A DNA stretch of 64,000 bases from Dipteris shenzhenensis (lineage: Eukaryota), in assembly GCA_047967505.1 (NCBI GenBank), contig CM106538.1; one strand, written 5' to 3'. Positions 1-64,000 of the stretch are shown piece after piece. Under the pieces are notes generated by a model. The model was not told the DNA's origin and made no database searches. It was given only the letters and a program-made list of their open reading frames with translations. The number at the start of each line of letters is the position of its first letter. Positions within the stretch are counted from its first letter, which is position 1. The position numbers and the translations under genes were made by a program.

Positions 1-3000
1 CCTCACTTGGTGATAGCCACTCTTTAAGTCTATCCTGCTGAAAACTGAAGCTCCATTTAACTGATCCAGGACATCATCAATGCACGGAATAGGGAATCTA
101 TTCTTGATGGTCATTTTGTTCAGTGCACGATAATCGACGCACATACGGAATGAACCATCTTTCTTCTGTACTAACAGTACAGGGGAACAAAAAGGAGACG
201 AGCTGGGCTGAATCAACCCTTTAGACAGCAAGTCCTGTACCTGAGCCATAATCTCCTCTCTCTGAGTCGCACTGACTCTATAAGGTGGTCTGTTTGGTGG
301 CTCACTACTAGGCATTAACTCTATCTGATGATCTTCTGGTCTCTCTGGGGGTAACTCCCCTGGCAAAGTATCAGAAAAGCAATCTTTAAAGTTTATAAGA
401 AACTGAAACTTATCTTTGTCTGCATCATTCATTTCAGCATGCATATCATTCTCTTTTTCTTTTACAAAAACCATGTACGCAGAAATTGCAGACTTTATTG
501 CTTTACCACATGTAACATCAGATACAATGGGGATAGTCTCCCCTTTATTCCTGGCAATTGAACGCTGATTTTTCCCCCTATGCACAAACTCCAGTACTCT
601 TTCAGGAAGAGTCAACTTCACTGCCTTGCGATGAAACCAAGGCATTCCCAAGACTACATCATGATGTTTCAGTGGAGAAATGAAGAAGTCTTCCTGATCC
701 ACATAACTCTGAACATGAAGACGGAGCTTCCCTATCAAGGGAGTAACTGGCACAGGATTCCCACAGAACATCTGATCGGCATCCAAAGCCCTGCCTAACT
801 CCTCTGTCTTTATTCCCAGCCTCAGGGCTAGATCCTCTGATATAAAATTATCAGTAGCCCCTGGATCAAATAAAATTAGCGCTTGCTGGTCTCTAACTTT
901 GCCCCATGATAGCAGTAATTCTCGTTCTTTTGGGTTTGAAGCATGACCCAGTATGTCAGGAATTCCCCCCGCCATTGGCTTTTGCGGTCCTCGTGGCTTC
1001 TCTGCCTCTTTTCCCTTCGAAGTTGAAGACTTTTCTGGGCACTGGGCAGCCACATGCCCCTCTTTGCCGTACCTGAAGCATTTCCCATCTCTACGGAATT
1101 CCGCTATCTGTTCAGGGGTGAATAGAGATTTGCCCTTATAAGTCTTTGAAAACTGAGTACCCCTCGGCTTTTGAGGCTGAAACCCTTTCTTTTCAGCCTT
1201 GGGGTGCTCTTTCTTTTTTGATTTTGAAAAATCAGTTTTCTTTTTATCAGCACGTCCTGCATGCAAAGACAGCACTGTAGATGGATCTTGTAACGGCACA
1301 AGGCTAGCTACTGAAGCTGAATGCATAAGGTCTTGAATGTTCTTTGCCCCCAAAGCATTCACTACTGCCTGAATTTTTGGAGTGAGACCTGCTCTGTACT
1401 TTCTCATTTGGGTGTCTTTGGAGATCTTTTTGAAAGGTGCAACCTGCAAATAAGCATCCCAAAACTTTTGGTTGTACACATCCACTGTATCTCCTACATC
1501 CATATGCAAGCTGTCCCAATCTTGAAGAACATGGTCTCTAAACTGTTTAGGCATAAACTGCTGGTAGAAGGCTTTCTTAAAGTCCTTCCACTTCCTTGGG
1601 GCTGACCCATCTGTGGTCTGTGCACTCCACCATGCACTAGCTGTGGCTGTCAAGTGCAAACTGACCATTCTTAACTTGGAGGATTCTGAAAATTTTTCTG
1701 TACCGAATGCAGCATCAAACTGCCTGATGAACTGCAATGCTTTGTCTGTATGACCATACTATCCATTGTAGGTCATAAACTTGACAGATTTTCCTCCCTC
1801 TTTAAATTCCTTGGTCTCTTTGGAAGACTTTGTCTTCCTAGACTTCTTGTGTTTTCTTCTTTTCCTGGATGGTTTATCTGATAAGGAAGAAGAAGATACA
1901 GAAATCGAACTCGAGGTAGACGGTGATGGACTAGGAGATCGATGATGATGCCTCGATCTTTTTTTGCTATGGGACCGTCCCCTATGAGATCTCTCTTTCT
2001 CAGGCTGTACACAAGAGTGTGCCTCTGGCATTGGCACGTCATATATTGCATTAGGCATAGCTTCTGCTTGAAACAAATGCTGAACCCTTGGATCCCTTTT
2101 GAGATTTTCCATCTCTTGTATACGAGTGCGTACCATCTGTTCAAATTCTTGTTGAGTTTGCGGCACACTTCTCTGTCTTGGATGTACATCCCTATCTTGT
2201 GAATCCCACTGGATGGGTGATTGATCCATATTCTGAGATCTCAACAAGAGGTGTTTTGCATTCACAATCTATGCCAGTACTGGCTATCAATTCAAGGCAT
2301 AAACCCACACAGTTGCCAAAGCATCAACAACTATATTGCCCTTTTTTGGCTGCTGCAGATGGCTTCAAAAGGCATCTGTTTTTCCCTCTTTTCACTGCTC
2401 AAAGGCATGCATACTCTTTTTCTGCAATTTTAATTTCTCTGTTTTTCTCTGCTTTTCTGCTGCTTTTCTGACGGTAGAAGTCTGACAGACAGGTGAAATC
2501 TGCTAGCAGAAACAGTCTCTGCAACTGTTCTTCTTTTTTTTTTTTGGAAAAGAATAGTAACCAGATGGAGTAACTGGCTAGTTACTCTAACCAGACTGAC
2601 TGGTTCTGGTCTGGTTAGTCTGCAACTAGACTAACTGGACTAGTTACAGTCTGGTTACAATGACCAAACTAGTCTGGTTGGGTGAAGCTAACTAGACCTC
2701 TGACCAGGGTTAACTAGCCAGAGTTAAACTTAACCACTGGTTAGCCACATCAGCCTGCCACGTGTCTTGCCACGTCATCTGCTGAGCTGGCTGCCACATA
2801 TACTGCCACGTCAGCACCTGCACGTGCATGCCACCTGGCTACCACGTCATCCCGCACGTGTGATCGCCACGTCACTTATGTGCCACGAGTCTGCTGACCT
2901 GTCAATACTACCCCTGCCACGTGTGCGTCATATCAGCAAAGATGACATCAGTGCTCCACGTCAGCATCAACGCAAAGCCCCTGCAAACTTTCACCACCAT

Positions 3001-3500
3001 GGCACCGCGCGTGAAGAACAAGCGTCGTCGTGAAGAATCCTGTCAGCGCTCAACGTAACCGGCCCATCTATTCTCCGTCAGTTCACACATAGACGAGTTC
3101 TAGCTGTAGGAGCTTTCGCATCATGACGCGCTGTGTAGCAGAAGCTTTATGGAGCCTGCGTTGTCCGTCAATTGCCTTAGTCAAAGATTACACTCAGAGC
3201 CCGTGCGCTCCCTCAAAGTCTATGCCTATGTGAACCTTCTCCATAGCTTCGACTATACACCCCCGTCAGGTCAGCTATTACCCAGGCATACCCATGCAAG
3301 AATCAAGAGCAAAGAGCACTTCCACAACTACCTTCGTCAACGTCCCGTCAGGACTCAGGGCCCCCGTTAGCTTTTGTTCATAGGCAAAATAACGCCGCCG
3401 TTGCGCACAGCAAACTCTCCCCTTCCTTGCACATCCTTGCCTAAGCTACTGCTTGGATCGTCAAAGGCTTGAGAAAGCCTTTAATCCTGCTCTGATACCA
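1..3500 (-). mobile_element. Ty3/Gypsy LTR retrotransposon internal region (degenerate gag, zinc knuckle, protease, RT N-terminus; continues out of the window)
   Basis: Minus-strand translation gives a Gag-like ORF (1759-2265) and a CCHC knuckle near 1040-1100. RT motifs near 1-300 include [38 protein letters not shown] and DLKSGYHQ. Stops and frameshifts are present. Confidence 0.9.
3489..3500 (-). promoter_or_regulatory. Primer-binding site for initiator tRNA-Met
   Basis: Reverse complement reads TGGTATCAGAGC, between the LTR and the gag leader. Confidence 0.9.
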
Positions 3501-3857
3501 ATAAAACCGACTCGCTCATAAAAGACAGCAATTATAGCTCATAAAAGACGGTAATTATACTTTCATAAGCTCTCCCTCACTCCCTCTCTCTGTAGATGCA
3601 CTAGGGCCCAGCACAAAACGTCGGGCTGGACCCCCCCGAAGGTTTTTATTCATGAGAGAGAATCTGTTACAAAAGTTCAACGTAGAGCTGTCTGGTAACC
3701 TCTTTTTTAAAACGTGAAAAATCTCCTTTATTACAAGAGCTTCAAGCTCATTTCAAATTGGCAACATGCCACTTGTCTAAAATCTAGACTAAGGTGTTCA
3801 TTTCGAATCAAGGCTAGTGAAAGAAATAAGAAACATATCGATAGGTGATATCTGGCG

Positions 3858-4490
3858 AGCTGCTGCTCCTCCCCGTTCCCCTGCTGCTCCCCCTCCCTCA
3901 GCCCGTCTCTCTCCCCCCTCAGCCTGTCCCTCGCCCCTCCCTGCTGCTCCCCCCCCTCCCCCCCTGCTGCTCCGCCCCCTCCCCCTGCCTGTCCCTCGCT
4001 CCCTCCCTCTGCCCTTCCGCCCCCTCTCCCTGCTTCCGCCCCCTCCCCCCTGCTGCTCCGCCCCCTCTCCCTGCCTCCGCCCCCTCCCCCCTGCTGCTTC
4101 CCCCCTCCCCCCTGCCTCCGCCCCTTCCCCCCTGCTGCTCCGCTCCCTCTCCCTGCCTCCGCCCCCTCCCCCCTGCTGCTCCCCCCCTCCCCCCTGCCTC
4201 CGCCCCTTCCCCCCTGCTGCTCCGCTCCCTCTCCCTGCCTCCGCCCCCTCCCCCTTGCTGTCCCGCCCCCTCCCTTGCTTGCCCCTTGCCTCCCCCCTGC
4301 TGTCCCGCCCCCTCCCTGCTTGCTCTCCCGCCCCCTCTCTTCCTCTCACTCCTCCCTTTCTTCTCCTCTCCTTTCCCCTCCCTCCCTCTCAGCTTTCCCC
4401 TCTCCCCTCTCAGCCCCAGCCCCTCTCCTCCTTCCCTCCCCTTCCCCCCTGCTTCCTCCTAGCCTCCTTTCCCCTCCCTTGCCCCCCGCA
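3858..4490 (+). repeat. C-rich degenerate tandem repeat (CCCCCTCCCCCTGCTGCTCCG-like) in the L1 5' UTR
   Basis: Directly visible; it explains the spurious Pro-rich and Gly-rich ORFs. Confidence 0.9.
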
Positions 4491-4552
4491 GCTTTTTTGG
4501 AATGGAAGGAGCTTTCATTCTGTTCGAGTCGGCCTCCTCACCTTGATTGGCG

Positions 4553-6105
4553 ATGGATACCCCGTCAGCCAATCCTACTCCATCTCCACCAGCCGCGAAA
4601 ACTCTCACTTTCTCTAAAGACGAGTTGCAGCAGCTCAAGAAGGATGTAGAGATTGAGTGCTCTACCACATTGCTAGCACGCATCTTCGAGTCTCACCCTT
4701 CCAGATCCCAAGCCAGAGACTGGATGCTTGCGGCTCTCCCCCCAGACCTCGCTCCTCGATTGGTAGATGTTCGCCTTCTGGGACGAGGTTTTTTCCAGGT
4801 TGTTTTTGACACTCCAGAGGCTGCGAGCACTGTGATCAAGGCCGAGTTTTTACACCTGGGACACAGGAAGATCTTCTTTGAAGCCTTTCACCTTGGTTTC
4901 GACCTAGTAGAGGCAGATAAGAAAATCTTCTCGCTCTTCATCAGGTTCCCTGGGCTTCCCCAGGTTTACCATCGACTTCTTTCTTCTATTGGGGAGCATT
5001 TTGGCGCAGTTGCTGAGATCCCACCCCTCCCTGGGTTGCCATTGACTGCAGCAGAGGCAACCAAGGCTGATGGGGTTCCTAGAGTTAGGGTCCTTTGCAA
5101 GGATCCTAACCTCGAGATGGACCACGTCATGATCCAGCGCCCGGATGGTTCCTTTTTTCGCCAGAGAGTGGAGATTTCAGGCAGGCAGGACCAGTGCAGG
5201 ATTTGCAGAACCTCGGGACACTTTGCCAGGGATTGTCCCAGGAAGAAGAAAAGGCCTAAGAAGCCCTCTGGTACAGCTACCGCCTCAGGGCATCGACAGG
5301 GGGGACAGGGGGGGGATTAGACCTGGCACTTGCCCCTCGACCTCGACAGAGGGGTGGTACAGGTCCAGCTCCTGCTCCTCGTTCTTCACGTGGTGGTCCT
5401 GCTCAGTCAGGTGGTGGTACAGGTCCAATACCTATTCCTCGGCCTCGTCAGGGGGGTGGTACAGGTCCTTCACCTGCTCCTCGATCCCCACCTCCCTCAG
5501 GCACACGCGACGCTTTACAGTGGGTTCCAGTACGTGTGCAGGTCCCTCCTTCAGTTCACGAGGGTACCTTAGTAGACTCTACTTCACCTCGAGCTGTCCT
5601 TCCTGTCTCACCTTGCACAGTCCGAGACGTTGAAGCTTCGACCTCCTCCCCAGTTGCAGCTTCTTCCTTAGATCCAGCACTGCCAGATGTTCCTCTTGAG
5701 AACGGAGAGATCTCCGCGGCTGGGCAGACACCGGGTAGAGAGCATTCCTCACTCCCTCCCTTGGATAGGGGGAAGGGGATAGCTTACACTGTTGATCCTC
5801 TTCCCTCACAAGGGATCCTTCGTACTCCGGTGTCTGGATTGCTCCACAGGAACTCGTTTTCAGCCTTGGCAGAGAGTTCAGATTTCCCAGAGGAGGAGTT
5901 TGTGCCCGCTACTTTTGGGGAGCCAGTGGTTGGATTTCCTATTGACAGGGCTTCTTCTTCAGGTGCCAGGATTCTTTCCCCTATTGACTTTCCTCCACTG
6001 GGTTCCTTCCCTCCTTCCTCGAGCAGGAGGTTTTCCCCTGTTGAGGGGTTTGTTTCCGCCACTAGGTCGGGTAAGGTGTTCCACTCTACATCCTCCCGTC
6101 GATGA
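4553..6105 (+). pseudogene. L1 ORF1 (plant DUF4283-like N-terminus, CCHC knuckle, low-complexity tail) with one frameshift
   Basis: LGRGFFQVVF motif and CRICRTSGHFARDC knuckle. The frame changes at the G-run 5308-5315 and stays open to TGA at 6103-6105. Confidence 0.85.
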
Positions 6106-9100
6106 GGATTATCAGTTGGAACATACAGGGCCTAGGTGGCGTCCCACATCGCCGCCGTAGACAGCTGATCCGGGATCAACTTCATCCAGGTGTTACTGGG
6201 GGTCCCATTGATATATTATTTATTCAAGAGCACAAGCTGGATTATAGAGATTGTGCCAAGTCAGGCAAGTTGCTTTCAGGACATACTTTTTGGTCGCCTG
6301 CATTGGGCACTAGGGGAGGCACTTCTATTTCAGTTTCGCAGTCGGTTCTCCCCTTAGTTGTTAGGCACGGAGTCATTATCCCCTCTAGAGCTCAGTGGAT
6401 TATTCTTTTGATTGGAGGGCGTAAGGTTGGCTTCCTCAACCTATATGCCTCCAACATTAGAGGGGAACGTGTCCTTATGTGGAAGACTTTGCTCTCCTGG
6501 GCCCCCATTGTGGATTCTTGGGTGATTGGAGGTGACTTTAACATGGTCGAGTTACCTTCAGACAAAAAAGGGGGTAGAGAAGGCGGACTTCACTCTTTGG
6601 AGAGAGCAGCTTGAGATGCCTTCCTTTTCCATTTCTGTGGCAGAGATACTTGGTGTGATGATGCCTTTCTTATTCAACCACAGTCCCTCCTGTTCTCTTG
6701 GTCGAATAGGAGGCAACAGATGCCTATTCATGCACGCATTGACAGATTTTATGTAGATGACTGGGCACTAGACAGAGGTGGATCGGTATGCATTGCTGCG
6801 GGGGTTTCCACCTCAGACCATTTCCCTGTTGTTCTGGCTATCTCAGAGCCTCACTTGAGAGGCCGATCTGCCAGCATCAGGATTCCAGATGCCTTTTACA
6901 CAGAGGAGGACCTTACAGAGGCAGCCCTACGGATATGGTTTGCTCATGTCCAGGGAGGGCAGCCACATCCTTCACATTTAGCAGCTGCCCTCTCTGGTAT
7001 TAGCGACTTTTATTGCTCAGTTGCTTCTACCAGGAGACGAGATATTCTCAGACGTGAGATTGGTGTTCGCCAGCAGTAAGCAGCTTTGCAGAGGGAAGAG
7101 CAGAAACGGCCTTCAGATGCTTGGATTCAGGAGCGCCTTGCTGCAGCGAGGGCTCATCTTTTTCTGCAGTTATTGCTTGATCAGAGTGCTTGATCAGAGA
7201 GCAGAGTATGCCTTTCATGCACGGGAGTCCTTCTGGATTCAGATGGGTAGTAGAGTCAATAAACACTTTTTCTCTACTCTTGGCCCTAGACATAGTAGAG
7301 AGAGTGTATCTCAGCTTATTGACTCACATGGGGTTTTACAGACAGAGCCAGATGACGTCTTACGCATAGCTTCAGATTTCTATGCCACCCTCCTTACTGC
7401 TGATGATCCTGAGACACACGATATAGAGGATGCTAGACATGCCATTTGGCAGAGTATCCCAGTGTTGGTGAATCCGGATATGCATGTTCTACTTGACGCA
7501 CCTTTCACCAACACAGAGTTCAGGACTGCACTTTCAGCCCTTCACAAGGGCAAGTGCCCAGGTTTAGATGGCCTCACCCCGTCTTTTTTCATTGCATTTT
7601 GGGATATGATTGGAGACTATATTACTTCAGCCATGCAGGCCATTTGGGACTCTGGCGAGATGCCTGAATCGCTTACAGAGGGCCTCATCCACCTTATCCC
7701 AAAAGGAGGTAGCAGAAATTTATTGTCCCAGTGGAGGCCTATCACACTTCTGGGGACTTGTTACAAGATTCTGGCCAAGGCTATCAGCCTCTGATTGCAG
7801 CCACTTCTCCCTGATCTTATTCATGACACTCAGACGGGATTTGTGCATGGCATAAGTATTTTTGATAACATTTTTTCTTTCTGGGAAGCTTCAGAGTGGG
7901 CCATGCAGAGTGGCCAGAATCTTGCCATTCTACTGTTGGATTTTGAAAAAGCTTATGACAGAGTAGATTGGAGTTTTTTGGAGGGCACCCTTCTACGCTT
8001 TGGATTCACTGATGTTTGGATCAAAGGTGTTTCCTCTTTGTACATATCAGCCCATAGCCAGGTACTTATTGGTGGGGTAAGGGGTGAGAGATTTCAGATT
8101 TCGAGATCAGTCCGTCAGGGATGCCCCCTTGCTCCTTTCCTTTTTTTATTCGTGGCCGAAGCTATGAGCATCTATGTTAGATCTCAAGCTGACATCTTTA
8201 GGCTGAGACTTCCTATCAGAAGAGAAGAGGAGCTGCTTGACAGTGAGTTGGCTGATGACACAGCAATTTATTTGGATGCCTCTCCACAGACATTGACTTC
8301 TTTCAGGACAGCATTGGATTTATTTTGCTTGGCGGCAGGGGCGCAGATAAATTGGCATAAATCCAATGGCTTTTGGATCAGTGATGAGGACACTCCAGTT
8401 TGGGGGCTTGACATAGGGTTCACTTGGGTTCAGAGGGGTGTGCCTATCAGGTATTTGGGCTGCCAGGTCGGCTTGGGTATTTCTACCACGCAGCAGTTTG
8501 CTCCCGTGTTGGAGAGCATCAGAAGGAAGCTTCTCTTTTGGAGCTCAGCCAAGCTGGATCTTGCCTCTAGAGTTGTGGTGGTCAACCAGGTCCTCTTGGC
8601 CACGGCCTGGTTTATTTGTTCATGTTGGTGCCGTTCTAGGGACTGCATCATTCAGCTCAGAAGACCGATCAGGAACTTTCTCTGGAGTGGGCTTGATGGC
8701 ACAGCAGATGCCTTAGCCAGAGTGGCTTGGGAGACCCTCATCCTCCCTACACAGGATGGGGGTCTCAATATTATTGATCCAGATTTACAGTGCAGAGCCT
8801 TACTTTGCAAGATAGTGGTGCGAGGAATTATGCCAGGACAGGAACCGTGGAAGGACTTTCTTATCAGCAGCATACAGAGGTGCACACCTTCCTCAGGAGG
8901 AGACTAGATGAGCAGTGTTAGATGGATCTTCACCTCAGCACACCTCAGATCACCTTCATCCCCTCTCATGGTAGCCATTCTGAAAGCTTGGGCTAGTTTC
9001 AGAAGCTCTCTTCGGAGGATTCCTCCTTCCTCCCGGGAAGAGATTGATAGGCAGCCCATCATGTGGAACGACAGTATTTTAGATGATCGTGGCAGACCAC

Positions 9101-10470
9101 TGGGTGCCTCACTCTACATGCAGTGGGCCAGGTGGGAGAGGGGACCTGCTTCTTCTTTGGGATCTTGGAAAGCTTTCCGTAGGCTTCCAGAGGAAACCAA
9201 GTCAAGGTTGACAGGACATCTCAGAGGGAGTGCAGGGAGGATCTTGCAGATTGAGATAGCCCTTCCAGAGGCTTGGATAGACACAGATGATATGCCTCTC
9301 ACTTCCTCCACTTGGGCAGGTACTTTCTTGAGAGGTGGGGTTCCACTTCAGGTCTTAGCCTTCCGAGATGCACAGGAGGATGCTTTGGTTTTCAGTGTCC
9401 AGGATGGTGGCAGATTGCTCAGATCTACAGATGATATATTGCTTGAGTCTGCTTTTCAGCCTATCAGGGTCGTAGGCCTTTTGATGCAGGGATCAGATTC
9501 AGAGTGGTTCTTAGACCCTGACCCCCAGTTACTCTCCACCGGGTCTTGGAGACTTTGGCTCTATGGAGGAGTTCCCATCAGGTATTTACAGTGGAACCCC
9601 GGAGAGTGGGAGTGGATTGACGCGGGGCATCGAGAGAAGACCATCCCCTTCTTTCGTTACACGGTCAGTAATGCCAAGAGATTTCAGCTCAGTAGTAGAG
9701 GCTGGAGACCCTCCAGAGTTCCTCATTGGGAGACTTTTGGTATTACTGCGGATCAACAGAGGTACTTCTGGAGGAGGCTCTGGAAATCCCACAGGAATAG
9801 AAAGATCACCATCTTCTTTTGGCTTTCTATTCATGGAGGGATTGCAGTGAACCTTTGGAGGTCCAGGTTCGGAGCCGACCCTACTTGCCCTTGTTGCCTT
9901 TCTGCTTCGGAGTCTTTTCAGCATTGCTTATGGGATTGCAGACAGGCGAGATTGATTTGGATGGGGATAGCCACGACCTTCAGTCACTTTGCCCATTCCC
10001 CACTCTTTATGACTTGGGGCTCGGTGGCTTGGCTTTCTCTTACAAGACCTCAGGTTTTCTATGAGGGACTTGACTCCTCTCGGGCCATTTCGGTTCGACG
10101 TCATCGGGTTGAGTTCTGCTCGTTGGATGTGGTTCCACACCGTCCTTTTACAGCTGTACATGCCTCTGTGGATACTTCTTGGGAGATTATAGTGAGCATA
10201 GCAGCCTGGCATATCTGGAGAGCCAGATGCATAGAGGCTATGGAGGGTACTCAGGTTCATCCCTCGCACACATTGGCTAGTATCTGGACAGACATCGTAC
10301 ACACTCTGATGGCCGTATGGACGGGTATGCAGGGGGACTCCCGTGCAGCCTCAGCTAGGAGGGCTTCTTTCTTCAAAGAATGGAAGGATTCTCCTTTCTT
10401 CTCTGAATCTACTACAGGGTTGAGATGGCACTTTCAGCCTCAGCCTTGGTTTCTTTCCACCTCACTCTAA
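6102..10470 (+). pseudogene. L1 ORF2: APE endonuclease, reverse transcriptase and C-terminal zinc finger, with premature stops
   Basis: Motifs SWNIQG, FIQEH, GGDFN, SDH; WRPITLL, QTGF, DFEKAYD, VRQGCPLAP, LADD, YLG; CPCC...HCLWDC. Stops at 6612, 7077, 7792 and 8905, with a frameshift near 7080-7180. Confidence 0.95.
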
Positions 10471-11278
10471 GGGGTTTTTTATTATCCTCATGATTTCATG
10501 ATGTATTCCGCTTTGAGCTTGCTCTCGCGGGTTTTTGTTCTTACTTAATAGAAGTCTTTTTCATGAAAAAAAAAAAAAAATCTAGACTAAGTCCTATTAC
10601 ATGCTACTAAGGGCCATTCTGGAGTCTTCAAAGCACTTGGTCACACGAACCGCCGCCTAGATGCTTGTCAGGCTCCCGTAGCGCTTAGGAAAAATAATTC
10701 TTCCTAGTACCTGCAACAATTAATTAAAGCGCACCACCATGGCACCCATTAATTGTTAGCGCTTTGCATGCAAATAACACACTGTGGACTAATTCTAGTC
10801 ACGGTGGGCGTCCCCACTGAACACATGTGCACATCTAACAAATATAAAAAATATATATATTTATTCTCTGGTTGACCAGAGTCAACAGTCTTGATTATAA
10901 TTAAGGAGCTTTGACCAAAGGTCGAGGCGCCTTAATTATAGCCAAGTCTCTCCAACCGAAGTTGGCACAACTCTCCAACCGAAGTTGGCACATCTTGGTT
11001 AACCGGAGTTAACCCTCTTGGCGTATGCCAAGTCTTGTTGACCGAAGTCAACACTCTCTGACCGTAGTCAGTTCTGTGGTTCTCTGGTTAACCGCAGTTA
11101 ACCCTCTTGGTAATAAACCAAGTCTCCTTGACCGAAGTCAGGTTTACTTGCAAGTATCTTTGACCGTAGTCAATCCTTTGACCATTAAAATAACTCTTTG
11201 ACCATAATTAACACATATAAAACTCTTTAATTATGATCAAATAAATGGTCAACTGTACTTTGACTTAGGATATTTACA

Positions 11279-13370
11279 TTGTGGTGACAGTTTTCTTCTG
11301 TAGAGAGAAAAGGCAAGAGTGGTAATGGGGATGGAGATGAAGATAGTACTACTTTGAGGGTCAAAGTGTATCCTGGCCCAGGAGGAGCTTTAGGTGACAC
11401 TGGTAATCATGTTGTGAGTAAGCCACATACATTAGAGAGAGCCTCTATTGAGGTCATCTTTGAGATTGAATTTTAGGTTGCAAGTGGGTTCAGAAAAATC
11501 GCTATCAAGTGCACTACTAGATTTGATATAGCCACAAGCCCATGCCTTGGGGGTGACAGGGCTCATTTTGGGTGGTACCACAATGATGTGGGTCTGTCTT
11601 TGCAATCAGCTGATAGGGAAGGAAGAGCCGCAATGTTAGAGCCTGGATATTCAATGCTAAATGAGGTGGGAAAAAGCACAGTCGATCTAACTCAGACTGC
11701 CACATGGAGCACTTCAGAACAGTTAGAGGTAGGTGGGCAAGGAGGCTTTGACTTCAGGCCTGGTGGCATTGGAGGGATGCACATGCAAACTAATGTTCAG
11801 ACATCAACTGGCGTGGGGGAGGGTTTGCAAAACTCAATAGGGACTCAAATTTGCTTAAAGCATATATGTGGAGGATTTTTATATCGTGATACTTTTAGCT
11901 TGGATGAGGTATCATTTCAGCTGAGGTTTCCATTGTCCAACGTAAATGTTTGGGAGTGTAAGGAACTCTTACAAGAACAAGGCATTTTTTCGACAATAGA
12001 GCCAGTCATGAAAGGGGTATGGCTCCCCATAGATAGGAAAGTGTCATCGCCCTATTTGTTCAAAGCCAAAAGGAGCTTGATTGATCGATGGCTAAAGTCC
12101 ATAGAAGATGGACAAGTAGAAGAAACCACAACATTGCTACAAACATATAGCGTCCCACTATACATTAATCATGGGATGACACACTTAAAACGTGTCAACA
12201 AAGATGCTGAGTTGCTATTGCAGGGTCAAGAAAGGACAATTCCTTAGTTGCTTTTCCAACTAAGGACTCGAAGAATGGGCTGTAATCTGATAAAAAGAAG
12301 TTTTTTGCCTCATATCTCTTCAAATAGTCCCAAATGCATTACTTCTAGGAACCCAGAACAGCGGATGCATCATTTTCGATAAAGTAGACCAGTGTAAATC
12401 AGAACTTATCCCAAAACTGAGAAATATTTTCCAGAATTTCACCATTAAACCCTTCAGTTTTGCATGTAGCAATGCAAAAGTATTCAGCATCTTTATGGAG
12501 AAAATGGAGCCTGAGAGCTACAAGGAGAAAGGATCAATTTGAGTGAAGTTACTGGAAAGTTCCTTTCTTCTATAGGTAACAGACTTGGATCATAAAACAG
12601 GGTTTCTATTAGGCAGGGAGAGTGGCTAAGACGGGGTTTCTACAAATGATTTAAAGCTGGATAGGCAGGTAGAGTGGCTGAAACTGAGGACATAGCTTAG
12701 AAATGAGTGCAGGAGAGCATGCGAGGGAAAAGGAGCGGATTGCATGGGCTTGGAGCAAGTAGGGAGTGGTTGAATTGGAGCAGGGCTAGCTGATCTCACA
12801 AACAACAGCCTATCTGGCTGTTTATGTATATTTTGGCAAGCTGGTCACTTGCCTGATTTCGCCCAGCTAGGGGCTCCAAATGGGCATGAATCTCCCCTGA
12901 CTCTAGCAGGGCTGTCCAAGGGTGACAACCAGGAAACATAAGGTGAAAGAGAGAGCCACATGCATGGGAAATTGTCTTGAAATCCACGTGGTGGATCGGT
13001 GTATCTGCTAGGCAAAGCAATGGCTTTAGCATTATGCTGCTTCCATACCTTGAGATCAGAGGATGAAGCATTGAGTTCATCATCTTCAATCACATCCCAA
13101 ACTACTCCTTTCATAAGCAGCAGTTGCATTCTTGTTTGCCGGTTGGGAATCCTTCCCCTTCAAACTTCTCCACAGCACCCAATTGGAAGATAAGTCATAA
13201 TGAAAAATGAGTTCATGAAGATGGGCGGCAAACTGAAATGAATTACCAGAAATTATATGCCCCGAATTGCAGAAGGATGTAACATTATGCACAAAGGAGA
13301 ACAAAATGGAATATTCCTTTTTTAAGATTAAAAAATTAGCCTTTTCTATTAGATTTTAAAACACCATTGT
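11279..13370 (-). mobile_element. Degenerate Copia-like remnant (gag N-terminus)
   Basis: MQLLLMKGVVWDVI...WKQHNAKAIAL (12845-13129) resembles a Copia Gag N-terminus. The remainder is unrecognisable. Confidence 0.45.
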
Positions 13371-14274
13371 GCAGTATCACTATGACAAAAAAGTATGTTA
13401 CAAGAGGCGTCAATGGCGGTGTAGCCTTTCTCAACAGAATTGACGTCTTGCTGGTGTATAAAGCGAGATCCACTTTCATGGTCTAGCTCGGTAACCCCAA
13501 CCGCAAAAGCACTTAATGGCTCCTTGATCTCCCCTCAACAGCTACAATGCACCTGTGGTCTCCTCTCGGCTCATTCTCAGCTCAAATGTCCATCTTTGTC
13601 GAAGGTCTTCGGCTAACTCCTCCTATGGTACCAAGATTCCTCAGACCTCCCTTATCCCCTCTATCCTGAACTGATTAATGCCTTCACACAAATGGGAAAA
13701 ACTCTAGGAAATTGGACAATAGTGCCTTCATTATCATTCTCGCAAAGCTTTTTGAGTTCCTATCACAAGCTCCTCATGCCCAACTATGGTAAATCCCTCA
13801 AGCCATTTTACAAGGTCAATTGGCAAGATTGGGCCATAGTGGCATAGAAGGGCTAAGTGAAAGGATTGCTCCTCCTTGCCTCGTGTAAAATGGCTTGCCA
13901 ACAAAAAAAACCAATGACCAAGGAAGACCAAAAAATGGCACGAAAGACTAAACAACCGACACGAGTGGCACAATCAAGATGATTGGTAATGTTGGAATGG
14001 ACAAACAAAAAGTCAAAATTGCACTCAAACTCAAACTTGAAGCAAGATATGGCTTATGTCTAAGATCCCTTTACAAATAGCAATAGCAAAACAGCACATA
14101 CACCTTCATTTCTTTGCACCCTATTTGTGAAAATAGCAATTGCATCAACAGTTGATCATATCATATCATGACAAGATATCCATCAAAATGTTTTACAAAT
14201 CAATGCACCTTAGACTTTGAAACACATCCCTTTAAACCTTCTTCTTAACCACATTCAAAATGAAGTAGTTTTAC

Positions 14275-14342
14275 CTGTGTATGACATATATTGGATACAC
14301 AATTGATGCCGTGCTGATGATCGAGTGCATTGCAAACATAAT
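14275..14342 (-). CDS. DGAT1: DGAT1 coding exon 5
   Basis: tgcag|IMFAMHSIISTASIVYPIYVIH-AG|gtaaaa, 68 bp. It matches the plant DGAT1 segment of type VVIFLHIIIT...LYPVYV and its phase fits exon 4. Confidence 0.85.
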
Positions 14343-14508
14343 CTGCACATTGGCAACCGCATAAACGTTACAATATGACTTTTAGACGAATTACTATCCC
14401 ATATTTACAAACCTCCATGTTCTCATGTGGATACCCATGCATCCCAAGCCAAAAAGAAAATGTGCTCCCCCCCCCCCCCCCCCTCTCTCTCTCTCTCTCC
14501 CCCCCCCA

Positions 14509-15209
14509 TCGCATGTGCACATTGTGCGACTGTCAGGAGGTTGAGTTGAAGGAGCATTTTATTTTCAGGTGCCCAGTGTACTACGAGATCCGAGGTCGCT
14601 ACCACTGTCTCTTCAGAGACGGCTTCAGGCCCCTTTCCAGATTCCTCGCCTACCCAGATCAGAGATGCCTCGCGACCTTCATTCACGAGGGGGTCCGACA
14701 CAAAGAGTACTTACTCAGGCGACAAGGCTTGCCCACACCACCAGACACCTCTCAGAGCAAGATCACAGAGTTCTTCCCATCGAGTGATATTGATCGTCCA
14801 GTCTCTAGCCACAGACATGACAAAGACCCCGACCTAACAACCGCAGCACGACACATGAGGCATCGAGGGGACAGATCAATCTGGGGGGACCTTCCATCAT
14901 TGTTTAGACCCAGGACACGTCCCACGGGAGTCATGGTGGCTCTGATCTTGCGTCGAGCCTCCTCCAGGAGACCGAGACGCATGACACCCCTTGACAAACA
15001 CCAACGTCCCATCACCAACTACGCATCAGCCAGGGCGACATGACATACGGAGGATTCCGCTCCGCTCCGCTCCGCTCCAGTCTTTTTCCTTTTCATTGTC
15101 ACACCCAGATGAATTTGACTATGTATGATCAGACTTAGGACTCAGCACGGGTGATGATGCTCGTTTAGTAGCTCCACCCTTACTGTGGTTTGTATCAGGT
15201 TTTCTTTCC
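14509..15209 (+). mobile_element. 5'-truncated RTEX/L2-like LINE (ORF2 C-terminal zinc finger and 3' UTR)
   Basis: RMCTLCDCQEVELKEHFIFRCPVYYEIRGRY starts directly after the Cn(CT)nCn tract at 14467-14507. The 3' UTR resembles 31105-31155. Confidence 0.8.
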
Positions 15210-16649
15210 GCTGCCTCCTAGCAGCCTACACCACCTCCCCTAGCCTCTCCGCCTCTCAGCCTCTAGCCTCTCCGCCTCAGCCCCTATCCCTAGCCCCTAG
15301 CCCCCAGTCCCTAGCCCCGCCTCCCTAGCCTAGCCTGCTGTGCAACCTCCCTTAGCCCCACCTCTCAGCCTCAAGCCTCGCCTCAGCCCCTCACCTCTCC
15401 ACCTCAGCCCCACCCCCAACCCCTAGCCCCGCCTTCCTACTGTTGCGCCACCTCCTTTTTAGATTAGGGTTAAAAAGAAAAGACCAGCATGACGACACGG
15501 AGCTATGTTAAGGCTCTCGAAAGTGCAATGCAAGTGTACATGGCAGAAAGACCCCCAAAGAATACCTCCGAGGTATTGACCTTAGCAAAATTTGTTTGGC
15601 CTTGATCGAAAAGGTCGATAGCCTCGAGACCACTAATGTAGCATTGATGGCAGAAAAGACACATATTGACAAGACCTTGAATGAAATCAAGAAGCAAGGG
15701 GGGAGTATGCAAGAAGAATGGCGAAAAGGAGAAAGGGAAGAAGGATGAATGGGAAAGGGAGAAAGAGGCATGGGAAGATGAGAAGGTCAACCTCAAGGAC
15801 AAAATGTAGGCCATGGGGACAGAATTACAGCAATTGAGAGATATGCAGGGAGTACTAGAAAGTACGTGCAAAGCAATGGAAGAGATGAGAGCCGAGAATG
15901 AGATGCTTAAGAAGGAGATGGCAGCGCTACAAACAACCATACAAGGGAAGCATGCTGAGTTCACACAGCAAATCACTAAAGGTAACGCAAACATACTAGA
16001 ATGGAAGAATGTGGTTAAGAAGGGTACGGCAGCCCCCAAGAAAGAGATCATCTCTGAAGCCCTGGAGGAAGAGAAAAGGAGCAGCAGCAAGGCATTGAAT
16101 GTCCTGGTCAGAGGCCTAACAGTTGGAGACACCCCTATGTCCGATGCTACGACCTTGTTCACCAAAATGGGAGTCAACCTCACATGCAAGACAGCATGGA
16201 GGGTTGGTAAAGCTGAAGCTCCAACAAGACCACTCGTAATGAAATTACGAACAGCTATGGACAGGTCCACTCTCGTGAGCATGAGGGCAACCCTGAAAGG
16301 GACCATAATATTTTTGGATGACGATCTCACGCTGTTGCAGCAGGAGCATCGGAGAGAAGGGATGGTACGAGTTATGGCAGCAAGAGAGGCAGGGAAATGG
16401 GCTGCCTACAGAGATGGCAAAGTGATTATTCAAGAAAGAGTCAACAAAGGAGACAAGGGAGAAGGGGAGAAAGGGGAGAAAGAAGAGGGTGAACTATGAC
16501 GGTGCCAGAGCTCGGAGAAGAGTGCACAAAACAAGCTGAGTATGGCACAAAACAAGCTGAGTATGGCTGTATGGAACTGTAATGGCACACTTTGGTCCGA
16601 CCCAGGTGGCTTCTCGGAGACATACACACGCAGAGACATCATTTTCTAC

Positions 16650-17638
16650 ATCCCTCCCTTAGATGTATGCTCTAGTGAGCTGAATAACTTCCTGCAAGAG
16701 TAATGTACTTGCTAGCACCACTATCAAAGAACCAAGCATCATGAACATCAGAAATTGCCATGCAGGCATCATGAACATCAGGATTATACTAACATGTAAC
16801 CAAGAAATCTTAATGTTGGTCTTGTGCAAAATTAGTTGACTCATGTCGATCTTCTATACTATGAGAACCAGATACTGCAAGACTAGACTCTTTCTTCTTC
16901 TTTTCAGATGCAATTCTCTTCCTGCATTCAGAGATATCATGCCCAGGTTTTCTACAATAGTTACATCTCGTCTTCTTTTTGTTATCCCCTAAAGAAGAGG
17001 CACCATGAGAATGATCAGCATGTGAATGAAGGGGTATTCCTATGGGCTTCAGCTATTCAATGAAGGATGGGTGGGATTGGGTCCTAGACCGGGTCAAAAG
17101 CAAGGTGAATAGATGGCAAGGCCTGTAGCCAACATTAGCAAGACATAAATTTGTCTTTAACCACTACATTTATCCCTCCATCATTTACGTCATTTCCTGT
17201 TGGTACCAAACAAAGAAATTCCTTAGACAACTCAATAGCTTATTTAGAACCTTTCTGCGGGGAGGGGATTCAATCAATCACAAGGTTCCCAATTAGGAAA
17301 ATTTTAGGAAAAAGAAGAAAAAATTAGGAAAGTTTTGGAAACCATCATGAGGTCAGCGTGCCAAACGAGTGTGGAGGGCCAAGGAAACCTAGTTCTAGGT
17401 CGTGGTCCCAACTAGCCCCCTATCCTATTCCCAGGCTAATCGGCCAAGACATGGAGAGAGGAGTATTTTTACCTCTTCTCAATCCACTGTTAGTGGAAAA
17501 TAAAACTGGCAGTTGACATATATTTTGGGGTTGTAGTACTACCACCGATAGTTTGAAGATTACCACCGGTAGAGCAAAACTAATCATCAAAGGCCTCTAG
17601 CTTGACTTTGAAGATTTCATCTTGTTGTTCTTCCAACA
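16650..17638 (-). mobile_element. Truncated Copia remnant (LTR-like start and protease motif) inside the LINE endonuclease
   Basis: Minus strand starts TGTTGGAAG at 17638. HDAWFFDSGASKYIT protease motif near 16700-16745. The LINE frame resumes on both sides. Confidence 0.65.
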
Positions 17639-19147
17639 CATGAGAGCCTAGAGGGAGGGCTGCCCACAGTGATAGGATACACCTGGGAGTTTGCTCATAG
17701 GAAAGAAATGAGGAGAGACAGTGGGGTACGAGGCTCTGGAGGTGTAGCTGTCCTTTTCAAAACACACTTGAGGCCACTCATATCTATGGTATGGAGAGAG
17801 GAACATGCACATCACATGTGGATACGAGTGCAGCCACTAGATGCCCGACCTATCTTCATTGCAGTATGCTATTTCCCTCCGCACACGTCATCATATGCCC
17901 ATGATGTCACTACAAAGGGGCACAGCCCTTATGAGACGATACATGAGGATATCATAGAGTTCTCCAGACAAGGAGACACCCTCCTTCTGGGGGATTTCAA
18001 TGCAAGGACAAGGGACAAGCAAGTGGGCTTACTTGACTTCACATATGAGAGAGATCCCCACATGATGCCAAAGTTAGATGCACAGAACTTGGGACTCAGA
18101 GACTCTCTGCAGATACTTCGCATGTGATAGCATACGGGCAACACTTGCTTGAGTTGGGAGCTGTCCACGACCTCATCATCTACAATGGCCTTCAGAGATG
18201 GCCATCATCTGAGGGATTCACATGCTTCCCACATGGAGGTGGGACTAGCACAGTGGACTACCTACTGGGCCCACTGGCTTTTGTCTCACGGATACATGAC
18301 CTCACCATACCCCCCCCCCCCCAACTTGGAGCTGACCACTCATACCTGGCCTTCGATGTTCTTGTTACTACACCAAGCACAGGGAGAGTTCCTACCGCTA
18401 CCCGTACCCAAATCCACTTTGATCGTGCTCTTGATCCAGTGTATGTGTGCCACTTAGCCAGAGAGCTTCTGGCCTTATTGGAGCTGATCTAGACCTCGCT
18501 CATGCCTCAGCTACCCTTTTCACAGTGATACAGGATGCTACCACCAGATCCTTTCCTACAACCCAATCTTCGCGGATACGAGATGGGAAGATGCCTCAGA
18601 ACCCCTGGTTTGATGATCAGCGCACAGAGCTGCAAGCCCACCTCACACGGGAGCGAGCCTTGGGTCAGTTGACGCCACACGAGGCACACAGGATATTTCA
18701 ACGGCTAACACGCCGCAAGAGACGAGCCTTCATCACACATAGGATGGATGAGATCATCATATCATTTCACGGAGGAGACCCAACCACTAGGTGGGGATTC
18801 CTCGCGGAGGGAAAGACACCCATCCCCGAGGAGTATCTCATGCACTGAGGATTGCCATTGGTCAGATGCGGGTTTCATCCCATCAATTGAGGATTGAGGC
18901 AGGGAGAGCAGCGGGTATACCTGAAGAGCAGTAGATATGCACGCTATGTACGCTGGGCGCGGTTGAGACAGAGGAGCATTTCCTTTGTGTTTGCCCAGCC
19001 TACTATGAGATTCGAGGACGCTACCACTGTCTCTACCTAGAGGGGAATGGCTTCAGTCCTTTGTCATGACTGATCCATTTCCATGACCAGATCTGTATCG
19101 GACTCTATCTGATGGAGATGCGGCGACATAGGGAGACACTTCTAGGC

Positions 19148-19529
19148 TACATGGGAATTGGTGCCTTTGCCTACAGACAAGTATGCAATTGGCTGCAAGT
19201 GGGTTTATAAGGTGAAGCAGAATGCAGATGGCTGTGTGAACAGATTCAAGGCAAGATTAGTTGTCAAGGGTATGCATAGACATATGGAGTTGATTATGAA
19301 GAAACATTCAGTCTAGTTGTAAGGATGGCAACCGTAAGAGCAGTCATTACTATGGCTGCATCAAAAGGGATGGTCTTTACATCGGATGGATGTAAAAAAT
19401 GCCTTCTTGCATGGTGATTTGGAAGAAGAGATCTATATGGAGCAGCCACCAGGATATGTTCATGCTATTCATCCTGCATCTCTTTGCCAGTTGAAGAAAG
19501 CCTTGTATGGCTTGAAGCAAGCACCCAGA
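19148..19529 (+). mobile_element. LTR-less Copia reverse-transcriptase fragment
   Basis: TWELVPLP...[10 protein letters not shown]...[43 protein letters not shown]. Confidence 0.9.
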
Positions 19530-20194
19530 GAGAGCAACAAGGGTTAGTCAGACCACTACAGGACATAGAGGGTGACTGGGCACAGCGGCACGTCACAGAC
19601 TTCTATACATTTGAGTCAGCCCCCGGACATAGTGGAGTGGAGGAAGAGGAGCTAGCCGATATGAGAGCAATCTAGATGAGCAGCCGGCACAGTACCGTCG
19701 AGAGAGGGACGCAAAGGCCACATGTGCGATAGAGAGCCCCAGAGCCCAGAGTACACTCTATTGAGGTCCGACCTATCACAGCTTTCCTCAGAGGAGACCG
19801 ACAGAGACGAGGGATTACTCTAGACATAGCCTAGAGAGTCCAAAGAGCGAGGATACTGGGCCCCCCGCCACAGCTCGAGACAACTCAACAGACACAGATA
19901 CGATATATTTTCGCAGCCCACCAGAGAGCCATCACTGTACCAGGCTTCGGTTTCGTCCCAGCGCCTGGATAGATTGATTGATATGATATGATAATGATTA
20001 TGTTTATGATTATGTTTATGATTATGATTCTGTTAGCATAGATTAGTACTCAGCAAGCGTCCTAGCATACCCTTTGCTTCAGCCCACTAAGGCTTGTATG
20101 AGTTCGCTTTTCTCTGCACTTTGTCCCATAGGCCCGCGAGGTCTCCCGTGGACATTAATATATCTTTCTTTCTTTCTTTCTTTCTCTCTCTCTC

Positions 20195-23100
20195 CGCCAA
20201 AAACCTACCACACAATCATGGTGAGCAGCCTAATGGCCAAGCTGTATGGCACAATTCTTGAGCGAAAATTCAGTAAATGCATGGAGGCACAGGGGTTTAG
20301 GGTACCATCCTAGGCAGGGTTTCATCCCAAACACTCGACAATAGACCCTTTGGTCGCCATAAGGGCTACACAGAAGGAGCCAAGCATGAAAAAGAGGCTT
20401 GCTTTGTAGATTTCAAGAAAGCCTTTGGGTTTCACGCAAGAAACTATGGGAAAGATTAAAACAGCTTCAAGTCCCTCACAAACTCAAAGAGGCTACATAC
20501 CCTCTATACCATACATGATACCCTCTATACGGGAAAATATTCGCCGAGCTAGCACAACCACTTGTGGATGGGGTAATGCTCCAAAGGGAAAGCCGTCATA
20601 AGCAGTGACCAAAGGGGTCAAACAAGGCTGTCCCCTCTTGCCAACTCTGCTCTACTAATGCTTATTTACGCAGATGACTAGTCTTCTTCGCAAAAGCAAG
20701 CTGAAGCAAGCCAAAAATGAAAGCACATTCGAATGCACTAGGGGACCTCTATAGACACTCAGGAATGCAAGTCAACATAGCCAAAACAAAAGTCATGGTC
20801 TTTGGGACTCACAATAAACAAATTGATGTCACTTTCGAAGGGGAGCCCTTGGAGACAGTCAACTCATACAGATATCTATAGCTGGAATTTACCGACAACT
20901 ACAAATAAAATACATGTGTAGAAAGAAGAACCCTAGGCAATTTGAAAGCTCTGTACAGCTTCCAAAATAAATACAGGAAGGGAAGTGAGAAAGTTTCTAT
21001 ACATTGTGCTTGTAGGAACAGTGATCCTTTATGGGTGTCTAGCATGGGCTCCTGGGCTCTCTAGGACCTACTCGGAAAAGAATAGGAAATTGGGGGTTAG
21101 GCTTTGACACCCTACCCCATCCTCCTGGCTAAGACGGCTATGATACCTCTTGAAGGGGAGGCATTATGCCAATTCATGGCTCACCTCTGTAGGCTAGAGC
21201 AAGCAAAATGGAAGCTCAAAAATGAGTGGAGAAGGAGAAAAACGAGCTGTTGTAATGCAAATTCTACTACAATGAATGAAGACTCAAGAGGGAGCCGATA
21301 TGACAAAACCCTAGGGCTAAATGTCCTAACTGGACTAAGTGTTCTAATTGTCCTATGTGGTTAATGTACTAATTGTACCAACTGACCTAACTGACTGTAA
21401 CTAGGCCTACAAGGCACATACCAAGGAATGAGTGGCACCTATGGATAGCCCATAGAATGGCCTAAAAACCCCCCTCCATGGTATGAAGTATCCTAGGCAT
21501 GGCTCAGGATACCTGAATATCTAATGTCATGGTTGCACATGTTCATCCTATAGGGATATAGCAACCTATGATTATACAGAGTACAACACATCAAGTCACA
21601 AAAGATAGTAAGTTTAAAGGTTCCCGGAAAGCTTCAAACTTAGGTCGAGGTTGAGCCTTCGTAAAAAGATTTGCCAAGTTGTCTTCAGTGGGAACATAAG
21701 ACAACTGAATATCACTTGCTGATAATCTCTCTCTAACATAGTGATAGTGAACCTCGATATGCTTTGTGCAAGCATGGAAAATGGGAGTCCGTGCAACAGC
21801 CAAAGCACTCTGACTATCAGTGAAGATGACGGTAGGAGCAATCTGACATGCACAAAGATCTACATGTAACTTCCAAAGCCAAACACACTCCAGTGACGCT
21901 GTAAAAGCTGCTCTGTACTTAGCTTCACAGCTAGAAGTAGCAACCGTAATCTACTTTCTGCTGAACCAAGAAATGCATGAAGTACCAAGCATGAAACAGT
22001 TGCCACTATGCGACACAATCAGTATCAGTGAATCCATGTATAACAAATGAAGAATCAGCCTCATAAAGAAGGGCCAAATGCTGAGTGACTTTGAGATACC
22101 TGAAGACACGCTTTACGGCATGCCAATGGTGCCTAGAGGGACTATGCACATATCTGCTCAACTGTAAGGCAGCATATTGAAGATTAAGTCTCGTATGGCA
22201 TAAGTAAATCAAGCAACCAACTGCCTAGTGAGAGAGTGACATCACATGCACCGCTGCCATCCTCAGAAGAGAAGTGAAAACCAAGCTCCAATGGTGTGGA
22301 TATTGGCTGGCAATCCTCAAACTGAAAACGCTGCAAAAGCTGTCCAATATACTTGGATTGTGACATTTTGTTTGCAAGACATTCTATGGGCTGTCCATAC
22401 GTGCCACTCATTCCTTGGTATGTGCCTCGTAGGCCTAGTTACAGTCAATTAGGTCAGAGTATACAGTTAGTACATGTACCACATAGGGCAGTTAGAACAC
22501 TTAGTCCAGTTAGGGCATTTAGCCCTAGGGTTTTGTCATATTGGCTCCCTCTTGAGCCTCCATCCATTGTAGCAGCATTTTCATTACAGCAGCTCGTTTT
22601 TCTCCTTCTCCACTCATTTTTTAGCTTCTATTTCGCTTGCCCTAGCCAACAACCTCAACAAAGTTGAGAAGATGAACACTAGTAGGATACCTCACAAGGC
22701 CTTGGAAGCTACACAAACCAATGGAAGGCACCAAGAAAGGATGAAATGGATAGAATTATGGGGTACAACAGCTCCTGACATACCAGAGGGTGCATGTGAT
22801 ATCACAGGGTTAGTGACACAGAAGATGCGAACAAATTATGGCAAGACCTACGGGCAAAAATGCAATTCTACAAACAAGAAATTAACCCAATGAGAAGCAA
22901 TGGGATAAATACATTGGGGAAGGCATGTCAATGTTTAAAAGGCATCTAATATGCAAAAGGTGAACCAACTCACATGAACTGAAAGTGAAAAAGGAAGGTG
23001 GGTAATACCTAGGGTTCCAAGGGAAGAAAGAATATGCAAAATCTGCCCCACAGGGGAGGTGGAAAATGCAAAGCACATACTCCTAAGTTGTCGGGCCTAA

Positions 23101-23290
23101 GCACACACATTAGATAAAGAACAACAAAGGCAAACTGAAAAATCTATCAGATCAGCCACTACAAAGCTAGGAAGTTATCTAAAATAAGTTTTGGAACACC
23201 AAAACAACAAGGTACTTGGACTAGCACACAAGCTAGCTCAACAAGTACTAGCTACATAGTAAGCCTGCTACCAGATGTAAAAGATCAGAT
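20195..23290 (+). mobile_element. 5'-truncated, degenerate RTEX/L2-like LINE (RT to C-terminus), interrupted at 21188-22651
   Basis: TIMVSSLMAKLY, FVDFKKAF, GVKQGCPL and LIYADD. It begins right after a (TC)n tract. Confidence 0.8.
21188..22651. mobile_element. Copia derivative with two complete 279-bp LTRs in inverted orientation, flanked by TSD ACCTC
   Basis: 21188-21466 is the reverse complement of 22373-22651. Between them lie a minus-strand RT end, RNase H (TKHIEVHYHYVRE) and PPT. ACCTC occurs at 21183-21187 and 22652-22656. Confidence 0.85.
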
Positions 23291-23399
23291 CACCAGTCCC
23301 ATAGATCCTAAAGGGTCTCCACAAGATCTAAATACAATGATATCATCCCAACATTGATGGAAGGATGATGATGATGATGAAGAGGTAGCAACTAACATT

Positions 23400-24082
23400 A
23401 AACATTCCACAGGACATGCTACCATCACTCTCAAGTCACGTACACTACGAACCTAGATTCTCCGCCGATCACATAAGTTGAAAGGGACAAAGGTGTGGAT
23501 AGCTGAGGAGCTGACACGAGCTCAACTGAAGAACAAAGCGACTGAATATGCATTTGAGTCCGCTACCAATGTGGCTGAGGAAAAGGAGCTTGATGAGATG
23601 AGAGCATCATGGATCAGCAGTAGGAGTGTCCACCACGATGCGGCCAGACGAGGGGGACACACTCCACGTTCGACACGGAGAGAGACGAGCACACAGGATC
23701 AAGGTCCAATCTATCTCATCCCTTCTAAGAGGCGACCGTCAAAGACGAGGCATCACCCTTGATGTAGCCCACCGGATCGAGTAATCGAGGAGACCACGCC
23801 CTCCCCCACGTCACGAGATAGCTCGACAGACACAGATACAAGAGCTTCTCACATCTCATCAAAGTGCCACCAGGTTACCTGGATATATGGAACCTGAGCA
23901 TATACTAGGAGTGCTAGCCTGGAGTGCTAGCCTTGAGCACCTGACACTCTTCTGTTACTTCGCTACTCTAGTTTTTAGCAAGGGTCTTAGTGAACCCTTT
24001 GCTTCATCCCTCAGTGGTTTGTATGAGGTACCTTTTAGATTCACACTTTGTCTCAGAGGCCCGCAAGGCCTCTCTCTCTCTC
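23400..24082 (+). mobile_element. Chimeric LINE fragment: ORF1 C-terminal piece joined to an ORF2 tail and 3' UTR
   Basis: KLKGTKVWIAEELT (compare ORF1 near 33050) runs into YAFESA...ELDEMRA (compare 19605-19670). It ends in a partial hairpin plus (TC)n. Confidence 0.6.
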
Positions 24083-24714
24083 TCATGGCAGGAGGCATGG
24101 TCGATGGCCATGACTTCCATCATTTCTTTGGATCACAGACCCCTTAGGGAAGACGATGTTCCTCATATTTCATATTTTACATTTTGTATCTAGGCATTTT
24201 TGGTACTCTATTTCATTTCATTTTGTATCTAGGATTTTTGTAGCCATTTTTGGCATCTTAGCTGTATTACGATGAGGCCACCTAGTTGGCGCATCGTTGA
24301 TGATGTATTTTCCTTTCGGATGATTTTGTGTCCCATAGGCCATGTATGGCCTTCCGTGGACCTTTAATAAAATTTCTTTCTTTCTTTCTCTCTCTCTCTC
24401 TCTCTCTCTCTCATGGCAGGAGGCATGGTCGATGGCCATGACTTCCATCATTTCTTTGGATCACAGACCCCTTAGGGAAGACGATGTTCCTCATATTTCA
24501 TATTTTACATTTTGTATCTAGGCATTTTTGGTACTCTATTTCATTTCATTTTGTATCTAGGATTTTTGTAGCCATTTTTGGCATCTTAGCTGTATTACGA
24601 TGAGGCCACCTAGTTGGCGCATCGTTGATGATGTATTTTCCTTTCGGATGATTTTGTGTCCCATAGGCCATGTATGGCCTTCCGTGGACCTTTAATAAAA
24701 TTTCTTTCTTTCTT

Positions 24715-24755
<41 letters not shown>
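24083..24755 (+). repeat. Two near-identical tandem copies (period 328 bp) of a LINE 3' end with stem-loop and microsatellite tail
   Basis: CATGGCAGGAGGCATGG...TTTAATAAAA(TTTC)n(TC)n occurs twice. Hairpins at 24330-24361 and 24658-24689. Confidence 0.95.
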
Positions 24756-24758
<3 letters not shown>

Positions 24759-27700
24759 TGTGCCGGCAGCTCCTCACTGCCCCCGTTCATAGCTTCGTGC
24801 TCGTTCTCGTGCTTTGCAACTCCTCGCTACCGACACATGATTCGCACAGCCCCTGCTCATATCAGCAAGTGATTGCGCGCATCAACAAGTGACTGGCACA
24901 ATCGCTGCCAGCACATGGTTCGCACGGCCCCTACGAATCTACCTCGCGACCCCCGTGTGTAGCCTCGAGACACCTGCGTGTAGCAGCAAGTGAGACACTA
25001 CATCTCGTCCTCACCCCTACGCTCAACCCTGGATACATCTGCGCAGCATCACATTCAGTCTTCAAAGACACGTACGAGACCTCACGTCCAGCCTCAGAGA
25101 CAATCGTGTGACCCCCGTGTGCAACCTCGAGACACCTATGTGACATCACAATCAACCTCAGAGACACCTACGCGACCCCACGCCCAGCCTCAGAGACAAT
25201 CATGCGACCACCATGCCTACTCCTGAGACAACTGGACACCTGCTTGAGAACCAGTCCGACTACAATAATTCGTAAACTAAGAAACGTACCTAGCAGTCAT
25301 CAACGAACCTCTTCTTCGTCACCTGTGTGCAGTCGAGATTCCTGTGCCGAGGACAAGCATTTACATCCACACAGAACTTCAAGAAGCGCGGGAAACATGG
25401 GGTCATTTCAGACCCCTTTCAAGTTGAACAAACACCCAGGCCTAAATACTCCTTTTGGGAAAGTGTATGGCACCAAGAATAGCAAGAAAATGGACATGCT
25501 CATGAACATGTTCAGCGAGTTACAAGCTGAGAATTTCCAGCTCCAAAAAAATGTCATGCAACTCCAAAGAAGAGTGGATGCCCTCGAGAACATAGTGGAT
25601 AATGGATGCCAACAGATGCAAAAGTTTATGCAAACCACACCTGTCGAACGAGATGCAAAAGAATGTGCAAGAAGGGAAGAAGTGGACTGAAATAGTCTCC
25701 AAGAAAGATGCCAGTGCAGAACATGTTTAAGAGCCATCGGAATCAGCTCAAGTACCGCCACGTCCCTCAACCCCAAATCAAGAGGATGCCCATAAATAGA
25801 GAGAAAGAGATAAGAGGTCTTAGAACATTGTTATCCGTGGTCTACCGAAGATGGATAAGGAAACCCCTTTGGCTCTAGCCAAAGAGGTGACTGAATTTTT
25901 TTCAGAACACTTTGCAATGCCTGAAGTGACTGTATATGCAGCCCACCGCGTAGGGAAAGCACAAGAAGACAAGCCCAATAAAAGGGCTATCGTGTGCACT
26001 ATAGCAGATCCACGGAAAGGGGAGATTATCTTGGATAGCAGTAAAGTGTATCTCAAAGGCACACCTTTCTATGTCAGTGAAGACCGTACCCCCAAGCAGC
26101 AGGAAGTGCAAAGAAAACAATACACGGAAAGACTAATGAGACAAGGAAAGTTGCCCCAAACACAAGATGGGGGTCAAAATGCAAAATAGGGATTTGTGAC
26201 CCATGGGAAACGCAAATGCCTACAAGTCATGGTTTGCCTTGGCATAAAAGGGTAAGCATAAATGTCTTCATTCACGATGCAGACATCATCCTTTTAGGAG
26301 AGACTTGGGAAAGTGAAACATGCAAGATCCCAGAGACACCTGGATATGTGGTGCACTCAATATACCAAAGGCAAGTGGGGAAAAGAGGACAAGGAGGTGT
26401 TGCATGCATGGTACAAGAAAAAGTCAGCCTCCATAAAGTGGACAAATACAAAAGATACATGTGGCTGAAAATAGAGCTTGGTAAATGCCATGTCTTTCTT
26501 GCAGGCTGCTACATACCTCACCATGAGTCACCCTTTTACAACAGACACGGAGTGGACCCTAGTGATGCGTTTAAAGCACTATGTCTTGATATGGCTGAAC
26601 TCAGAGAAAAGGGTCAAGTCATAGTTATGGGAGACCTTAATGCAAGAATTGGTCACCTACAGTTTCAGCCCATCACACATGATGAAATGGATAAAGAATC
26701 AGTCATAGAAGTGGACAACATGTCGCAGAGAACATCCGAGGATGACGCCATCAACACACAAGGCAGAGCACTCAGATGCATGAATAATGGGCTGCACATG
26801 CCAGTCTTGAATGGAATGCAATTATTCCCCAACACCCACAAGATGACGTGTATCTCAGCTAGCGGAGGACAGAGTGTGCTAAATTATGCCTTAATACATG
26901 TGGACACTATACCTGTTATCAAAAGCTTCAACATAGGGATGAAATATCCGGAATCGGACCATCTCCCAATATGGTTGGATCTTGACATACACATTGAACA
27001 TAGGGAGCATAAATTTTCAGCACATGCAGGAGGTTTCAAAGTAGACCCAGACAAACACCAAGATTATGCAGACACTTTGGATGCAAAGCTGAGAACAATG
27101 ACCAGCCCTAGCTGGACAGCCCTGTGGGAAGCAATACTTGCCTCAGCCACACAAACCTTTGGAGCAGCATCTACAAGAAAAAAGAAACAGGTCAAAGGGT
27201 TACCACACAAGAAATGGTATGACGAGGAATGTAAACAACTGCGCAAAGAGCTGAAATACATACTGGATGCAGACAGGCATAAACAATTGGAGAAGACATA
27301 CATGCCCTCACAAGGAAAAAGAAAAGAAAATATATTCTAGAAAGAGAGAAATCTGATTTGATTACTTTCATAAAAAATCCAAGAAAAGGCTGGAAACAAG
27401 TGAAAGGTAGACGGAAATAGGTAACAGGGAATATATCAGATGCAACCATGCTAGATTATGTTACCAAGTTGTACAATCATGCACATGCCACTGAAATGGG
27501 GAAGGAGGATCTGTCGGTCACATGTACTTGTCCTTTTACCTTTGAAGACATTGAAGCTGGACTAAAGAAGATGGCTAATGGCAAAGCCTCAGATCACATG
27601 AAGATACAGGCTGAATTTGTGAAATGGACAGGAGACCGAGCAAGAACACGGCTCTCACATCCTAACATGTGCTCTACACCATGGTTTTCCTCAGGAATGG

Positions 27701-29556
27701 CAAGAAAATTGGGTCCAGCCTTTACACAAGGGTGGAGACAAAAATTCAGTCACAAATTACAGAACTATAATGGTCAGCTCTACATTGGCCAAGCTCTTCA
27801 GTATGGTGCTTGAAATGAAAATCAGCTCATGGGAAGAAGAGGCCCAGAAAAGGGCCACTGGACAAGCAGGCTTTTGCAAGGAGCACAGGACAGCCGACCA
27901 CCTTATTACCTTGAGAGTCCTCATGGATGAGTGCAGATTGAGGACGCACTTTATTTTGTTGCTTTGTGGATTTCAAGAAAGCATAGAGGACTATAGAAGA
28001 GAATGCAAGCAATAGGAGTCCCATTGGCCTTGAGAGTAGGCATCTCTCATATCTATGAAAAGGTATTATGCTGACTCAAACAAGCACAGGGTATGTCCGA
28101 TGTATTTGAGGTAATATGGGAGTTAAGCAAGGCTACCCTCTATCACCTACCTTGTTTGGAATATGCATTGATCAACTGGAGGAACTCATCAATGAATTTG
28201 CAACAAAGGAAGGGTTGCAAGGACCGCAATTGGGATTATGGACAGTGCTATTGTTGCTATACGCAGATGATGTAGGCTTTTTTGCATACGATCTGGACTC
28301 TATGCACAAACTTTTACAAGCGCTCAAGACTTTCTGTAGGGAAAGTGGGCTGCAAGTGAATGTCGGAAAAACAAAGATGATGGCAGTCTGTACCAATCAG
28401 CCAGAACATCCCCCTGAGATCACCTTTGATGGACAGATTATTGAGTATGTCAGCACCTTCAAATACTTAGGGGTTGATATCCCGGCAAATCACAGATGGT
28501 GGCAATGTATACACATAAGGATGGACACTGGCTGGGGGAAGTACTACCAGTTTGAGAATGACTACAGGCACACTGACACCAGGAACTGGAAAATTCAAAA
28601 TGTTTTGTTTGATGCATATGTAGTACAGACAGTATTATATGGAGTGGAAGTATGGGGAGGCATATTTCAGCCTCTACATGGAATGATATTGAGAAAATGC
28701 AAAAGACTTTCTTACAGCGACACCTTGGTGTCAAACCCACTACTCCATACTCAGTACTTCTGTTGGAAACAGGAAGGAGGCCGATTGAATTTCATGCACT
28801 GATCAGAGTTATGCAATACCTAATAGAGGTGCAGCAAATGCAACCTGATAGGTTGCCTCATAAAGCATGGAATGCCAGCACAAAGCTTCAAAAGAACCAC
28901 AAAAGTAAGATCATCTATACAGGATGGGCAACCGACATAAGAAAATGGTTCAGCAGATGGAAAGTGGAAGCATATTTGACCATGCAGCCTGAAAAGGTCA
29001 CCATGCAAGAGTTTCAACTGTCTTTACTGAGCACTTTGCAAACTCACTGGCTGACAAGTGAAAAGAAGGTAAAGCTGGAATATTACCAAGACAACATAAA
29101 TCCCACATGTTGGTCTACATACATGTCCATAGAGACTCATGCTCAGCCTTATATTAGCACACCTATCCCCCTTCTATATCGTAGAAACATAGCCAGGTTT
29201 CGTACCAAATCTCATACATTTGCAATTGAGAATGCATCAGCCCAGACATGCTAGAGTCTGTACCCTTTGTGACAGGCAGAGAGTTGAGACGGAGGCAAAT
29301 GTGGCTCTACAGTGCCCCCGATATGCACATATTAGGGAGGACTACCAACAAAACTGGAGGACTCCGCTCAGCTGACATCAGTTCTCTCTACCTCTCCGGC
29401 AGCATTGGGATCTTTTGTCACTCGTCTTTTTACCTGGCGTCAGGAACTCATAGACTCCTGACCCCTCTCCTTGAGGAGACTCTATTTTACATTGTATTGA
29501 GACGGGTCCTATGGGTCATTTTTGGCCCCCCGAGGACGTTAATAGACTCTACTTCT

Positions 29557-29590
<34 letters not shown>
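24756..29590 (+). mobile_element. Near full-length RTEX/L2-like LINE (ORF1 about 25396-26189; ORF2 about 26200-29400, frameshifted)
   Basis: ORF1 LKGTPFYVSEDRT. Endonuclease LGETW, GGVA, GDLNAR, SDH. RT QAGF, GVKQGYPLSP, LLYADD, FKYLG. 3' stem-loop at 29506-29537. (TC)n tracts on both sides. Confidence 0.9.
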
Positions 29591-29592
<2 letters not shown>

Positions 29593-29891
29593 AATAGGCA
29601 CATGTTCTTTTGACATGTCTGCGATATGAGCATCTAAGAGAAGATTTCAGCAATGTCACGCAGCATCACAACAGTTTGGAGAGCTTGCTTTCCCATCCTC
29701 ACCTCGCAGCCTTGGGCAATTACATTACCAAGGTCCTTGCATACCGTGACCAATGTATTACACAGGTAGCAACATGCTAGCTGTCCACTCCACCCTTCTT
29801 CAAAGAAGGAGACTTTTTGTAACATTCCATTGGGTCCCATGGGTCGATTTCAGGCCCCTAGAGGACGATAATAATAGTTTCTTTCTTTCTT

Positions 29892-29923
<32 letters not shown>

Positions 29924-29925
29924 CC
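29591..29925 (+). mobile_element. Short 5'-truncated LINE 3' end
   Basis: HVLLTCLRYEHLR zinc-finger remnant, stem-loop at 29834-29866, and (TTTC)n(TC)n tail. Confidence 0.75.
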
Positions 29926-31190
29926 CCTCTAGACTACCACTTATGGGTGCTCACAAAATCGGGGCTAATGTCAAGACTAATTTAAGGGTCTCATAGGATA
30001 ATTGGCATTGTTAGATGGGGCATTCCAGACTTTCACTTATCTATACAGAGTGCACGCATACGGCTCATGTACCACAGGGCAACACAGGCTACCTTGGCTG
30101 GCACTAGCATCTTCTATAGCACTAGCAACTCAAGGTGATCAAAGATGTTGGTACGCACACACATTCGGGTGGTTTGAGAGATTGGGTTTTCATATAGAGA
30201 GGCTGCCACCCTTCCAGTACAGCATTGACGCTCCGGAGATTCGTTTTGTTCCAAGGCAACGAATTCAACCCAATCATCCGCGAGGATCTCCTACAGCTAC
30301 ACACATTCAGGACATGGCTAGCATAAGGAGAGCTCCCTATGAAGCTCAGCTTCTATAGGGACCACTGCTTGCAAATTTCAGCAGAGGGTTTTATCATTCC
30401 ATCAAGATACACCCAGATCCACCTACCACATTCACTCAGGATTGCCATTACGTGTGTCATCACACCCAAGGAGAGCCGCATCTGCACATTATGTGAGCGC
30501 CATGAGGTGGAGCCAGAGGAGCACTTTCTTTTCCGTTGCCCAGTCTACTATGAGATTTGTGGACAATACCATTGCCTCTTTAGAGACCGGTTCGAGGGCC
30601 TCTCCATACTCCTCCTATACCCAGACCAGAGATGCCTGGTAGCTTTTATTCACGAGGCGGTCCGACATAGAGATCGTCTTATCAGATCGAGGAGACATGA
30701 ACAGAGCACAGAGTTCTTCCAGGCACAGCAGGTTGCTATCACGGTTAGCAGAAGAGGCAAAGACCCTAAGACCGAGATGTGACACACCATGCAGAGGACG
30801 AACACACAAATCACACTCACTAACATCTCCTCTCTCTTTAGGCATGGGAGGCAGCCGACTGAGCTTACAGTGGCGCTCGTTAGGACACGACAGGTTACTC
30901 ATCCAGATAGCAGACAACGATCCATTACTGGCTTCCTGCCAACACTGCCTAGTCTGCCCTCGAGTGTATCTTGATGTTCTATTTGCCTATTTTATTGTAT
31001 TGTATTGGATCAGACGGTGTCTCCACATGAGGATGATGATGCCAGGATGGTTGTTTACGTTTTTTGATAGACTATGTCTACATTGTTTTCTAGCATAGGT
31101 TAGGATGCTCGCTTAGTAGCACCACCCTTTTGCTAGCTGTATCAGGGTTTTCTTCAGTCTCATAGACCCATCGGTCTTTAGCATACTTTA

Positions 31191-31245
<55 letters not shown>
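29926..31245 (+). mobile_element. 5'-truncated RTEX/L2-like LINE (post-RT region, zinc finger, 3' UTR)
   Basis: RICTLCERHEVEPEEHFLFRCPVYYEI, variant stem-loop at 31157-31186, and (TC)n tail. Confidence 0.85.
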
Positions 31246-31248
<3 letters not shown>

Positions 31249-31546
31249 CCCCCCCCCCCATTGTGTGTTTCTCTCCGCTCATCCCCTCCGCCTCTCCGCT
31301 CATCCCCTCCGCCTCTCCGCTAGCCTCACTCGCTCAGCCCCTCTCGATAGCCTCTCCCGCTAGCCCCTCCCTCAGCCTCTCTCTCCCGCTAGCCCCTCCG
31401 CTCAGACTCTCCACCTCAGCCTCCCTCACCCGCTCAGCCTCCCCACCTCAGCCTCGCTCACCCACTCAGCCACCAACGCCGCCGCCACAACAGCAACCAG
31501 CAATCACCGCCACCAGAAGTCACCATCCGCCTCAACAAGGGACACG

Positions 31547-32328
31547 TAACCCCAGGGTTTGCGCTGAGCCCCAAATGTTACGAAAATTATATTTCTGATA
31601 TATCTTGCTTTGGACATTATTATTTTAGTCAAGTGTGACTATGGCAAAGTACTCCATAGGAGCGCACCGGACGCGGCGGGGGTCCTAGTGGATACTTTGT
31701 GTGGTTAGTTGGAATGCCTAACTAGCTTGTGTTTTGCCCTGCTAGATGGTCGGTATAGATGGTCGGTATTGTGGGTGATTCCATGTTAATACTGATGTCA
31801 CTAGTGTTATTGGTGTTGTGCTTGATTATTGTGCTTTGAGTGTGGTTATGTTGGGATCGGTTGATTCGGTACTAACTCCAATCCTCACTATGAGTTCCAT
31901 CACCTATACTCAAGCCGCCAATTACATTAGTTATTAACAATCGATTGAGGGTACCGATCGAGGTGTTGCACAGCACAATTTATATGGCCATGGGCCAATT
32001 TTGTATTTGCTTTATTATTGCAAGTTTGAGCAATATATTTTGTAATGGACATAATTCATTTTTGAGCCCTAAGATGGCTATGTAAAGCAAATCCCTCATT
32101 TTAGAAGAGAGGGATAATTTTGTCTCCTTGGTGCTTTTATGAAATATCATAAATACTCTAGATGAGGAAGCGGGAGCCATTCATCTAGGGGGGCGAGATT
32201 ATACCCAGTCTGCTGTCGCTTTCGTGGTGTGGTTGTGTTCTTCTTCTCCAATTGATTAAGTGGTGAATTTGTGTGGAAGATAATTATCTTTTGGTTTCAC
32301 CAAAACCCAACCCTGGGGGTTAATTACA
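31547..32328. repeat. Probable solo LTR (about 780 bp)
   Basis: Inverted ends TAACCCCAGGGTT and AACCCTGGGGGTTAATTACA. Imperfect TSD ACACG/GCACG. No coding potential. Confidence 0.55.
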
Positions 32329-32344
32329 GCACGGGGCGCCTGAA

Positions 32345-33223
32345 ATGATGCAGGCTACTGTGGATGGGGATGCCAAGACACCTGTGGCCTTCCCCAAGAT
32401 CAAGACACTCCTCTCGACCCCGACAAAAGCACTATATTCCTCCGTTGCAGCTCTCCCCTCGCCTCCCCCCTATGTGTAGGCAAAGACGCCGTCCCCATAT
32501 GCAAAGAACTATCTACAGCAAAAGAGAATGGTAAGCATGATAGACCTGCAAGAGCATATTTGTTACTTACAGCAGGAAATCCGTGAGCTCAAGCTCAAAC
32601 TTGCAGCTTTAGAGAGGAAAACAGATGCATGGGAAACACAAGGAAAACAGGAAATTATTCATGAAGTACTGCAGATATACAATACAGCAACACCCACACC
32701 ACAGATGGTGACTAAAGTCCAAGACCTGGTCACAAGTCAGCTCCAATCAGTAAAACAGGAAATTACAGCAACACTGGACACTAAAGTTAACACATTGGAT
32801 GTGTATGAAGAAGTACAAGAACAGGAAAAGAGGGTGGCTAATACACGACTCGTACACATAGGGGGGCTACCAGAGGGCTGGTTTGAAGGAACTCAAAAGG
32901 AAAAACTGGAAAATATCATGGAAAGAACCCCACAACTAGAATGGGATGCTGAAGACGTAATAGTTGTTTTACAGAAGGGGACACAAGCCAAAGTATACTT
33001 CCAGAACAAGATGAAAAGAAGCAAGATTCTTAAGCAAACCAATAAGCTGAAAGGCACTAAAATATGGATAGCGGAGGAGCTCACCCCAACTCAGCTCAAA
33101 ATGGAGGCCACTGAATTGGCTAAAGTGAAGGATGCTCGAAAGGAAGGAAAATGGGCTGTTTACAGAGATGGAAAAGCACTTATAAGAGACTTCAAATCCA
33201 AGCCTAAAGACTCTCAGTCTTAA
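32345..33223 (+). pseudogene. LINE ORF1-type protein (coiled coil plus RRM/CTD-like region) with one in-frame stop at 32477
   Basis: Homologous by eye to the ORF1 at 15813-16499 (LKGTKIWIAEELT; ARKEGKWAVYRDGKALI). Confidence 0.8.
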
Positions 33224-33401
33224 ACTGATGTAATGCAAGCCGATTATCATTGGTAGTAGACTATAGTAGACTATTGTTAACCTATAATAACTTTGTGAGT
33301 GCTATATGCACTCACGAGATTCTCAGTCTATAACAGATGTTTTGGTGTTCACCTTTTGGTGTGTGTTTGTCCCATAGGCTCGTGAGGTCTCCTGAGGACG
33401 T

Positions 33402-33458
<57 letters not shown>

Positions 33459-33505
33459 GGTTTTTCTTTAGTCTCATAGACGCATCGGTCTTTAGCATAC
33501 TTTAA

Positions 33506-33565
<60 letters not shown>

Positions 33566-33980
33566 AATCTGGCACACTCATGCACCCACACTGTATGACA
33601 TTCCTCACCAGCCGCTCCTGACCTCTCACACTCACCTCATTCTACTTCCTACACTCTTTTCACCAAGGGAAGTGTCAAAGATGCAACATTGAAGCTTCAT
33701 AATGGTCGAGCAAAAGATCATGAGGAACTATGCACTCAGTTTATTGCATATGGGATAAACACCCTAGCCTTGAAGCTCTTCAATGATGCAGTCTGTCTTG
33801 GCTTTCCACACACCTGGACACTTAACACCATCACACTCATTCACAAGGCAAGGGGATCCCATGAAACAAGAAAACTACAGGACCACCATGATTGGGCATG
33901 TCATGCCCCAGATATATGTATCAGTACTGGACACAAAGGTCAGCCGGTTCGCAAAGATGCAGGGACTCAGAGCAGAGGAT
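33566..33980 (+). mobile_element. RTEX/L2-like RT N-terminal fragment
   Basis: GFPHTW...ITLIHK and ENYRTTMIGH follow a (TC)n(AC)n tract. Confidence 0.65.
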
Positions 33981-34263
33981 TCAATGCTCTCCTTTACAAG
34001 TTATATAAATTCTCTTAAGGGATCTAATTCCGTAACATTATCATAGGTAATAAAGTATTGATTGTTTTTAGTGTGATTTGCACTGCCTTGCATTACTTTC
34101 TCTCACAAGAAGTTAGTTTCTGCTTAGAAGTTTTCCTAAACCATCCAATGTTTGTTTGTGTGAGAACGGTTTTTATATCATGTAAAATATTATTACAAAT
34201 ACAAGCATGTTTTGTCATTGCTATAGGCTTGACTCCTGAGGATCCCAAGAAAAAAAGCCTTAC

Positions 34264-34339
34264 CCATTCAGGAATGTCACAGTGTAATTTCCATTTTTCA
34301 ACTAAGTAAGAACTAAAAGGAAACCCTGGAAGACACAAC
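34264..34339 (-). CDS. DGAT1: DGAT1 coding exon 4
   Basis: tgcag|G-LCLPGFPFSSYLVEKWKLHCDIPEW|gtaagg, 76 bp. It completes the phase-2 codon of exon 3 and matches the LSLPxFP...VEK segment. Confidence 0.88.
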
Positions 34340-35799
34340 CTGCACAAGAAAGTCAATTAGAAGAATTAGAAGCAGCTACAAAAATGCCATCATAAAGTGT
34401 GCATAACACGAGAAAACATGATTGCCAACAATGCTAAAGCAATAATGCAAGTAAGGTCTGGTCTCCTATTAGTCCCTAGGTCCAGAGCCTAAAATAAACA
34501 AAATCATACTAACATCAACCCTCACTTTAAAACTGTGGAAATTTGCATTAAATTTAAAAGTAATTCTAGGGGAACATAATTTCCAGCCATCAATGTGATC
34601 AAGGGATATTCAAAATTCATGAGACCTTGACTTGTGAAGCAAGCCAGTACATATTCCAGCAATGTTGTAATTTGTCGACTCATCCATACTTCACATATCT
34701 ACATCCAGGAACATTTCTTCCCCCTTGAGAAAGAATTTTCTGACTACTCGAGTAGGCCATGCTACCTTTTTCAAGGCTTCAATAGGTTTTAACATACTTA
34801 AACTTCATATACATGTTTTTTATAATCTATAATTTCAAAATTCAAACCTTATATGGGTCCATATGACTTATGCCAATTGACTTGAGTACTTGGAGGGTCG
34901 GAGCTTGTATGAGAAATTTATGTTAATTTTTGGGCAAATTTATCAAATTTTGAGCTGAAAATCTTAGCCCAGGCAACTTGGAGAAGGCTTTCGATTCGCC
35001 ATTGGGCTATTATTGGCCCCTAATTTTTTCATTGCCTGCAAGCTTTAATATCTTCATACACAGCACTTAAGTCACCAATGAAGCCCAGGAGCAAACGAGC
35101 ATCCTCCCCCTTTGAACAACGCTTATAGGAAATGCCAAAAAGGCACCCTCCCTCAGGCATACCATAATTGGCTGCCATGCATCATGTCCCAAATGAGAGC
35201 TTCATTTTGATTTACATCCTTTGTCAAAGCATTTGAACCTTCAACCCCCTCATCATACACAATTGAAGTGCTCCTTCACTTTCTCACATTCAACCACATC
35301 ATCAACCCCCTTTTTCTCCTCCACTAAAGGTGAAGGCGACATAGTATCAACACAATTTATCACTAGAAAAATCAGTTTACACATCCTGCCATGTCACGAC
35401 ATTCAACCACATTTTGTAACTTCCATTCTTTCTTTTCACCAAAGAACAGTGCTTTACCAAAAGACATCTTCCCCTTCTTCAAAACATACCTTTGGAACTG
35501 CGGTAACAATGCATCCACAAAGCACTTATGCCACTTGAAAAACATGCTCCCCTCCTAACTGTTTTTTTTGTTGGGGAGTTCTTATACTTTCCATTGAGCA
35601 TCCTTGTTTAAGAATGTATACATTAGCAAACTTTTAAAAGTACCCAAGATAGAACCACTTCAGAGTTTACTGCTCTTCAAGCTTAACATTGAATGGAGTG
35701 AGAGGTCTGCTGCTCTGTCCCCCAGCCTGAAACTTGGGGCAGTTGCTGAATTTCTTCAAGTGATCATCCTTTTCTCAAGTGATCATCCTCCTAACTGCA

Positions 35800-38700
35800 A
35801 AGAAGACTCTTGCAGCTAAAAACTGATCAACCAAGGCGTTAGGCAAGGCATCCAACCTACTACTCAACCAAGGCGTTAGACAAGGCATCCCAACTACTAC
35901 TCTTGCAGCTTAAACTGCTCAACTAAGGTGTTAGACAAGGCATCCCAGCTACTACTCTCTATCAGAGGTAGAGACCTGTACAAAATAAGTGCACTATCTA
36001 TGAGTACAATGGACAGCAACAATGATGAGCAAGAGTGAGAGTGAGCAAACGTAAGTGTACTGAATATTAGACTGAAATACAGTGAAGTACAAAGAGAAAG
36101 TGAGGGGTTTTGTTTAAGTGACAAAACCCTATCCTATCCACTAACCGTAGTTAGAGATTGGACTGTGGTTAGGGGGGAAAACCTCAACGCCCCCCTGCAG
36201 TGCCAATGTGGTATACAAGGTAGCGATCAATCACCAAAAGGAGATAAGTTTAGGGCACTACGAAATGCCTAAATCTTCACATCGAAGTGCTTTCCTGAAG
36301 ATGTCTGCAACATTGTCATGTGTTGACACATAGATCATATTGATCTCCTCTCCCTTGCATGCAACTTCTCTCCCAGATAATGATAATGAACCTCAATGTG
36401 CTTCGTGCGAGCATGAAACACAGGATTCTTTGCCACTGCTATAGCACTCTGACTATCAGTGAGAATTGAAGAAGGACCCTCCAATAAGAGACAAAGATCA
36501 GCGAACAAACGACCCAACCAAACACAATCAACTGTCACTGTGAAAGCTGCCCTGTACTCAGCTTCACATGAGGAAGTAACCACTGTAGATTGCTTCTTGC
36601 TCAACCAAGAAATGCAAGCTTTGCCCAAAAAGAAACAATTACCACTAGTGGACTGCCTAGTATCATAGTCTCCAGCCCAATCTGAATCATTGTCTATCAG
36701 GCAGGGCCTTCATCTGCGATGTTGTTAGCCGTACAGCTCGTTGCTATACTGTATGGTTCGCCGTACAGTTCCGTACCAGTTCCTACATCAGATTCCGGCA
36801 AGAGCAAGAGCTTCTGGACACTGAGTTTGCTAATGACACGGCACTGACAGTCAGAGGAGATGCATATAGTCTTGCTACTGCTACGGACTCAATTGACAAG
36901 TTCTGCCTAGCTTCAGGGGGACTTGTCAATTGGAACAAATCAAAAGGCATCTGGACTGGAGCTCAGCAGGATACCCCAGCATGGGGAGGAGACAAAGGCT
37001 TTGTGTGGATACCCAGAGGCACCTCCACGAGATATCTAGGCTTCCAAGTTGGTATTGAGGTGTCCCCGACGCAACAGTTTGCCCCAGTTCTTGAGAGTAT
37101 CCAAAGGAAGCTAGCCTACTGGAGTACGGCTAGACTTTCTTTGGCTGGAAGAGCGCTAGTACTCAACCAGGTTCTACTAGCGACTATGTGGTACGTTGCG
37201 TCATGTTGGTGCTTTCATGCTGACTCGATTCGCCAAGTGAGTGGTGGTGATGGTTCTGAGGACACTAGGGCCAGAGTTTCATGAGATACTATCACTTTAC
37301 ACTCCTCGCAGGGAGGACTTGGGGCTCTTGATCCGGAGATGCAGAGCAGAGCCCTTTTAGTCAAACTTCTTGTTAGAGGTTTGACTCCAAGAGATCAGCC
37401 GTGGAAGCGGTTCCTACTCCATGGGATTCACCAGTGCACCCCCAAAGCAGCAGGCCAGTGGGTAGGTAGAGTCAGTTGGATCTTCCTGGCGGACCAGCAT
37501 TCTCAGCCTTCCTCACCACTGGTAAAAAGGCTTATTCAGATCTGGGACCATTTTCGACAGCACCTCATCAGAGCAGTTCCCTCCTCCAGAGAGAAAATTG
37601 CCCGACAACCACTTTACCATAACCCCCTGGTTCGGTATCAGGGATCTTCCCCTGGTACAGAACTTAGGACTCCCTTGGCTAGATGGCATGCTCAGGGGGT
37701 TGTGACAGTTGGAGATTGGTTCAGGGGAGGTGTGGAGATGTCAAAGGAGGTGATCAGAGATAGACACGGGCCACTTCGACAAATTGCTGCCACCAAATTA
37801 CTAATCATGAGAGCTATTCCTCAGCAGTGGAGGGATATACTCACAGATCCAGCCTATGTTCACCCCATCTCTACTTGGTCAGGTTGTTTTAGTGAGGCTG
37901 GGCTATGCATCGGAGTTCGTTTAGGACCGGCACCGTTTATCTATTTTGAGGTGGACTCCTCTCACAGATTGTATCCCGCTCAGCCCCTGGATCGGCAGGA
38001 GCTCCTTTGGCAGAGAGTCAGGGTCATTGGTTGCCTGGGTAAGGAATGGGCCACAGATCCTTCCAGGTTGACCATTGCAGAGGATACTAGAAGGAGACTT
38101 TGGATTTTTCAGGATCGACCTCTTGCGGAGCTTGACTGGGACCCAAGTGAGTGGGCATGGCCTGCTCCAGTGGCAGGCGATCGTCCTCTTTCCTTTTTCC
38201 AGTACTCGACGAGGGTAGGTTACAGGCTTCAGCAGAGAGACTCTCATCACCAACCATCTGCCTCCCAGCATTGGCGCGCATAGGGACTTACTGCAAAGCT
38301 CTTGCTGAGCTACTGGACTCACTTTTGGGGCATCAGTAGAGCTAGGAAAGTCTCCTACTTTCTTTAGCTCACTATACATAGAGGCATACCTGTGGGTACT
38401 TGGCTTCAGCAGATGGGTAGACCCTCCTTGTGTATGCGTTGTCAGCTTGCAGAGGAATCTAGCAAGCATTGTTTATGGAGCTGCCCCAGCTCTAGAGTGG
38501 TCTGGACAGGTATCTTCAGGTTGTTCTCACATGTTACATCCAAGTCCTTTCTCATGATGTGGGGCGCTGCCCTTTGAGGGAGAGGATCTGGAGCCTTTAG
38601 TCTCTTTGAGTCAGAGCCAGGAGACCACGGTTTCTTCATGCAGCGTCGCTAGAGACAGGGTTCCACAGAGGCCAGCATCATGGAGCCACAGGATTTGCTT

Positions 38701-39545
38701 TTGGTACCTGTACCAGCTCAAGATTCCCTGCCTACTTCAGCTGCAGGGTCAGCCTGGGAGGTCATTTCCAGCATTACCCTATGGTGGATATGGTGTTCGC
38801 GATGTTCTTTTGTCCTTGGGAGCCATTTATGCACGGAGGCTGACACTCGCTTCCATTTGGATGGAGATTATCTTCACTCTCAGGAGTCAGTGAGAGCGGT
38901 GTACAGGCACCACTTTGGCAGCTCGTGGGACACTTATATCCTTCATGAGGACATGGGACTGCTCCTTGTTTTTTCATTTGACCCCTTTTGGGATGTCGTG
39001 GCATTTTAGACCACCACCATGGCTTTTTTGCCACATTGTTGAGGCTAGGAATAGAGTACTTTCTCTCCCACCTGTTGTATGATTTGTTTTGAATGGAATA
39101 TATCACTCTTTTACTCGAAAATCTGAATCACTGTAAGCATCCATCTGCAAGTCACCCCCTGGGAAACAACAAGCCATAAGACTTTGTGCTTTGCAAATAA
39201 CGGAAGATGCATTTTACAGCCTACCAATATGTTGTCTTTGGGCTGTGCATATATCTCCTCACGTACTGCATACTGAATATCGGGCCGTGTATTGCACAAA
39301 TAAATGAGGCATCCAACAGCCTGGCTGTAAAGTGTGACATCCACTGATTCACCTGCATCATAGATAGTAAGCTTCAGCCCCGGCTCCATGGGAGTGGCTA
39401 TAGGCTTACAAGCATGCATGTTGAACCTATCCAAGAGCTTCTGCACATACTTGGATTGAGACATAACGATGCCATGCTTGTCTTGTATAAACTGGATCCC
39501 CAAATAAATATTTGACATGCCCAAATCTGTTGTTATGCATATCAG
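35800..39545 (-). mobile_element. Copia 3' portion (RT end, RNase H, PPT, LTR), split by an L1
   Basis: RT at 39121-39545 (TRPDIQYAV). RNase H at 36250-36689 (SSCEAEY, TKHIEVHYHY). PPT near 36189-36198. Left boundary approximate. Confidence 0.8.
36690..39119 (+). mobile_element. 5'-truncated L1-clade LINE (RT C-terminal half and zinc finger)
   Basis: TSD AATCTGAATCA at 36679-36689 and 39120-39130. The protein is homologous to 8100-10470 (YLGFQVG, QQFAPVLESI, CMRC...HCLWSC). Confidence 0.92.
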
Positions 39546-42500
39546 TGTTGGGGGAAACACCTAGATGCTTTATGTGACCAGTGGAGCTTTGGGAAAGCGG
39601 TGTATGCACTAAAATCTTCAAAAATTGGCTTCCAGTCAAGGGGCTTTTGCCTCATTCAAGTTCTAAACTGTGTAACACAGTTATAGAGGCAAGAGAAAGT
39701 CTAATTCTGACAGTTTTGGACAGTTATACAGTCAATTTCTGTTGCTGTACTAGAAAGTACAGTCAGGTACTGTCCGGAGTCAACTTTTGGACTGTAAACA
39801 GTCACTTTACTGAAGTTTAAAGTGCATAAAATAGTGCTGTTTTCACTGTTACAGCAGGGACATACATTGTGTCAAATAAAGGTACTGCTGTACTGTACTA
39901 CAGAGCATCAATTAATGCATTAAGTATTGCTGTTCTGGATCTGCAGCAGGCAGGAAACAGACAGTATTTACTGTTAAGTGGGAGAAAGTTGCAGGTCCTG
40001 TGTTCCATTGCAGGAATTAACTTTTGAGCACAACTACAAGTGCATCTGTGCACTTAGTTTGCAGGGAGTCAGGCACCCAAGTGTGGGTTATATTTCTTGC
40101 TGATTGTAATGGCTTCATCCTCGGAATCTTCTCTTCTCAATATTAAAAAGTTGCAGGGTGCTGCTAACTACCCCATATGGAAAAAGATGGTCCTGAATGT
40201 GCTAATTCTCAGGCAGTTTCATGCTCCTATTATACACAAAGGTGTGAAGCCCACTGGCACAACTGATGATGCTTGGGCACTAGCTGATCTGTCAGCAAAG
40301 TCCATAATTGAATTGTCACTCCATGAGAGTGTTGTTTGGAATGTGGATGGTGAAAAAACAGCCTCGGGTGTGTGGAAAAAGCTACAGGACACATATGAGC
40401 AGCAAAGTGTAGCCACAAAGATATATTGGTTGCGCAAGTTCTTCAATCTGAAGATGAAGGAAGGGACCTCCATATATGCACATCTAAATGAGTTTAATTT
40501 AATTGTCACTCAACTTGCAAATCAAAAATATGTGGTGGATGAGGAAACCAAGGGTATGGCACTCTTGATCTCTCTTCCTGAAAGTTGGGATACATTCACC
40601 ACAGCTGTAACAAATGCAAATACTTTCATAAGTTTTTCAGATATCACAGGGCTGATTTTGCAAGAAGAGCAGAAGCTGAAAGCTCAAGATGCAGTAAAGC
40701 CTAACAATGCCTTAAATGCAAGGGGGAGAAGTCAGCAAAGAGGCAAATCTCAAGAAAGGGGAAAAGGGAGGAGCAAGTCCCGCTCCAACAAAGATGTTGA
40801 GTGCTACTACTGTGAAAAAAAGGGACATACCAAAAAGCAGTGCTTTAAACTGAAAAATGATAAGAGAGACAAAGCCAAAAACACTGATGCGTCAGATGCA
40901 AAAGCAATTGTACCAGTAAGCAATGGCAAGAGCAGTGTGAAGATTGAAGAGCTTCATTCTACACATGGTTATGACAGTGAGGGAGAGGTTCTATTTCTCT
41001 CTACTTTGGATGCTCATTCTCTCCATGCAGGAGATTTTGCAGACATGCACTCTTGGATCATTGACTCAGGTGCCTCATTCCATGTTACACCTTACAAAGA
41101 ATTGTTTGTAAGGTATGCAGCAGGCAGTAATGGAGTCGTTTTTCTAGGGGATAATCATGCATGCAGTATTGTCGGTGTTGGAGATGTCAGGCTTGTATTT
41201 GCTGATGGTACTCAGCTTATGCTTCACAATGTCAGGCATGTACCCGAAGTCAAGAAAAATCTGATTTCTACTGGCATGTTGGATGACGAAGGTTTTGTGA
41301 CCAGCTTTGGTCATGGTTTCTGGAAGGTCACCAAAGGTGCCCTGGTTGTTGCCAGAGGCTCTAAGGTTGACACAATGTATACTCTCCATGCTAAAGTATG
41401 TAATCATGCTGATATTCATGCCACCGAGCTGCCGAATATTTCTATGTAGCATAGCCCGATGGGACATATGAGCATAAGTGGAATGGAGCAATTGGCTCGC
41501 CTTGGCTACTTACCGTCTCTTAAATTTTCTGATTTAAAGTTTTGTGAGCACTGCATATATGGTAGACAGTTACAGTATCCTCATAAAAGGAGATTAAGAC
41601 ATAAAGATGCTCAACTTGAGCTTGTGCATACAGACGTGTGTGAGATGCCTAGTCCTTCACTTGGAGGTGCACGGTACTTTGTCACATTTATAGATGATTC
41701 CACAAGGAAGGTGTGGGTGTATCCTCTTCGATTGAAGAGTGATGTCTTTCCAGTGTTCCAGAAATGGCTTGCTATGGTTGAGAACCAAACAGGCAGAACA
41801 CTGAAGGCTTTGCGGTCAGATAACGGTGGGGAGTATATGTCTAATGCATTCAATGCATTTTGTGATGCTAGAGGTATTAAAAGAGAACTCACTGCTCCTT
41901 ACAGTCCAGCGCAAAATGGCACTGCAGAGCGTATGAATAGAACCATACAGGAAAAGTCCCGCTCTATGATGTCACATGCTGCTTTACCTCATGGATTTTG
42001 GGCTGAGGCTGTAAAAACAGCAGTACACCTCATCAATAGGTCACCAAATAAAAGACTAGATGGCAGAGTGCCAGAGGAGCTTTGGACAGGAAAACCTCCT
42101 TCCTATAAGCACTTGAGGGTCTTTGGCTGCACTGCGTACGTGCATATACGCAGAGAAGATTGCAGCAAGCTTGATCCTAAGTCTCTTAAATGCATTTTTC
42201 TTGGATATGGTGATAGTGGTGAGATGGGTTACCGCCTATGGGATCCTGTGAATAAGAAACTAATACGCAGCAATGATGTCTTATTTGATGAGTCATGTAT
42301 GTTTAAGGCAGCAGATAAGCCTTCTGATGCTTCAGAGGTTGACATTGATGACTCGGGACATCCTGTACAATTCAGGCAGGCTGCGAATCAGCCACAACAG
42401 CAGCGTAATCAGCCAATGCATGATGCTGCAGCAGGTCCAAATGGACAGCCCGCAGTGGCGGAAGATGTACTACGGGACATGCCACCTTTGGAAGACCTCC

Positions 42501-44480
42501 CAGGCATAATTCTGCAGCCTGATCGACTGGAACAGCCACCTGTTTTAGGTGAGCAGCAAGTTGGACAGCAAGACCAATGGGTCCGAAGGTCCACTCGACA
42601 AATGAAACCGCCAGACAGATTTATTCCAGGAGCAGATTTTATTATGCTTACAGACTGTGGAGAACCTTCCTGTTACAAGGAAGCCGTGCAAATGCATGAT
42701 AAAAGGCTATGGGAACTAGCCATGAAGTCTGAAATGGACAGTCTCCATAAAAATGGTACTTGGGAATTGGTGCAGTTGCCTAAGGAAATGAAAGTACTGC
42801 CATGCAAGTCGGTGTATAGATTGAAAGTCACACTTGGAGCTAAGCCAAGGTATAAAGCCAGGTTGGTCGCCAAGGGCTTTAAGCAGGAGTATGGTGTCGA
42901 TTTTGATGAGATCTTTTCTCCAGTGGTTAAGATGACCACACTCAGGATTGTACTTGCTTTGGTTGCATGTGAGAATTTGGAATTATGCCAAATGGATGTG
43001 AAGACAGCCTTTCTTCACGGTGATCTTCATGAGGAGATCTACATGCAGCAGCCAGAAGGATTTGCAGTCAAGGGCAAGGAGTCACTTATATGCAAGCTTA
43101 AAAAGAGCCTTTACGGGCTGAAACAGGCACCAAGGGAATGGTATAAGAAATTTGATACCTTCATGAAGTCCCAAGGTTTCAGGAGAAGTGACGACGATCA
43201 CTGCTTATATACCAAAAGGGCTGTAAATGGCAGCTTAATCATTCTCATTTTATATGTGGATGACATGCTTATTGCTGGTAAAGCTCGTAAGGAGCTTGAT
43301 GACCTTAAGAAAAGATTGCATGAGGCCTTTGATATGAAGGACCTTGGTGATGCAAATCACATACTGGGAATGCGGATACGGAGAGACAGAGGACAGCATT
43401 TGTTGTATTTGTCTCAGACCGAATATATTGGCAAAGTATTGCACAGGTTTCATATGGAGGGGGGGAAGACCCTTAGTTCTCCATTGCCTCCATATGTGAA
43501 ACTCAGTGCAATGGACAGCCCACACTCAGATGCTGATAGGGCTGAAATGGCCAAGATTCCGTATGCTTCAGCTTGTGGCAGTCTCATGTATGCCATGGTT
43601 GCTACCAGACCTGATATTGCATTTGCAGTGGGAGTGGTTAGCAGATATATGGCAAATCCAGGCAAGAAGCATTGGAATGCAGTGAAAGGTATCATGAGAT
43701 ACCTGAAGGGCACACAGGAGTTGTGCATATGCTTTGGCAAGCGAGATGCAAAGGTGCATGGTTATGTGGATTCAGATTTTGCTGGTCATCCAGATAACCG
43801 GAAGTCTACTACCGGTTATGTTTATACATTCACTGGAGGTGCAGTGTCATGGATGTCAAGGATGCAGCAGTGCATAGCCTTGTCTACCACGGAAGCTGAA
43901 TATATTGCAGCCACAGAGGCATGCAAGGAGGCCTTATGGTTATCTCGGCTAGTGGGAGACTTGGGCATTACAGGTGATATTCCATTGTTGCATTGTGACA
44001 GTCAGAGTGCTATTCAGTTGGCACACAATCCTGTCTTTCATGCAAAGACAAAGCACATTGATGTGAAGTATCACTTCATCAGGGAGGTAATAGATGATAA
44101 GCTGATTCAGCTTGTCAAGATTCACACAGATGATAATCCAGCAGATCTGTTGACAAAAGGCTTGCCTGCAGAGCGGTTTGCACATTGCCGACAGTTGATG
44201 GGTATAGGTTGAGCCTCATTTATTTTTACTTAAGGGCATATTGCCTTTAAGTGGGAGGTTGTTGGGGTAAAGGCACTATGGCCACCCAAGTACAGTTAGT
44301 ACTTTTATTTGTTAAGTACACTAAGTACGGTGTACTTAGTGTTGTAACCTTATCCTTTCATATAAAAGGTTGACTGTGTGCTAGGGGAGGTATACACATA
44401 CTTTCAATTATCCCCACACTCCCTGTGTTGTGTGTGTGTCAATGTGCTCTACTCTACTTCTCAGCTCACTCTCTCTCTCT
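39546..44480 (+). mobile_element. Near-intact Ty1/Copia element (Tnt1/Tork-like by motif) with incomplete, unmatched LTRs
   Basis: Complete gag-pol domain order. PPT AAGTGGGAGG at 44249-44258. The 3' LTR starts TGTTGGGG at 44260. Confidence 0.92.
40109..44212 (+). pseudogene. Copia Gag-PR-IN-RT-RNase H polyprotein with a single in-frame stop at 41447
   Basis: CYYCEKKGHTKKQC, WIIDSGASFH, VHTDV, RSDNGGEY, QNGTAER, LYVDD, YVDSDFAG and TKHIDVKYHFIRE. Both ORFs are in the same frame. Confidence 0.95.
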
Positions 44481-45897
44481 CATCTGCCTTCCTGCATAAG
44501 TACTCCACCAACACTGTTGCCGCTTGCAAAAGGCTTTCGCAAGTCTAGCAAAATGATAACAAGATCAGAGCATAGCTTTTCTTTCAGCTCATTGAATGCT
44601 ACAATTTCTTTCTTCCCCCAATAGAAAGGCACTGCCTTCTTCTGCAAAGCATGTAAGGGTGAAGCTATCTCAGCAAAATGGCGTATGAAGCACCTGTAGT
44701 ATGAACACAAGCCAAGAAAACTACAGGCTTCATGTAGGTTCTTCAATGGAGGCCAATTCTTAATTGCCTCTATCTTGGCAAGGTCCACCATCCTTACTCC
44801 ATCCCGTTAGATGATGTGTCCCTAGAAATGGATCTCTAGCATGAAGAACTCACTCTTTTTAGTGTTGACCAGCAACTCGTGTTTCCTGAGCTCTACAAAT
44901 ACAATTGCCAAGTGTTGCCTATGCTCCTCTTCATCTTTCAAGTACACAATAATGTCATCAAAGAATGTACCCACAAACTTTTTGTGCTCTCTGAAAATGC
45001 GATCCATCATGCGATTGAAGATAGCAGAAGCATTAGTCACACCAAACGGCATGACAAGAAACTCATAAAGCCCAAAAGTAGTCATGAAGGCAGTCTTGTG
45101 TACATCTTTGGGCCTAATTCGTATCTAATGGCAACCACTCTTCAAGTCAATGCGACTGAAGATGGCTGATCCCTCTAATCGATCCAAGATGTCATCAATG
45201 CATGGAATAGGAAATCAATTCTTGATAGAGATCTTATTCAAAGCCCTATAGTCAATACACATTCTCCAAGATCCATCCTTCTTCTGCACAAGTAGCATGG
45301 GGGAACAATATGGAGAAGAGATTGGCTGAATCAGCCCCTTCTGTAGCAATTCATTCACCTGACACATGATCTCCTCCCACTGTGCCACACTCACCCTGTA
45401 TGGTGGTCAATTCGGTGGAGAGCTGCCAAGAATGATGTCAATGGTATGATCTTCTGGCCTCTGGGAGTTCACAATCTCGAAACTGAAATAAACACTCAGT
45501 TTGCTGTTTTTCCAGCTTGGAGAAATTAGGTTCATCCTCTACTGGTTCCTTTTCTTTTACAAATATCAAATACGTTGAAAGATGCTTTTTCATTATGGAA
45601 GAAATCGCCGAAGCGGATACAACTGGGACTGATTCCCCTTTCATGTTTACATCTATGACTTGGGTTTTACCCCTTTATGTCAAGGTAAGCTTCTTTTCAT
45701 GTGTATCAATGATAGCATGAACACGGTATATCCCCAGCAAAACATCACACTCAGGTAAAGGCATCACATAAAAATCTTCATAATCCACATATCCCTAAAG
45801 CTTCTCTATGATAGGAGTGGCAGGGGTACTAGGCTCCGGATTAGCCCTGTTGGCCTGATAAAGAGGGCCAATCTCCTTTGGTCGAAGTCCCAACTAA
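44481..45897 (-). mobile_element. Ty3/Gypsy pol fragment (protease end, RT, RNase H start)
   Basis: FGLYEFLVMPFGVTNA, FFDDI, SFLGLCSYY and SVGGVLMQEGR; degenerate. Confidence 0.9.
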
Positions 45898-47535
45898 GCT
45901 GATGACGTTAGTGGGGATGTCATAGTAGCTAGTCCCTGCTATGCGTGATGGAGTTTATGGTTTTCAATCTTATGACTATCGTGAGATTGAAACTGCACTA
46001 TGTTGTATTTTTGGAGGATGAGTTTGGGAATGTTCCTGGATTCATCTAGGTAAATGCTTCTACCAATAGAGATTTTCTATCGGCACTCCGGAGGTGAAGG
46101 GCACACTCAGCCATGATCAAAGAAGAAGGCTAATCAAAAAGTAGTCCAAAAACTCTTCATTCAAGCTACAACTGCTTGTGAAGTCTAAACGATTTCATTT
46201 TGGTCTCTCCCAAAAACGAGCATCTAAATCTAGCTGATAGGACAACGCACCATTTAAGATAGAAAGAATTATCGCAATACCAACAAGCCGCAACTTGGAC
46301 GAAAACTTCACAAGGTAAAATTTGCATGTCTACTAATACAACAGAAGCATATACCTAGATGAATCCAAAAACATTCCCAAACTCCTCCTCTAAAAAAACA
46401 ACATAGTGCAGTTTCAATCTCACGATAGTCACTCATAAGATTGAAAACCATAAACTCCATCACGCATAGCAAGAACTAGCTACTATGACATCCCCACTGA
46501 CGTCATCAGCGCCCAACATTGAGTGTAAACCATGGTATAAAAATATGCTCTCACACATACACATCCACAACCCACACATACTTGAGCATCCATTTATACA
46601 AAGTCTTCCTACTGAGTTTCTGTCGGCACTCCGGAGGTGAAGGGCACACTCAGCCATGACGAAGGCTAGCACTAAAGGAGAAGGCTAATCAAAAAATAGT
46701 CCAAAAACTCTTCATTCAAGCTACAACTGCTTGTGAAGTCTAAACGATTTCATTTTAGTCTCTCCCAAACGAGCATCTAAATGTAGCTAATAGGGCAACG
46801 CATCATTTAAGATAGAAAGAATTATCGCAATACCAACAAGCCGCAACTTGGACGACAACTTCACAAGGTGAAATTTGCATGTCCGCTAATACAGCAGAAG
46901 CATATACCTAGATGAATCCAAGAACATTCCCAAACTCATCCTCTAAAAATACAACATAGTGCAGTTTCAATCTCACGATAGTCACTCACAAGCAGGGACT
47001 AGCTACTATGACATCCCCACTGACGTCATCGGCGCCCAACAATGGGTGTAGACCATAGTATAATAATATGCTCTCACACATACACATCCACACACCCACA
47101 CATACTTGAGCATCCATTTATACAAAGTCTTCGTATTGAGTTTCTATCGGCACTCCGGAGGTGAAGGGCACACTCAGCCATGACGAAGGCTAGCACTAAA
47201 GGAGAAGGCTAATCAAAAAATAGTCCAAAAACTCTTCATTCAAGCTACAGCTACTTGTGAAGTCTAAACGATTTCATTTTAGTCTCTCCCAAACGAGCAT
47301 CTAAATCTAGCTGATAGGGCAACGCACCATTTAAGATAGAAAGAATTATCGCAATACCAGCAGGCCGCAACTTGGACAAAAACTTCACAAGGTGAAATTT
47401 GCATGTCCACTAATACGGCAAAAGCATATACCTAGATGAATCCACGAACATTCCCAAACTCATCCTCTAAAAATACAACATAGTGCAATTTCAATCTCAC
47501 GATAGTCACTCATAAGATTGAAAACCATAAACTCC
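45898..47535. repeat. Tandem repeat of ~530-bp units (about 2.7 copies) preceded by an inverted partial copy
   Basis: CGGCACTCCGGAGG occurs at 46081, 46624 and 47148 (periods 543 and 524). 45901-46052 is the reverse complement of about 46352-46507. Confidence 0.95.
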
Positions 47536-47924
47536 GCCATCACTTTGGGTGCTTTCTGTGATGGCACTCGCTTAATTAGCTTCTTGAATTTTGCATGATG
47601 TCATGAGGTGGCCCTGTGTTCTTTGTCCATTGCATGGGTGGGTACACTTTTGTATGCCATAATTGGCCGAATTGAAGGGTTGTTTCTCAAAAAGATTTTA
47701 CCTTTTTCTATTAAGCTACTCAATAATGATGTGCCCTTGTAGATATGCTAGCCATTCTGCAATGGGAAACGCTCGCGAAACCTGCAAATCCTTGAAAAAC
47801 ACAGCAACACTTTTCGAAAATATGCACAAACTCTCAAAACTCACAAACGAAAGAGACAGAACAAGCGTGCTGGGTACAATCTCCCCCCATAGGAGTGGTG
47901 CTCTCCTTCCACCTCCTATGTATT

Positions 47925-50316
47925 TATGTCACTATGTCAGAGAGCGATTATCAGCAGGTGATATTGAGTTGTCTTATGTTCCCACTGAAGACTACTTGGC
48001 AGATCTTTTTACGAAGGCTCTACCTCGACCTAAGTTTGAGGCTTTTCGGCAAACTTTAAACTTAGTACCTTTTGTAACTTGATCTATTGTACTTTGTACA
48101 GTCATAGGTTACTATATCCCTACGGGACGAACATGTGCAACCATGACACTAGATATTTAGGTATCCTCAGCCATGTCCAGGATACTTCAGCCCACACCAT
48201 GGAGGGGGGTTTGTAGGCCATCTCACGGGCTATCCATAGATGCCACTTATACCTTAGGCCTAGTTATAGTCAATTAGGACTATTGGTACAGTTAGTTTAT
48301 GTACCATCTAGGTCAGTTAGGACACTTCGTCCAGTTGTGCCATCCTGCTTCAACATGTATCCACTTGCTTGGTACTATTTCTTTTTGTTTTTCAATAGAA
48401 TGCTTATTAAGAAATGAAATGTTTTCCTACTGTTTAGTTACGGACAATGGGGACTAGGTCTAGCATTTGAGGGTGGACCCCCTTGCTTGGGGTTATGGGC
48501 ATTAGTGACCCACAAGAGTGATGGCCTCTCTTTGAGAGGAACATCTAGGAACCACACCCCACCTGAGTACCCAAACATGGGACCAATCAAATGCACAGAT
48601 TGCATACCGACCTAGGAACCATTCAAGAGAATGTTCCCTGAGCTTTGGGTGTGGGCCTGGCAGCATGCCAAGAGTAATGAAGATACAAGATAAGACGACA
48701 AACAAATGAGCTCAGTATGGCTCAATTATGACCTTAGAGTACGTCAATAGATAGTCTAAGCTGTTAGGAACCCATGGGTGCGATCAGAATTAAATTCTGA
48801 CAACTTTGAAATTTTAGGGTTTTTGGGAGTGATGTGGCAGCTGACACGTGGCAGACTGCCACATGGAATCTGAGCTGGCAGGTCAGTCCACCTGTCCCAC
48901 ACATGTGGCAGCATGCATGGCAAGTGGCAGGGCATGCAGGCCAAGTGTTTGGCCCCAAATCTGGTAGATTTGGGGCAGGTTGTGGACTATCCTCTTTGGG
49001 ACTGCAGCCCACCAAAAATCTGGGACAAGTGTCCACCTTCCACTCTAGGCCTGGGGAGGGGGGCTGAGCCTATAAAAGAAGGCCTCTCCCCTTCATTCCT
49101 CACATGAAAATTTCGTCACTTTTCTTCTCCCTCCTTTTGGATGATGCAGCAGAACCTCTCCAGCTCCTTGGGTGCAGCCAGCTTCTCCCCAGGCCATTCT
49201 CTCACCTCAGCAACACTTTCTCTCTCTACAACAGCACATTCTCTCTCTACAGTTCCAGCCCCTCCTCTCCAGAAATCTGCCCCCTCTCAGCTCTTCTGGA
49301 ACAGCAGCAGCATCCTCTCTCCTTCACCTAGCCTGGAGCAGCCACAGCCCCTTTCTCTCTCCTGCTGCAGTCTTTGTCTCTCTACTGCAGAATTTCTCTC
49401 TCTACTGTTCCAGCCCATTTCCCTTGCAGAAATCTGCCTTTCTGTGCACCTCTGGAACAGCAGCAGCTCCTCTCTTACATCTCCTCCCTTGGGATCAGCA
49501 TTGGCACTCTCTCTCTACAGCTATCACTCCATAAAAGCTTTCTCTCTCTAGCCTACAGGCTGTTTTTCTAAGCTGTTCTCATTCCAGCCCCATTTCCACA
49601 CTCTCCTCACCCAAGGTAGCTTCAGAGGCATCAAGGACTTCATCTACAAAAGGGTCAAGTCACGAAGGGAGCCTGTATTGTCAAGTTTATCTCATTTACA
49701 GCACTATTTCATGTTCTTTCTACTATCTTTCTAGAAACTAGTGCTTGTCTCTAATGTTGGATGTAAGTGGTGATTGTTGCAGGCTTCTTCCTTGTGGATT
49801 GGGCAAGCCAAGAGTTGAAACCTGAGCTTGGAGTCCTCCTTTTTGTTGTCTACCTTGTACATATGCTTTTGAGTCTTGTATCTAGGTCCTACGTTTTCAC
49901 TGAGTTCATCAGTTTGGAAGGTGCATTGCACCTTGGTCTTGTATCTCCATTTTCAATAATAAAGTGAGCCTGGATAAGGGGGGGGGGCCGTCTTGGCCCC
50001 TCAATCATATTGCATTTTCCAATGATGTCACTTTGTGTTTAAGCTGTATAAGTCTTAATTCCAGCTTAATTGCAAACTCTTAAGTTCAAGTATATGTGTT
50101 TGGCAACTCGCAATCATCTCATTCAAATGCCTCTGCAAAATCCGTTGTTTGAATTGATAGAAAGCACCGAGTAGTTTACAAGTTGGGGCAGTTAGCCCCA
50201 GGGTTTTGTTATGTTGGCTCTCCCTTGAGCCTCTACACTTCAGTTTTGCAGCGAACATCTCGTTTTTCTCCTTTGTGCTTCCATTTTTTAGCTTCCATTG
50301 CTTCCAACACCCAACA
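47925..50316 (+). mobile_element. Copia 3' end (RNase H, PPT, LTR), same family as 21188-22651; its LTR is split by a solo LTR
   Basis: HYVRERLSAGDIELSYVPTEDYLADLFTKAL. PPT GGAGGGGGG at 48201-48209. LTR halves at 48212-48337 and 50186-50316. Confidence 0.85.
48338..50180 (+). repeat. Solo LTR (1843 bp) with TSD AGTTG
   Basis: TG...CA ends. AGTTG at 48333-48337 and 50181-50185. TATAAAAG at 49071 is followed by a CT-rich region. Confidence 0.8.
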
Positions 50317-50656
50317 CTCTCTCTCCCTCCTGCTATTCTATCTCCCTTCCTCCAAATATGCCCTATCCCTTTTCTACAAGGGAAATGCATCAAGGTGATC
50401 AAATGTAATCATCAAATGTCAAATGCGTAGAGCTAAAGATATGCATGTGAAGATGCCATACATTGTCCATGCTGTTTGAAAATGAGCCTTGCAGCTTTTA
50501 AATTGAAGGAAAAAACTTTGCTAGAATTATCTTGAATGCGGCACACGCTACATGAGCATAAAGCATATTCTCAGAAAGTTCGACTACTTGGTTCAAGAGC
50601 ATTAGATTCCTCCAAAACACAAAATCAAACGTATAGGTGATTCACTAGAAACTCAC

Positions 50657-50730
50657 CCGCACATGAGAATTGGCCATTCTCTAAGTGATTTGGAGCTGAA
50701 CCAAAAGCCAGCTTGTATAAGCAGTCCATA
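50657..50730 (-). CDS. DGAT1: DGAT1 coding exon 3
   Basis: cag|YGLLIQAGFWFSSKSLREWPILMC-GG|gtgagt, 74 bp. Confidence 0.95.
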
Positions 50731-50826
50731 CTGTGCAAAAAGTCAAATAAGTCATAACATTTTGAGCGAATGCACCTAAAGATAGGCATCTAAAGCATGT
50801 GGCATTACTATAAATGAAGAGCTTAC

Positions 50827-50907
50827 CTTCATCAAATTTTCAATTATGAGCCGACTGTTCACAGCAACAAGTATTACGACACACAAATTGAAAAGTCCAG
50901 CATGGCT
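50827..50907 (-). CDS. DGAT1: DGAT1 coding exon 2
   Basis: cag|SHAGLFNLCVVILVAVNSRLIIENLMK|gtaagc, 81 bp. This is the hallmark plant DGAT1 motif. Confidence 0.97.
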
Positions 50908-51204
50908 CTGCAACCAACAAGCATTTTAGTTGATTCTACTAAAGCTATCAATTTTCCAAGCAAAGATGCAAACCCTCCAAATATGCTGCCAACATTCTTG
51001 TACAGAACCCACTAACCATTCTTAAAATCACTGGTTCTTGCAAAGGTACCTTTGCTATGTATACTTATCACAAATCAATATGTAAGATTTCTTACGAGGG
51101 AGCCTAAATAATTCATTTTGGACATTAGTAAGAACATATAGATCAAATTAGGACTCTTTAAACCTCGGGGGACATCTCTTGGCATATGACAGCGTATACC
51201 GAAT

Positions 51205-51930
51205 TAAGTAGTAACACACTGAAACAACACAACAGCATGCAAGCAAACTTCACTCACAGATGTGAATACAAACTGCCCCAAATAGACACCAGGTGGACAG
51301 CCAAGAGGTTGAACCACTGACAGGCTAAGTGCTGCACCAAAACGGAAGAATCCTGGAGCTCCTATGTCTGCCATACTCACTGCTCCTTGCTCCATGCCTG
51401 GAGAGGGCTCCTTGCTCCATGCCTATGGAGGGCTTCAGGGTGGATGGGCTGGCCAATCTGGCCCATAATTGGGCTGACCAAACAATGTGGGCCAATGGCC
51501 TCTGGTTGGCCAGGCTACAGTTTTGCCCAACCTCCCGGTGGACAGGTAAGGTCCCTGGCTTATGCAAGAGCCTATAATCCCTTTATTAGCCCATTGGCCT
51601 GCCCAATTGCTGGGCCTTCCAGCCCACATGCTCGAGTACTCTATGCTGCACATGTGGCAGCCAGATCTACACTGATCTGCTGCCTACATGGCATCCTATG
51701 ATGCTGTCCCTCTAGGATCTGATGTGCTGCCCTTGTGTCAGCCATATGCATCTAGATCTGCCCAAGTGGCAGCCTCATCTACTGCCCATGTGGCCGTCTG
51801 TGATTGCCCAATGATGAGCCACCCATTAGCCCACATCCTAACCTTGTGCAGGTGTCAATTCCTATTCACCTCCTTATTCTCCTTGTTATTTTGAGTACCT
51901 TTTGAGTACATTTTGAGAGTGCCACCTATG
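51205..51930. repeat. LTR-like repeat fragment in DGAT1 intron 1
   Basis: GC-rich GGCCC and CACATGTGGCAG motifs resemble the LTR at 54290-54900. No TSD was found. Confidence 0.4.
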
Positions 51931-52050
51931 CTGCTTCTAAAAATAGTACTTCTTGGGGGACACACATATGAGAGGAGACTGCATCTTTGAAACTAGCATC
52001 AAGCAGAAAAGATAACAGCAATACAAGCAGTACTGGTTAAGAGCCCTGAC

Positions 52051-52308
52051 CTGATGAAAAATTGCATCTGAGCTCAATGGACTTTCTTTAAGTTTTGTGT
52101 GAGCAGCTGCAGAAGGTCGAGATCTGTATTTGAAGCTTGCACTATAGGCCATTGCTTCTTCTGAACGTGCCTTCACTGCATCATGAGTGACTGAACTGCA
52201 ACTTGTTGAATGAGAGCTTTCAGATTTTGAAAACTTCCTCTGCTGTAAATTAGTCTCTCCTGAAGCACTTGAGCTAGCTACGGACTCTTCTTCCACCGTT
52301 TTGCTCAT
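52051..52308 (-). CDS. DGAT1: DGAT1 coding exon 1 (86 codons; disordered N-terminus and acyl-CoA/allosteric motif)
   Basis: MSKTVEE...RPSAAAHTKLKESPLSSDAIFHQ|gtcagg. Compare the conserved RPSxPAH...ESPLSSDAIFxQ motif. Confidence 0.93.
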
Positions 52309-52464
52309 CTTCTTGTGATGATAATAAATCCGAGCACATCCACAACTTCCGCCAGTGGTTTTGGTTAAGGATTTGAGGCACTGAAAATAAACCACACATA
52401 ACAACATATTGTAACCACAAAATCAGATTGCATAGCCAACAATATTATATATATATATATATAT

Positions 52465-52778
52465 CCAAGGACATGCCCAAACTCATCCTCTAAAATATAA
52501 CACACAGTACAGTTTCAATCTCATGATAGTCACTGATAAAGTTGAAAACCATAAACTCCTCATGCATACAGGGACTAGCTACTATGACATCCCCACTGAC
52601 ATCATCAGCGCCGAACAACGGGTGCAGACCATCGTATAAACATATGCTCTTACACATACAAATCCACACACTCACACATACTTGAGTATCCATTTATACA
52701 AAGGTCTTCGTACTGAGTTTCTGTCCGCACTCCGGAGGTGAAGGGCAGACTCGGCTGTGACAAAAGCTACCACTAAAT
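52465..52778. repeat. Dispersed partial copy of the ~530-bp repeat unit, next to an (AT)n tract
   Basis: It aligns by eye to about 46365-46680. Confidence 0.9.
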
Positions 52779-52779
52779 G

Positions 52780-54959
52780 AAGTTAGATTTGAACATGTGA
52801 ACACTGTTCAGTTTAAGTTTTCAAATTTTTATATCCCAAAAATAAACTTAAGCAAGGTGGCAACGGAAGGAACATGGAGATGTCACCAAGAACAACTCTT
52901 CGATTAACACATTTGCTTTGGCCTTTGTATCACCCTCTAAACCTGAGTCGGACTCCTTCCTTTTGTTTTTCTGATCCGCCTTCTTCTTTCTGCAGTCCTT
53001 CGCAAAATGTCATGGCATGTCACAATAGAAGCACTTCTTCTACTTCCTCTTGAAAGTGTCCTCGTCATCAGAGTTGTCTTTCTTCGACTTTCCACCGTTA
53101 GGCTTGCCCTTTCCTTTGCCAGCGTAATCCTTCGCCAGCAACGCCTTGTTGGTCATGTACCGAATCTCCCTCATCCATATCTAGGTTGTAGAGCTGATGC
53201 TGAAGAAGCAAGATCCGAGATATGTTGTTTGTCTCGAACAGATCCTTCAGAGTGACCCATGCCTCTACTGACGTCTCAGTCATCTAGATGTGGGGAAGCA
53301 CAGTGTCAATAGTAGTCTCAATGATCAATGCCAGGGCATGGGCATCTCTGTCTTCCCAAGCTTCAAGCTCCTCTCCATCTACTGCCAGGAGTATATTCCC
53401 ATGTCTGTCCACCATGTCCTCCGGCTTCTTCTCCACTCTCGTTGTCAATTTCCATAGCTTCCGAGCCACTAAATGACTCCGGATCGGGTAATTCGACCCA
53501 TCCAGTTTCCCAGACTCTCCAAAGTTAGGGATAGTGAAAGAAAGAAATTTGGGGGAGGAGGAAGGGAGAGCAGGGGCTGAAGAGGTCGACATCTCTGCTG
53601 CTAAACCACACAGCAAATCTCTACTGCTAAACCACACAGCAAAGTCAACCAAACTCAACCTTCAGTAGACCATAACTCTAAACGCACCTGATTGAACCTG
53701 AGTCACCCTCCTTCTTGCAAGGGCATTGTCCTCCAGCAGTGGAAGTCGATTCCCAAGAGCTTCTGAATCAAGGTCATTCTTCACTCCTACTGGGGCTCTA
53801 ATACCATGTTAGAAATGACCCAACAGAGGGTACACACAGCGGAAGACTGATAGAATTGCCCACGAGCTCACACAGTGTGGTGTGGGGTGTGGAATCACAT
53901 AGAGTCACCCTCATCCATATGAGTATGAATCAACTCTTTCTTCAGAAATGAGACCCTAGCATCATTTTGTGCACAAACTTCTTAACTTAATGTGCATAGA
54001 ATAGATGTGCAGACTCGTCAATAGACAATGAGCCAACCACATAGAAAAACCACCAAAATAATATATTTCCGTCCAAAGCTATGGACACAATACAAAAGAG
54101 ATAGATCCAGAGTCCCACCAATGGTGTGGTGCTCTGATCTTACCACAAGGTACTCCTCCTATCTGTTGGCTATCTCTAGACTTGAGCCCACGTGCTCCGC
54201 CACTAGCGTCTGTATAGACTTTCTCTCCAGAATGGTTCTCTCTACCTTACGGCCTGTAGATCAGCCTAGGTAGGCAGCACTTACTAGCTCAGTCTGCAGC
54301 CCTCTTTAGGTCTCCTTCACCTCCTGGGAAAAGGCCCAAGGAAGCCATGTCTGCTGCTCCTGTCTGCTGTAAATCTGCTGCTCCAGAGAATGAATAATGA
54401 GGGCCTGGAGGCCCTCCTTTTATAGGCTGGCAAAAACTGACCAGCCTGCCCATTCTGGCCGACCAGTCTGTGGCTGGTCCAGCCCTATAAGGGCTCTCAA
54501 ACTGGGGCTTGAGGCCCACACTTCTAGGGCCTTGGCCCTCCAATCAAGGCAAGGGCCCTGCCTAATAGCAGCCTCCTTTGCTGCTCCACCAGGCCTCCAT
54601 GTGGCCGACCTGACATGCTGGACTGCCCCGCCTCTGCTGTGCCCCTTTCCGGCACCCTGTTCTGCCCACATGTGTGCGCCTTTGCTGCACCACATGCAGC
54701 CCCTGTCCCGCCTCCTGTGCGCCTCTGTTAGGGGCCTGTTCCAGCCCGTACACACAGGCCTTAAAGCACCTCTGCCAGGCTGCTGTGCTGCCCACATGGC
54801 AGCTCATGTGCTGCCCATGTGGCAGCCCCTTTTGGTTGTCCTTTCCTTGTGAGGTGCTGCCCATGTGGCAGCTCCCTCCCTCACCTTTTCTTTTAGGTCT
54901 CCCTCCCCCATGCTCTCCTCATGTGGGAGTTTACAGATGGGGAGGTGACCTTTCCAACA
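52780..54959 (-). mobile_element. Truncated Copia: 5' LTR (53807-54959), tRNA-Met PBS (53795-53806) and degenerate gag
   Basis: LTR reads TGTTGG...TAACA; PBS reads TGGTATTAGAGC. Gag motifs KLDGSNYPI, WEDRDAHALALI and AWVTLKDLFE. Confidence 0.85.
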
Positions 54960-55510
54960 CCCACATGCACAATGGCAATGGTGCAAATCTTGATGTGGTT
55001 TGCAAAGAATGGCCTTGGTGCCATTCTCCTGAACCCACACGGAGAATGGCACCATGGGTTCAGGAGAATGGCACCAATGCCATTGTACATTAAGGATCAT
55101 GGAGATTGGATTATCCATAATCCCATATGTACAATGGCACTTGTGCCATTCTCCATGTAGGTTAGGAGAATGGCACCAGTGCCATTCTTCACAAACTACA
55201 TGAAGATTTGCACCATTGCCATTGTGCATGTGGGTTTATGGAGAATGGAACTGGTGCTAATCTCCATTTGTGCTAGCAATTTCAGACACCCATGGAGTGG
55301 CACAATTTCCATTGTGCAGGTATGGTTTGTGGAGAATGGCACTGGTGCCATCCTCCATGAAGGTTTATGAAGAATGGCACTAGTGCCAATCTTCGAGTGG
55401 GTTTATGGAGAATGGCATCAGAGCCAATCTCCATGTGGGTTTGTAGAGAATGGCACTAGTACGTGGGTTTATAGAGAATGGCACTAGTGCAAATCTCTAT
55501 GTGAAAGTTT
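54960..55510. repeat. Foldback-type array of short palindromic units (GGAGAATGGCACTAGTGCCA.TCTCC)
   Basis: About 35-bp degenerate units. 54960-55030 is a near reverse complement of 55163-55234. Confidence 0.8.
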
Positions 55511-56164
55511 ATCAAATTGACAAAGGTTCAAGAGGGGTCACAATCTATAGATACAAAGGTTCAGGGTTCCTTCATAGATACTCATGCATTTGTATAAATT
55601 ATAAAAAGGTCAACACACTCCATCGAAAATTCAATGTTTAATGGTCCACATTTATCCATTCTCCATAGGAGATTAGTCAAACATTTCATGATTTATTCAT
55701 CCAAATTAGAAAGCCACGTCATGGAGTCAAGCATTTTTTAATGAGCTATACTGTTAATCCATTTAAAATGAAATTAATGAAAAGTGGATTTCAAGAGTAC
55801 CCACTCATGCATTCCTATGAACATATGTGTGGTTGTGTCGTGTACCAATAAAATTGGAAGGACTTCCTAGTGATAAGAATTCATGTGTATGTATATAATA
55901 TTATATTGATTTATTTATTTATATATTCATTTTTTTCAAATCCAAAGTTCATATTTCAAATTCAAATTTTGAATTTGAATTTTGAAACTTGAGTTTGAAT
56001 TGTGAGATTCAACTTTGAAACTTGAATTTTGAAACTACAATTCAAACAAAGGGGGAGAGAGAGAGAAAGACCTCTACCTAATCATTGCAAAGTCTCCCCT
56101 CCCCTCCCGCTTGCAAACTCGTTGATGCGAAAGCCATATAGTGAGGGGAAAGGCATATAGAGAT

Positions 56165-56207
<43 letters not shown>

Positions 56208-57564
56208 ATGGACACCTTGAAGGCAAAGGCGACGGCAGTTACGTAGCCCCAAATTCACCAAATTCCAACGGCAGATGATTGCAGCAAACCTCGAGGCTCG
56301 TAGACAATTGCCAGCTCGATTGCACGCTTGCAGAGACGATTGCAGCAGACCTCGAGGCAAGAGACGATTGCACGCTTGCAGCAGACCACGAGTGCATGCT
56401 TGCAAAGACACTAAGAAATCATCGAATTCTAACGCGAAAGCAACGAAAGGGCTAGATTTCCGGTGAGAGACAGTCGGAAAGCTGGTTTACCACCGTTCTA
56501 GACGGAAACTCAAAGACTATGTCTGTGTATGCTGCAAGAGAGGGAAACTCGAAAAATCTGTGTCTCTGTACTGTCGAAAAGCTGGTTGACCACCGAGACT
56601 GAGACGGAACGTCGAAAATGTGTGTCAAAGAGGATTCAAGGCAGCCGAGAGGATCAAGTGAGGTGCTCGACGATTAACGAATTGCGGTGAGGGAGAGAAG
56701 CACAGAAAGGTAAGGGTTCTCAATTTTCACACACCCTCACTCACACACTTTAGATTAAACTCAGTGAAAGGAAAGGCTATGGCAACGCTCCTTTGAATTC
56801 GGGTGTCTTGACAAATGGCACTTGTAGGATTCGTTGTGACTCTCCACGCAGTGGCATCCATGGAGCCTTCCTTTAGTCCTCTTGCAGTTACTTGGCACCC
56901 ATGCATGCCTAATTCCCACCTTCTTACCCATGCATGCCTAATTTCACACCACCACCTTTCTCTCGTTTGATGGTCGAATATCTTTTTGCATGAAATTTTC
57001 GAGACGTTCTTTGCCAAGCAGGCACACTTCTAGAAAAGTTATTTTCCTTCCAATCTTCTTGACTTCTTAATAGCAACAAAAGTTCACCATTCATCATAGG
57101 AGCAATGCTGTCAGGTACGTCTCGTGACCTCGTCTTTTTAACCGCACTTTTTGGTTTATTAAACACACAAACTCTCAACACACTCACACACTTTAGCTTA
57201 AGTCTAGATTTTGCTTTTTAACCAATAAGATAGGTGCTCGCGATTTTTGCTTTATTACACATACATATAAAACTAATTAACACACACGCACACACACATA
57301 TATATATAACTAATTAGCTAACTAGTTACATATATACATAACCAATTAACAACTAAGATAATGTAAATATTAACAATTTTGTGATATGTGTGTGTGTGTG
57401 TGCACTACAAATTAATGACTAATATAGATTAAATATTAACAATTTTGTGTATGTGTATTTAAACATGAGATTGAGCCTCAACGTTTAAAATGTCAACAAA
57501 TTTTCTATCATACAAGTAAGCATCTACATTTAAAACATTAAAAAAGTCTCTACATTTAAAAAAT

Positions 57565-60500
57565 GTCACATTAAATGCCCTTTTGTAAAGCTATAAGGAG
57601 AACTAATGGGTCTTATCAATCCTCTCTCTATCAGTTCCTCCACTTGCTTTTGTATTTCCTTTTGCTCTAGCTGGTTGACTCTATAAGGAGCTTTGCAAGG
57701 TGGAGTATGGCCCGGTAGGATTTCTATCCTATGATCTTCAGGTCGAGAACATGGTAGTCCAGGCGGTAAATCCTCCAAGAAACAATCAAAAAATTCAGAA
57801 AGAAATTTTTGGTGCATAGGCTTAGTGTTTGGCTGAGTAGCCGTTACCGTATTCACCAAAATAAGATATGTCTTCTCACGTTTTCTAATTGCTCTTTTAG
57901 CTTGAGTGTGGTTGAGTAAGGACTGACCTCAGATTTCATTGAGCTTTTCAGACATATTTCTTGTCTGTCCTCCTCAATCCACATCTGATGTGAACCGTAA
58001 TCTATCTTAGGATTGTATTGATGCCTCCATGGCATTCCTAATATTATGTCCACTCCCTGTAGGGGTGCCACTAGAAAGTCTCGTATATCCTTGTAGGGTT
58101 TGATTGAGATTTCAAGATTCTTGACCTCTCTAGTGCAATGGTACTTTGTTTTGGTAAAAGCAGCTTTGACCTTGTAGCTAGATGGGAAATACTCTAGGTT
58201 TAGCTTTGCTAAGGCTCTTTCCGAAATGAAATCATGTATACTACCATCGTCATGCAGAATAACAACCTCTTTGCCATTAATGAAACCTTTCATCTTTAGA
58301 AGAGCATGACAATTATACTTACCTCCCTCTTGCTTGGCTGCTTCATCGTCAATCATGCGCACTTTCGCCGTCAGGGTCTTCTTTCTTTCAGGACACTCAG
58401 TGGCTATGTGTCCCAGCTTGGTGCATTTGAAACACCTTATTTCTTTCTTTGGAAAAGTCCCACCGTTCGGCTTCAAAGAAGAATCTGTCTTCTGTGGAGC
58501 AAAGCCATTTTTAGATTTAAAGAAGGGCTTTTTATCAAATCTCTTTTTCTTATGGAAGGGTACATGCCGTTCCGGATCTTTTTCTTCTTTTGGGATCCCA
58601 TTCTTCCTTTCACAATTCATTGCAAGAGAAATTGTTGAGCTCAGTGAGCGAGGATGAAACATGTTAATCTCGGCTCTCAACTTAGACTTTAGACTTGCCA
58701 CATACTTTCTGCGTTGATATCGCTCATTAACTTTCTCCAAGGATTGTAATTGGATCAACGTTTGCCAAAATCTATCAGTATATGTGAAGATTGTTTCCTT
58801 ATCGAACTGCCTGAAAGTATCCCATTGTTGTCTAGCTTTTGCTTTGAAATGTGAGGGAAGGAAATCTCTCTTGATGAGCTTTTGAAAAGACTTCCAGGAT
58901 TTTGGTCGCCCTTAGTGATGTTCCACCAAAGTGTAGCACTCTCTACTAAATGATTTGCAACACATTTAATCTTGTCTTTTTCAGAGAATTTCTCCCCTGA
59001 AAAATAATCATTGAGCTGACTCATCCAAGACAAGACAGTGTGTTCTTCTTTCTTTCCATCAAAAATTTGAAATGAGAAAGCTTTTCTACTTATCTTACTC
59101 TTCTTCCTCGAATTTTGTGCTGATAATAGTATCATCATCGGAATCATCGTCGGATGACTCATCATCAGATGAATGTCTCTTCCTTTTCTTACCATTGATT
59201 TTCTTTTCCAATCTCTCCCTATGCTCACGCTCATCGGCCAACTGTGCCTGAAGTGCATCTAACTGCTCTTGGAGCGTGGGTGGTTGTGGTTGATGTGCCA
59301 TGATAATGCAATAAGTACAAATAAAGCGGAGCGGAGAATAAAGATACTAAGTGTATGAAAATTAAACGAATGAAAAAGTGTGATTCGAGTGTATGGTAAG
59401 AAATGGATGGCAGAAGATACTAAGTGTATGAAATATAAAGCAAAAGAAATCACTTATCTCGCTCTCTGATCGGAGGTGGAAAGGACTAGAGTGGGAGATA
59501 TGTGACCAATGATGTCGCTCGTAGTCGTTTATGCGCTTGACTGATCTCCAATTAATTGCTCAATGATTCGTGGTTCCAATTGCCTTCTTGATTCAAGCTT
59601 CTCAGATTTGGCAATGGTCTTCGCCTTGTCGAGCTTTGATCGCCTTGTTGAATTTCCTCTTTTCTCTTTTTTTTTTAAAATAAATAAAATAAATCCTTTA
59701 AAGGACCTTTGGAGGGGTTATTTTCCCAAGGGCGGCAGCGCGAAATTAGTTGCTATCTATGTTGATAGGCGCCAGAGCCAGAGGCTACTGTTATTGGTGA
59801 CTGTAGTTGTGCAGAGGCAATGGAAGTGGCCACTTTGCATTGAAACTGTACGGCTGCACCACTCACGAAGTCAGAGGACTAGAGGCTTCGGAATCCAAGA
59901 TGGCCGCTAACCGAAATACTGCAAACAACTGTAAATCCGCAAATAGGGTCGCACAACATAAGAGAGACTACTAAGGTCTCTAAAGGGTTCTGCGCTGCAC
60001 GATTGGTTCTCCCGAGGGTGGCGGCGCTATTAAACACTGCAGGACTGTGGGACTGCATGCGGGTCACAGACTGTGGGATTGCGCACAAGGGCGAAAGACT
60101 CTTAATGAGCTGACTACCTTAGCTGTAGGTCTGCATGCTACAGACGGGTGCGCAAATGGGGATGAGACCCCCGAGTCCCAAGGTCTCCAAGAAGGCAGCT
60201 GCTACACAAATTATAGAAGGTTGTATGCCATAGGTTGAGTTTTTTGATGCTCGAGGCAGAGAGGAGGGTCATTCATGGCCCTTGTTGCAGTCTTTGGGAG
60301 GCTTCTGGGGTCCGGGCGGCTGGTGAGCCTACGTGCATCAACTCACACAAATAGGAGCTTATACGACCGAGGGGAATCAATTTTATCTTGCCACTGTAGC
60401 CTATGGGATGCTTGATGCAGACTTCATAGCATATTTTTTTTGTTCTTTGTATCAAATAAGGATTTTTTTTTTTGACTCCTTTAGAGCTGTGGAGCTTTAA

Positions 60501-61010
60501 AGACGGCGTAGCCAACGGGGTTCCAAAACTCAAGCGTGGGTACGTCCCTCGATGCACACTATCTCTTCCCCCACGAACTCTGTTTCTACATATGTGTCAC
60601 GTAGTCCTTTTGAATTCTTGAACCCTCCACACTCCATAGGACTTCTTTTACTCCTTACTTCCCATGAGCATGACCATGGCTCTGATACCACTGAAACTAG
60701 AAGGTAATTATTTTCACACAAATTCACCACTTAATCAATTGGAGAAGAAGAACATAATCACATCACGAAAGCGACAGCCCGGGTTTTCAATCACTGCCAC
60801 AAATGCTTTGTTTCGGTTGTTATACCAAATGAAAGGTTTCATAACCAATGAAGTTTTAATAATCATTGGAATTTCCAAATATCAGCAAAATTTCAATATT
60901 TGCAAAATTCCCAAAATCAATGAAACCTTTCCCAAATTTAATGAAATCTACCAAATACGGTGTTTATTCATATGTAAGACTCTCTCTTCTTCTCAAGAGG
61001 ATTTATAGCA
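57565..61010 (-). mobile_element. Truncated Ty3/Gypsy: LTR (60692-61010), tRNA-Met PBS (60679-60690), gag, knuckle, protease and RT start
   Basis: PBS TGGTATCAGAGCC. CFKCTKLGHIATEC knuckle. LHDDGS...DIILGMPW protease. APYR...GLIRPISSPYS. Confidence 0.9.
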
Positions 61011-61211
61011 ATACCCCCTCCCCCCCTCGGCCTTCCTCAACTCTCTTTCCTAGGCACATGCAAAAATGCATCAAGCCTTACAACTATGTAGAATCTTAGG
61101 CTTGGCAATCATGTAGCACAAATGAAGCAAATCACCAAGTAGTGTAAGAAAGCAATCAATATAGCAACAAAAGAAGTGTGCACATTAGCATAAATGGTCA
61201 TAGCAACACAA

Positions 61212-61315
61212 TGTAGGAATTCAAGACCAACATCTTTAATAGAGCCATGACAAGAACCACTAGGACGTGATGAAGCAACACCACCATAGAATGTGCATGT
61301 GCGTGTGTGCATATG

Positions 61316-61378
<63 letters not shown>

Positions 61379-64000
61379 ACAAAATATGAAGAGGGGAGAG
61401 GAGAAGAGTGGAGATGAGGAGAGAGGGCACAACTAGAGAGCACACCACAAATGACTAACTGTACACTAGATTTAGTTGAAAATGTAGAATATATACAAAC
61501 CCATTTAGGGTTAGGGTTAGGGCATCTAACCCTTTCCTTTATAGCACTCTATTGGGTTAGTGCTATGCACTGGATTCTTGGCCACAATGCTTGAGCAATT
61601 GATTATCACAATATATTGTTGTTGGCTTTGACTCGTCAATGTAATCTATTTCTGACAATAGTCTTCTGAGCCATATAGCCTCACATGCACCTGTAGTGAG
61701 TGCTCTATATTCTACTCCAGTCGAAGACAAAGAAACAATTGGTTGTCTATTTGACAATCATGATAAGTGCCTTGACCAAGGAAAAATGCATATCCCTATG
61801 TCAATCTCCTGGTCTCATGATCTCCGGCATAGTCACTATCACAATATCCATGTAACCGTGGATGACTTCCTCTGTATTCTATCCCAAATTATCTTGCACC
61901 TCTGATGTATCTCAAGACTCTTTTGGCTGCATTTTAATGAGATTGCATTGGATTTGCCATAAACTATGTTAGTGAGCTTATTGCATAACAAATATCTGGC
62001 CGTGTGATAGTCAGATATATAAGAGATCCAATGAGTTGCATGTAGTACCTGTCATTGACTGTAGGCTTTTCTGAATCTTTTGTAAGCTTCAAACTCTGTT
62101 CCATGGGAGTGGTTGCAATCTTGCAATCTGCCATATGAAACGTATTCAGGAGATTGTCAACATATTTGAGCTGACTCATAAAGGTGCTGTCTGAATCTCT
62201 CCAGAACTCAATTCCAAGACAATAGTGCATAAGTTCTTTCATGTCGAACTCTACAGATAAGTCTTGTTTTAGTTTTTTGATGAAGCTATCCTTGCTTCCA
62301 ATCACAATCAGATCATCTACGTACAAAAGTGCAATAGTAATGTCTTCCCCTTGAAATTTGTAGTAGAGTGTATGATCTACATTGGACTTCATGTATCCCA
62401 GATCAGCAAAATACTTGTCAATTCTATTGTACTAACTTCTGGGTGCTTGCTTTAAGTCGTAGAGACTTTTCTTGAGATGGCAAACCTTATTCTCCTTTCC
62501 TGGTTCAACATAACCTACTGGTTGTTGCATGTAGACTTCCTCGTCTGGATAACCATTGAGAAATGCATTCTTAACATCGAGTTGATACACATTCCATCTG
62601 CTGAGTGTTGCTAGTGATATCAAGAACCATATGGAATCCATCTTTGCTATTGGAGCATAAGTCTCATCATAGTCTTGACCATATTGCCGTGCAAATCCTT
62701 TTGCGACTAGTCTGGCTTTATATCTTGGAATACTTCCATCTGGATTGTACTTCACTTTGTATACCCATTTGTTTGCTATGGTCTTCTTTCCTAGTGGAAG
62801 GTCGCATAATTCCCAAGTATTATTCTTATACAAAGTATCCATTTCTTCATTCATAGCAGTTTGCCATTCTGGCTTGTCTACTACATCTTCGAAGTACACT
62901 GGCTCTTCTGTAGTCATGATGGTAGTCATAAGAGCATAGTTGGTGGTTTCAACCTGAATTGCTTGTGGTGTTTTGGGCCATTCTTGCTCTTCTTCATCAA
63001 CCTTTTCTGTAGATGATTGAGTAATCGGTGCGTCTATCTCTTTACATCTCTGGAGATAATGACCTTTCGATTGATGGGATCATACAACTTGTATGCTTTG
63101 CTTTCTTCACTGTAGCCAACCATGATGCATTTGTGTGACTTCACATCCAATTTTTTGCAATGATCATCATGTATGTGGGCATATGCTATGCAACCAAATA
63201 TGTGGAGATGCCCAATGTGTGGCTTGTGTCTAGTGAATGCTTCATAAGGTGTCATACCCTGAATTAGTTTGGTAGGAAGCTGATTAAGCAAATAGTTTGT
63301 AGTGGTTATTGCTTCTACCCAATACTGATTTGGAAGATGCTTCTCACTAAGCATTGCTCTAGCACTATCTGCTAAAGTACCATTCTTCCTTTTAGCTCTT
63401 GCATTCTGTTGAGGAGTATCTGCACAAGTGAATTGTCTTCATATGCCATGACTTCTGCAAAAGTTCATGAATGCTGAAGACATGTATACACCTCCTCTAT
63501 CTGATCTCATGACTTTGATCTTTCTACCTATCTGGTTTTCTACCATGGCTTTGAATTCTTGAAATCTAAAAAACACTTCAGATTTCTCTTTCAGAAAGTA
63601 GACCCAACAATATCTACCATAGTCATCGATGAAAGTCAAGTAGTAAAGTGAATCATTGATGTTGCGGGTCTGGGCATAACCCCATACATCTGTGTGTATC
63701 AAATCAAGAATACCTCATGCACGAGAGGTACTTCTACTGAAGTTGGTTCACTTTTGTTTGCCGAAGCAGCATGCTTCACAAACTTTTCCAAGAAACTGTA
63801 GCTTTGGAATCTTGATTGTCATATTTTGATTCTTGAGATCTAGCAAGCTCTTGAATTTGACATGACCATATCTCCTGTGCCATTTTGCGGATAGTGGCAT
63901 CTGTTGTGGTTGAGTTGACATGGCATGCTTATCTGGTATTGCGCTAGCATTCTATACAAGCGTCCTTCCTTAACACCTTTTGCTACTAGCTAAAATCTTT
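61212..64000 (-). mobile_element. Degenerate Copia (pre-integrase, integrase, RT, partial RNase H, LTR remnant); continues out of the window
   Basis: WHRRYGH, IHTDVWG, RSDRGG, YKARLVAKGF, LYVDD and SSTGVEY. LTR boundary approximate. Confidence 0.9.
61319..61375. repeat. (GT)n microsatellite
   Basis: Directly visible. Confidence 0.95.

Follow-up and report, generated by a model that had tools for sequence, protein, structure and literature searches.

In a plant DGAT1 gene, analysed within a window of 64,000 nucleotides (the whole stretch of DNA considered here), intron 4 is occupied almost entirely by a stack of LINE pieces. Twelve such pieces make up the region 14465-33980 of the intron; they go back to about 11 insertions, every one of them lies on the + strand, antisense to the gene, and 9 of the 11 internal junctions consist of (TC)n or (TTTC)n(TC)n repeats. 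The stack has probably been built (probability roughly 0.6) by serial insertion into TC tracts that were already there, for the most part the tails of copies inserted before.

Anatomy of the stack in DGAT1 intron 4

The host gene, encoded on the - strand, is identified as a plant DGAT1 by five consecutive exon matches to Ceratopteris DGAT1 in tblastn searches, and the named ones among the best 120 proteins for its exons are mostly diacylglycerol O-acyltransferase 1 or O-acyltransferase. The exons in the window correspond, in order, to the conserved N-terminal membrane region, and those of the MBOAT domain lie beyond it. The exons flanking intron 4 have been mapped with the Ceratopteris protein (Table 1). 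Position 34264 is connected to the exon sequence that ends at 14342 in a contig of run X3, which is called transcript-like here because the RNA label of that run is a guess by the tool.

A sequence-only reading of this DNA had described some 19.5 of 19.9 kb of the intron as about ten LINE pieces of several distinct families, all on the + strand, which mostly start after a TC tract and end in a new one. The extent of the stack and the junction pattern agree with this description, all ten of the listed TC tracts are present, and within 14.5-34 kb the full-length relative P0001 gives 15 tblastn matches, every one of them on the + strand. The number of pieces was set too low, P3 comprising two pieces and a 328-bp unit occurring twice. 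The Copia/LTR inserts that it mentioned are also found, and both are Copia-derived.

Table 1. Positions of the DGAT1 exons and intron, the LINE pieces, their TC tracts and other inserts in the window
Feature	Position	Strand	Description
Unrelated plant L1 LINE	~3.8-10.6 kb	+	In intron 5, antisense to DGAT1 as well; has zf-RVT
DGAT1 exon 5	14274-14342	-	tblastn, residues 150-172 of P0087, 57% identity over 23 aa
DGAT1 intron 4	14343-34263	-	19,921 bp; GT..AG ends read directly
Left boundary tract	14465-14507	+	CT-C17-(CT)8-C9; separates P1 from unique intron DNA
P1	14508-15212	+	5'-truncated; keeps the 3'UTR and the CCHC domain at the ORF2 C-terminus; P7 belongs to the same family (69% aa)
P2	15213-20195	+	Near full-length at 5' end; C-rich repeat 5'UTR; ORF1 15810-16499; EN 17660-18420; RT deleted; CCHC 18833-19135; hairpin 20123
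Copia RT-like fragment in P2 3'UTR	19145-19528	+	Very high-copy; depth peak
P2 tail tract	20163-20195	+	(TCTT)5(TC)6
P3a	20196-23385	+	5'-truncated, from ~RT residue 523; CCHC 23014-23100; hairpin 23296
Insert in P3a RT	21188-22651	.	272-bp inverted arms (90% identity) around - strand Copia pol C-terminal fragment
P3a tail	23338-23385	+	(GAT)n-like
P3b	23390-24084	+	5'-truncated, ORF1-only type; ORF1 C-terminal remnant, P2-like 3'UTR, hairpin cut short
P3b tail tract	24069-24084	+	(CT)7
P4a and P4b	24085-24757	+	328-bp 3'-end unit twice, 99.7% identity; each with hairpin and (TTTC)4-5(TC)12-17 tail
Tract	24373-24412	+	Within P4a/P4b region
Tract	24701-24757	+	Within P4a/P4b region
P5	24758-29592	+	Full-length; 5'UTR with 32-bp repeats; ORF1 to 26189; hairpin at 29506
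P5 ORF2	26231-29443	+	EN, RT, CCHC; several frameshifts
P5 tail tract	29558-29592	+	(TC)15
P6	29593-29930	+	Last 60 ORF2 codons, 83% identical to P0001; hairpin 29834
P6 tail tract	29878-29930	+	(TTTC)5(TC)13C5TCT
P7	29931-31259	+	5'-truncated ORF2 C-terminus and 3'UTR; hairpin variant 31157
P7 tail tract	31195-31259	+	(TC)26C14
P8	31260-33454	+	ORF1-only element; C-rich repeat 5'UTR; intact ORF1 32480-33223; hairpin 33369
P8 tail tract	33405-33454	+	(TC)25
P9	33455-33548	+	Last 55 bp of P7 family (51/54 bases identical) and (CT)19
P9 tail tract	33510-33548	+	(CT)19
P10	33549-33980	+	(CA)9, then RT N-terminal fragment of diverged relative; tblastn E 4e-4; no 3' end, no tail
DGAT1 exon 4	34264-34346	-	Residues 123-148 of P0087; loose ends of an X3 contig lie at 34264 and 34346
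Next DGAT1 exon upstream of exon 4	starts 50664

The TC tracts, each only 16-65 bp long, sum to about 431 bp or 2.2% of the intron, yet they hold 8 of the 10 junctions when the duplicated unit is counted once (9 of 11 overall), and a chance origin of this pattern is therefore excluded. The outer left junction of the stack also carries a (CT)8 repeat. With the exception of P1 and P10, each piece ends in the hairpin and tail of its family and the next piece begins at that tail, and no hairpin-type piece interrupts another. The view that tails served as the next targets at this locus finds support in the hairpin/tail junctions and in the split (TTTC)n(TC)n repeats but not at two places, the P1/P2 junction, which has no tract, and the P3a/P3b junction, which is formed by a (GAT)n-like tail. 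Runs of C at three 5' junctions are counted against the TC-tract reading.

The pieces share their 3' ends and differ in 5' truncation, starting at ORF2 residues ~523, 860, 1030 or 1047 or retaining a full 5'UTR. P1 is without its last ~40 bp and tail, and an X2 loose end at 15208 leads on into the 3' end of its family. The two 328-bp units, P4a and P4b, are a tandem duplication. The contig depth of P5 climbs towards the 3' end in run X1. The insert in P2 resembles 42746-43148, which lies within a Copia pol ORF, and X2 and X3 contigs skip it (19144>19529). The insert in P3a resembles a degraded Copia at 36.3-39.6 kb that has RVT_2, and no Pfam match has been found on the insert itself.

By tblastn and hairpin search, the remaining 44 kb of the window contain no copy of the hairpin-type lineage, and to this extent the earlier statement that the elements occur nowhere else in the window holds; an unrelated plant L1 in intron 5 has to be set beside it, likewise on the + strand.

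The element lineage and its 3' hairpin

The pieces are assigned by their domain content to the APE-type non-LTR retrotransposons (LINEs). Exo_endo_phos and RVT_1 have been identified by Pfam in ORFs of the window and in the full-length relatives P0001 and P0002, and endonuclease, reverse transcriptase and C-terminus map in that order in P5 (tblastn). Members of the lineage carry an APE endonuclease, in which columns of the catalytic region are invariant among 11 full-length relatives, together with a reverse transcriptase, a CCHC motif at the C-terminus and an ORF1 of L1 type, the best PDB matches of which are the RRM of L1 ORF1p (E 1.3e-4). Since an L1-type ORF1 is reported for the L1, CR1, L2 and R1 clades alike (PMC4120745), it does not decide the clade. 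The RTEX/L2-like label of the sequence-only reading stands as a candidate assignment.

The elements do not fit the L1/Tx1 clade, human L1 ORF2p aligning at the RT core only (E 1e-14) and ranking below R2 (1e-22). Identity with the plant L1 has likewise been rejected: RT identity to the plant L1 of the window is ~23%, and zf-RVT, which that true plant L1 possesses, gives no match at E<=1 in P0001 and P0002. An esterase was not found by Pfam in these two relatives.

At least five diverged families are represented, with 18-69% pairwise identity in the C-terminal domain and almost no similarity between pieces in blastn, and these families are multi-copy in four sequencing runs. A segmental duplication of one family is rejected on account of this divergence, the two 328-bp units being the exception.

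A 3' hairpin followed directly by a microsatellite tail is common to the elements. Of the ten hairpin 3' ends, nine are whole and one is cut short; all of them are on the + strand and within intron 4. In 14 sequences and nine pairs, 91.3% of the cells are paired, against 25-49% with the partners slid; there are 12 compensatory cells, four pairs are changed on both sides and none of 500 shuffles reaches the observed value. No Rfam family matches the hairpin. On these sequence comparisons the elements can be said to possess the stringent-type LINE trait, that is, a conserved 3' hairpin with compensatory changes and a repeat tail.

The tail units vary with the subfamily and include (GTAA)n, (CAAAT)n, (AATTC)n, (TTTC)n and (TC)n; the hairpin has also been identified in six metagenome relatives with other tails. 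More distant relatives have short (GTAA)5-type tails and lie as single copies without stacks, so that stacking goes with the TC-tailed lineage. In the stack, the four (TTTC)n tails (P2, P4a/b and P6), which represent three events, each run on into (TC)6-17. Among the relatives the (TTTC)n flank is readable in three (L004, L012 and L072, L017 stopping at the contig end), and there the tail is directly followed by unique DNA. The (TC)n behind the (TTTC)n tails of the stack fits a landing inside a pre-existing TC tract.

Proposed origin of the stack and competing explanations

The stack would have arisen when one LINE lineage, of which several families were active over time, inserted about 11 times, each time separately, by target-primed reverse transcription. 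The RNA is envisaged to end in the conserved hairpin followed by a microsatellite tail that in this intron is mostly (UC)n or (UUUC)n. The first copy may have entered a small intronic TC tract and the later ones the tails of their predecessors, and as the (GA)n strand would have to serve as primer, every copy would adopt the orientation of its tract. One tract would become two with each insertion, resulting in a one-way, self-reinforcing stack. Precedents are available in microsatellite-targeting LINEs (PMC3812793) and in tail-to-internal tandems arising by repeated insertion (10.1101/158386). Later changes would include a target-site deletion at P1/P2, the duplication of P4a/b between TC tracts and the two Copia insertions. 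TC tracts are the probable preferred target, and the source of the preference may be the endonuclease, annealing of the tail to the primer or fragility of the tract. Annealing cannot explain the landing of P3a, because its tail is (GAT)n-like. The strand lock could also come from selection, since tails in the sense orientation would be expected to place (UC)n polypyrimidine tracts in the pre-mRNA.

Template jumping by LINE reverse transcriptases is known from R2 and L1 work. If the enzyme, on reaching the 5' end of a LINE RNA or some internal point in it, switched to the tail of another, several head-to-tail pieces would arise at once, in one or few events, with identical tail-to-5'-end junctions and orientation, and very short pieces such as P9 (55 bp) and P6 (~285 bp) look like aborted copies. 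This origin is considered unlikely, as eleven pieces of at least five families with very unequal decay are unlike one event (the ORF1 of P8 is intact, the RT of P2 is lost and P1 and P7 share 75% nucleotide identity), and a split target is the better reading of the (TC)n that follows (TTTC)n tails. The tract itself might also select the site, the fragile (TC)n.(GA)n mirror repeats breaking and LINE cDNAs being primed there independently of the endonuclease. The position of P3a at a TC tract in spite of its different tail would agree with such capture, as would the untidy, break-repair-like junctions seen in the P1/P2 target-site deletion and the truncated P3b hairpin. The conservation of the endonuclease domain, with its invariant columns and Pfam matches, and a free (TC)19 tract (56167-56204, - strand) that stays unoccupied argue against it, and it is regarded as rather unlikely. 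The same free tract is counted against TC targeting, and so is the relative L001, which has ordinary unique DNA at both ends.

Intronic LINEs are well known to show an antisense bias, and a permissive intron could have gathered LINEs by chance, the antisense ones surviving and unequal exchange between TC tails tidying the array. The adjoining introns are transposon-filled as well, with intron 3 of 16.3 kb and intron 5 of >14 kb, and the P4a/b duplicate shows that exchange between TC tracts occurs. Chance insertions would nest in the bodies of other elements and in both orientations, neither of which is the case among the hairpin-type pieces; together with the concentration of junctions in so small a part of the intron and the restriction of these families to it, this renders an origin without targeting quite improbable. 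False joining of unrelated LINE copies at TC repeats during assembly is the least probable explanation and very much so: the joins are of low complexity, and the contigs are cut at the repeats, with no contig shown to bridge a join and no independent read across a junction, but the transcript-like contig has the DGAT1 exons on either side of the stack, which are consecutive, spliced to each other, the tracts are short and the orientation is uniform. Serial insertion into TC tracts remains the preferred reading. The runaway intron growth proposed earlier is weakened, as introns 3 and 5 are large with Copia, Ty3 and L1 elements and without any TC-tailed LINE.

A more far-reaching interpretation is put forward tentatively. 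The elements might represent a land-plant LINE lineage outside L1/Tx1 and R1 with true (TC)n.(GA)n specificity, which would depend on protein or tract structure and not on annealing because the (GAT)n-tailed member is also in a TC tract, and which would make its own targets because most members leave a TC tail. One-way arrays would then enlarge an intron about twenty-fold with splicing kept, adding to intron and genome gigantism in ferns. If the TC preference is true, a new LINE lineage would provide a plant case of retrotransposition directed to microsatellites, and the rule that the tail equals the target predicts clustered, strand-locked growth. One way in which introns may become very long in large fern genomes can thereby be tested, and the stack offers a natural system for studying whether endonuclease, primer annealing or DNA structure picks the target of a LINE. 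With the covariance model constructed for the 3' hairpin there is a direct handle for gathering all copies in a genome.

Relation to known retrotransposons

In our assessment the elements would belong with the already known microsatellite-associated, tail-invading LINEs. The original work on LINEs of the Kibi/Koshi type is reportedly that of Kojima and Fujiwara in 2004. Kibi, in (TC)n, and Koshi, in (TTC)n, are Tx1-group LINEs of fish, and Waldo is associated with (ACAY)n, Mino with (AC)n and Dong with (TAA)n (PMC3812793). As described there, these are APE-type LINEs (Dong excepted) lying inside one kind of microsatellite, which in Kibi is TC as here, and the repeat on both flanks makes target-site duplications invisible. 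The DGAT1-intron elements differ from those so described in their occurrence in a fern-like land plant, an ORF2 that is not L1/Tx1-like, the lack of zf-RVT and the conserved 3' hairpin, and their TC specificity is seen at one locus only.

Eel UnaL2, a stringent-type LINE with a 3' stem-loop and a (TGTAA)n tail (PMC3747384), resembles the present elements in its conserved 3' hairpin with compensatory changes and the short tandem repeat directly after it. The likeness is one of hairpin and tail and not of placement in the L2 clade, and piling into their own tails is not reported for UnaL2-type elements in the available text of that source.

Tandem non-LTR arrays formed by repeated insertion are exemplified by Zepp of Chlorella. 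R1 and the telomeric elements of Drosophila also form tail-to-internal, head-to-tail tandems by repeated insertion at one site (10.1101/158386). In contrast to the tandems described in that source, the present array has at least five families, is jointed by a dinucleotide microsatellite and lies in an intron of a spliced gene and not in rDNA or at a telomere.

In the green lineage, Penelope-like elements have an insertion bias for (CA)n, (C)n and (TA)n (PMC8557442). According to this account they too are plant and algal retroelements that favour microsatellites and occur as multicopy head-to-tail insertions, but their endonuclease is of the GIY-YIG type and their RT telomerase-like, whereas the DGAT1-intron elements have an APE endonuclease and a LINE RT.

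Host gene and sequence context

The window is plant DNA. Similarity searches with a minus-strand open reading frame at 50776-50925 recover many sequences annotated as diacylglycerol O-acyltransferase 1 (DGAT1), some of them from ferns, and the host gene is identified as DGAT1 because of this exon. PDB searches with both exon reading frames as queries did not return DGAT1, and the MBOAT domain was not found by Pfam in the minus-strand reading frames left of 14.4 kb. A contig of the sequencing run X3, the RNA nature of which is only a guess, has window positions 14313-14342 joined directly before 34264, and the sequence from 50664 onward directly behind 34346. The exon alignment and these joins therefore delimit introns 4 and 3 as given in the table. 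The size of intron 4 does not stand out, since introns 3 and 5 are as large and contain none of the stacked LINEs.

No more than 0.15 of the sampled words is found in the sequencing runs, and uncovered parts are not counted as evidence. Contigs of the runs were split at the TC repeats by the assembly procedure, so that no junction of the stack is independently bridged or broken.

Coordinates of DGAT1 parts, the stack boundary and other features of the window
Feature	Position	Strand	Basis or remarks
DGAT1 exons, five consecutive	~52119, 50925, 50742, 34346-34264, 14342-14274	-	Alignment of Ceratopteris DGAT1 (P0087)
DGAT1 intron 4	14343-34263 (19,921 bp)	-	GT..AG ends, X3 contig join
DGAT1 intron 3	34347-50663 (16.3 kb)	-	X3 contig and exon mapping
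Left boundary of stack against unique intron DNA			CT-C17-(CT)8-C9
Plant L1-clade LINE	3800-10600	+	DGAT1 intron 5, antisense to gene
586-aa open frame	1-1758	-	Ty3-type gag, aspartyl protease, RT start; runs past window start
Near-intact Copia	40058-44212	+	gag, integrase, RVT_2 over two long ORFs; DGAT1 intron 3
Degraded Copia	36300-39600	-	DGAT1 intron 3
~540-bp tandem repeat, 90% identity	46071-47535		
(GT)28 tract	61319-61375		
TTAGGG units, three	61505-61522		

Anatomy and identity of the stacked LINEs

Intron 4 was described in the sequence-only reading as almost wholly made up of about ten plus-strand LINE pieces, with Copia/LTR inserts, most of which start and end at TC-type tracts. 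The region 14465-33980 is indeed filled by the stack, with some 405 bp of the intron lying outside it, and all ten tracts that had been listed are present in their places. LINE remnants do lie between the tracts, but 12 pieces are resolved (P1, P2, P3a, P3b, P4a, P4b and P5 to P10, from left to right), and the inserts among them are two, both derived from Copia. All 15 tblastn matches of P0001, a full-length relative (1106 aa), between 14.5 and 34 kb are on the plus strand. Joining at TC tracts holds for 9 of the 11 junctions and fails for P1|P2, which is without a tract, and for P3a|P3b, which consists of a (GAT)n-like tail. The stack families are absent from the other 44 kb, as had been noticed. 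Pfam assigns endonuclease domains to 17612-18127 and 26081-27340 and RVT_1 to 28110-28802.

Runs of 5 to 17 C separate a TC tract from the 5' start of the piece that follows at 14467-14507, 29919-29923 and 31247-31259; these may represent untemplated addition or a part of the target. The 1.1-kb ORF1-endonuclease spacer of P2 contains a repeat of about 375 bp (16656-17040) that is multi-copy and is covered by separate contigs of the runs X2 and X3.

Pieces with a preserved 3' end all share one arrangement there: GTC(C/T)CAT(A/G)G.., then a short loop and the complementary arm, and finally ..TTAATA with the microsatellite tail. Ten such hairpin ends, one of them cut short, are found in the window, all on the plus strand and within intron 4. 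The same hairpin is present in six relatives from metagenomes; in the best segment their ORF2 is 27% (L017) to 55% (L012) identical to P0001. Over 14 sequences 91.3% of the cells are paired, as against 25-49% with the partners slid, and changes on both sides occur in four pairs (12 cells), values matched in 0 of 500 shuffles. A search of the window against Rfam was negative. A hairpin followed by a repeat tail is the layout termed 'stringent' that is outlined for LINEs of other clades (PMC3747384). The tail unit differs among subfamilies, being (AATTC)-like in L001, (CAAAT)6 in L002 and (TTTC)n in L004, L012, L017 and L072.

P5 is of full length, with a 5'UTR containing 32-bp repeats, ORF1, and an ORF2 interrupted by several frameshifts that comprises endonuclease, RT and a C-terminal CX2CX8-10HX4C motif; P8 and P3b are ORF1-only derivatives. 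The best solved match of a profile of ten ORF1s is the RRM domain of L1 ORF1p (E-value 1.3e-4), a type of ORF1 reported in the L1, CR1, L2 and R1 clades (PMC4120745). Alignment of ORF2 to solved proteins is confined to the RT core, where R2 (1e-22) is a closer match than L1 (1e-14). Judged by domain content, the TC-tailed elements are not plant L1, since zf-RVT is not found in their ORF2 and only the RT core aligns, whereas the genuine plant L1 of the window has DUF4283 and zf-CCHC, endonuclease, RT, zf-RVT and an A15 tail (10566-10580). This L1 also has C-rich 41-bp tandem repeats (3937-4314) and lacks an associated TC repeat. Among named sequences, those nearest to the LINE proteins come from the fern Adiantum nelumboides; an ESM Atlas search with the endonuclease reading frame returned generic endonuclease clusters only.

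Formation of the stack

We consider it somewhat probable (about 0.6) that the stack was built, at this locus, by insertion into TC tracts. None of the hairpin-type pieces breaks into the body of another, and new pieces start at tails. Behind each of the (TTTC)4-5 tails, in P2, P4a/b and P6, stands a (TC)6-17 tract. Since the (TTTC)n tails of L004, L012 and L072 pass directly into unique DNA, comparison of these sequences suggests that the (TC)n behind such tails in the stack is leftover target. Other copies of the P1 family run on into the hairpin at the very point where P1 breaks off (loose end 15208), and the P1|P2 junction fits a target-site deletion.

Segmental duplication of one family, which the sequence-only reading had set against its own proposal, is excluded by the low identities between pieces (18-69% in the C-terminal domains), P4 being the exception. 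Little similarity is detected by blastn other than P1 with P7 (75%), P7 with P9, and P4a with P4b (99.7%). A duplication relating P1 and P2 to P7 and P8 was considered because the 3' end of one family twice precedes a C-rich 5'UTR of similar kind; this reading was discarded, the ORF1s being just 22% identical in spite of the nucleotide similarity of P1 and P7. That P9 is a long duplication of the P8 target site was likewise rejected: by our reasoning, the nick used for priming would then lie outside TC sequence, and the succession of repeat and unique parts would not suit target-primed insertion.

Selection is a live alternative as the cause of the one-way orientation. The unrelated plant L1 of the window is antisense to DGAT1 as well, and tails in the sense orientation would be expected to put (UC)n tracts into the pre-mRNA. 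Other observations limit the reading of insertion into TC tracts, the C runs at the three 5' junctions among them. P3a has its (GAT)n-like tail despite its position in the stack, and because of this tail its position is not explicable by annealing of a UC tail. The (GA)19 at 56167-56204, that is (TC)19 on the minus strand, is without a hairpin-type LINE alongside, and L001 sits in ordinary DNA.

Known systems and related loci

APE LINEs that target microsatellites are reported, namely Kibi at (TC)n, Koshi at (TTC)n, Waldo and Mino (PMC3812793), and Drosophila is described as having tail-to-internal tandems formed through repeated insertion (10.1101/158386). A preference for microsatellites is also indicated for Penelope-like elements of the green lineage (PMC8557442). 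Among the titles and abstract openings covered, from part of the literature, none described a LINE of ferns or other plants that targets microsatellites.

Among more distant relatives (GTAA)4-7 is the commonest tail, seen in 15 of the 46 loci with a match reaching the ORF2 C-terminus; the remaining loci have other repeat units or no tail repeat. The (GTAA)-tailed relatives lie as solitary copies in 25 long loci, so that stacking is not a habit of the whole clade. In L012, a metagenome contig from another organism, two 3' ends of the hairpin type and a piece of RT share one strand within 5 kb (1868-5075), and two units of about 60 bp, each with a (CT)n end, lie directly behind its first (TCTT)6 tail. 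This cluster is co-oriented and looser than the stack, and because unique DNA follows its second hairpin the locus counts as an anecdote only. In L002 (4540-4600), (CT)3(CA)7 and more dinucleotide repeats stand behind the (CAAAT)6 tail and resemble the (CT)19(CA)9 at the stack's right-hand end in the window.
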